Positions 1 to 55,539 of a DNA stretch of 55,539 nucleotides are shown here, piece by piece; positions within the stretch are counted from its first letter, which is position 1, and each line of letters starts with the position of its first letter. Source of the stretch: Nemertoderma westbladi (lineage: Eukaryota; Animalia; Xenacoelomorpha). Where the stretch lies: assembly GCA_032718475.1 (NCBI GenBank), contig JAUCBJ010008838.1:1-55539 (forward strand), in the 5' to 3' direction. The notes under the pieces are model-generated. The model was not told where the DNA came from, searched no databases, and saw nothing but the letters and a program-made list of their open reading frames with translations. A program made the translations under genes and the position numbers.

Positions 1-3
1 TCA

Positions 4-232
4 CGATAGGCCTATTATCTTTATTTCTGTAAATTTAGGCTGAAATTATACCGGTACTTGTAATTAATTCTAGTCCAGAATTATATATACTACAAACTGT
101 AAGCTGTATACTGGTATTCCCGATAGGCCTATTATATATTTATATATATTTGTGCTAAAATTATACCGGTATTCTGAGATAAACCTAGTCTGTAATAATA
201 CTTATATATAATATAGGCGTACCGGTATTCTA
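4..232 (+). repeat. Degenerate ~117-bp tandem duplication in the 5' leader of element 1
   Basis: CGATAGGCCTATTAT...AAATTATACCGGTA...CTAGTC...GGTATTC occurs starting at 4 and again at 121. Confidence 0.7.
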
Positions 233-365
233 ATATATTATATATATATCACTCTACATTGAGTAGCAATATCGGTAATTAATTACTAGGCTAGCAGTTA
301 ATACTGAATTATTAGACTTGCTTAGACTGTAATATAGCAGTAGGCATTCAACTGTACTCACAAAC

Positions 366-3185
366 ATGTCTGATACTAAGCAGAACTTGTCAGACAGTTT
401 ATTAGATGTAACTATCTGCGACTCAGATAGAGGTGTAGAACCATCTAGTCGTAAGTTCAGTTCACCTCCCACTGTGAGGAAGGTCATCCCTCCAGTAATA
501 ATAAAAGAACCTAGGCTGGTCCAACATCGTAGGTCTATCATAGGCACTCGAGCTCAGGTCAAGCGGGACCAAGAAGCAGCAGAACAGCAACAACCCGCGA
601 GTCAAGAACTTATTACTCAGCGGCCCAGCAGCTCCAGTAGTGAGGATACTGTAGAGCTGACACCCGAGCGCGGAGCAGAGATGACGGATGCGGTTTATAC
701 GGATCCCCTTCTCATCCTTCCTGCAGCCGTACTCACTAGGTTATTGATCACGGTGGAAGAACACCAGATCGATTGGGCGAGAAGTCAACAATCAACTAGA
801 GATAGTTATGCGGGATACACGAGGGAAGAACTGAAGTCTATTGTCGAGTCGCAATGGAACTTCCCCGGACCCGGACTCCCGTTTGATTTATCAGAAGCTG
901 CCTGGGAAGACATACACCGGATGGGAGTAGCCAAGGAAACCATCGATCCAGCTGTATGGAAGAGGTCCGCAGCCGGATACGCACAAGGATTCTTCAGCTC
1001 TATGGAGCGAGTAGAAAAACAACTGTTACAACAACCTCAAGGACCTCAAGAGCAGGGACAACTGCTTTATCAAGTTAGAGAAAGAATTCTGCGAATTAGG
1101 CTAATCTTATCAGCCTTTGAGGAGGCTTCTAAAAGAAGACAAGACACGTCGTTGCAAGTTGCCGTAAAGACTTGGTTTCAACGAGTGAATCGCCAGGTTC
1201 AAGGAGCAGCTCAGTGGAAAGCTCAGTTGGAGGCGCGCTCAACCCATGGAGAATCAACGGACGCTACTTTTTCCCAAGTGGAAAGTGAAGCGACGGCAGA
1301 GAAACCGCATAAGAAGGATGCCATTGACATCTATCTGTCAGACTATCAGCGTTTTTTGGGAGATGAAGAGTTGAGGAGAAGGCTAGATGGACTTAGCCCT
1401 AATAGTGAGGGGGCCCAGCGTGTGTTGGATGCAATAGATGTAGATAGGTTAGCGGCGAACCAAGCTAAATTCGATGAACAACTCCGCATCGCTAGAAAAA
1501 AGGAAGAACAAGTAAAGAAAAAACGTATAGAAGATAGAAAGACAGCAGCAGCGGCAGTGGCAGCGGCAGAAGCGGATAGAAAAGCGGCAGAGGCAGCGGC
1601 CGAGGCAAAAGCGGCAGCGGCAGAGGCAGAGGCAAAGGCGGCAGTGGCAGAGGCAAAGGCGGCAGCTGCGGCCGAAGCGGAAAGAAAAATAGCAGTAGCA
1701 GAAGCAGAACGGAGGGCGGCTGAAGAAACCATCCAATTAGAATTGGAAAACATTCAGGAGAATCAAGACTGCATAAATAAACAGTTAACAGCTAGTAATA
1801 TGCAGATGATGAATCGATCTACTCCCAAAAGACAGGGATATACATCATCTGAGGAAGGCGATACCACCGATACTGAAGGCAAAGGAAATAGATCTCGTCT
1901 AAGCAGACGTAAAAGAACATTCCACCGTCAGAAATTGCCTGATTTGCCTCCAGCTGTTAGAAGACAACTAAATAGCACCAACTTAGGCAGTACAGAACCC
2001 ACAGACCAAATAATTAAAATAGAAAGACTCCCTACTATAGTAGATGAGCCTGAAATAATTAGGCCTGTTTTCGAAATCACCCCTTCGGTGATAGACACAC
2101 CTGTACTCCCTGAAGTTACCTCTAAATTCCCTCTGCATAGCACTAAGCTACCTGTGCCCCGTAGAACTGCCCAGGAGACAGTTCAGGTCCTGGACCCCGA
2201 GCGAAAGATTCATAATTTGTCGCCCATTGTCCCTCGTCCGCCCGCTACAACGTTGGCGACTCCCGCTTCGGCGGTCGAATGGGTGGACGAGAGACGGCGG
2301 GGAATGGATCTCCTGCTCGGGCAGATGCAGGAGACTGTTCGACAATTTAAGGGCACAGTAAGGGAAAGTAGACTAGAGTTGCAAGAAGTGCAGCAAAGTA
2401 TCGCGCTAGAGCGCGATAAATTAGTGAACACACAAAGGGGTATATCACCACCCCCTGTAACAATGTGTCAACCTGTTAGGTCTGAAGTAACACATGCGCA
2501 AGGTGTGGAGCCTACACGCATTTATACTGCTAGCGAAGTAGAAACTCCTATAGTGAACCCTATTAAGGGTAATTATAAACCTGTTGATAATGATATTCCC
2601 TATAGACCGGATCATAATCCGAGAAATTTATATACCGATAACTCGATATTAAATAACACGATGGCCCAAGAAAGTTTTACGCGTCAAATGGCTAGAACCG
2701 AAGCCCGGCAAGCGGTGAAGGTGGGAGAGATAGTCAAATTCAATGGAGATGAGATGAAATGGTTACCTTTTAATGAATATTACAAAGATAACATACAGAA
2801 CTCTGTATTGTCTAATGGAGAGAAACTTAGATTCCTCATCGAGTGCTTGGAAGGATCTCCCAAGTTAATGGCGTTAAAGTTTATTGGACATCCAGACGGA
2901 TTAAGACAAGTTTGGGACACACTAAACATCAGGTATGGTAATAGGAATAACATCGCTAAGTATTTATATGCAAAATTAGTAGCGCCCAGAAAGTTCATCA
3001 GCAGTGGGATAATAGAGTTTTCCGATGAGATTCAAGAGATCTGTAGACAATTAGATTGGTTAGGTAAGTCTCATGAATACCAAAGTTCTATGGTCATTGG
3101 AGCTGTGGCTTCTACTTTACCGAAAGGTGGGGTAGGCACACGCTGGGATAAGAAAGTACTATATATGATGGAACAACAACGATGA
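366..3185 (+). CDS. gag: BEL/Pao Gag N-terminal part (coiled coil with AEAKAAA repeats, DUF1759-like capsid region)
   Basis: 939-aa ORF; KFNGDEMKWLPF...EKLRFLIECLEG...LNIRYG matches the BEL Gag core pattern. Same frame as 3195-3392 and 3396-8468. Confidence 0.85.
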   Translation: MSDTKQNLSDSLLDVTICDSDRGVEPSSRKFSSPPTVRKVIPPVIIKEPRLVQHRRSIIGTRAQVKRDQEAAEQQQPASQELITQRPSSSSSEDTVELTPERGAEMTDAVYTDPLLILPAAVLTRLLITVEEHQIDWARSQQSTRDSYAGYTREELKSIVESQWNFPGPGLPFDLSEAAWEDIHRMGVAKETIDPAVWKRSAAGYAQGFFSSMERVEKQLLQQPQGPQEQGQLLYQVRERILRIRLILSAFEEASKRRQDTSLQVAVKTWFQRVNRQVQGAAQWKAQLEARSTHGESTDATFSQVESEATAEKPHKKDAIDIYLSDYQRFLGDEELRRRLDGLSPNSEGAQRVLDAIDVDRLAANQAKFDEQLRIARKKEEQVKKKRIEDRKTAAAAVAAAEADRKAAEAAAEAKAAAAEAEAKAAVAEAKAAAAAEAERKIAVAEAERRAAEETIQLELENIQENQDCINKQLTASNMQMMNRSTPKRQGYTSSEEGDTTDTEGKGNRSRLSRRKRTFHRQKLPDLPPAVRRQLNSTNLGSTEPTDQIIKIERLPTIVDEPEIIRPVFEITPSVIDTPVLPEVTSKFPLHSTKLPVPRRTAQETVQVLDPERKIHNLSPIVPRPPATTLATPASAVEWVDERRRGMDLLLGQMQETVRQFKGTVRESRLELQEVQQSIALERDKLVNTQRGISPPPVTMCQPVRSEVTHAQGVEPTRIYTASEVETPIVNPIKGNYKPVDNDIPYRPDHNPRNLYTDNSILNNTMAQESFTRQMARTEARQAVKVGEIVKFNGDEMKWLPFNEYYKDNIQNSVLSNGEKLRFLIECLEGSPKLMALKFIGHPDGLRQVWDTLNIRYGNRNNIAKYLYAKLVAPRKFISSGIIEFSDEIQEICRQLDWLGKSHEYQSSMVIGAVASTLPKGGVGTRWDKKVLYMMEQQR

Positions 3186-6100
3186 GACCCTACCATGGCA
3201 GATCTCATGTCATTCCTGGATGGAGAAGTGAAATTGCAACTCCTCAAGCAATCCAGAGAGAAGACACCGGAAAACAAGGTAAGTGAAAAACCCGTCTCTA
3301 GGAGAAAGGTAACACCAGTGTGTTATACAGACGACGGCGAAAGCCAGACTTCTCAAGGAGAAGATAGCGGGAAGGACACCGATCGATCTTAATACGTGAA
3401 TAAAATGCCTAAAGATCAGGTGAGTAAATTCAAGTCTCGAACAAATGACAGGAGAGAACAGGTAAGAAAAACTCCTCCTACGTCTCCCAAGAGAATTCAG
3501 GTGAGAAAGCCCGAAGACAAAGCAAGTGTACACAATGTGACTCAGAATAAAGTAAGTAACATCAAACCGAAATGTGCGCTATGCGACGGGACCCACCGTT
3601 TGAATATGTGTGATGAATTCCTGAAGAAATCATTAACTGAGAGACGTGAAGTCATGTGGGATAAGCGGTTATGTTATAATTGCCTCAGACAAGGACACCA
3701 ACGGCGTACCTGTTTCTCTGACATAAGGTGTGCAAAGTGTGGTGTGAAACATCATATCTTGTTGCACGCTGAATTCGAGCGAAATACTCCGAATCAGGTA
3801 AGTGATTCCGAACTACATGTCCAATTCAGTGATGTGAACGACACTGACCAATCTGAGATGGAAGGATTCTATACGGATGAGTTCTCCGACGAAAACGAAT
3901 CCTGTTACCTGATAAATACCGCAGTGTATCGAGCACTCACATATGAAAAAGATACAGACAGCGACCTCACTCTAACTACTTCTGAACGACAACCGTCTTG
4001 GAAAGAGCCATCTTCCAATGTAGGGATTAGAGAATTTCCTGTGGTACAGGTAAGGGTTCACGGACCTAAACGGAGTTACGTAGTGAACGCCCTCCTTGAC
4101 TCCGGTAGTACAGGAACATTCATCGACCAAGAGCTAGCCGAAGACATATTTGCTGGACAACCCAAGTTCCGAACTACGCTAAACATGTCAGGCATTATGC
4201 AAGTCTGGAAATCCACAATAACAGCGGATTATTATGTAGGAGCGTTGTCCACCCCCCAGGACGAACTAGGAGAACATAGCATCAGGTCAGTGAAAATGGT
4301 GGCTATAAAGAACTTCGCTACTACTCAAGCAGACCTTTATAATTGGGACGAGGATGAGAGCATCCAACATCTTAACATACCTCGATTGCAGACTGATTAT
4401 CCTGGAGTGCAAATACTCATCGGCCAAAACGCGCATGAGGCGCTGGAGACATTAGAGAAACGACCTACTCAACCGCAGCCACTACAGACCTATGCGGTAA
4501 GAACTAGAGTAGGTTGGTACTTTACTGGACCTTCCCGTAGAACACTCAGAGAAAGACTACCGCAAGAGCGAGTTTGCCAGGTGAGTGAATGGGAAGATGA
4601 TACTAGTGAAGGAGACGATTTAACTGAGGGAACTCCATACTCCTCAGATGACGACGACATTCACCAGCTTTTTGACGAGGAGAATACTATCGATCTCCTT
4701 AAGGAAAACGAGGCTTGGCAAAACCAAGTGAACTTATGTCAACTTCTTTATCCATCTGAACGAGAAGCTTATAACGACGAGTTAAATGACGTCATTGAGC
4801 GTTGTAATGCCAAGACTCGAGATGAACATGCTGTACGATTCTTTACGCAAGAGGCAGTAGAGCCCAATTCCTACGATAAGGCCTTATCAGTGGAAGAGGA
4901 AAGGGCCAAGCAGATCCAAGAGACTACTACACGTTTCATCAAAGATCAAGGTAGGTATGAAGTCGGTTTACCTTTTCGCAAGAAAGAACCGAAGTTCATC
5001 AATAACAGACCTTTGGCGGAAAAAAGAATCGCGCAACTCCATCGACGCCTTACGGCTAATTCTTCAGCTAAAGCAATGTATCAAACACAGCTGGAAAAAT
5101 TTATTAATAAGGGATACGCGGAGAGGGTACCGGAAGAAACACCTGTGACTGAAAGAACGTATTACTTAACTCACCATTACGTTCCTAAACCCGGTAAACC
5201 CCATGAAGTGAGAGTAGTGTTTGATGGCTCCGCTCTTTACATGGGTCAATCCCTTAACTCTGAATTGTTACCCGGACCCAACTTACTTCAATCTTTGTTG
5301 GGAATTCTTTTAAGATTGAGACAATATTCGATTGCTTTCGCCTCCGATATAGAAGGCATGTTCTTGCAAGTCAAAGTGTTGGATAGGGATCGAGATAGCT
5401 TACGATTTCTATGGTGGCCCGAAGGAGACCTCAACCAGAAACCGGTGGAGTACTGGATGACCATCCAGGCCTTTGGGATAATCTCAAGCCCTTCCAACGC
5501 CTGTTCGGTAGTGCGTACCACTGCAGAGGACAACCGAGAGGCCTTCTCTAAGGAAGTGATCGACAACATCAAGAGGGACATATACATGGACGACAATCTG
5601 AAGTCCCTTCCATCAGTTGAAGAAGCCATTGAGGTCGCTAAAGGAACGGTAGAGTGCTTAAAAAGAGGTGGGTTTCGATTAACGAAATTCACCAGCAACT
5701 CCCGTGAGTTTCTGGAGTCGATCCCTGCGGAGGATCGAGGAGCGAAAGATCTCGATTTGATCAAAGATGATCTGCCAGAAACCAAGACACTCGGCTTGAA
5801 ATGGGACACAGAGAGAGATATCCTGTTTTTCCAACTAAAACAGCGAGATAATCCAGTTCGAACCAAACGGATTTGTTTAAGTATACTGAGCACTTATTTC
5901 GATCCATTGGGATTTATTAGCCCAGTTATATTGATTGCTCGTAGTTTGGTACAACAAATGTGGCTTGAAAACCACTCATGGGACGATCCACTTAAGGGAG
6001 AATTATTAAAGAAGTGGATGAAATGGGAAGATTCTCTACCGGCTATCGAGGATTTTATAATTTCCCGTTCATATTTTGGTCATGTTCTCCCTACGTATTC

Positions 6101-8468
6101 CTATCAACTCCATGTGTTTGGAGACGCCAGCGATATGGGAATAGGTATAGTAGCCTACCTAAGAGTGGAAACTCCGGATGGAATCAAAGTCGCCTTGGTT
6201 ACTTCTAAGGCATTAATCAACAACAAGTTGAAAGTTCCTCGAGCGGAGTTAAAGGCGGCTCTATACGCTACAGCCATCGGCCGGAATGTAACAGAACAGA
6301 TTGACTATCCATTAGAGAAAACTGTCTATTGGACCGACGCTTTACTCGTGTTAGAGTATATAACCAATGAAGTCTGTCAGTTCAGCGTCTTCGTTACCAA
6401 CAGGGTAGCCATCATACTTAGTCGCACGACGATGGACCAATGGAGACATTGCCCCGGAACGATTAATCCAGCAGACATCGCTTCCCGAGGAGCGACTCCA
6501 AAGGAATTGGTAAATACTCCCGAATGGTTAGGAGGACCCGACTTTCTCTACCAAGAAGAAGAAGAATGGCCTCCCCACCTCACAACAGCAGAGATCAGAC
6601 AGGCCAAGGGAGCGGAGAAAGTTAAACCCAAAACTCGAGCGAGTAAATCGAAGTTGTTTAAACCTGCGGTTGATCTATCTGTATTATTTACTTCCGGAGC
6701 GGATGCTTTAGATCAGAAACCCACCGCCACGACCAAAGAAGTCTTGGAAATCCGTGACAAGGATTGGAAATCTGGAATACCAGATATCGCGCAAGGACTC
6801 TCACCTCTCTTGCAGAGAGCGATACGTCACTACAGCTCCTGGAATCGGCTCTGTAAAGCTGTCACTTATTTGAAACGATGTTTTCATCATCGTTACTCCG
6901 GGACAAAGACCAATAGTGATGATGCCCCATCAGCATCTGCACGAGTCCATGTTGTTAAAGATCTTCCTACATACAAGATACCCGACAGGTTTCTAAAGGA
7001 AAAGATCAGTTACCAGGAGCATGATGAAACCAACAAACAGATGCTGAGACTCCTACAATGTTATGAGGATTCCGATAAGTATTTCCTGTTGTTAAGAAAT
7101 CCGCAGATGCGCTTAAGGGATCGCTTCTCTAGTACCATGATAGATGGGTTAATACGTGTTGGGGGTCGGCTAACAAACGCCCCATTATCCTTTGACACTA
7201 AGTTTCCCATACTTATTAGAAATCTTGACATACAAATCAAGATAATTGTAGATGTTCATAGCAAACTGTACCATGCTGGTAGAGAACGAGTTCTGAGCGA
7301 AATTCGAACTCGCTACTATTTTTATAAACCCCGTAGGGCTCTGAACCAAGTTCTTAGGAACTGCATACCCTGTAGGAAAGCATTCAGTAGGCCTTTAACA
7401 CAGCGAGAGGCAGAATTACCTAGGGAAAGAGTAAGCTTCTATGAACCACCCTTTACTAATACCGGTGTGGATTTATTTGGCCCTATTGAAGTATATCGTG
7501 CCCGGACTATAGTCAAGAGATGGTGTGTCATCTTCGTTTGTATGACTTGTAGAGCTATCCATCTCGATATGGTAAACGATCTATCCACCAACAGCTTCGT
7601 GTTGAGTTTACGACGACAGATCGCTCGCTTCGGAACCAGTAACACGATGAGATCGGATAAGGGAACGAACTTCATTGGCGCCAACAACGAAATACAAGCT
7701 TACGTGAAGGACTGGAACAAAAGACAGGTGGACGATCAGCTAAAGATAACAGCGTCTAGCTGGACCTTCAACGCCGCCGACGCCCCTTGGTGGGGAGGAA
7801 GTTGGGAGAGATTGATTAGGAGCGTGAAGACTGCGTTCCACTTTATTGTGCCTTGTCGCGCTTATCTCACCGACGAATTATTGCGGACGTTAATGGAGGA
7901 AATCGCCGCCTATCTCAACGAAAGACCGCTTATGCCAGTCTCTTCAAATCCTGATTCCCTGGAAGCGCTAACACCCGCGCACTTTCTACTGAAGAAGCCC
8001 GTAGCCATGCTCCCACGATCGGAGATCACAGACGGAGACGAGTACTGTCGTCGAACCTGGCAACTTATGCAGTTGCTATCCCGTCGTTTCGCTGACCATT
8101 TCGAGAAACATTACCTGCCCACTCTACAACTTCGAACTAAGTGGTTTGCGCAGCAAGAAAACGTCAGCGCTGGAGACATGGTGCTTATTGTGGACCCCGA
8201 TCTCCCACGTAAGCGATGGCAAACAGGACGTATCATCGAGACTTATATCTCGAGCGATGGTTTGGTGAGATCAGTAGAGCTCGTCGTCATGCGGCGGAAC
8301 TTTAAGAAACCAGGGATAGTCTTTGAGACTCAACAGCTCAATCGCCCAGTGGGTCGTTTATGTTTACTGGAAAGAGACAGAGAGCTCTCCGGAAACTATG
8401 GAAGGCAAGAAACTCTTCCCACGACCACTTCCCTAATCCAACCGACATCTAGGGACTCCCCAACTTAA
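3186..8468 (+). CDS. pol: BEL/Pao Gag C-terminus plus Pol (3 zinc knuckles, aspartic protease, RT, RNase H, integrase); TAA at 3390-3392 interrupts the frame
   Basis: CALCDGTH..C, CYNCLRQGH..C, CAKCGVKHH..LH; LLDSGS protease; YMDD RT; LHVFGDAS RNase H; H-H-CIPC, GVDLFGP, SDKGTNF and WGGSWERL integrase. Confidence 0.95.
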
Positions 8469-8992
8469 TATCGTTCGGAGTGGGCGTGTGACTCTATTAT
8501 TTTATATTATTTTATTATTTTTATATTTATGTATGTATTACTATGTAATTTTATTATAATCGTTTTATTTAATTTAGTAGAATATTATTTAGCGATTATT
8601 TAGTAGAATAGTGCAATATATTCGTGTTTATTACGTACGTAATTACTTATATTATATTTAGTGCGACGGCGAAGAAATAATTATTTTTTCTCTTTCCTTA
8701 CTGTCCGTATTATATTATAAATACGTAACTACAGTAAGATGAAATGTCTGTACTTATTAAAGTACAATAAAGCCACTACTATATTCAAGTATTATTGGTA
8801 GGCAGAGTATTAGGAATGCAAAGTTCAGATCCTCGTGTCTCGGCTAAACCAAGCTCTGGGTAGACCTTGGAAACGACTTGCCTCTTCACACTGACATTGC
8901 TTCGTGCGATATTGCTCTCATACCGTATATTAAATAATACATATAGTAGCGTGATGTCCCTTTAACAGTAGCGTATAACGCAAAATAAATCT

Positions 8993-9304
8993 GTTAAACC
9001 CTTTGACCATCTGTAATTCTAGTCGATTAAGATATCGTGGCACCCACCGATATACTTGAAAGACAAATTATAGAATCAGTGGTTAACGTCCCCAGACAAG
9101 TTCTGGAATAAATCGGTGCCCATCTCAAATATTAATTAGTTAATATTTACAAATCAAATAAGTCAAAATCTGTAAAATTCAGATCCTTCAACAATTCTAG
9201 TCAATTAAGATATCGTAGCATTTACCGATATTCTTAAAGAGACAATTTTCTTAGAATTAAGGATCTTGTGTCCCCAGACATGTTCTAGAATCAAAATATG
9301 TCTA
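8993..9304 (+). ncRNA. Tandem pair of putative structured RNA motifs (stem-loop with possible pseudoknot) in the pol-ORF3 spacer
   Basis: Two ~125-nt related units (8993-9120, 9181-9304) share AATTCTAGTC.ATTAAGATATCGT...CCGATAT and GTCCCCAGACA.GTTCT; their outer stems differ in sequence but both pair. Confidence 0.55.
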
Positions 9305-9927
9305 TTTAATTATCAAATAATAAAATTTCAGGGAATAAATTTAAATTCATGTCTTTTAATGAATTTAATAAATTGCCATTTTACGCAATTTATAACATTC
9401 CCAAAATTCCATTAATTAATAGATCAAGGGAGCGGAGATTTATATTATTATGCGTATGCGTGTACGAAAGTCTCCCAAACATAGTCAATAGCCGATAAAA
9501 TTCATAAAGTCATGTATAAAACAGGACATTGACTATTAAAGAATTACTATTAAATAACATCCCAGATCTGTATGCATTGGAATTACCCTAATTCTACCGC
9601 TAGCTTTACATAATGTCACCATAGCAACAACCACGCTAGAATTAGAATTGAGTTAAAAGAACAATAGAAAGCTTGTCCCATTGAATAGCATAGGGAATAA
9701 ATAGCGCACTGCTAGTATCCAAGGATACATAACAATACAGTGACATTCTGGAAGGCATTGACTAACGGACAAATGGCCCGAATGTGTGTAGTTGTGACAA
9801 GTTGTGTGGTATTTGTGAGTTTATAGGTGAATGTTACTGCTAAAGTGTGTTTACAGTAGCTAGTCGCAATCGTAAAAGTAACCTAACTCTCCAAGGAAAA
9901 CCTGAAGTACATCTAAGCCTTTGGGAC

Positions 9928-10072
9928 GGACAGTGGAGTGACTTGTGCCGGTTATCGTTGTCGTTGTACAGCTACGTCGTTGGCGAAAGTACAGCTACAG
10001 CGGTACATCGGCGCTGAGAATCTCCTACTGTCCGGGGGCAAGGGAGAAATAGGCAGCGACGCCCGCTCGCCT
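9928..10072 (+). ncRNA. Conserved multi-stem cis RNA structure just upstream of ORF3
   Basis: GGACAGTGGAG (9928-9938) pairs with CTCCTACTGTCC (10022-10033), enclosing a long hairpin 9947-10012. Compensatory changes occur in the copy at 55369-55474. Confidence 0.7.
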
Positions 10073-10119
10073 AACGATATATAAACTCATTATAATATTG
10101 GTGAACTCGTATAGCAGAT

Positions 10120-13100
10120 ATGACTGAATTAATAGAAGATGATCTTGGTATCAGGGAGAGATATACTCTACCTTTACAAGCGTTTGTCGATAGCTTGATA
10201 CGCGGCGACGCTGATCCAACTACTACGGAGGACGATGGTCGTTATATCGAACCGCCAATGTCCCAGGAGCAACTTACGCGTGAATTGGATTATAGAAAGT
10301 TCACGGCTCGCTATACGCATCGTAATGGTACGTATATGGACTTCTTGACTACTGGTCACCCTATTGATTTACACGATACGGACGATGTAGACACCGAAAG
10401 GGAAATGGTTTTATTTAAATATCATACCCAGCGGAGTCGAAACGATAAATCGAGAATAGAACACGAGAACTCTATTCGAAACAAACTCGAAAGAGAAGAC
10501 GTTGAAGAACCTGATAAACGTAACGGTTTCAACGATTATCTAGAATTCTTACGAGAGACCTATCTCAATGTTGCCAGTCAACAAAATCTCGAAACTCGAT
10601 ATCCTCAAGGTATACATCCAGATCCTATAATGGAACTCAAACGGCTCTATTTTATGATGATGTATCTTACCGCCGATCGACCGCTACCTGTCGTTCCAGA
10701 TAGCTTCGAACAGATGGAGGAATATTGTAAAACTGGAGAGCGATCACCCGCGTTTCCCCTTCAAGACGTGCGTCTTTGGTATTACTGTGACGAATGCCCT
10801 AGACCTAACCAGCAAATCGAAAGGCATAAACATCCTCGGAGACGTTGCGCTAAACACAGTTTTACGCGATATACTTATGGGAGTTTCGAGCGTAACCTTT
10901 TCGACGTATCACCTACGGTCGCGCGCCTTAAGCGATCATTGAATAAACCCATGATCAGAGTTCCGGAATACTCGGTCAGACCTCCCCATTCACAAGTGAT
11001 ACCTCAAACTCTAGACCCTAATAGTATTACGGATCCTCCCGAACTGTACTCACTGTTCAAAGATCTAGTGTTACCTGAACATTTGATTGGTGGCACTCCG
11101 GTAGTGGGTTCGTTGGATATTCGCCAACCTTACCTCGCTGGACTAGGACGCGGTCATCTAATATCACCGTTTAACCCCAACAACCGTCCTGGCCTTCCCC
11201 CGATCCAACCTGTTACAGAAGTCGAAGAGAGCGTGATACGAAATGCATTGGACGCTATTCGGCAGAAAATCGGAAAAGGAACTTACGATTGCTTGGAGAA
11301 ACGTAAATTGCAACAACAAGTCCAAGCGGTGAAAGAACTAGCTTTACCCCAGTTCGATAGAGAAATACAAAATCTAGAGGAGGACATCGAACGTGGACGA
11401 ACCTACTCTTTACAGGAATTCCTGGACGAGCGCTTGCAACAACAAGCGGAGGAAAATCAGCTCGAGGAAAGACATATAGAGCTGACTGAGAGGGAAGAAG
11501 CAGCTTTAGCTCAACCAGAAGCTCAAATTCTCGTGACGGATCTCTATTCCAAAACGATCCTCCACCCCTCGATGGTTCCTCAGTTTAAAGACAAGCTCTT
11601 TGCTACGGTACAACCTCAACCGGTTAATACTGATCTCAGATCTCACGAGCTTGTTGCTGACGCTCCCATGCTACAACGTCCACCCGTCGAGGCCGCTCGT
11701 GTAGATGGTTTACTTGTTGAGCCTCCGGACAATAGAGCGGATCTTGTCCGTCACATGGTGCACAATGTTAACATACGCGCTAGACCTTTACCGGACTCAT
11801 TTTATGGAATTAAGGATCACCCTTATTACGTCAATTTGAAGCAATATTACATGATGAAACCGGAAGATCCTACGCATAGTCTGAGGTTCCTACCATTAAT
11901 TAATCCTCTCGATCTTGTCGAACTCGAACAACTACAAAAACACCTAGATCAGCTAGTTAAACTAAACTCATTTCGAAAACCGTATAATATTTCTAGAATA
12001 GAGAAAGAAATATCACCTCCGTACAATCTTGATGGATTCATTAAAACTCGATTAGTGCACTGGAATCTTGACGTGTTATTAGAGGAAGAAAGAATAAAAC
12101 GATATGGAGATGTGGAAACCTATACTACACAATGCTTAAAGTATAGAGATCTACCCAATGCTAACGAGTGCGCTACTTTGTGGCATCCAGTGGGAATGAC
12201 TCTCGAAAACGCCACTAAAGAATGGAACGAGACTCTTAACGTTATCGAGATGTATGGCGTTGTTACTTATGACAACGAAGGTAGCGTTCCGGTGGGAGAA
12301 CTAGGAACTACGCGAATGATACATATACGAGGACTCGCTGGTTCTACCCACGTATTCACTCGAGCGTGTTCCGACGTGATTGATTATTCTTTTGAAACTC
12401 TTACAGAGATACAAAAGAAACTTCGACATGGACAATTCGAGCTCGCGCAGCGTTACGTCACCGACACCGAGCGCAAACCGGCCATGGGTATCGATGGATC
12501 AATGTTACCCCAACCTGTACTCGAAATGTTGTTTAACGAAAGAATTCTAAAAATCGGCTCAGCTGTTTATGGAGATCTCCAAAACGACTTCCGGAATATG
12601 GAGAACATTCCATACCCTTTCGTTGATACTCAGCTGATTGCTCCTTGGGCCGAAGGCCGAGGTTTCTTTCGCACTATGTATGCTAATACACCCAGCGGCA
12701 TTACTAAAGTACAACGGACATCCATCGGACATCTTGCCTTTCAAGAATATGGTTGGAATTTCAAAGTTGGAAATCCTATCAATTACCAGCAAGTATATGG
12801 AGATCATTACTCTCGTTTATATTTTGATGGACCGTTAACTGCGCCTGGTGCCGTATATAGCTTTATGAGTGTTCCACTTCGTCCTTCCTTAGCTATATAC
12901 ACGATCTTTGAAAACGCAGCACTTGCCGGTTGGCTAGCCGATGTGTGCAGTCGTACCATACGCGCTCACCCATTAATACTTGGGACTAAACTCGCCAAGT
13001 TAGACGAACACAATAAGTTTATATGTTTCGAATGTTTCCGGCGCTTTCTGACTCCGTTTCGTAACGTCGATAGTCAGTTCAAGGACCGCGCGCTGACCAA

Positions 13101-14373
13101 ACTCAGTCTGAGAGACTCAGCTGCGGAGAAACTGAGTAGCGCTGGATTTGCCGTTTTTCAAGATATTTGTATACAGAACTTACATTCATCTGTTATACAA
13201 AGACCTCGAATACCTACAGGATATTCTGTCGTGGAAATACAGACAGTGGGTCCACTTACGGAAACAGACGCACCCACTTCGTCTATGCAGCTGGAGGATG
13301 AGCCAGTATGCTTGGAATCAGAAGCGATTCAGCCCACAGCTTCCCGGAGCAGTGACAATAATTATGTTATAGAGTGGTATCAAGGTCCACAACGTCTCAC
13401 AGCGTACGATTATCGACACGCCAACTACGTTTCTCGAAAACGTTGTCGATTATGTGCATCGAGAGACCACTTCACCCCTCTCGACTCCAACGCACCTTGC
13501 TCCTATTTCCTCGAACAACCGATGATGGAAATATATTGTGCTTATTGCAGACTTAATAACTCTCATATTTTTGCCGTCTGCCCACAATTTATGACTCAAT
13601 GTCACTACTGTCAACTTAAAGGACATGAAAGTTACAATTGTCCCTTTAATCGCGATTTAGAGAGCGTAGACGAGATGATCACCCTGCGATACATCCGAGC
13701 TTGGGAAGCGAATGCGGATTTACATTGCGAATCCCGACATCGCTACTACCCTGGACGAGCTTACGAGGGAGTTTATGCGTTCCATCCTTACCTATTCGCG
13801 TCGATTGAACAGAAAACACGCGTACCAAGTTACGAGTTAATGAAGCGTGTTGGTGAGTGTATTTCCACCAAGTTTGTCAGAAAATACCTTAGAAACGTCA
13901 ACCCTAATGATATAACCACCTATCACCTGATCAATTTTATACGTCAGGACCCTGAGTATGGCGACATCTTTGTAAACTCGCATCCTGAACTACAGGAAAT
14001 ATCTCGGCGACCATATGAATATCGAACCCGAGAACGCGAGCTGGAGAGAACCATTAAACCGAAAAAGTTCCTCACCACTCACGGTCCACCCACCGCTAGT
14101 GTCCAGACGACCCGTCAAGGACCCGTGGGAGCTGCTGTCCTGAGACGCACTCTAAAGGCCGTTAGACCTCGCTCCACTGAGGTTGATATTAATCAACCAG
14201 GTACTTCGACCGGCGGGTATACCGATCGTAATCCTACACCTTCTGATGCAATCGTATTGCACCCTTCGCCTAGGAGCTACAGCCCTCCTCATAAAGTGGC
14301 TCGCCCCAAAGAGAAAAGGACTCTTGCGAGCCTCAAGAAACTGCGTAAACGCCGTCCGCGCAAGAAAGACTAA
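10120..14373 (+). CDS. Element-encoded accessory protein ORF3: DEDDy (WRN/EXD/Mut-7-like) 3'-5' exonuclease domain, CCHC zinc-knuckle array, basic C-terminal tail
   Basis: Intact 1417-aa ORF inside the element. VVTYDNEG (ExoI), LPQPVLEMLFNERILKIGSAVYGD (ExoII), FVDTQ, SIGHLA, PLRPSLAIYTIFE (ExoIII-like); CRLC..H, CAYC..H..C, CHYC..GH..C; ends KKLRKRRPRKKD. Confidence 0.8.
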   Translation: MTELIEDDLGIRERYTLPLQAFVDSLIRGDADPTTTEDDGRYIEPPMSQEQLTRELDYRKFTARYTHRNGTYMDFLTTGHPIDLHDTDDVDTEREMVLFKYHTQRSRNDKSRIEHENSIRNKLEREDVEEPDKRNGFNDYLEFLRETYLNVASQQNLETRYPQGIHPDPIMELKRLYFMMMYLTADRPLPVVPDSFEQMEEYCKTGERSPAFPLQDVRLWYYCDECPRPNQQIERHKHPRRRCAKHSFTRYTYGSFERNLFDVSPTVARLKRSLNKPMIRVPEYSVRPPHSQVIPQTLDPNSITDPPELYSLFKDLVLPEHLIGGTPVVGSLDIRQPYLAGLGRGHLISPFNPNNRPGLPPIQPVTEVEESVIRNALDAIRQKIGKGTYDCLEKRKLQQQVQAVKELALPQFDREIQNLEEDIERGRTYSLQEFLDERLQQQAEENQLEERHIELTEREEAALAQPEAQILVTDLYSKTILHPSMVPQFKDKLFATVQPQPVNTDLRSHELVADAPMLQRPPVEAARVDGLLVEPPDNRADLVRHMVHNVNIRARPLPDSFYGIKDHPYYVNLKQYYMMKPEDPTHSLRFLPLINPLDLVELEQLQKHLDQLVKLNSFRKPYNISRIEKEISPPYNLDGFIKTRLVHWNLDVLLEEERIKRYGDVETYTTQCLKYRDLPNANECATLWHPVGMTLENATKEWNETLNVIEMYGVVTYDNEGSVPVGELGTTRMIHIRGLAGSTHVFTRACSDVIDYSFETLTEIQKKLRHGQFELAQRYVTDTERKPAMGIDGSMLPQPVLEMLFNERILKIGSAVYGDLQNDFRNMENIPYPFVDTQLIAPWAEGRGFFRTMYANTPSGITKVQRTSIGHLAFQEYGWNFKVGNPINYQQVYGDHYSRLYFDGPLTAPGAVYSFMSVPLRPSLAIYTIFENAALAGWLADVCSRTIRAHPLILGTKLAKLDEHNKFICFECFRRFLTPFRNVDSQFKDRALTKLSLRDSAAEKLSSAGFAVFQDICIQNLHSSVIQRPRIPTGYSVVEIQTVGPLTETDAPTSSMQLEDEPVCLESEAIQPTASRSSDNNYVIEWYQGPQRLTAYDYRHANYVSRKRCRLCASRDHFTPLDSNAPCSYFLEQPMMEIYCAYCRLNNSHIFAVCPQFMTQCHYCQLKGHESYNCPFNRDLESVDEMITLRYIRAWEANADLHCESRHRYYPGRAYEGVYAFHPYLFASIEQKTRVPSYELMKRVGECISTKFVRKYLRNVNPNDITTYHLINFIRQDPEYGDIFVNSHPELQEISRRPYEYRTRERELERTIKPKKFLTTHGPPTASVQTTRQGPVGAAVLRRTLKAVRPRSTEVDINQPGTSTGGYTDRNPTPSDAIVLHPSPRSYSPPHKVARPKEKRTLASLKKLRKRRPRKKD

Positions 14374-14443
14374 CTGTTTAGAGTATTTTTATATTTTAGA
14401 AACTGTGATTTTGTATATTTTATAGACTTAAATCCCATTTTCT

Positions 14444-14451
14444 GGGAGCGG
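14444..14451 (+). promoter_or_regulatory. Polypurine tract of element 1
   Basis: GGGAGCGG immediately before the TGT LTR start; GGAGCGG also precedes the LTRs of elements 2 and 3. Confidence 0.8.
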
Positions 14452-15654
14452 TGTAAAAGCTTTTGTGGGATAACTGGTTCGTTTGCTTTGCTGGCCAGTT
14501 CCCCCCCGGTCGCTAGAATACTCAAAAAGGGATCTATAGTTAAAATAGTGCAAGCTACCAGCTTATTGGCTGATTTGCTGTACGCAGGTATCTGGGCTCT
14601 GTTTAATCGGCCAACCAGCCTAAGAGGGTTGCGTCATAGCCCTGTTTTTGTATCTCCCAATAGAATTTGAGTTAGCCTTGATTTTGACCTATCACAGAGC
14701 TACTGAACTGAATTTTTCCTATCTCACTGCTCTTTCTCTGTGTTGAACAAGAGCTTCGTGGAATAAGTGTAGTTGGTATTCTCGTATAGAGTAGTAGTCA
14801 CGAGTTTTTCAAAGCCACGAAAGAACGGCTTTGTAGTGTTTTGTGCTTTTCTGCTTTTTAGCCCAACACTAGTAGGTTTAATTATAGGGACATATATCCT
14901 TTAACAAACTGTGAATATCACTCTACAAACAACTGATCAAACTGCAAATTGCAAACTCATAACAATCAGTGTTCAGTTGTTGTTTTATACTGCTATTTAC
15001 TGTCAGTTCTTCATAATATGGTTGATGAATTATTATATTTGGAATAACGATAAATAACCCCGAAACCCAATATTCTTGATATACCGAAGGTAAGAGAGAA
15101 AGGTTACAGATAAACGATTGTGACTTATGTTAAAGTGGTTTGAAGTGAATCGAATGTTATTTGATAGACCCTACATGAGTCAGTCTGTGTTCCTTTTATA
15201 TGTGACTAAAATCAGTGAAGATCGGCAGATTAGTGTGCAATATTGTGCAGCATTGTGTATGAGTGAGTCTGTTAAAGAAGCATTTCCTAAAGAATGCGCC
15301 ATATATGTGAATTATAACTAAACCATATCGTCGTGAGTAGTTTAAGTCATAACTCTGCTTATATAGATAGAGCGCCACGTCCTAAAGGAACTGTTAATAT
15401 TCCCCGAAGGTGAATAATATTGTCAGAGATTATATAATACTGTCAGTCGAATAATACATTAGGCTTACATAGCAATAAGATTAAGCCGTCGAACCCAATC
15501 TCCCGGGTATAACCAGCGGGTGAATGATCGCGCACAGATTGGTTTCGACTAGTGTAGTGAATCAAATACTTGTCGTAGGCTAAAAGGCGATTTAATATCT
15601 AGAAGACATCCTAATTTGGCGGGTTAAACTGCCAAAGGTCTGAAAGCGCGAACA
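14452..15654 (+). repeat. 3' LTR of element 1 (~1.2 kb, TGT...ACA)
   Basis: Starts TGTAAAAGC and ends GCGCGAACA; homology with 52782-54013 (-) stops at this ACA. Confidence 0.9.
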
Positions 15655-16058
15655 TCAATGTTTTGCCGCCAATCCTCTGCTGTGTGTTTCTAACAGTGCA
15701 ACTGGTACATACAGTACTATTGTACCGGTACCGGTACATTGCTGTACTACTGTACACAGTACTATTGTCTGTCAGCAATGTTACTTATGCCTTCTTCTAT
15801 TATACTGTAGTTATTATATATATTCAGACATTTGTAATCTAAAATAATAATAGAAACACAATGACAGCTACTCAGTTGCAGTTGCTCTACTATCTATTAC
15901 ACCATAATAGTTTATAATAATTGCAGTCTTTGATTAAACTCTAATGACTGTCTGCTGTAGGCCTATAATAAAAAACTTCTGTACAGTAGCTTTAACGACA
16001 TTCACTGATACTGATTCTTCAACTTTTGTAAGAAAGTTAAAATACAAAAACTGTAAAA

Positions 16059-16316
16059 ATGTTACCATTAACTCTTCAACTTCTATCTCTGCTGGCCGCT
16101 GCTGTTTTCATTCCATCGGTAAATCCAATTGTGCGCTGCGATAAATATTGTCCTTTGGAATACCAACCGAAATTAAACCCCAAAGATGGTAAGAGGTACC
16201 TCAACCAGTGCGCTATCGATGTTGCCGAATGTAATAAAAATAAAACTGGGATTATTAAAGACAGCAACAATAGTCCTACTAAGGTTGGCTTATTAATACA
16301 TTACAGTATATATTAA
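16059..16316 (+). CDS. Small secreted atypical Kazal-type protease inhibitor-like peptide (possibly first exon only)
   Basis: Hydrophobic signal-like N-terminus; CDKYCPLEYQP...DGKRYLNQCAIDVAEC follows the Kazal pattern but lacks Cys III and Cys VI. Confidence 0.7.
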   Translation: MLPLTLQLLSLLAAAVFIPSVNPIVRCDKYCPLEYQPKLNPKDGKRYLNQCAIDVAECNKNKTGIIKDSNNSPTKVGLLIHYSIY

Positions 16317-16585
16317 ATTTATATAAATTGGATTGAAGGCAATTGGAGTGTAGGAGTGTAGGCAGGTTAGTAAATTAAATTAAAATGACTAAGGAACCAA
16401 TATACTAAATGATTAAATAATTAGAGATACTGGAGCTTTAATTTTATGGTGACGGTGAGGGTTGGTTCTTCTATAAGAGGGTAAATAGAACATCAGTATG
16501 TACGCACATATAAAAATAGTTATTTATTACGTAGATAATAAAGTATTACTTTGTCACTATTATCATTGTATTTTATGAAGCTATA

Positions 16586-16837
16586 GGACAATTCCGACCC
16601 GGACAATTCCGACCCGGACTATTCCGACGCGGACAATTCCGACCCGGACAATTCCAACCCGGACAATTCCGACCCGGACTATTCCGACACGGACAATTCC
16701 GACCCGGACAACTCCGACCCGGACTATTCCGACCCGGACAATTCCGACCCGGACTATTCCAACCCGGACAATTCCGACCCGGACTATTCTGACCCGAACA
16801 ATTGTCCAGGTCGGAATTGTCCGGGTCGGAATTGTCC
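16586..16837. repeat. 15-bp tandem array (GGACAATTCCGACCC) ending in 2-3 inverted units
   Basis: About 14 direct units, then ATTGTCCAGGTCGGAATTGTCCGGGTCGGAATTGTCC. Confidence 0.9.
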
Positions 16838-17047
16838 AGATACATATAAATAAAAATAATTAATATAAATCACCGGTAGGCCTAATCAATAACAAAACTG
16901 TGTTCTGAGAACGCTAATATTTTTCTTAATTGATAGCTAATTATTATTTTAGGAAACGAGGTGAAACCTCATAAGGCTATCCCTCCATTTTAATCTAATA
17001 TTGCACATTTTCTACTTGTTTTTTATTTAATTTTTCTGTTTTATTGG

Positions 17048-17149
17048 TGTCTACCTTGTTTTATTTTTTGTCTACCTTGTTTTATTTTTGTCTACCTTGT
17101 TTTATTTTTGTCTACCTTGTTTTATTTTTGTCTACCTTGTTTTATTTTT
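17048..17149. repeat. 20-bp tandem repeat (TGTCTACCTTGTTTTATTTT) x5
   Basis: Read directly from the sequence. Confidence 0.9.
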
Positions 17150-17931
17150 CTGTACGTATGTGATACTACTTTTTAAACTGTAGCTACGTAACTGATATAT
17201 TTTAAACTGTAAAGTTAATTTTATTTCAAGTAAATGCGAAATACCATATGTATAATACATATATATTAATCAATTGTAGTAGGCCTATCCTAAATAACAA
17301 CTTGGAAATCGTTTTAAACTACAGTATTAATCTTTGTTATAATGATGTCAACTCAATCTTTGCATATTTTTAAATACTTTCACTTTGCCCTTTTCTGGTT
17401 TGTATCTGATAATTATCTTTTAACAAAAGTATATACTGATAATTCGTTTTAAACTAATTACCACAATACGTATCAATCCAACCTTTTCAACTCGATCGTT
17501 TTAAACTATTAATCTCTAGTATAACGAGGTCGATAGAAACTAATTTTTGGACCCTCATGGAAACGAGACAGGCACCCCATGAGGCTATCCATAAACTGTA
17601 ACACAATATCTCGACAATTGTATACTTGTATACAATTGTATAATTATTATACAATTGTACAATTGTATACTTTATTATACTTAGTTTAGCACCGTAAATT
17701 AATTTATCTGTTTTATTATTTAATACTTTTATTAATATACTGTACTTTTTTCGACATACTGTATATTCTTCTACTGTACTTTGAAATCATATCGATGCTT
17801 ATGTAATTACCTTCCTTTATGTATATATTTTATTCAAAGTTTGTCTTTGTAAATATGCCACACCATAACTATTGAGCGACCACCTGATATATCGTAATTG
17901 TCTTACTGTGTCATACAGTATATTTATTTAA

Positions 17932-18645
17932 ATTGTATGTGTCTTTTTTACTTTGTATGTGTCTTTTTTACATTGTATGTGTCTTTTTTACATTGTATGT
18001 GTCTTTTTTACATTGTATGTGTTTTTTTACATTGTATGTGTCTTTTTTACATTGTATGTGTCTTTTTTACATTGTATGTGTCTTTTTTACATTGTATGTG
18101 TCTTTTTTACATTGTATGTGTCTTTTTTACATTGTATGTGTCTTTTATACATTGTATGTGTCTTTTTTACATTGTATGTGTCTTTTTTACATTGTATGTG
18201 TCTTTTTTACATTGTATGTGTCTTTTTTACATTGTATGTGTTTTTTTTACATTGTATGTGTCTTTTTTACATTGTATGTGTCTTTTTTACATTGTATGTG
18301 TCTTTTTAACATGATGTGTCTTTTTTACATTGTATGTGTCTTTTTAACATTGTATGTGTCTTTTTTACATTGTATGTGTCTTTTTAACATTGTATGTGTC
18401 TTTTTTACATTGTATGTGTCTTTTTTACATTGTACTGTATGTGTCTTTTTTACATTGTATGTGTCTTTTTTACATTGTATGTGTCTTTTTTACATTGTAT
18501 GTGTCTTTTTTACATTGTATGTGTCTTTTTAACATTATGTGTCTTTTTTACATTGTATGTGTCTTTTTAACATTATGTGTCTTTTTTACATTGTATGTGT
18601 CTTTTTAACATTGTATGTGTCTTTTTTACTTTGTATGTGTCTTTT
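17932..18645. repeat. 20-bp minisatellite (CATTGTATGTGTCTTTTTTA), roughly 35 units
   Basis: Read directly; it explains the spurious ORFs at 17898-18608. Confidence 0.95.
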
Positions 18646-18897
18646 ATTAATGTTGCCGTAAACTTTGTACGTTACTTAGTGATAAAAAAATCAATCAATC
18701 AATACCATATACACGTGATTTATTGTAAACTACTGTACAGAGTTACACCATTTATGTTACCTGAGGCAAGTCAATTTTATTATATAATTTTAAACATGTA
18801 TTATCCTGCCGTCCATTAATTTACTGATTTACAGTAATTGGACAGCCCGATTTACTTAAAACAATGTAAAATAAATTACCGGTAAATTAGGATTCGC

Positions 18898-19075
18898 AAT
18901 AATTTTTCTTAAATAAATTGGAGATGAGCTGTTGCAACTGTAATTAAAGGTGTAATATTATGAGTTTGTTCAGAAGTGGAAAAAATGAGAAAGCGCGTCA
19001 CCGGGGGTTGAACCAGCGCTATACGGTGACGCGCTTTCTCATTTTTTCCATAATATTACACCAATAATTTTTCTT
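18898..19075. repeat. Short fold-back insertion with 13-bp flanking direct repeat and tRNA-like B-box fragment
   Basis: AATAATTTTTCTT at 18898 and 19063; inverted arms within 18949-19062; minus strand reads GGTTCAACCCCCGGTGACGCGC. Confidence 0.55.
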
Positions 19076-20173
19076 GTCCGTTTAAATCCTTTTTTGTCCT
19101 TTTTTTTTACTTTTTATGTCCTCCAGAAATCTACCGTTAGGTTACTTGCTACCGGTTTCTCTACTGCTGTTCTCTTAGGCTATAAGTACCGGTATTAGAA
19201 TATATAGAGCACTATTTTGCAGTATTGCTGTATTGTATGTACAGATGTAGGTATAAAGCAGGTATTTTAGTACCGGCACCGGTACTGCTGTATGCCTACT
19301 GTGTAGCCTACCATTTAAATACGGTAATGGTAGGCCTACCGGCTGACCTTGTGCTAATAAATTGTGTTAATAAATTACAGGTGGAGAAATTGTATTAATT
19401 TTATTTGAAATATAATTTAATTGAATTTATGTAATTTGAAATGTAAATCAATGATGCTGTCTCTTTAAGCTGTCCCATTCCATCAAATGTTCATGACATA
19501 GTTTATTGTTATGTTCATGACATAGTTTATTGTTTTGGTTAGAAAAGACCATCTATGTAACCTGCTCCTTTCCTTCATTTGGTAAAGTGATTGTTTATTG
19601 TTTTGGTTAGAAAATCCCGCCTCTGTAACCTACTCCTTTCCCTGATTTGGTAAAGTGACCGTTTCCCTGCAAACAATGTATTGTTAAAAAGCTGTTATTA
19701 AAATGTTATTTAATGACATAGATAACATTATTTGAAATGGTTAGATTAATGATAAAAAAAACTGTAAATTTGCCAAGAAATATGACGTTATATACTAACG
19801 TTATTATTTCGTTTTTAATAACATTAAAATAACAAAGCCAGGATGGTTACATATATCATTACTTTTATGTTATTCCTTATCATTATTATTGCATTTTTAT
19901 TGACATTAAAATAACAACGGCATAAGGTTTATTTAGATCGTTACTTTTATGTTATTTCTTAACATAAAAATATTGTTTGCTAAAAATGTAACATTAAATT
20001 TACGTGCATTCAAGTCCTTATCTCATGTTTTATGGTTGGTTCGCTTGCTCAAAGTAATAATCCCCCTCCATTGCCGTTCCTTATATCGTTCTTCAGTTCT
20101 TTGTAATTGCCAAACCCTTATTGGATAATTCATTAATAATTTCCCTACGCATGTTGATATGGTAGACCTAGTG

Positions 20174-21990
20174 GAATGAATGAATAATTCGTTTTATTTC
20201 CTGTACATAATGAAGGAATGTAAATAGGAAAATTACCGTTAATCACAAACACAGATTACATAAAAATAAATAAAATATCATTGCATGAAAATCGGTATCT
20301 CATTGTTTATTAGATATCTAATAGCACTTGGAGCGAAAGAGTTTTGAAACATCTTGGTCCGTGTATCAGGCATTCTGTAATTATTGCGAGTTGCGGTGGA
20401 GTTTGATCGGCAACCAATAATGAAAGCGTGTAGAGGATGACTCGGCGTGTCCACAATCTTCTTTACCATGTTGGTGAACTGTTTGGAAAACGCATCATTT
20501 ATAATGTTCATGTAAACTTGTTTTTCAATTTTTGAGTGTTTGGCAAACAGCGACAGTGGCCTCTTTAACTTCTTTTTGAGATTCTTTGGAATGAGGGGGA
20601 CCCACGCAACCGCACAGTACATATATTGGGGTACAATGTAAGTTTCAAAGAGAAATATTTTTGTATCTTTATTTGCAAACCGGATGAAAAAACTGAATTG
20701 GCGAACTATGTAATTTACCCTTTTTATAAGTTTAAATATATGAGTTTTCCATGATAGATTATTTGCAATCCATATTCCAAGATGTTTCACTTCGGACGGA
20801 CGCGGAACCTCGTCACCATCTATGTAGATTATTTCTTCTGCGATATCTAGAACTTTCTGTTCTTTAAAGTTCATTGGAATGAAACATAGTTCTTCAGATT
20901 TCTTTGCGTTTATCTTTAAGTTTTTTCCATGTGATAGCTCAACAATTCGCTGTATGTTAGACTTATATTTGTCATTTTCTGCGGAATGCCTTATCGCCTG
21001 TAGATTTCTTGAGTCATCAGAATATTTTGCTAGGGATCCATCGTCAGCTCGAATTTCATCAGTGTCTTTGGTAAACAAAGGTCCACTAAGAGGACCCCCT
21101 TGGGGAAAACCAACTTTCAGTGAAATAGAGGAAGATATGTTTTTTCCAGATTTAACCGATTGAGAGAAACCACTCATGTATGAGTGAAGCCAGCTGGCCA
21201 ACCAACGCATCTCTATTGGTAATTCGTCTAAAAGTCTGTTTAAAAACTTGTTTTGTAACACTGTGTTAAAAGCAGATGAGTAGTCTATGAATAAACATTT
21301 TACAATTGTGTGTCTTTCATCTAACGCTTTTGTAATCTGATGAAGGAGGTATAAGATCGCATCAGCTGTAGAATAACCTTTTTTGTATGCAAATTGAAAA
21401 ATATCATCAGTGGATTTACTTGCATTACGAAATATATCTAGAGCCAATCTGTCTAAACACCTAGAACTCAAAGGAGTAACACATACTGGTCTGAAGCTGG
21501 TTTTTTCAGAAAATGATGAATCACATCTTTTAGGTAAGGCAGATGTCAAAGACGAATTCCAACATTGCGGGTATTTTTGTTGATGGAAACTATCTCTGAA
21601 TAGTGAAGCATAAGGTATAGAAAGTTCTTTTGCAAAGGTTTTATAGCAAATTGCAGAAACAATGCTACTACCTTGGGCTGTATTCGGTTTCAATTTACGT
21701 ATTAATTTCTCAACCACAATCGGATCAACATGAATATCATTATCATAGGTGGTACCATTATATATAGGCTCATCCTTATTCACATCCTCGTTAAATCTAG
21801 TGAAGAAATTATTAAGACTCTCGACTTCATTTTCATCAAATTTATGAACTTGGTGTTTTTTCCTTATACAGGTATCAGATAGTTTGTACAGTTGAGTTTT
21901 TGGCATATTGGTGAATTCCATTTGCCGTTTATCAAAGATCAGTTTGTTGATTTTTCTCTGGCACTCATTTCTCTTAACATTATTCAAGGC
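20174..21990 (-). mobile_element. 5'-truncated Rex1/Babar-like LINE (RT ORF within 20278-22056)
   Basis: FQFAY, LFIDYSSAFNTV, PQGGPLS and KYSDD motifs; AATAAA followed by an (ATTC)n tail at 20174-20198. Confidence 0.8.
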
Positions 21991-23229
21991 AGCTACGCAG
22001 CTGTGGCAGGCTACAATCTCTAACAGTTTGATTGAATACAATTTTGTTGTATGCAATTGTTTGCATGCAAATTAATAACAATCAAAACGTATATCATGAA
22101 TTGAATTTTTTATATAATGACCAGACAGGAACAAATAATTAAATAAACAGCAAAATCAAAGTAAAATATCACAGAATAAGTAAACAACAAATATATGGCA
22201 CATTACGTAAATGGTTTTGATATTTCGGTTAAAGTTAATCACAGACTTAAAAATAATATGTTTGTGACGTAATAATAAGTGACAACAACGTAATGAATTG
22301 CATCAATTAGAATACTTTGAGTTAATATTATTCACTAGATTTATAGATCTGATTTGTAGTCTATATAAAATAATGTGCATATAGTGGGTTTAATAAATAA
22401 TACCTCACAACAATGTTAAAAGGAGCTGGTTACAGTTGGCTACAGTGGCACATTATTATATCCTACCGGTAAACAAAAAAAACAGGTTACAGATTTATTT
22501 CTTGGGGGGAGTAATCATTACTTATTTGAATCGATATCTCCCTGGAGAGGGATGATTTTGATAGCATCGCAAATCCTCCCTAGGCCTATCTGACAAATCA
22601 TATTTAAAAAATTAAATGTTAATTATAATTATAGCTGAATGAGCTTCATTTATTTAACTGTAAAAATAAATCAATAGGCCTAGGCCCTACAAAAGTACAG
22701 TCTAAAAACTGAAACAATAAATAGTTTGTAATAACAGTTAACAATGTGAAGTTTTTAAATCGAAATCGAATCGAAATAGTTTTGTAGTAATGATGTCCCT
22801 GTGCCCTGCCCCTTCAACTGCAAACTGGGACCTCCCAATAATAAGAATTCCAATATTTAGTCCTCGGCTGTTGAAATCCACCATCAGTACAGACAAATAA
22901 GTCGATCCTCCACCTGTCAGTGCTGGTTAAGGGGACTTCCTGGTCCTGGCAGACCTTAATTCTGTAATTGGTACCGGTAGGTCTAATGCAGTAATGTATA
23001 AGCTACTGTACAGTGCAGTAGGCCTGCAGTACTACTGCACTACAGTAATAGAGAAATAGGCCTTGCAGTACAGCAGTATAATTATTATTTTATTATTATC
23101 AACACTCAGACCATGGTAAAATAAACATTCATGCAATAAACATAATAAATTATGCATGCACTAAATTATAAGTAATTATAAAAGGCGGAGAAGACAGCTT
23201 TTAACTGCACTTATGGGGGCCATATTTAC

Positions 23230-24207
23230 CGTGCAAATTTACCGTTACCTGAGTGGAATGGAATCGGTCGACTTCAGAAACATGCTCACACTCGCAGAAA
23301 CTAACCTCCGTGGCCATTCGCTTAAACTAAACAAACCGCGCGCACGTCTCCTCCAACGCAATGCAACATTCCATTTCCGTGTCATTGACCCCTGGAACGC
23401 CTTATCCGAATCTGTAGTAACCGCCCCCTCACTTAACGCATTCAAATCGAGACTCAATAACCACTACAAAAACTTACCGCTCAAATTTACCCCCTCCTGG
23501 TGGTCCGAATAACGAGACTTAGAGTCAATGACCCCCCCCCCCCCCCCTCTCCACAAACTCACATTAGTTATATTTAATTGTTTTCTTTTTATAGTCGCAC
23601 ATCAATATTTATTTTTATCGCATTTTATCTTATTTTACTTATCTACTTATTTTTCACTTGATCTACTTATTTTTATGTAACTTATTTTTTGGCAGAAATC
23701 CCCGGTCTGATATTGAATTCGACTTTAGTAACCTCGTATTGGTATACTTGTATCCGATTTTATCGACTGATATGTAACTTTCTGTGTATACTCGTGATAC
23801 TATATAGACTGTAGACTGTCATTTTATTGAATTTGTTTAGTAATTCTAATGTATATTTGTAATTTTTAGTGTATGTATCTGACTTTATCGACTGTTATGT
23901 AATTTGCCGTGTATACTCGTGATTTTATAGACGTCACTTCAACCCTTTAGCAAGCAAGACATTTTATTAGTAACCATTTTTATAAGAACACTATTTTAAT
24001 TTAACTGCGTCCTTTTATGTTTCAATTGTTTTATATATGTTTTTGTCATTGTTTCGTAAACATGGTCGGTATTGGTCGCAATACTTAATTACTTACCGGT
24101 ACTGTTATAATTACTTTCAGTTGGACTTTCTTTTGGTGTGTACGGGTTCCATAAGCATTAGCTTTCTTATACCCAAACTATTAAACATTAAACATTAAAC
24201 ATTAAAC
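23230..24207 (+). mobile_element. 3' fragment of a CR1-type LINE (ORF2 end to 23512); downstream 3' UTR and (ATTAAAC)4 tail assignment is tentative
   Basis: LRGHSLKL...RVIDPWNAL...SLNAFKSRL is the typical CR1 C-terminus; tandem tail at 24180-24207. Confidence 0.65.
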
Positions 24208-24467
24208 ATACACTAAAAATCCAGAATGATGAAACTTATTAATATAAAGTAAGGTATGAACAATAATTAAAGAAAGCAAATACACTATAAATAAAGCAAG
24301 GAACATTGATTATATCTATTAACTAAATATTAAAGCGAATAAAAACTAATGAAACAGTAGTGAAGCAGAAACCGTACCAGTCCAGTACTAAAAACCAATT
24401 AATTACAATGACGAATTTGAATTAAAAATAAGTAAAAAATAATTAATTAAAAAATAGTTAAAAAGGA

Positions 24468-24815
24468 TCACGCCAAGTTTCTATCAAATTTGCAAAAATG
24501 CAGCAAATCAACATCGAGTAATTTACGTGAAAAAGAGAGTAAGCTCTCTGAATCTACTACTGTTGCGTCTAATGAATTCCATATTGGAATCGCGCGATTG
24601 GCAAACAAAAATTTCGAAATTTGCAGTCTACTGTAGTTAACCAATAGCTTGTGGTTGTGTCCTCTCAATCCACTACGCACTGGATAAGAGAAAAAATCAT
24701 CAAAGGCTAAATCTATCAGACCGCGTAAAATAGAAAAAAACATTTTTTGATCATAAATAATACGGCGAATTTCTAATGGTTGCAGCTTAAAATGCTTCAA
24801 TCGTTCGAAATAACT
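24468..24815 (-). mobile_element. 3' fragment of a second CR1-type LINE ORF2
   Basis: YFERLKHFKLQPLEIRR...LRGHNHKL...FANRAIPIWNSL. Confidence 0.75.
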
Positions 24816-26050
24816 AGTCCATAACAATACATATACACAATAAACATTGAATACAGGCATGCCAGAATGAGTATTGTACAACATACCATACTGTATATCA
24901 TTTACATGTGGAAAATTCCTCCATTACCGCGAATTTTAAAATTAGCCAATCATTGATCTCAGATATTAGATAATAGAAGTGACAGCGTCTATCGCATAAT
25001 GTTTATTTTATGTGACAAAATAACATTGTTCTGATATGTAACAAACCATGTTCTTAAAATGTTAGAACTAAACACTTATAAAACATTTTTGACTGATGTT
25101 TATGTTCTCACATTAAAATTACGTTTTTTTAACATCAACAGTTTATCATTTATTTAATGTCTGACAAAGACATTATAGAATAATGTTAAAATAACATATA
25201 TTGAACATCTAAATATTCTATCAAACAAGGGAATAACATTTATCAACATTTCTAACATAATGATGTTTTTCTGACATTACTTGAAATTAAATTGTTTGCA
25301 GGGTTATTGTTTTGGTTAGAAAGGCTAGCCTCTGTAACCTGCTCCTTTCCTTCATTTGGTAAAGTGACTGTTTATTGTTTTGGTTAGAAAATCTGGCCTT
25401 AACCTGCTCCTTTCCATCAATTGGTAATTGTTTTTGGCTATAAAATTAGTGTTTTGCTACGTCATGTGGTAATCGATTATCGACAACAACCACAAACTAT
25501 TAAATTTAGAGTCTTTTACCACAGGCGCATATGGAAATCTATCTCATACAGTCATAGTCTATAAATCAAGGAACTTTGAATGTTTTGGCGCAGGCATAGA
25601 GAAACCAACTGTCCGACAATCCAGAAATCAACAAATTTTGAATGTTTTGGCATAGGCATGTTGAAATCAACTGTCTGACACAGTCCAGAAATCAGCAGTC
25701 TGACAGTTTGAAGAAATACATACAAAAAAAGTTATTAACAGATTAAAGGACAACTAAAGTCATTTAAGGGACAACAAAAGTCATTATGCCCAATTCGTAA
25801 AAAAAGGAGGAAAAAGGAGGACAAAAATAGTTCAAAAAAAGGACATAAAAAAACTGCCATTAGGATTTAGGTATATAGGCCTATTCCAGTATTCATTAAT
25901 GCAGTACTGCAGTAATGTGCGTGCAGTATGTATAAAAATCAATCAATCAACCCACACTGCACACAGCACAACAGTCAGTACAGCAGTACAACACAACACA
26001 GACAGTGAGCTAATCAGTACACAGCAGTAGGCCTACTATCTGATCTGATA

Positions 26051-28210
26051 ATGGAACAAGAACAATTACTGGAACGAGAGTTGGAATGTTCTATTTGTCT
26101 ACGATTATTGGAGAAGCCGCGAGTGTTGAAGTGTTCTCACTCGTTTTGCTTCAAATGTATCGCTAAAGTTTCTAAACAACTCGGTGATGGACTATCGATA
26201 GAATGTCCGCGGTGTCGGAATCCCACCGAGGTGAAGAAACTCGAATCGTTGCCGGTCGTCAATCATATTATATCTTCAATGATCGATTTGATTCGCAAAG
26301 ATAAGATATGTGAGGGATGTCGAAAAAATAAAGGAACGAATCCCTGTAAAGATTGCGGGGCAGAATTGTGCAGACAGTGTGAACTCTTCCATGTCTGTGG
26401 TGATGTTAACCAAACTGATTCGGCAGCAGCGGGTGGACAGGCGGGATGCAGCTTTGACGACATTGACCTGGAAAAACAAGGAGCAGTTGGTGGATCTAAA
26501 GAACCGGATCCGGATCTGTGTGGAATCCACGGTCTAAACAAACGCCATTATTGCGAGAAATGCGAATCTCTTGTATGCCGTCAATGCCATTCAGTTGACG
26601 GTGTTTCTAAAGATCACGAGATTTTGTATTCAAACGAAGTCTGTCAAACAATCCGAGGAAACTTAGTAGACGGTCCGTGGAAGTTGAGATCGCGATTGGA
26701 GAATAAACTAACAGTGTTGGAAGGAATTCTGGAGGATTTAGACGATGTCACTAAAGTTTCCACCGACGACGTCCGCAAACACTTCCAATGTTTATACAAC
26801 GAATTAAAGGCGGCTGAAGATGGGATGATGAAGAGGATTGGGGATCTAAAAACCGAAACGGCGGGTAAAATATCCGCAGCAAAAGAAAATCTCGCTGATA
26901 TTGGAATTCCTGAAGAGAACGAATATTATAAGAAGATAAAGAATTCCGAGTTGATCAAAGAAATACCGGAAGCCAAGAAGATCCTAAAGAAATACAAAGA
27001 AATCGAGCAGCGGATCTCTGAGGTTGAACTTGTTGCGGTACCGGAAATACGTTTTGTTCCAGTCGAGTTACCAAAGGGGTTGGGAGGGTTTATCGGTCGT
27101 GTTTGTGTCGTAAATAAAGCGGATTTAGTAGAGAAGGGGAGGGATCCAGAGGAGATGGAGAAGGTGGGGGATCCAGTGGAGGTAGAGGATCCAGTGGGTC
27201 TGGTGAAGGCGGGGGATCCAGTGGAGGTAGCGAAAGTGGAGGATGCAGGGAAACTGAAGAAGGTGGGGGATCCAGTGGGGGTTGAAATGGAGAGGCGATT
27301 TGATCTCCATCAATACGAGAAAGTTTTACTAAACTATCCGACTCTAAAGGAAACTTGTCGGATCGATTGTCGGAGAATGGGAATCGGTAAAGTCGGCCCG
27401 ATTGGTGGTGGCGGGAGGATCCTGGGGATAACCGACTCCGTATCCAACAGGATCTGTTTCTATAACGTCAACGCCGACGATTCTTTATCTATACGTGGAG
27501 AACCAGTTGGGGTCAAAAGTGACTGCAACGCCGCAAAGAAACCGATTATATTCTTGGAGGGTCGCAGCGATACAATCTGGATCGCCGCGACGGATGTTTG
27601 TCTGTTTCTTATAGATACAGAGGCGGTTGGAGGGAAAGTCCGACATCGTTGTCTGGGTAACGAGAGACACCTCGGTAGACCTCTAGGGTCTATAACTGGG
27701 TTGTCACGGTATAGGGGTGGTTATGTAATTACTGAATATAATTACATTATTAAATTTAACCCAAACGATTGTTCGATTAGTTGGATTTACCGTGTCGATC
27801 AACCCGGGAGACTTATTGGTACCGATTGGTACGTCTCCAACACATTAACCGCCGTTCTATTCCAACCCGACGAACGGAAGATATCCGTCTGCCACTGTAA
27901 CGTTCGCGGCTCCAACCCCAACAACGTTACCCTCGTATTGGATAGAACGCTAAACGTTATAGATTGCGGTAAATCCGTCCCTATCGGGAGAGTGAAGTGG
28001 CTGTACCAAGGCAGATATTATTATCTCTTAGTTCCTTTAGAAGAAGATGATAAACAATATGTCGGTGTTTATCGCAAGGTTGATGATGGAAGTAAAGTAT
28101 CCCGATTGGGTGCGGTGCCGGTAGACGGGTTCGGTGGGTTGACTGGAACCAATAAAGGATTATTTGTTTACGAAACTGTCCGTAACTGTTTGGTTTATAT
28201 TAAATTCTAA
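26051..28210 (+). CDS. Intronless TRIM/RBCC E3 ligase-like protein (RING, two B-boxes, coiled coil, probable divergent beta-propeller)
   Basis: CSIC...CSHSFCFKC...CPRC RING; CEGC..CKDC..LCRQC..H; CGIH..YCEKC..VCRQC..H; beta-rich C-terminus; AATAAA near 28366. Confidence 0.88.
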   Translation: MEQEQLLERELECSICLRLLEKPRVLKCSHSFCFKCIAKVSKQLGDGLSIECPRCRNPTEVKKLESLPVVNHIISSMIDLIRKDKICEGCRKNKGTNPCKDCGAELCRQCELFHVCGDVNQTDSAAAGGQAGCSFDDIDLEKQGAVGGSKEPDPDLCGIHGLNKRHYCEKCESLVCRQCHSVDGVSKDHEILYSNEVCQTIRGNLVDGPWKLRSRLENKLTVLEGILEDLDDVTKVSTDDVRKHFQCLYNELKAAEDGMMKRIGDLKTETAGKISAAKENLADIGIPEENEYYKKIKNSELIKEIPEAKKILKKYKEIEQRISEVELVAVPEIRFVPVELPKGLGGFIGRVCVVNKADLVEKGRDPEEMEKVGDPVEVEDPVGLVKAGDPVEVAKVEDAGKLKKVGDPVGVEMERRFDLHQYEKVLLNYPTLKETCRIDCRRMGIGKVGPIGGGGRILGITDSVSNRICFYNVNADDSLSIRGEPVGVKSDCNAAKKPIIFLEGRSDTIWIAATDVCLFLIDTEAVGGKVRHRCLGNERHLGRPLGSITGLSRYRGGYVITEYNYIIKFNPNDCSISWIYRVDQPGRLIGTDWYVSNTLTAVLFQPDERKISVCHCNVRGSNPNNVTLVLDRTLNVIDCGKSVPIGRVKWLYQGRYYYLLVPLEEDDKQYVGVYRKVDDGSKVSRLGAVPVDGFGGLTGTNKGLFVYETVRNCLVYIKF

Positions 28211-28948
28211 CTCAATCAGCTCCACTTATACTTTTAGGTTTAACTAACTAACTATTACCGGTTTGTATCTCTTTACTAAAACATAATTTATTACATTATA
28301 TATCAACTTATCGGCGCTCTGATGGTATCCTCCTAACGCTGTAAAGTAATCAATAACTTAGAATCAATAAACTTCTAGAACACATCTTGAGTTTTCTCCA
28401 TTGTTCTAACTTGTAAGATAACCAAACTAGTCCGGCAGCCGCAATGGTATACCGAAACTTTTTGGACGGATTTAATTGTTTTGATGTTTTGAGTTCTATA
28501 GGTCCCACTTAATGAGGAAATGGCGATTATAACATTTTTGACTTTGGGCATTTTGAAATAACGACCTAGTTGCTAAGGACCACATAACCCTACTTTAAGG
28601 CATAGCAACTGCAATACAGCATGTCATAATGGATTAAAATCTTCTACAAAGTCAATTTAGTTCATTTACGAAATAATGACAATCTTTTTCGTCTGATTTT
28701 TAGATCCTGTTGCTATGGAGACGGCATTAAAGTTTAGTGTTGCGATTTCAATCGCCTTTAATTATACCATTAGTTACAAGAATATGCAGGAAAGTTAGAT
28801 AAATTATGTTTATTTTATTAGCGTGGCCTTTATGTAACTTTAGACAAGGTTAAGAATCGAAATTGGGCTGATATTTATATCCTAAACCTGACATGTTTGA
28901 GTGTTAACATAATTATTAAAGACAACAAATTTCAGCGATTATAACATT

Positions 28949-29045
28949 GGCACTAGTATGTTATAGGTACACCCCCCCTCAAATTTTTTTTACTAGCTAG
29001 TTTTTGCCATTTATTTTTATGAACATGTTCTAGAACATGTTAGAG
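28949..29045. mobile_element. Left-end (TIR) copy of the MITE family at 32763-33640
   Basis: GGCACTAGTATGTTATAGGTACACCCCCCCTCAAATTTTT... is the inverse of 33548-33640; no matching target duplication found. Confidence 0.6.
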
Positions 29046-29827
29046 GATACACAATAGGGATAGTACAGAAAAAGTACAGAAGTAGCTTAGCAAAGTATAT
29101 GAGTGTGGATTTTACTGCATGTTCCTGTGTTCCATATTTCAAAAGTACGATATCATAATATTTATATATACCAAATTTTGAGTTGGGTACTACTTTGGGT
29201 CACAGTTGTTCCGTATAACACTACATTGTTATAACATAAACCATTGTTACCATGTTTCAAGATATTTCTATTTAACTATATAAATATTTAAACAGTATGA
29301 TTTAATCAACAGGGTAGGTTGCTGTTATTTCTTTATTATCTCCATCGAATGGATTTCTTCCATCTTTTAATTTACTCTTTTCAATTCCAGTTATTGTTTA
29401 GTGACAGTTTTTTACTTTGCAAGTAACAAAATATTCTAGAATGTCATACTGCATCTTTTATTTTTTGAAAAAAATAAAACTGCGCTTAAAAATAGCTAGT
29501 AAATTTTATTTAAAAAACCTGCTGGCTCTATTGCGTTTGGTACACACCTATTTCAATTTTTTTCAAAGTTTAATTTTTATTACATTGTACTATTTATTAT
29601 AGTTAATTGTAGCTTAGATACTCGATTATTTTTTATTCTAGAATATTATTTTAGAATATGTATTTATTTCTTATTCTTTTATATGCAACTTTATCTTAAT
29701 TAGTTAATTTTTTTTTATATTTATCCAATTACAATTGATGATTTTCTTTTCCTTAAATTTTCTACATTCTTATAAAAAATACCCAAAATTGTATTTTTTC
29801 TTAATAAATTGGTGTGTACCAAACGCA

Positions 29828-32206
29828 CATTGGAAAACACCTAATGGAATAATGTGAATTGATACCAACAAACAACACATTCGAAAAGAGTAAGGGGAAG
29901 CTATGGACCTTTCAATACCCTAATGGAACCAAAGCACAACTGGATTACATCCTTATAAACAAAAAGTGGAGAAATAGCATGATCAACTGCGAGGCATACA
30001 GCTCGTTCAACCTAATTGGTTCGGACCACAGAATTGTGACTGCAGAGATCAGACTCAGTTTGAGAGCCAGCAAACCCAGGACAAGCAAGCAAATCAACTA
30101 TGACTGGGAGAAACTCAGAACTGACAATGCTGTAAAGGATGCTTATACAGTAGAAGTTCGAAACCGCTTTGAAGCACTTCAGTCAATGGATGAAGACCAA
30201 TCCACCGATTCAATATACCAGAATATAATAACAGCCCACAAGGAATCAGCTAAGAGGCATATCCCCCAGAAACCTAAACGAAAACAGTATGTGCCATGGC
30301 AAAACTCTGAGGTTACTTGTAAGAGAGAAGATCTTAAGATAGCCTACAAAGTTAAAACCGAACAACCAACAACCGAAAACATTAACATCAACAAGGTTGA
30401 GAAAGCTAAGGACGATCTTAAATTGGCCTACAACATCAGCCAGGAAAAGTACATACAGGATAAAACTGAAGCAATTACAACTGCTCACATACAGCAACAA
30501 TCAAGACTTACCTGGCAAACTGTAAATGAGGTATCTGGTCGGAAAAGTTGTGCAAAGGGGTGCCTCAAAGCCGATAGTCCTGAAGAACGTGTTGGGAAGT
30601 GGAAAAATCACTTCAGCAACATGCTTGGGCAGCCACCAAACATCGAGGTCAGCCCTACAGGGAAAATATATGACAAGACACTACCTATAGAAACAGGGGA
30701 CTTCACACCTGCCGAACTCCAAAGAAGCATTAAAAGCATGTCCAATAATAAAGCGAGAGGATTAGATGAAATCCCAGCGGAGGTATGGAAAACCGGAGTG
30801 CTAAATAGACCATTATTGAATGTTTGCAACCGGATGTTAAAAGGGGAAAAGCCACCACCAATTTGGACTAAAGGTCAACTAAAGCCTCTCCCCAAGAAAG
30901 GAGACCTCGGCATACCAACAAACTATCGTGGGATCTGTCTGCTTGTGGTAGCTGCCAAAATATACAATAAAATGATTCTATATAGGATTAGGCCTCACAT
31001 AGAGAAACTACTGCGTAAGAGCCAAAACGGATTTCGACCAAGTAGATCAACAATAGCTCAGATACTTGCACTACGGAGACTGATTGAAGGAATTAAGTCA
31101 AAGAATCTCCCCGCAGTCATGACTTTTGTGGACTTCAAGAAGGCATTCGACTCCATCCATAGAGGTAAAATGCTTGAAATCCTAAGAGCTTATGGAATAC
31201 CAGAAGTAATTGTTGCTGGCATTGGATTGTTATATTGTGACACAGAAGCGCAGGTACTCTCACCAGATGGTGAAACTGAGTTTTTCTCAATCCTGGCTGG
31301 CGTACTGCAAGGCGACACATTAGCACCATTACTATTTGTAATTGTGCTGGATTACGCAATGAGGACGGCCACAAAGGGTGAAGATCTGGGATTCACACTT
31401 CAAGAACGCAGAAGTAGTAGATATCCGGCAACTACAATCACAGACACCGACTTTGCGGATGACATCGCACTGCTCTCTAATACGCTAGCAGATGCACAGC
31501 TTCTTCTAAATAAAGTGGAGAGGGCTGCTAAGGAGGTTGGATTACATATAAATGCTACCAAGACCGAATTCATGACCTTTAATGTTGATGGAAACTTGAC
31601 AACCATTGATAATAATCAACTAAGGAAGGTCGATGACTTCCAGTACCTTGGATCATGGATAGAGAGTAGCAAAAAGGACATAGAAGTTAGGAAAGCAAAG
31701 GCTTGGGTAGCTCTATCAAAAATGGATACCATCTGGAAATCAGATCTCTCCAGGCACCTGAAGACTAAGTTCTTTCGAGCCACAGTGGAAAGTGTATTTT
31801 TATACGGGGGTGAGACCTGGACACTGACTAAATCACTTGAACAACGAATTGATGGTTGCTACACAAGACTACTAAGGGCAGCCCTAAACATCAGCTGGAG
31901 ACAACACATGACAAACGCCGAGCTTTATGGTACAATACCACCTGTATCAACCACCCTCCGTGAACGCAGATTAAGATTCAGTGGGCACTGCTGGCGAAGT
32001 AAAGACGAGGTCATACCAGATCTACTTCTATGGCAACCAACTCATGGAAAGCGTAGTCGTGGACGACCGGCCATAACATATATAGATCAACTTGAAAGGG
32101 ATACTGAACTTGGGAGAAACGAAATTGCGACAACTATGGAGAATCGGGAAGCCTGGAAGGATCTCATTTCCACTGTCCGAGTTCGCTCGACCTAGTAGTA
32201 GTAGTA
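29828..32206 (+). mobile_element. 5'-truncated RTE-clade LINE (APE C-terminus plus RT, ORF 29859-32195)
   Basis: QLDYIL, GSDH, QNGFR, DFKKAFDS, LQGD, FADD motifs; (TAG)n tail starting at the stop codon; 12-bp TSD GTACCAAACGCA at 29816-29827 and 32207-32218. Confidence 0.93.
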
Positions 32207-32762
32207 GTACCAAACGCAATACTAAAGTGAGTCACTTTTGCGTTTGGTACACACCTATATCTGCGAAATTCCTTCATTCATTCATTTTTTTTTATTAACA
32301 ATTTTTGCCAAAAAATTGAAATAGGTGTGTACCAAACACATTATCTAGCTAGACAAAAAATACTAGATACCATAAAAAAATTAATATATTTTTTTGCCGC
32401 GGGATATGTTCTAGAACATTGTCATATGCAAAAAAAACTGCTTAAAAATAGCCAGTAAAAAAATATTAGATAGTATGTGTACCCATAAACGCTATTTTGT
32501 TTGTAGTAGCTAGTTCTTGAAGTTGCTTTTTAAAAAATAATTAGCTAACTTGCAAAATCGCTAGCTAGCATTGAAATCGGTAGCGTTTAATGTTTATAGG
32601 TAATTAAACAATGTATTACACATAACAAATAATTTCTAATAAAATTAGTCAATTTAAACAACATGTTCTAAAACAAAAAATATGTGTTCTAGAACATCAT
32701 TTTTTTACATAACAATAGCTAAAATCGAATAGAATATTTCTAAAATAAAAAGTCCCAAAAAC

Positions 32763-33640
32763 GGTACTAGTGTGGTATGTATGTACACCCCCCCCCCCCC
32801 CCCCTCAAATTTTTTTCACGAGCTAGTTTTTGCATTTCTTTTTATGAAATGTTCTAGAACATGAGATACATTTGAAAAAAAATAATAAAATGTTCTAGAG
32901 AACAAATATTTTTTGTTCTAGAACAAGTTTTAAAAAATGCTTACGAATTTTATTTTTTGTTAGTTATGTTTTATTTGATGTCAAGGAAATTGAATTTTCT
33001 AGAATATTTGAGTTTCTAACAGCTACCGGTAAGAGTTGACTTTCCAACAACTAGCTGAGTTTCGTTGGAAGCTTCTACACAAAGAAACCCCATTTTCTGC
33101 TCTATTGGATTTGATCAGAAAATATTACCCGCTGTCTGCTAAATAATAAATATATTATACAGAATAAGTATTCTAAGCATATCATTAATTTCCGAATCTA
33201 ATGACCTCAATACAGTGAATTTTTTATTTTAATTAGCTATTTAAAAAATACTAGCTAACCCCTCCCAAACCCATCTTGCCAGCAACGATTAAAAATTATC
33301 TGAAACAATTTCTTAATGAAATTAAAAAAAAACTGTTCTACTTGTTTGAAAAAAAACTTGTTTGAACTGTTCTAAAACAAAAACTATTTGTTCTAGAACT
33401 TTTTTTTTCTAGTTCTGAATAGCTAACATGTTCAAGAACATAATTAAAAAATAAAAATAGTACATCAATTTTTTAATTTTTTTTTATATTGTTCTAGAAC
33501 AAAAATTTTTTTTTCTTGAACATATATAAATATTTTTTTTTAATAGCTAACAGGTTCTAGAACATGTTCATAAAAAGAAATAGCAAAAACTAGCTAGTAA
33601 AAAAAATTGAGGGGGGGTGTACCTATAACACACTAGTGCC
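32763..33640. mobile_element. MITE with ~90-bp TIRs, GG...CC ends and 8-bp TSD (Merlin- or Mutator-like)
   Basis: CCAAAAAC at 32755-32762 and 33641-33648; imperfect TIRs GGTACTAGTGTG... / ...CACACTAGTGCC; interior rich in TTCTAGAA. Confidence 0.75.
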
Positions 33641-33699
33641 CCAAAAACTAGCTATAGAAGCAAAAATACCTGAGTGTTTAAAGCTGAGTGTTTAAAGCT

Positions 33700-34079
33700 C
33701 ATCTATCCCATCATAGTAGACATGTACCGAACAACAAGTGAGTCCCACAAGAAATGAAAACAAATAAGTTGGTGCCAGTTCCCAAGAAGGGCAACCTAAC
33801 ACTCTATGGTTCTTTTCGGGGAATCTCATTGGTCTCGATTGCTGCAAAGCTATACAATAGGATTCTATTAAATCGCATCAGGGATCCCATTGAGAGACTG
33901 CTCCGTGGAAATCAGAATGGGTTCCGTAAAGGTCGTGGGACCATGGAGCCCATTTTGGCACTTAGAAGGATAATTGAAGAGTTATCAAAAAAGAAAGAAA
34001 GGCATCTGGCTGTTATCTTTGTTGACTACTTCAAGGCCTTTGATTCAGTCTCTCGCTCACTTATGTTCAGCATACTTTC
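33700..34079 (+). pseudogene. RTE-clade RT fragment cut by the element 2 LTR
   Basis: PVPKKGNL..FRGISL..QNGFR..DYFKAFDSV; similarity ends at the TGTTAAAC LTR terminus. Confidence 0.85.
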
Positions 34080-34429
34080 TGTTAAACGAACTACCCCAGC
34101 CTAACCAATAAAGACACAAAACTGCTCTATTTACTAGACGGGGCAATCAGGAGCGTATAATTACTAATGTAGGGTTGCGCGCAAAGCCACTACTTACCGT
34201 TGGATGGCGCTAATCTGCCGTCCGCTAATATATTTCCTAAATTTCTACGGCTCCTACTAAATTCTCGTTCCTTTCTCTACCAATTACTCGATAGAGAGCT
34301 AACTGTTCGAATATATGAGCCACGCGGGAATAACCAAAACAATAAACCCGAATCGGCTCCCTAAGCTGACTTAAAACGAGTGTGAGAGACTTGACACTCA
34401 GAGTGTATTCTATAGCCTAATATTACTGT

Positions 34430-35053
34430 GGGGCGAGACACGTAGTCGGCGAGCCTTGGCATACGGTTCATATAGGGTAAATGGGGCATGTCCGTCTGTC
34501 TGTCTGTCCGTCTGTCTGTCCGTCCGTCTGGTAAATGTTTGAACGCGAATTTCTCGGCATCGCTGGTTCGGAATTGAACCAAACTTAGTAGGCAAGTAGT
34601 AGAGAGAAAGTTTAGAAAGTTTGTAAAGTTTGGTGAAAAATCATGCAGTCTGACGTCAGCTACGACAGATTTTGTGGTTTTTAGAAAATGTTAAATTTCT
34701 CGGGAAGGCCTCATTTTCCTGAGCTGAAATTTTGGTGGCCTGTAGAGAATCATGAAGTCTATCTTTTACGAAATTGAAAAGTTAAGACATTTAATTGGGG
34801 ATCCGCTAGAGACTCAGAAGTAATGACATAGGCCTACCGGTACGGTACTGCTGTACAGTGCTGCACTGGTAAGTACAAAATTGCAGAATAACAATTTGAC
34901 ACCACCTAGCGGATTAACATATGATTGTATATCGAATGAATACATTTATAGCATGGGATATGGGGTTCAAACTAGACATGCCCCATTTGCTCTATATGAA
35001 CCGTATGCCAAGGCTTGCCGACTACGTGCTGCGCGAAGTCCCCACGAACGTGT
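34430..35053. mobile_element. DINE-1/Helentron-associated-like non-autonomous element inserted in the LTR
   Basis: Absent from the other LTR (empty site ATTACTGTAAATT at 51287-51299); ~55-bp subterminal inverted repeats; (GTCY)n microsatellite; TGT on both sides. Confidence 0.75.
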
Positions 35054-37070
35054 AAATTTGCGCTTACAACTACCTTGCGCTTACAACCTAATCGCATCTA
35101 ATCGCAATACTGGGGTTCCCTAACGGAATGTGTGAATGTGAGAATATTTAAATAATCAAAATCGATGCAGCGTTTATTTTGGGACTCAGGCTTATCTGCG
35201 GCTGGCTTTAGGCCAGCAAATTACTGATGCGCGTTGCGTACTGTATACTACGATGTGAATTTTGTCCGCTAATTCAAATAACCGCCCAGCGTGAATAGTG
35301 TACGGTACTCTAAAATTATTACCTAACTACCCTCCGCTATGCAGCGTACAAATTCCTAATTTTACTAATTAATTTCAGTCACAAATATGTAACGGCATAC
35401 TAATTACTAAGTATTCCAGAATGCGCAATTCTAAATTATTACGCAACGGGTCACACTAGCAACAGCCTAAGATACCGTATTATTTTTCGACCTAATCAGA
35501 AATTAATTACAGTAAGCTAAGAAATAGAAATCAATCAAAGGGGAAAAGAGCGCCTACCTAAGCATTCGTAATCATAGGCACACTTCAATAACACACCAAT
35601 CAGCGTCAGCAATCACAGATCACAATAGTACAACTTGCAATTATACAATCCGCAATTATATAATTTGCCATGCAATTCGCTATCGTAAAGCACGCAGGCC
35701 TCTCCCAGTACGTCTAAGGCTTCCTAACTAACCCAATTCCTGCCCCCCTAATACTACAAAATAGAGACAAAACCTGGATCATCAGCCCCTAATTGCCGAA
35801 CTGGCGTACTTGACCCACCCTACGCCGCAACTTGCGCGCGCAATAGTAATCCCCCCCCCATGTTGCTTGTCTTTGAATCCTCTGCACTCCCGTCGTCGCT
35901 AACCCCCCGATGCGCCCGCCGCGCTTACCGGTACCCTAGCCCTCCATCAGAATGAGTAGCTACCGTAGCGGCACATGCAAATCACAAAAGTCTGACAGTC
36001 TGAGAAATCCCGTAGGATTATTGTCGAAAGGAATCACATAGAACCATTTACTAAAGGGTAGAAATCATAGTTCCAACTTGTAATTAATAGCGATCATTGA
36101 GATTGATTGAGAAACACAAACAAGAATCGAACAGAAATTGCAAGTTAACGAATCATTGCAAGAAATCAAAAAGGGCAGTAAATTACGCAGAAAACTAAGC
36201 ATCGAATAATAGTTGAGCTGTGTGGTGTATAACAAGTGGGTAAGGGAAGGTATGACTAAGCATGTGTGTGTAGACAATGGAAGTACGCCAATTTATAGGT
36301 GATTTGAGAAGGGTGATGCAATCGATCTCTCATTGGCTCCCCAATCCGAGCTAACATCGGACCAACCTGGAAGCAGTTAGGCCAATAAGAGAGCCGGATT
36401 GTGGGCCTATAGCTCCCTGAAATCGTAAATTGCCACCATATAAGGTAATTTTCCCGATGCTTAATTTGGCGGTACTAATAATATCATGCACAAATATAAA
36501 TTTAGCGCAATTATAGAGAAATTAAAACCAGTAGCTAGCCTCATCAAGGCTAATAACGGCAAGCCCAGATCCAGGGTCCAACAAGGACTTGCTACCCTGG
36601 AACTATTTACTTATATCCTATTACAAAATTAGGTAGGTAGGGCTACATACTATACAAAATGGATGAGTTCAAAATATATGGGCGTTTCAACTTCCTTATC
36701 TAAATGTCATTGCGCGTTATGCCTTATCTAAATAATTATACTGCATCACGGACTAATATATGATACTATATAATGAACTAATATATTATACTGCATTAGC
36801 CATTAGGTACGGTACTACATTGCTGTGCCTGACTGTAGCAGTGGGCCTACTACAACAGTACTGCACTTCACACATCCTGTTAACTCGTATATACTGTAGG
36901 CCTACCCACTGCGTTCATCTAAGTCGTCATGTAATCGTTGTAGTGGTCAGTCTAGGATTTTAACATAAGATGTAGAGTTATCATTATGCATTACTTCTGT
37001 ACCGGTAATTAATACCTGAATAACATTGGTGATACGGTGATTCCGATTAGCAGATTAGGGAAGAAAAACA

Positions 37071-37838
37071 ATGGCGACGCGCCGTCCGTCGATGACAGAA
37101 GTCGGAAAGATGAATAAAGATGCCTTAAAAGAAGCATTAACGAATTTACTCAAAGAGAACGATAACATTGCAGCCGGAACGTCGCCCCAGCCGAGTACTG
37201 GGTGGGACGATAAAATCCAACAGATTCTGGATGAGGTGATCGCTATGCGAAACGAAAATAAAGTGTACAAGGAAAGATTAACACTCCTCGAAGATGACAA
37301 TAAACAACTGAAGGATACAGTCGCGAGCCAACAGAAGTACTTGGAATGGTCTGATGCAGATAAGCGTAGCTGTAATCTTGTTATAACTGGCCTATCGGAA
37401 ACGTCGAGTATAACCGTAAATAGTGTAACAGCGGCCACGGATAAAGACAAGGTGTCCGTGATTTTGGAATCAATCGGGATGGGAGAAGAAATATTCGCTA
37501 TTGATGAGATACAACGGCTGGGAAAATCCAGCAGCCCCGGAGAAAACGGTTCCGTCAGAAATCGCCCAATAAAGTTATCATTTAAATCCCGAAATGCTGC
37601 AAGAAAGATAATTTTGAGCGCAAAGAACCTAAAGTCATTCTTGGGATTAGATAAAGTATATATAAACAGGGACACCCACCCAGCGATTAGGAAGGAACAG
37701 GGAAGGTTGCATCACCGGAAGAAGGAAGAAAGCGATAAACCTGAAAACCAGGGTAAGGAAGTCACCATAGACTGGGCTAACCGCGTACTTACTGTCGACG
37801 GAGTTACGGTAGATTACTACAGACCGGCGATTTTTTAA
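37071..37838 (+). CDS. LINE ORF1 (coiled coil plus RRM-like domain)
   Basis: NLVITGLSE, RLGK, RPIKLSF and VYINRD motifs; 255 aa; directly upstream of ORF2. Confidence 0.85.
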   Translation: MATRRPSMTEVGKMNKDALKEALTNLLKENDNIAAGTSPQPSTGWDDKIQQILDEVIAMRNENKVYKERLTLLEDDNKQLKDTVASQQKYLEWSDADKRSCNLVITGLSETSSITVNSVTAATDKDKVSVILESIGMGEEIFAIDEIQRLGKSSSPGENGSVRNRPIKLSFKSRNAARKIILSAKNLKSFLGLDKVYINRDTHPAIRKEQGRLHHRKKEESDKPENQGKEVTIDWANRVLTVDGVTVDYYRPAIF

Positions 37839-37846
37839 GTCATGGG

Positions 37847-40800
37847 ATGAAAAACTCTATACAATTTTTAGCAATAAATATTAATGGTGTTACCGGGAAA
37901 CTGGAAAGTGACTATTATTCTAAACTAGCAGCCCAGTATGACATAATCGCAATTTCAGAGCTCAAAACTCAGTACCCAATTGCTTTGGCAGGTTTTTCAT
38001 TTATTCGAAGCCAATGTATCCGAGGTGAGGAACTACGAGGTGGTGTAGGACTGTTCATCCGTTCTACAATTATTAATAACGTATGCAATGTAAATGTTTA
38101 TAAAGATCAAATTTGGTTCTCGTTAATTTTTGATTGTAGCCTCCGTTTTGGCGCTGTGTATATCTCCCCAACCGATTCGCCTTATCATGAATTTAGTGCA
38201 TTTTCGATAATAAATGAACAGTGTCATAAATATAGTAAAGTTGTAGTGTTCGGAGATATCAACGCCAGACTTAGCAACTTAGATTATTTTACAGACAATA
38301 AAGCAAACATGACATTTTCGACAAACCCGGATACAGTCCTAAATAGTAATGGTCGTGAAATTCGCCGTTTATGCTCAGCATGTACGCTAGTTCCCCTTAA
38401 TCATCTCAATACTCCAACAAATAGTTACCATGGCGACCTGACTTATAAACAAGGTAGCAAGTGGGTTTCCCAAGTGGACTGGGTACTGTGCAGCCCCTCC
38501 ATATTACAATATATTGGATTCTTGACGGTTATACAATCAGTGAAATATACGGATCATGCTGCGTTAAGTTTTGACTTTACAGCTGAGTATACAGACCTGG
38601 ACAGTTTGCTAACACGAGCGAATCAACTGGGCGAAACACACATTACACAAAGTCAAAGTAAACCCTGTAACCGGTACAGTCGTATCGATGTACAACTGTT
38701 TAAAGAAAAAATAAATAACATGAACCCACCAGGAAATAACAATAACCCAATATCAACCAGAGCACAATTTAATACCACCATAGTTTCCTCACTAACTCAA
38801 CTAGCCAAACAATGCCCATCGATAAAGCGAAACAAACATATGCCTGTGTCAAGGGATAAGAGCAGTAAAAACTCAATAGCACGATGGCAATGGTTAGTGG
38901 CTATCAATGAACCGAAAACATTGTGGAACGCAATAAATTGGAATGGAACTGTGAATCATGACATCAGAAATGATGAAATAAAGTATACGCCTACCGACAG
39001 TGAATTCGCAAATTATTTTAAAGACCTGCTGTCACCAAAATTCACCAATGATTTGGAGCACTTTATAAATGAAAAAATCGCCAAGGTAACTCTGAACATC
39101 CCTGTCCTGGACGATGATATAAACCCGAACGAGGTTGCCGAATGTATAAACTCCTTAAAACCAAACAAGGCAGCCGGTGTAGACGGCTACCCCCGGGCCT
39201 GTTAAAGCTGCTGAATGAAGATTGGCTTATATCACTCACGCAATTTTTCAACCGTGTATTTTCTGGCAACACCCAGTATCCAAGTGAGTGGTCTATGTCA
39301 AATTTTTTCGCAATTTTTAAAAAGGGCCGACGGTTTTTACCGAAAAATTGCCGGGGAATTTCGGTAGCACCAGCACTAGCAAAACTATATGATTCGGTTT
39401 TAACAAAACGCTTCAACTTATGGTACAAACCGCACCTGAAACAGGCTGGTGGGCAGCCAGGTCGCGGTTGCATGGAACAAATTTTATGTATCAGGCTAAT
39501 TATAGATATATCCATACGTATGAAAAAACAACTATTCATCGCATTTATCGACTATGAAAAAGCCTACGATAAAGTCGACCGCACAAAGCTTCTTCAACGA
39601 TTAATAGATAAAGGATGCGGCGCGAAGTTTCTTATGGCCCTCGCTAGATCTATGCAAAACACTACAAACAAATTCGGTTCCTGCATATTCGAGAGTACTG
39701 CAGGGGTGGGTCAGGGAAAACCATCGAGTTGCCCATTATTCTGCGCCCATATAGACCCTATAGTGGATGTGGTTGACGACATGGGAGAAGATGATTGGTT
39801 GCGCAGTTTTCACTTATTATTATTAATGGATGATACCTGTGTTTGTGCCACTTCACGCAGTATTCTAATCGAAAAAGTACGGCGAATAAAGAAGAAAAGT
39901 GATGAGCTGGGTATGATAATCCACCCAACAAAATCAAAATTTTTATCCTCGGCCGAATCAAACCAAGATCAAGACCCCATTAAAGTTGATGACATCATCT
40001 TACTATGCGTTGATTCATATGTATATCTTGGAGCAACCATTTCCATCAACCCGATATCTGTGCAGGCCACCGACGATATGAATTCCCGCATGTCCAACTA
40101 CAACAAGTTTTCATCATTCCTAGCAAAAAACGCTGATGCCCCATTTACTGTAAAAAAATTGGTATGGAATGCTGCCTTACAATCAAAATTGTTATACGGA
40201 AGCGAGACATGGCTGTGTAACAATATTAAGCCGATCGTATCAATGACCATAAAGTCTCTTAAACATTTACTAAACGTGAGATGCACGACACCAAATGATT
40301 TAACATGGATAGAAACAGGAGTGGAACATATAGAGACAACAATAAAAATACGACAAAATAACTTTCTTCAAGGGTTAACAAGGAGATCTAATTTCGTCGG
40401 AAGTTACCACGAGTTCGCAATAAAATTAGCATCGAGTCTAAAAAGCCCATGTGGTAAATATATTGACAACATGATGAATGGTAATACTAATAACCCTCAA
40501 TCCTCATTAAACGTGATAAAAGAGCGTACCACAGCAAATGTTAGAAATTCCACGAGGATATCAAATTACCTCCAGTTCAACCCGAATTTAGTCTGCCATT
40601 CAGTTTATAGTGACTCCTCTATTCCAGAATTTCAAAGAATTGACTTTACTAGAATATGGATGAGTTCGACGTCGCTACCAATGGAAATGGGAAGATGGTC
40701 GCGTATCCCAAGAGACGAACGACTATGCGCGTGCGGTGACATTCAAACGGACACACATATATTTCTAGAATGCTCTTTATCGTCATTGCAAAGAGCCAAA

Positions 40801-40908
40801 TACCTTGAGAGTAGTGACAGAGATCTACCAACGGCCCTAGGGAGTTTGAGCAATTCAGAACTAACTAGTTTGTGTCATGAAATTATCGAGGTACACAAAA
40901 AGTACTAA
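37847..40908 (+). pseudogene. LINE ORF2 (APE + RT + C-terminal Cys/His motif), single frameshift near 39188
   Basis: NING, GDINAR, TDH (APE); AAGVDG|PPGLLK split across frames; DYEKAYD, QG, MDDT (RT); CACG..H..EC. Confidence 0.9.
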
Positions 40909-42123
40909 TGTAACGAATTACGATCGGCTTAATTTCAAATTTCAATTTAAATTTCTTTCTGTCATTATCAGAAATTTGTAGTACATTTAGTATAATTAAT
41001 TAAGTAGAATAAATCAGGAATACAATTATATCGTATCCAATAGAAATCGGAAATATACTTCGGTAGTACAGTAAATCGTAAGTAGTATATATTTAGTATA
41101 CATTTTATAATTGGTCTATCCTTTGCTTTATGGTGCTTGTTGTTTATATTGTTTGTTTGAGTTTTCATCCCGGATACGACAATAAACTAACTAACTAACT
41201 AACTATAATGGACTAACATTATTATACTGTATAACGGACTAATGTATTACATAATGTAGGTACAGCGCCATATACCGTAACACCGCTCCAAGGGAAATCA
41301 TGCAATGTTTCCCTCCAATTGTAGAAGAGTATAAGGCGATGTATACAAAACAAAATAAATCTCTTTCAAATAATCTAAAATATCTTGATACTATACTATT
41401 TACAAATATTGCTATAGATATTGCATAATGGATTGCATACAAATTAAATTTACAAAATATTATCTCTCTCAATGTTAACGATTATTACATACAAATTAAA
41501 TTTACAAAATACTGTTTCTCATTCGTTCTACATAATGATTACTACATACAAAATTAAATTTACAAAAATATTACTTCCTTTATTTATTTACAAATTGACG
41601 GTCTACCTATTGAAATGGAACATGGCTAGGGCGATGTCCCCCATTTCCCATCTCAAATTAACGATCAACATTAACAAGATAAACTAAATATAAACGTATT
41701 TGAGGCTAAATTTTTAACTAAATTGCATTAAAGGCCGATAATCAAATTAAATATAAAATACGTAATAATTTCTTTCATTTTCGGACTTTACTTAATTTCT
41801 TATAAAAAACGCAAATCATCTTGGTTTGATGATTGCTCAGGTAAGTGAAAGGAGTAAGCCAAACCCGCGGGTTTGTCTCCCCAATCACTTCCTTTGCCTC
41901 TTTCAATAAACTTTAGAGCAAATAAAGTCATATACACAAAATCAAATATAGTATAAAGTATTTACTATCTCCAACGGACTATAAAGTAAAAGTATTTCCT
42001 TTCAATATTTTTCGGCCTTCGAAATTAAAATTCTAAAATATGGATACGACTAGTGTATATGAGTCCAGTCGAATGATTGATTAAAACCTACGATATACAT
42101 CAGAGCGACGATGATGTATATGT

Positions 42124-42532
42124 CTAGAGTATGTCGCTCCGTGATATTATAGTCTCATCGGCTAGCTCCTGGGTCTCTCGGGCTCGCTCCTCTCGTTTGT
42201 CCCCTCTCCAGATACACCAGTCTACCCCCTGTAGACTCTGTTGACGGCGTTCTTGAGGCATCACTTCCCGGAACCGGCGACGACGTTCCCGGGCACCGAC
42301 TATCTCCCGTCTGGTGCTCCTCCCTCGGCCTCGTCCCATTTGCCGTGTCCCTGTGGGCGCCTCCGCCAACTCCTCTTTCTTCAACTATAAAATGGAACTG
42401 CTCGTCCTTGGCTTGACGCTTGCCAAGGACTCCTCCTTCTGGTACTTGCCGCGAGCTGTGAGCTCCGGCTGTTGTCGCTGTGGGAGCGGCGGTCCGTTGC
42501 TCCTCCACTCGTTCAGAGGTCAATGACCCCAA
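42124..42532 (-). pseudogene. Possible remnant of an accessory ORF downstream of pol in element 2
   Basis: GC-rich, coding-like, Arg-rich island in an AT-rich 3' region, sense to the element; no recognisable domain. Confidence 0.35.
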
Positions 42533-42649
42533 ACGAGTCTCCTTAGGCCGCCAATTGTGCGCTGGGTAATAAATCTAGACGTATATATCAGAGCGACGAT
42601 GATATATAAAGGATTGGACATATTCGGGCTTAATAGTGCGTGCGTCGAA

Positions 42650-45600
42650 ACTTCCCGAATTAATTTGGAGTAAATATCGTATAAATCGCGGATCGTGGGT
42701 ATAGTTAGTAGACGGATGGATGGCGCGAATCGTTGTTTCAATTTTCGAATTCGCTCACTATTAGTGCTCGTCCGTTCTCCTAAATGTTCCAAATGTTTTA
42801 AACAAAGGTACGAAATATATCGGCTTAACCACGCAGTTCTTTTACAAATTTTCAGCCAAGAGGCAGACGAATTTAGTAATTTGTCATAATTACTACATGG
42901 CTCTAATGCCGGCGACGGTTGTCCGCTAACTAATGGAAGTTTCGAATTCAAACCCACAGGTTTGGAAACCAAAGGCTCCATTGTGTCGGTCATTTTCTGT
43001 CCGTCACTTACCAACTGTGACTCTGGTTTAGTCTGTAAGGGTGGTTTTACGTCATAACTTACCCTTCCGGACCTAGTAGTCACGTAAGTCTGTTGGTCTG
43101 ACAGGTCTCCAGGCCGCTCCAATGACTCTTCAGGCCGCTCCAATGACTTGAGTTTGGCTTTAGACTTTGACTTAGAGACTTTCTCCACCTTGACTTCTGC
43201 ATCTTCAGGCATCGGATTGGTCACTATCTTTAGTCGCTCTGGCCAATGTTCCTGTGTCCTCGTTAGAAAATCAGGTCCATGCAACCAAAACTCCTGCGAC
43301 TCTTCCTGACAGAATTCCGCTGGCATTGCACCTGTCAAAGTTATGTCGGCCGGGTTTAACACTCCCGGACAATGTCTCCATTGTTCCTTCGTCGAAAAGT
43401 CGACGATCTGAGCGCGTCTATTGGCCACAAATGTCTTTAGTGCAATATTGTCGGCCGCGATGTATACTAACACCAAGGATGCGTCCGTCCAATAGAATAA
43501 GGTCAATGTCGTGTCTAACTCCTCTGTTATCTGCTTACTTACCTCGACTGAAACTACGGCCGCCTGTAACTCTGCACGAGGGACAGTCATATATTTGACC
43601 GGCATTGTCTTTGATCTAGAAGTCACAAAGGCCGTCTCAAATTTATCCTGACTCACCTCTCAGCGAAGGTAGGCTACCATACCAAAGCCGGTGTCACTTG
43701 CGTCAATAAACAAGTGGAGTTCGAGATCAGCTGGGAATACCAGCTGATTCGGAAAGTAGGAACGGGGTACATCTATATTTTTCAATAGATGCAACTCGGC
43801 CTCCCACTCTCTCCACTGCTTCGCATGTATAGGAGATATTGGCTCGTCCCACTCTAGGTCGGACAACCAAATTTTCCTCATACACGCTCGTGCCTGTAAT
43901 ATTACCGGACTGATAAAGTTCATCGGGTCAAATAGTCTACTTAACGTCGATAAGCAAATTCTCTTTGTCAAAACTTTGTCTGGGCTACTGGGCTCAAATC
44001 GAACTCTTACCTGGAACTTATCCGTGTTCGGATTCCAAGCGAGTCCCAGTACTCGCGCCATGGGGATGGGTTCTACCCCCAATTCTATGTCTCCGCTCCC
44101 GCGATCTTTTACCGGGAACAACTCTAATAGGGCCTCCGAGTTAGTAGTGAACTTGGTCAGAGGAAATCCCCCTGTAGCCAAGCACTCCTGCAGGCCGTGA
44201 GCCACTTCTATGGCTTGTTCCGCTGTGTCCTTGGACACCAATCCGTCGTCCATGTAGAAGTTTCTCAAGATGGACTCGATAACCTCTACTGGATACTTAC
44301 CAATCTGGGCTGTTGCTGTTTTCTTTAAAACAAACAGCGTGTCATTCGGACTATCGCGGGCGCCAAATATCCTAACGTACATTTGGTATGTAACCACTGG
44401 GCCGGATAAGTCTTCATTCTCATACCAGAGAAATCGAAGGCTATCTTGGTCTGCCTTACAGGCTCTTACCTGGTGGAACATCGCCTCGATGTCACAAGTA
44501 AATGTGAATCGCCGCTGTCTAAAACGCAACAGTATTGGGACCATCCATCAACTCTGAATTCAGGGACATACCTCTTTAGACTGCTGCGCAGTCGTTGACT
44601 ACTCGGACTTTGTCAGGCTTGTCAGGGTGAGTCACATAGTGGTGTGGGAGGTAATAAGTCTGTTTTGTCACTAAGTCAGGGTCCTCTACCTTCCCAGCAA
44701 ATCCCTTGGCAAAATAGTTGTTGATCTGGGCGCAATACTTCTCCCTAATGTCCGGATTCTTTAACAACCGAGCCCTTACTCCGTTCAATCTTTTCAAGGC
44801 TAAGCTGTAGTTGTTCTCCAACTTAGGTGGTTGTCGACGCCACAACATTCCAACTTCAAAATGTCCAGTCGGTAGCAGACGTATGGTATCTTCTATCATC
44901 TCCAGCGACCGTTTCTCATCAGTAGACATGGCTAGGCCATATCCACCGGGTTCCATTGCGTCCCTATCCAGCCATTCGACGGTTCTGGCTCCTGTCTCGA
45001 GGTCCTGGCGTATCAATTCCTTCTGCAATTCCTCCTCACTGTATTGGAAAATGTCTAGGTCTCGATATTTAGCCACTTGACCCTCCACTATGTCGGTATA
45101 AGTCAAAACGTTACTTAAATAGGTAGCGTGGGCCGCTGAACCAGACCCACGGGTCTGATAACAGTAGTCCTCGGGTTCACTATCTGTCCGGTCGTTATGA
45201 AGTGGTTCCGACAACCTAACATTATCGGGAATCAACTCCTCGTCCGACTCGCTAAAGTCACTATAGTGGTCAATACAGGTTCTCCTAAACTCGTCTATGT
45301 CTGGTGGTTCTACTAACGGTGGTTGAGTTATAGGCTGTAATTCGTTGTATCTGTCTATTGGCTTGTCGCCACCTGTAAACTCATAAGACATGGGTACTCT
45401 TGTATACCAACCTAATATAGTCCTATGGGCATGTGGTCCATTGACATGCGGCTCAGCTGGTCTCGTTTCCCATATTTGGTGTGCGATCAGCTGTTCTGCA
45501 CCAATCAACATAGAAACATTCCTATAACCTACCTGGTGTCTGGGTATTCTGAGCTTGTCAAAATACTCCTGTGCTATGGGACTCATCGGCGGCACCTTAC

Positions 45601-48600
45601 CTAACTGGCTGCCGAATCCCTTCATAGCTAGACACTTAAATCCGTCCAATGGCAAAGCTTTCCGTTCTTGTCGAGTATGTTGGTCTCTCGGAAGTAGGGA
45701 GTCTAGTTCTACCGAAATTCTGTGTCCCTTGAGGTCCTCTACCCCGTGCATAGACTTCAACTCTATTTGGATTTCCTCAGCGTCCTGGAAGCTAGAAACG
45801 GCTCTCGCCACTTCCTCATCGATATACGATAATGTGGACGCAGTGTCCAACATCACATATATTCGCTTCGATCCCTTATCTCCAGTGAGTTTCACCGGAA
45901 TCACGCTAAATATTTCCGACGTGGCCGTTGATAAATACGTCCGCGCGCTGGTCGATGAACTATCCGCGGTGAAACCTTGGCAGGTCACCTCTCTTGCGCT
46001 CGACTCGCCATCCTCGTCCGACGAACCTGGTTGGTAACCATCGGCTTGAATGCCGGTATACGTATTCTTTCTTATCGATACGGGTTCTTTGCTCCCCTTC
46101 CTGTGAGGATTTCGCTGTAAGTAACGGTCCGTTGGGGTGTGGAAATCCGCATGTAGCAACTTGTGATGTAGTCTGCCGCATTCCATGCATCCGTCCTTGC
46201 TGTTCGGGCACTGCCGCCGTACATGACCTGGCGCAAGACATGCCCAACAGGTGTCCAACGTCCGCACTTGAACTCTTCTCTGTTCCGAATTCAATTCTTT
46301 GAACCGTCTGCAACTATCTAACTTATGGTCGTCAGATCCTACCTCCTTTAGTAAACAGTATTGGCAACCTACAAATCCATCCGGCAACTCCTGTTGCTTT
46401 AACCTAGGTCTATCTAACCGCTCACCTGACCATACTCGCGAGTCTGATCTAAAGGCTGGGGTACTCGAATTATATCTGTCTACTGAGTTAAATGTCACAG
46501 TGGTCCTGTCATCATCAAAACTTACCATAGACTTACCGGTAACAGGTTTAGACTCCCTCATATTCTCCTCTGAGAAGTTTGATTTCATCTCTGCTACTGC
46601 GTCTGTGGCCATCATGTCATGAATGTGTTGAAGTGTCAATACTTTACCTTGGCCCTCCAACTTATTCTCTAATTTGCGCCATTTCTGTCGATAACGCATG
46701 TTTAAACGTCTTATTACGCTCTTTAAAACTTCGGCGTGGTCACCATGATGAGGTAGATTCACCATCTTCAAGATGTCCAATGCGTTTGAAATAGCGTTCG
46801 CTAAGTTCAACAGCTCTAACGGAGTTGTAATCTTTCCGCCCTTACCCAAGTCTTCTACTATCGACTGTGCCATCTTGGTTTTATTCCCGTAGATGTCGCT
46901 AAGCGTCTTCATTGCCAACTCAAATGCTCTTTCATTACCGACGAAGTTGTCAGCAATGGCTCTAGGTTCTCGATGGAGCATTTGAAGCAAATAGTTGAAC
47001 TTCTCATTGGGAGTAAAGGTGCTGTTGGTTAGCTGTTCGTCGACATAGGTTTTGAACGTCCTCCAATGCTTATGGTTACCCATAAACTTCTGGGGTTGTT
47101 GCGTCGGCAGTCCTTGCCTAGCAGCAAACTTACCTATGTCCCTAAGGGTTGCGTCGTTCCGGGTTAACAAATGGTTTAGTTCTGCAGGGTTGTTAAGTCT
47201 GGTCCTTTCCCGGGGATTGAGACTTACCTGCTCCGCGTCCGTCCTTCTTTCCTTATAGTTTCGGGACTTCTGACGTCTCATGTCTTCCTCTTCATCACTT
47301 GACTCGGTGTCAGTCCTTAGCGCTCGTGATGGTTTGCGCGCCAAGGCCCTGATCCAAGCATCCTGAATAAATCTTTCGGCTGAATTTTCGAAATCGGGAT
47401 TATGGATATTCGGGACAGGCGTCCTTACCTGAGGTCTATGTGGTATAGTTTCCTCCGATATGCGTACTTGTTGACTAGGTTGGACTTTATCTAACTCAGG
47501 CCTGCTAGGATTAGATTTACTTCTTACCTGGGCTGCTTCCTTTAACCGTAGGTTACTAAGCATGTCCGTTATAGGTTGGATGTGCGGCGATATAGCTTGC
47601 GCTAAACTAGCACTTAACTCATCCCTCGTAATAAATTCCTGGCTAGGATTCTGTTGTATAGTCGGCTCTATCTGAGTAATCCGCTGTCTCTCATATGATC
47701 CCTCCTCCGGTTTAACCCGGAAGTTCTCCGTAGAATTGGGTCGGCGCTCCGTCCGCGTGTTCCAAACCCGCGGGTTCGGTTCGCCAAATACACGGCCCGT
47801 CGGAGTTTCTCCTCTAAACTCTTCATTGTCTCGTTCGGTGTATAGTGGTGCGGTGTTCTGATGATGTGGATTCTGCGCAATAGGTGAAGCACTAATACCA
47901 ACTGGTGTGCGATATGTAGAGAACGGTTTAGCGATCCGAGTACTCGTAATAGCTGGACCGGGTATAGGAATTCTGGTCGTTGTCGACTCGCGTATGGTCG
48001 GAGTTCTCGCTTCCTGTTCGGCCTTCTGCAGTGCGAACAGTTCTCGCAACTCGGTCCCTACACTTGCCCCACATTCTTCGATCATTCGCATCCCCTTCTC
48101 GGCGATTTCATTCGCCTTCCTGGTCCGTTCTTCGCTCTCTAGGTTTAGTCTCGCACTTTCCAACTGCGCCAGTTTATGTTCTTCTTCTTCCCTCGCTCGT
48201 CTCGCTGCACCCTCTTCTTCCACACGCGCCTTCTCTTCATACAACGCCCGTCGCTCCTTCTCGCGCTCCTTGCGCTCGCGTTCGAGTTCGCGTCTTCTTT
48301 GCTCGTGTTCCTTAGCTTCCCGTTCGCGTTCGCGTTGAAGTTGAAGTTCGCGTTCCTCGCCTTGGAGTTGGAGTTCACGTTCTTCGCGTTCGCGTTGGAG
48401 TTGGAATTCGCGTTCTTCGCGTTCGCATTGGAGTTCGTGCTCTTCGCGTTCGCGTTCAAGTTGGAGTTCTCGTTCTTCCTGTTCGCGTTCCGCTTGCTCA
48501 CACTTACCTTTGTCTTCCAACTCTCGCAACTTTGCGTCTAACTTACGTGTGCGCTCCCGTTCCCGCTCGGCCTCCTTCCGTGCTTCCTGTGCACGCAAAA

Positions 48601-49651
48601 CTTCCGCCTGCTGTTCGTCCAGTCGGCGTCTTCTCTCCTCCGCCGAGTTGTGAGAAACAAGGGATCTAGCACATATAACTTTCCCTCGCGCGTGACTAAC
48701 CTGGGAATCGCCACTGTCTCTAGATGCGTCATCGGGTGGAGTTAACGTTCTCTGTTGGATATTCTCCGTTGTCGGTAGCACCTGACCCGGTACCACCACT
48801 CCACTCTGCATCAGCCAGCTGGTAACTTCCCGCTGATAACGGCGCTCTTCTTTATCCTGCATTTCTTCCCGCTCCACTAAATCTCTCGACTCTGCGTCAC
48901 TCACCTGAGTCGCCTGCGCTTGTGATGCCCATAGCAGCCAATTCTCCGTCCTAACTCGTCGGAATCGCTCCGATAACGTGCGGTGCTCCAACAAGGCTGC
49001 TAAAACCCTGTCGTAAATCCTCGTCGCCACGTCGCTCGACTGAGACTCTACTGCCTTCTTCGCTAGGACTGCAAGCTCCTCCGTCTGTTTGAATAACGCT
49101 GAGTTGTATCCTCTTCTAATCTCTACTAACCCTTCCCTTCCGATGTTCGCTGAGTCTGCTAACATCTTCCTTACCTTGTCCGCCGTCCGAGTTATATGTC
49201 CGGCATGCGCGCGAAGTTTCTTCTTTATCGCGATATCAAGTTCTCTTTCGCTTACCTGACTCACACTTGGTGGACTTGAAGGATTATTTTGGGAACTATG
49301 GGTACTCCTAACAGCCGCTGGGACCACGGCACTTACCATACCCACAGGTCTGGAAACCAGGTTCCGGGCTCTCGCTTCTGCTACACTACCCTCCCTATCA
49401 CTCACCTCTGGTTGGGTTGCTGTACAATCCTTCATTACAGTAGCGGTAGGGGATCCTAATACTATCACCTGAGGTTGCTGTTCTTCCTCACTAGTTACTG
49501 TCTTGTCCTCCTGTTCACTTACGTCAGCGTCGCTCGCTGCGTCGTCATAGTCGGCATTGTCGTCAACAGTAATATTAACGCTATCGTCAGTCGGCGGTCC
49601 TGCCGCCGTCTCATAGCTGTCCTCTAGTGCCTCCTTCTCTGAGGCACTCAT
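42650..49651 (-). pseudogene. pol: BEL/Pao gag-pol of element 2 (Gag, knuckles, PR, RT, RNase H); stops at 44576 and 43660, frameshift near 44535, integrase missing
   Basis: CQYC..H..C, CWAC..GH..C, CMECGRLHH..LH; MLDTAS; YMDD; LHLFIDAS; WTDA; NPAD; (RELQLQRERE)n coiled coil at ~48320-48490. Confidence 0.92.
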
Positions 49652-50783
49652 AGTCTAAATAATATTTGCCTTCCGGCAAAAATATCTCGCAAAAGTTCGA
49701 GATATATATATAATTTAATCGAAAATACGATTAAATTATTTGTCAAATATCCAATTGTCCAAAATGTCAAAATAAATTCGCAATGCAATATTGTGAATTT
49801 AATAGGATCTAATTTTAGCAAATACCAGTACAATATTTAAACAAAATATTATTCTATAGTTATTATATAGTATTTAAATACCGGTATGACACAAATAATT
49901 TTTTGAATCTAATACAAAATATTCAAAATAAACTTGCCACCCGAATATTTCTAATTTTGCATAGATAACTCTAATCAACGCAATTTTAATTTCAAATATT
50001 ATATGTATCCACTAGCGCGTGGCTACATCTTCGGGTTGCGACTCTTTCTCTCTCTAACTCGAGCGATTCAAAAACCCATGGTTGGCTAAACCTAACTATC
50101 CTAACTAATAAATTGAGTTCAGCTTCGCAGTTAAACAACCGATAATTTTTTACTGCTTCCACAAACACTATGGTGCCAACAGAACAACTAACCTTGTTTG
50201 CTGTGAGATTCCACGTCCGCGTCCAAAGTTTCAGTCCTTTCGCTGATTGCAAACCGAACCCGCAGACCCACACGAACCCCAAACTCAGAAGCTCCGTCTT
50301 GCCATGTATCTCCAGATGGTATAAAATAACTAAGCGGTTATCCAACATACCGGTACAAAACTCTAGATTTTATTACAAATTTTGACCAAAACTAAATTCT
50401 CACAAACCTAGCTAAAATTTTCAAAAAACTTACTAATTACGGCCTGCCCTAATGGCCTAAGGAACCGCTGTATTTGCGATTAGTAAACGCACTACCGTAT
50501 ATCCACTGTACGCAATACAGTAAGTAAAACAGTACACCAACCTAACAGCCTAATGAATACTGTGTGCGGTACAGCAAAACAAATGTCTTTTCTACTTGTA
50601 CGCAGTAACAGCAATCAGCCTAATGTACTACTGTACTACAGTACTATTGTACGCGACCAGTGAATACAGTAATCTAAACTTAACAGCCTAAAGGAATACA
50701 CTCGATGTTCTACCGTACGCAGTACAGTGCCTAATACAGTAATCTAATTAGTACTTACTGTACGCAGTACAGCAAACAAAAAA

Positions 50784-50944
50784 CGTCCTTTACTGTTACA
50801 AAGTAACAGTAAATAATACAGTAATCTAATGCTGAATACACTCTTTACTGCTGCAAGCAACAGCCAATATCACGTCCTTTACTGTTACGGAGTAACAGTA
50901 AATAATACTGTTGCTGTGTGCAATAAAATAATAACGTCCTTTAC
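50784..50944 (-). repeat. Triplicated LTR-end/PBS-position motif with two perfect 11-bp hairpins
   Basis: CGTCCTTTACTGTTA at 50784, 50873 and 50935; TTTACTGTTAC-nnn-GTAACAGTAAA at 50789-50813 and 50878-50902. Confidence 0.8.
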
Positions 50945-52781
50945 TGTTAAACAAACTACCCCAGCCTAACCAATAAAGACACAAAACTGCTCTATTTACT
51001 AGACGGGGCAATCAGGAGCGTATAATTACTTATGTAGGGTTGCGCGCAAAGCCACTACTTACCGTTGGATGGCGCTAATCTGCCATCTGCTAATATATAT
51101 CCTAAATTTCTACGGCTCCTACTAAATTCTCGTTCCTTTCTCTACCAATTACTCGATAGAGAGCTAACTGTTCGAATATATGAGCCACGCGGGAATAACC
51201 AAAACAATAAACCCGAATCGGCTCCCTAAGCTAACTTAAAACGAGTGTGAGAGACTTGACACTCAGAGTGTATTCTATAGCCTAATATTACTGTAAATTT
51301 GCGCTTACAACTACGTCCTTTCTAATCGCATCTAATCGCAATACTGGGGTTCCCTAACGGAATGTGTGAATGTGAGAATATTTAAATAATCAAAATCGAT
51401 GCAGCGTTTATTTTGGGACTCAGGCTTATCTGCGGCTGGCTTTAGGCCAGCAAATTACTGATGCGCGTTGCGTACTGTATACTACGATGTGAATTTTGTC
51501 CACTAATTCAAATAACCGCCCAGCGTGAATAGTGCACGGTACTCTAAAATTATTACCTAACTACCCTCCGCTATGCAGCGTACAAATTCCTAATTTTACT
51601 AATTAATTTCAGTCACAAATATGTAACGGCATACTAATTACTAAGTATTCCAGAATGCGCAATTCTAAATTATTACGCAACGGGTCACACTAGCAACAGC
51701 CTAAGATACCGTATTATTTTTCGACCTAATCAGAAATTAATTACAGTAAGCTAAGAAATAGAAATCAATCAAAGGGAAAAGAGCGCCTATCCAAGCATTC
51801 GTGATTTATTAGGCACACTTTAGTAACGCACCAATCAGCATAACACAATCGCAATCTACAGTTCAGCTAGTAATTCACAACTCGCAATTCGCAACTCGCA
51901 ACTCGCAAATCGCAACTCGCAATGTAAAGGACGCAGGTCTCCCCCGGCTACGTCTAGGCTTCCTAACTAACCCAATTCCTGTCCCCCTAATACTACAAAA
52001 TAGAGACAAAACCTGGATCATCAGCCTCTAATTGCCGAACCGGCGTACTTGACCCACCCTACGCCGCAACTTGCGCGCGCAATAGTAATCCCCCCCCCCC
52101 CCATGTTGCTTGTCTTTGAATCCTCTGCACTCCCGTCGTCGCTAACCCCCCGATGCGCCCGCCGCGCTTACCGGTACCCTAGCCCTCCATCAGAATGAGT
52201 AGCTACCGTAGCGGCACATGCAAATCACAAAAGTCTGACAGTCTGAGAAATCCCGTAGGATTATTGTCGAAAGGAATCACATAGAACCATTTACTAAAGG
52301 GTAGAAATCATAGTTCCAACTTGTAATTAATAGCGATCATTGAGATTGATTGAGAAACACAAACAAGAATCGAACAGAAATTGCAAGTTAACGAATCATT
52401 GCAAGAAATCAAAAAGGGCAGTAAATTACGCAGAAAACTAAGCATCGAATAATAGTTGAGCTGTGTGGTGTATAACAAGTGGGTAAGGGAAGGTATGACT
52501 AAGCATGTGTGTGTAGACAATGGAAGTACGCCAATTTATAGGTGATTTGAGAAGGGTGATGCAATCGATCTCTCATTGGCTCCCCAATCCGAGCTAACAT
52601 CAGACCAACCTGGAAGCAGTTAGGCCAATAAGAGAGCCGGATTGTGGGCCTATAGCTCCCTGAAATCGTAAATTACCACCATATAATGTAATTTTCCCGA
52701 TGCTTAATTTGGCAGTACTAATAATATCATGCACAAATATAAATTTAGCGCAATTATAGAGAAATTAAAACCAGTAGCTAG
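50945..52781 (-). repeat. 5' LTR of element 2 (partial; interrupted by element 3)
   Basis: Colinear with 34080-36538; breaks at CCAGTAGCTAG|TGTTCGCGC. Confidence 0.9.
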
Positions 52782-55539
52782 TGTTCGCGCTTTCAGACCT
52801 TTGGCAGTTTAACCCGCCAAATTAGGATGTCTGTTAGATAATAAATCACTTTAGCCGATGACAAATATTTGATTCACTACACTAGTCGAAACCAATCTGT
52901 GCGCGATCATTCACCCGCTGGATAATTCCCGGGAGATTGGGTTCGACGGCTTAATTTTATTGCTATGTAAGCTTAATGTATTATTCGACTGACAGTATTA
53001 TATAATCTCTGACAATATTATTCACTTTCGGGGAATATTAACAGTTCCTTTAGGACGTGGCGCTCTATCTATATAAACAGAGTTATGACTTAAACTAATC
53101 ACAACGATATGGCTTAGTTATAATTCACATATATGGCGCATTCTTTAGGAAATGCTTCGTTATCAGTATCACCCGCACACAATGCTGCACAATACTGCAC
53201 ACTGATCTGCCGATCTTCACTGATTTTAGTTACATATAAAAGGAACACGGACTGACTCATGTAGGGGCTATCAAATAACATAAGATTCACTTCAAACCAC
53301 TTTAACATAAGTCACAATCGTTATGTATAACCTTTCTCTCTTACCTTCAGTATATCAAGAATATTGGGTTTTCGGGGTTATTTATCGTTATTCCAAATAT
53401 AATAATTCATCAACCAAATTATGAAGTATAAACAGCAAATAGCAGTATAACAATATAAAGTATGCACAGTGTTACACAGTATGCAGTGTATGCAGTACTG
53501 CAGTATGCATTGATTGCATTGAGTTAGGTTAGTCAAGATAACGGATATATGTCCTTATGATTAAGCCTACTAGTGTACGGCTAAAACAGTAAAGCACAAA
53601 ATACTTCCAAGCCGTTCTTTCCTTGGCTCAGGACTGAATGTAAACACTGCACATAGGCATTGCGTCATTTCTCGGAAATTTTCTGTACAAGGAGCCACAA
53701 AAACGCTCTAATTGGCTGACTGAACTGAGAGACGCCGTAGAACAAAGGAAATCAACACGTATGAATGTCAGCTGTTAACCGTAGTCATAGTAACTACTGT
53801 TCAAGAGTAGCTATCACCCCTTTGCGTCACGAATTGCCATAGAATCATAAAATATGCCTTTCACAGTACACATACGGAGGAAATAGGTCTTAGATCCTCT
53901 AAAAACACCGATACAGCAATAATACGGTCTCTTACACTTATTAAATCAACTACAGAGTATTTTAATGTAAAAGATAATAAAAATAACGGGGCAATTCAGC
54001 AAAGGCTTTTACACCGCTCCCAGAAAATGGGATTTTCAGTCTATAAAATATAAAAATCACAGTTTCTAAAACCTAAAGATACTCTAAACAGTTAGTCTTT
54101 CTTGCGCGGACGGCGTTTACGCAGTTTTTTAAAGCTAGCAAGAGTCCTTTTCTCTTTGGGGGGAACCACTTTACTAGGAGGGCCATAACTCCTGGGTGAA
54201 GGGTGCAATATGATTGCATTAGAAGGTTTGGGTTTACTGTCGGTGTCTCGTCAATTTCGATATGCTTCTCCTCGAGCTGATTTTCCTCCGCTTGTCATGG
54301 GATATGTTCGTCCAAAACTCTCGCAGAGAATAGGGTTTTCTAAGCTTGATATCTTCTTAGAGATTCGAGATTTCCCAATCGAACCGAGATAAGGCCAATT
54401 CGTTTATCGATTGGACTTACTGTTATAACTTACGTTTATCTGAACAAACGCAGGTTTCCTTTTTGATCTTTATAGAATCACGTTTAACTCGTTTCGTACA
54501 AAACTCTCCTTCACCTTGATGAAGGGTTGTATCGCGTTAAACGGGGACGACCATACGGTAGGATAGTGATATTAGGCGTCCGCATCACAATCCGGCTAGG
54601 TAAGATGGGCGGCTAGCTAGAAATCACTGTCGGAGTGTTACCGATTAATTGTTAGGGTAGCACTAGATCTTTGAACAGTGAATACAGTCCACGAGGATCC
54701 GCGACACCACCAGGATCGCAGGACTGAGGTCCAACTAAGGAATGAGGAGGTTTGATCGAGTATTCCGGGACTCTGATCGTAGGTTTACTCCAGGATCGTT
54801 CGAGCCGAGTGAGCATAGGTGGTACGTCAAACAAGTTTCGCTCGAAACTCCAGTAAATATAACGAGCACAACTGTGTTTAACACAACGTTTCCGTGGATG
54901 TTTATGTCTTTCCGTTTATTGGCTGGATCTAGGGCATTTATCGTAATAATACCAAAGACGCACGTCTGGTAGGGGTAACGCGGATGATATTTATTTGTTG
55001 TTACAATGCTTCTATCAAGAATTCCCAATATATGTTGGAGTTACCGCGTTTATTGGTTTCTTTAATGTCTTTTCTTTCGAGCCGATTTCGAATAGAATTT
55101 TCGCATTCGAATTTCAGTTTATGGTTCCGACTCCGCTGGGAAGGATATATAGTCGACATAGTCCGTATTGTGTAAATTGATAGAATGACCAGTAGTTAAG
55201 AAGCCCATATACGTACCATTACGGCTTGTAAAAGTAGAGTATATCGCTCCCCGATACCAAGACCATCTTCTATCAACTCCGTCATTTCTGCTATATATGA
55301 GTTTATCCACATTATAAGGAGTTTATATTTAGGCGAGCGGGCGTCGCTGCCTACCCCAATCAACCCCCGGACAGGACGAGATCCTCAGCGCCGATGTGTC
55401 GTCGCCGCCGTACTTTCGCCAACGACGTAGCCGCACAACGACAATGACAACTGGCACAAGTCACTCGACTGTCCGTCCCAAATGCTTAGATGTACTTCAG
55501 GTATTCCTTGGAGAGTTAGGTTACTTTACGATTGCGACT
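52782..55539 (-). mobile_element. Element 3: diverged, internally deleted relative of element 1 (3' LTR 52782-54013, PPT 54014-54021, ORF3 remnant, upstream structured region); continues past the window
   Basis: Reverse complement aligns by eye to 9862-11075, ~14250-14462 and ~14820-15654. Confidence 0.9.
54092..55285 (-). pseudogene. Deleted and frameshifted ORF3 homologue (~1.2 kb versus 4.25 kb; exonuclease and knuckles not recognisable)
   Basis: MTELIEDGLGIGERYTL, RNGTYMGFLTTGH, IRVPEYSIKPPHS, LYSLFKDLVLP and ASLKKLRKRRPRKKD* are retained. Confidence 0.85.

Follow-up and report, generated by a model that had tools for sequence, protein, structure and literature searches.

A likely DEDDy-like exonuclease gene in the third-gene position of a BEL/Pao retrotransposon from Nemertoderma westbladi

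Where a third gene has been described in BEL/Pao elements, it is envelope-like (PMC8742986, PMC13524379), and a retrotransposon of Nemertoderma westbladi raises the question of what a long gene of another kind does in this position. The element lies in contig JAUCBJ010008838.1 of assembly GCA_032718475.1; the whole stretch analyzed, 55,539 nucleotides, is here called the window. Between pol and the polypurine tract (PPT) and 3′ LTR, an intact open reading frame of 1417 aa (ORF3; 10120..14373, + strand) starts 1.65 kb 3′ of the pol stop. An earlier reading from the letters alone, without database searches (the sequence-only reading), had described this frame as intact and unlike Env, and our analysis verified it. 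As that reading also held, ORF3 has no transmembrane segment or signal peptide by a simple hydropathy test, because the highest 19-residue value was 1.19 and the N-terminus is acidic. A Pfam search of ORF3 gave no match at E ≤ 10, to a fusogen or to any other family; thus, neither the signal peptide, nor the membrane anchor, nor the fusogen homology of an Env-like protein was found.

The profile matches support the identification of the host element as a BEL/Pao LTR retrotransposon, in agreement with the sequence-only reading. The gag gene (366..3185, +) matched DUF1759 (E 4e-11) and is closed by an in-frame stop at 3183-3185. The gag-pol frame continues (3186..8468, +) through a second stop at 3390-3392 to three Cys/His knuckles (3573-3767), protease, RT (YMDD at 5583), RNase H, integrase and DUF5641; the two stops break the frame in this copy. 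In pol, matches were obtained to Peptidase_A17 (E 8e-36), DUF5641 (E 6e-19) and Integrase_H2C2. Both the gag, with its BEL/Pao domain and three knuckles, and the pol, with its Pao-specific profiles and order of domains, have the features of Belpaoviridae. The PPT GGGAGCGG (14444..14451, +; about 10 nt is expected in Belpaoviridae) is identical in both window copies and adjoins a 1203-bp 3′ LTR with TG...CA ends (14452..15654, +), which recur in the second copy; no AATAAA or ATTAAA was found in this LTR. Beyond it, read depth drops to flank level.

The window holds 15,654 bases of the element. The sequence-only reading had given a length of more than 16.8 kb with both LTRs; the 3′ LTR is present, while the 5′ LTR lies outside the window, so we infer a full length of at least 16.9 kb by adding a second LTR (15,654 + 1,203). 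This is outside the typical 4.2-10 kb of Belpaoviridae, a range that is descriptive, not defining, in the ICTV profile.

Directly 3′ of pol lies a PPT-like motif followed by TGT (8477..8489, +), which resembles the PPT at 14444 and is likely an ancestral 3′ PPT or a central PPT. It also resembles a motif of a second BEL element at 41289 (− strand). The following spacer (8490..10119, +) is AT-rich, non-coding and partly structured, shows no likeness to the LTR, and gave no match in an Rfam search; together with ORF3 it accounts for 5.9 kb of the element. A long hairpin is predicted 85 nt 5′ of the ORF3 ATG (9927..10034, +) in both window copies, with folding z-scores of −4.0 in the first and −1.5 in the second. 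Eight of its 49 pairs vary between the copies and all are still paired, two of them being changed on both sides; against the shuffle control this pairing was not significant (135/500).

The middle of ORF3 is likely a DEDDy exonuclease of RNase D/EXD-like type (12259..12924, +), a class in which profile and language-model matches would place its fold. All the motifs quoted in the sequence-only reading were located: VVTYDNEG at aa 714-721 (12259-12282), with ExoI D718 and E720; ExoII D819 (codon at 12574); FVDTQ at aa 834-838; SIGHLA at aa 868-873; and ExoIII Y927 (12898) followed by E931 (12910), where Glu replaces the ExoIII Asp, as that reading had noted. Because of this Glu, we file the domain as DEDDy-like rather than as a canonical DEDDy member. 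D718 and E720 are invariant in all three aligned sequences (ORF3 and two distant relatives), a register that rests on this three-sequence alignment and is lost in the four-sequence alignment. D819 aligns with the ExoII Asp of RNase D and EXD2. A profile alignment places D819, Y927 and E931 on D171, Y242 and D246 of EXD2, with the EXD2 numbering offset taken from the 76-295 construct; the catalytic roles of these three residues are given in PMC6648332.

Several libraries point in the same direction. In the ESM Atlas, 24 of 30 matches of the domain were PF01612 (score 0.92), and the match shares 163 features, below the 170 reached by most true PF01612 members. The only two NCBIfam matches at E ≤ 10 were both RNase D models (E 0.0034 and 0.021; aa 798-843), far under the family cut-off. 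Against eight bacterial RNase D/PolA-exo sequences, the three-sequence profile scored 38.3 (probability 70%, E 4e-5), and the best of 100 column-shuffled profiles reached 20.0. The best two of its three PDB matches, EXD2 (E 0.2) and Egalitarian (E 0.57), were not significant, and where local alignments to known nucleases do reach significance, they span the ExoII region only. Thus, the DEDDy assignment of the sequence-only reading stands as a likeness of RNase D/EXD type; on the fold, the predicted models had pLDDT values of 30.8 and 33.7, too low for fold searches to carry weight. The cellular DEDDy nucleases of PF01612 (RNase D, EXD2, WRN-exo, Egalitarian, Nibbler/Mut-7) share with ORF3 the order and spacing of ExoI D-x-E, ExoII LP..v..lL.d..ilK.G....D, DTQ and ExoIII Y-x3-acid. 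In contrast to them, ORF3 has the ExoIII Glu, long insertions and scores under all cut-offs, is fused to retroviral-type knuckles, and is carried on a transposon.

A search of 1.84 billion representative proteins gave three matches, P0005, P0006 and P0007, each arranged like ORF3: an exonuclease-like N-terminal part is followed by a linker, the Cys/His knuckles and a shared C-terminal motif. They differ from it in their length (575-648 aa) and in having no long N-terminus, and they may be carried by BEL/Pao, Gypsy or other elements; P0007 has five near-identical members on contigs of 3.4-11.5 kb, the pattern of a young repeat. D718, E720, D819 and Y927 are all conserved in two of these relatives (26% and 23% identity), and the column of E931 reads E/E/D, with Glu in ORF3 and P0005. 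In the three-sequence alignment, 27 of 201 ungapped columns are invariant, as are 4 of the 20 acidic ORF3 columns, and the conserved positions of the family include the predicted catalytic residues; this motif conservation is more than chance. When a profile was built only from P0005 and P0007, it matched ORF3 at aa 778-906 (E 8e-16) and at aa 1139-1176 (E 3e-8). P0006 has lost the ExoI Glu; therefore, dead family members exist.

Around this domain, the N-terminal ~680 aa (10120..12160, +) are unassigned to a family, gave no Pfam match, and contain a Cys/His cluster at aa 223-246. The zinc knuckles that the sequence-only reading had named are three Cys/His knuckles with a following motif (13444..13788, +); the last is a canonical C-x2-C-x4-H-x4-C, and the motif is common to all three distant relatives. 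For the knuckles, the four-sequence profile matched HIV-1 nucleocapsid best among PDB entries (E 5e-4). A basic C-terminal tail (14320..14373, +; aa 1330-1417 are 25% K/R) is a candidate nuclear localization signal.

The second window copy (52782..55539, −) is decayed and retains the spacer end, ORF3, PPT and LTR; its U3 differs, and the alignment between the two copies ends about 13 nt inside the LTR. In this copy the exonuclease and knuckles are deleted, with 11480 joined to 14221 in first-copy coordinates. The same exonuclease-less joint (11477-14229) was found in read runs X1 and X3, and another (10494-13370) in X5; exonuclease-less derivatives recur in the family. The sequence-only reading had counted family copies lacking ORF3 between pol and LTR against its proposal; this is partly borne out, in that exonuclease-deleted derivatives exist, but these are compatible with a trans-acting accessory gene. 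It had also suggested dN/dS among copies: ORF3 against the second copy gave 0.23 (p 8e-23; 356 codons, outside the exonuclease). Thus, the non-exonuclease parts of ORF3, including the comparable N-terminal region, are under purifying selection, with no arms-race signal in dN/dS. Among the 40 read variants listed of 2437, 6 of 8 in ORF3 were synonymous, as were 3 of 3 within the exonuclease, and none of the 12 indels listed of 102 fell inside an ORF. All four read runs cover the first unit from position 1 to ~15,950, where depth falls to 0-58. Summed depth of the spacer is similar to that of the LTR and above that of gag-pol, and the ORF3 core is about 4-fold lower, depth not being equal to copy number. 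The family is very high-copy.

We consider it highly probable that this is a BEL/Pao element carrying a DEDDy-like ORF3, and the four invariant catalytic positions with an acidic fifth make it fairly probable that the nuclease is active. We propose that ORF3, as the third gene of a high-copy element, would encode an active 3′-to-5′ exoribonuclease. The nucleocapsid-type knuckles may aim it at RNA, a substrate to which the knuckles and the RNase D/EXD kinship both point, and its distance from the pol stop suggests that it would be made from a separate message. Acting in trans, it would weaken the small-RNA silencing that the host directs at the element, and the exonuclease-less derivatives count toward such action, since a trans-acting gene tolerates copies without an exonuclease. 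Nibbler and Mut-7 are DEDDy trimmers of small-RNA pathways, and the counter-silencing role is drawn by analogy to them. We hold counter-silencing tentatively, at somewhat below an even chance. We regard as unlikely the broader proposal that ORF3 is an undescribed mobile exonuclease and knuckle cassette, swapped among retroelements of several animals, which would act as an anti-silencing ribonuclease trimming or destroying piRNA-type guides in trans, on a BEL/Pao carrier far longer than those described.

ORF3 could instead be a DEDD-fold protein with weak or no catalysis that, like EXD1, Maelstrom or Egalitarian, binds RNA as an adaptor or decoy; it would then transport or protect structured RNA of the element, for example the spacer hairpins. 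The ExoIII Glu of ORF3 and P0005, the degenerate P0006, the Egalitarian match and the spacer hairpins fit this reading, and EXD1 and Maelstrom are noted as inactive RNA binders in PMC5408684; however, invariance of D718, E720, D819 and Y927 at 23-26% identity, with an acidic fifth position, makes it quite unlikely. Low probability also attaches to an active nuclease that would be packaged with Gag-Pol and, while reverse transcription proceeds, trim the 3′ end of the element RNA, the tRNA primer or the ends of the cDNA. Nucleocapsid-like knuckles could bind genomic RNA, 3′-end processing is proposed for bdelloid DEDDy ORFs by Rodriguez et al. (PMC5408684) and by Arkhipova, and EXD2 cleaves DNA as well as RNA (PMC6648332); yet known BEL/Pao elements replicate on gag and pol alone, and ORF3 is a separate protein without similarity to either product. 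The sequence-only reading had suggested an RT proofreader like nidovirus ExoN. The large genome and the DEDDy nature of the PolA proofreading domain would suit this function, but it is very unlikely, because the spacer and ORF3 themselves make the element long; moreover, the nucleases that match best are of RNase D and EXD type, and passages on the long elements Burro (25-30 kb) and Ogre (16-25 kb) name no exonuclease.

The attachment of ORF3 to gag-pol must also be weighed. If gag-pol ended at the PPT-like motif at 8477, which occupies the usual BEL spot just after integrase, ORF3, PPT and LTR would be a separate or loosely attached module and the spacer its LTR or a relic. The similar depth of spacer and LTR, the position of the 5′ LTR outside the window, the 3′ LTR without AATAAA or ATTAAA, and the fact that no contig among those listed bridges pol to ORF3 favor this arrangement. 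We nevertheless judge it improbable: no LTR copy was found between pol and ORF3, so that ORF3 is not flanked by a second LTR, and several diverged copies, among them the second copy and an X5 contig (9841-10254), retain the junction of spacer end and ORF3. Among 24 listed loose ends of 2746, none was a spacer boundary with unrelated flanks, a weak test, since known LTR ends were not marked either. That the motifs are a chance likeness in a domain that is no DEDD nuclease is extremely unlikely; the missing Pfam match and weak E-values against known nucleases would agree with it, but four separate libraries point to one family, the profile test beat all 100 shuffles, and the conserved residues are the predicted catalytic ones.

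Juno and Vesta are LTR retrotransposons placed in Ty3/gypsy. Rodriguez et al. (2017, PMC5408684) describe a DEDDy-type ORF3 in these bdelloid elements and in Athena/Terminon, with no clear link to copy number. Like ORF3 here, that of Juno and Vesta is RNase D-like and forms a separate gene that follows pol and precedes the 3′ LTR; it has one D-to-E catalytic change and no transmembrane domain. In contrast, Juno and Vesta carry GPY/F and dUTPase according to the same text, and their change is worded as DEED, whereas ORF3 here reads D-E-D-E, with the fourth acid altered. By their description, they also differ from the present 1417-aa protein with its ~680-aa unassigned N-terminus and knuckle module, and no bdelloid ORF3 appeared among the named matches of our ORF3 searches. 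The Env-carrying BEL/Pao elements, with the F-like Env of roo, the Chuviridae-like glycoprotein of mosquito elements, and Tas (PMC8742986, PMC13524379), share the BEL/Pao gag-pol and a third gene before PPT and 3′ LTR; in contrast to the present element, they lack a nuclease-like ORF3 without membrane or fusogen features and span 4.2-10 kb instead of at least 16.9 kb.

The sequence-only reading knew of no described BEL lineage with such a gene. Our literature search found no DEDDy ORF3 in BEL/Pao, and no demonstrated activity of any retroelement DEDDy ORF3; the wider novelty does not hold, since the LTR retrotransposons Juno and Vesta had their DEDDy-type ORF3s described in 2017. The nuclease-like ORF3 carries the bdelloid pattern into another class of retrotransposon, and this pattern points to repeated recruitment of 3′-5′ exonucleases by retrotransposons. 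An intact ORF3, a very high-copy family and natural exonuclease-less derivatives make it a testable question whether animal retrotransposons may be armed with nucleases of their own against small-RNA silencing.

Our analysis confirmed that ORF3, the third gene of the element, occupies a frame at 10120-14373 (+) that is open over 1417 aa, and located all of its motifs exactly where the sequence-only reading had put them. The assignment of the element to BEL/Pao was likewise borne out: the gag upstream of ORF3 is of the BEL/Pao type (DUF1759), and pol, with the domain order protease, RT, RNase H and integrase, matches Peptidase_A17 (E 8e-36), DUF5641 and Integrase_H2C2. Gag and pol share a single frame, which is broken by two stops (3183-3185 and 3390-3392), and the copy in the window is therefore probably non-autonomous. 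Downstream of ORF3 lie the PPT (14444-14451) and a 3' LTR of 1203 bp (14452-15654, TG...CA). Since the 5' LTR falls outside the window, the size claimed earlier, more than 16.8 kb with both LTRs, rests on one LTR as found, and we infer a length of at least 16.9 kb. The hydropathy of ORF3 peaks at 1.19 in 19-residue windows, in agreement with the earlier view that it has no likely TM segment; for this reason it is not Env-like, and its identification as Env was rejected. Also rejected were a frame-overlap artefact and the nesting of a further LTR element that would have a 5' LTR of its own, as no LTR copy separates pol from ORF3 in the window. The N-terminal ~680 aa of ORF3 matched nothing.

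From sequence comparison, we are highly confident that the middle domain of ORF3 is a DEDDy-like exonuclease domain, a term chosen because the ExoIII acid is Glu. The DEDDy exonuclease proposed by the sequence-only reading agrees with four weaker lines of sequence evidence, but ORF3 has no Pfam match, as a whole or in parts, and its AlphaFold2 models reached pLDDT values of only 30.8 (single sequence) and 33.7 (three sequences). Fold searches with these models therefore carry no weight: Foldseek, proposed earlier as a check, gave no match at E<=0.001, and the best Z in VIA-align was 3.4, over one helix. In the ESM Atlas, PF01612 was present in 24 of the 30 matches to ORF3 aa 680-1040 (score 0.92, 163 shared features), where a score of 0.9 is reached by 4-10 of 100 shuffled proteins; aa 940-1300 gave no usable match. 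The only two NCBIfam matches at E<=10 were both RNase D models, covering aa 798-843, and BLAST aligned FVDTQ with LIDTQ, and D819 with the ExoII Asp of RNase D. With ORF3 alone, hhalign against the bacterial profile gave a probability of 0.07, hmmsearch with that same profile gave a modest score that 2 of 1000 shuffles exceeded, and the sole phmmer match of the exonuclease in the PDB was the unrelated EccB1 (E 0.34). Zinc knuckles at aa 1109-1174 are like those of retroviral nucleocapsid (E 5e-4).

Searching 1.84 billion representatives with ORF3 aa 551-1300 revealed three matches (E 2e-7 to 5e-4). In all of these unnamed proteins, P0005, P0006 and P0007, an exonuclease-like part at the N-terminus is followed by knuckles and by a C-terminal motif that they share with ORF3, where the order is the same; P0005 also matches PF01612 weakly (E 0.038). 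When ORF3 was aligned with P0005 (26% identity to ORF3) and P0007 (23%), D718, E720, D819 and Y927 were invariant and position 931 was E/E/D; 27 of 201 columns were invariant overall. P0006, which carries the knuckle module in two copies, was omitted because its exonuclease-like N-terminus is degenerate, and with it as a fourth sequence the ExoI register was no longer recovered. The three-sequence profile scored 38.3 against eight bacterial RNase D/PolA-exonuclease sequences, compared with 20.0 for the best of 100 shuffles. Its top PDB matches were EXD2 (E 0.2) and Egalitarian (E 0.57), and D819, Y927 and E931 were placed opposite D171, Y242 and D246 of EXD2, the ExoIII part being a non-significant stretch; the residue roles in EXD2 are those stated in the accessible part of PMC6648332. 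Searching with this profile recovered only its own members, P0005 and P0007. Word-index protein searches detected no ORF3 relative at near length and none among shorter proteins, and locus scans of viral contigs (also with pol), metagenome contigs and prokaryote genomes gave no confirmed relative.

A second, decayed copy lies inverted at 55539-52782. Its PPT and LTR end are the same as in the first copy, its alignment ends ~13 nt into U3, it has no exonuclease or knuckles, and stops occur at seven of its ORF3 codons. Comparison of ORF3 with this copy gave pS 0.47, pN 0.15 and dN/dS 0.23 over 356 codons besides these seven, drawn from the N-terminal part and the last 50 codons; the dN/dS among copies that had been proposed as a measure thus holds outside the exonuclease only. 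Copy-to-copy identity (9862-15654 vs 52782-55539) is mostly 71-72% in ORF3, 85% in the spacer end and 88% in the 3' part of the LTR. The greater divergence of ORF3 than of its flanks points to subfamilies having exchanged cassettes, or else to strong constraint on the non-coding parts.

Immediately upstream of ORF3, 10050-10119 contains a TATA-like stretch, a small hairpin that does not differ between the two copies, and TAGCAG two bases ahead of the ATG, and is a possible internal promoter or splice acceptor. The spacer (8490-10119) holds the strongest folding windows among the 86 scanned with 25 shuffles each (z -7.1 at 9275 (-) and -4.3 at 8975 (+), the observation spanning 8975-9425), near a direct repeat of ~100 nt at 9015 and 9193; Rfam gave no match within the spacer.

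The second copy interrupts, at 52781/52782, the 5' LTR of a second, unrelated BEL/Pao element (34076-52781, -), whose LTR copies at 50941-52781 and 34076-36538 (-) are 95-98% alike. Its gag-pol (49654-42520, -) is broken and without an integrase match, and a LINE (37059-40908, +) separates its PPT-like motif at 41289 from the matching part of the LTR. An uninterrupted RING/B-box (TRIM-like) frame of 733 aa with an internal 27-33 nt repeat lies amid LINE fragments at 26009-28210 (+). An inverted repeat pair of 95 bp, 95% alike, at 28949-33640 surrounds a LINE RT frame (29853-32195) and may represent a LINE-containing TIR element. Tandem arrays of 15-nt and 20-nt units occur downstream of the first LTR (16556-16840 and 17836-18670), followed by another LINE RT frame (20278-22071, -).

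The unit was covered in all four of the sequencing runs compared, out of ten listed, which came from two organisms. Reads showed that the element family is very high-copy: summed depth in run X1, which is not equivalent to copy number, was 0.4-1.1 million for gag-pol, 1.0-1.3 million for the spacer, 0.12-0.22 million for the ORF3 core and ~1.1 million for the LTR 3' part, and 58 for the flank. Among the 40 variants listed of 2437, eight fell in ORF3, six of them synonymous (three of three in the exonuclease), and 18 of 27 in gag-pol were classed as synonymous, four non-coding variants and one at a stop having been dropped. All 12 indels listed, of 102, were outside the ORFs, in a listing biased to high depth. 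Derivatives without the exonuclease were found, with joints at 11477-14229 (runs X1 and X3) and 10494-13370 (run X5). A joint at 6622-8339, by which most of the RNase H and integrase is lost, was present in all four runs, and a further non-autonomous derivative is therefore common.

ORF3 is very probably linked to the BEL/Pao gag-pol as part of the element: no LTR copy intervenes between the two, and diverged copies show the same junction of spacer and ORF3. Against this linkage stand a PPT-like motif with TGT that follows pol at 8477-8489, where it is usually placed in BEL elements, a spacer depth equal to that of the LTR, and the absence of contigs bridging pol to ORF3 among the matches listed. 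The same points would fit ORF3 as part of a separate module, which we regard as distinctly unlikely. The alignment of a contig that diverges by ~13% extends to 8489, a point at which the tool also cuts at a repeat. The PPT-like motif could be either a central PPT or a relic of the end before ORF3; a likely course of events is the addition of spacer, ORF3, PPT and LTR downstream of an ancestral PPT.

Small-RNA trimmers exist within the DEDDy family, and by analogy we tentatively propose counter-silencing as the role of ORF3. ORF3 would be read from its own message and its protein would act in trans, so that exonuclease-less derivatives could spread; the knuckles would bring it to RNA, and the DEDDy site would trim 3' ends. 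It is unlikely that ORF3 is instead a dead RNA-binding adaptor, and an ORF3 that trims RNA, primer or cDNA of the element itself is as improbable as the separate module. Proofreading of the RT ranks low, as a quite improbable role, because the spacer and ORF3 themselves supply 5.9 kb of the element's length. That the domain is no nuclease at all, with which the absent Pfam matches would agree and the sequence lines would not, is the least credible reading.

Exonuclease-like ORF3s in LTR retrotransposons are a kind already known. In the accessible part of their paper, Rodriguez et al. 2017 describe, for Terminons and for the Juno and Vesta LTR elements of bdelloids, RNase D-like DEDDy ORF3s in which DEED replaces DEDD and activity is unproven (PMC5408684); at all 12 of the places compared, out of 13, "bel" and "pao" belong to unrelated words. 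Excerpts of PMC6431247 mention DEDDy genes for Terminons only. The ICTV profile gives Belpaoviridae 4.2-10 kb and a third gene that is env-like at most (PMC8742986), and only fusogen-type third genes of BEL/Pao appear in excerpts of PMC13524379. The available portion of PMC3118150 sets an upper bound of 15 kb for full-length elements, and neither it nor that of PMC8556966 uses the word "exonuclease". Literature searches, which took in few subscription papers and none of the repeat databases Repbase, Dfam and GyDB, listed no BEL/Pao exonuclease. The Juno/Vesta ORF3s are RNase D-like DEDDy and the Nemertoderma ORF3 is DEDDy-like, but its element is BEL/Pao. ORF3 is further distinguished by Glu at ExoIII and a large N-terminus that matched no family. 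What is new here is that a BEL/Pao element carries such an exonuclease-like ORF3, a member of an exonuclease-knuckle protein family that has no name.
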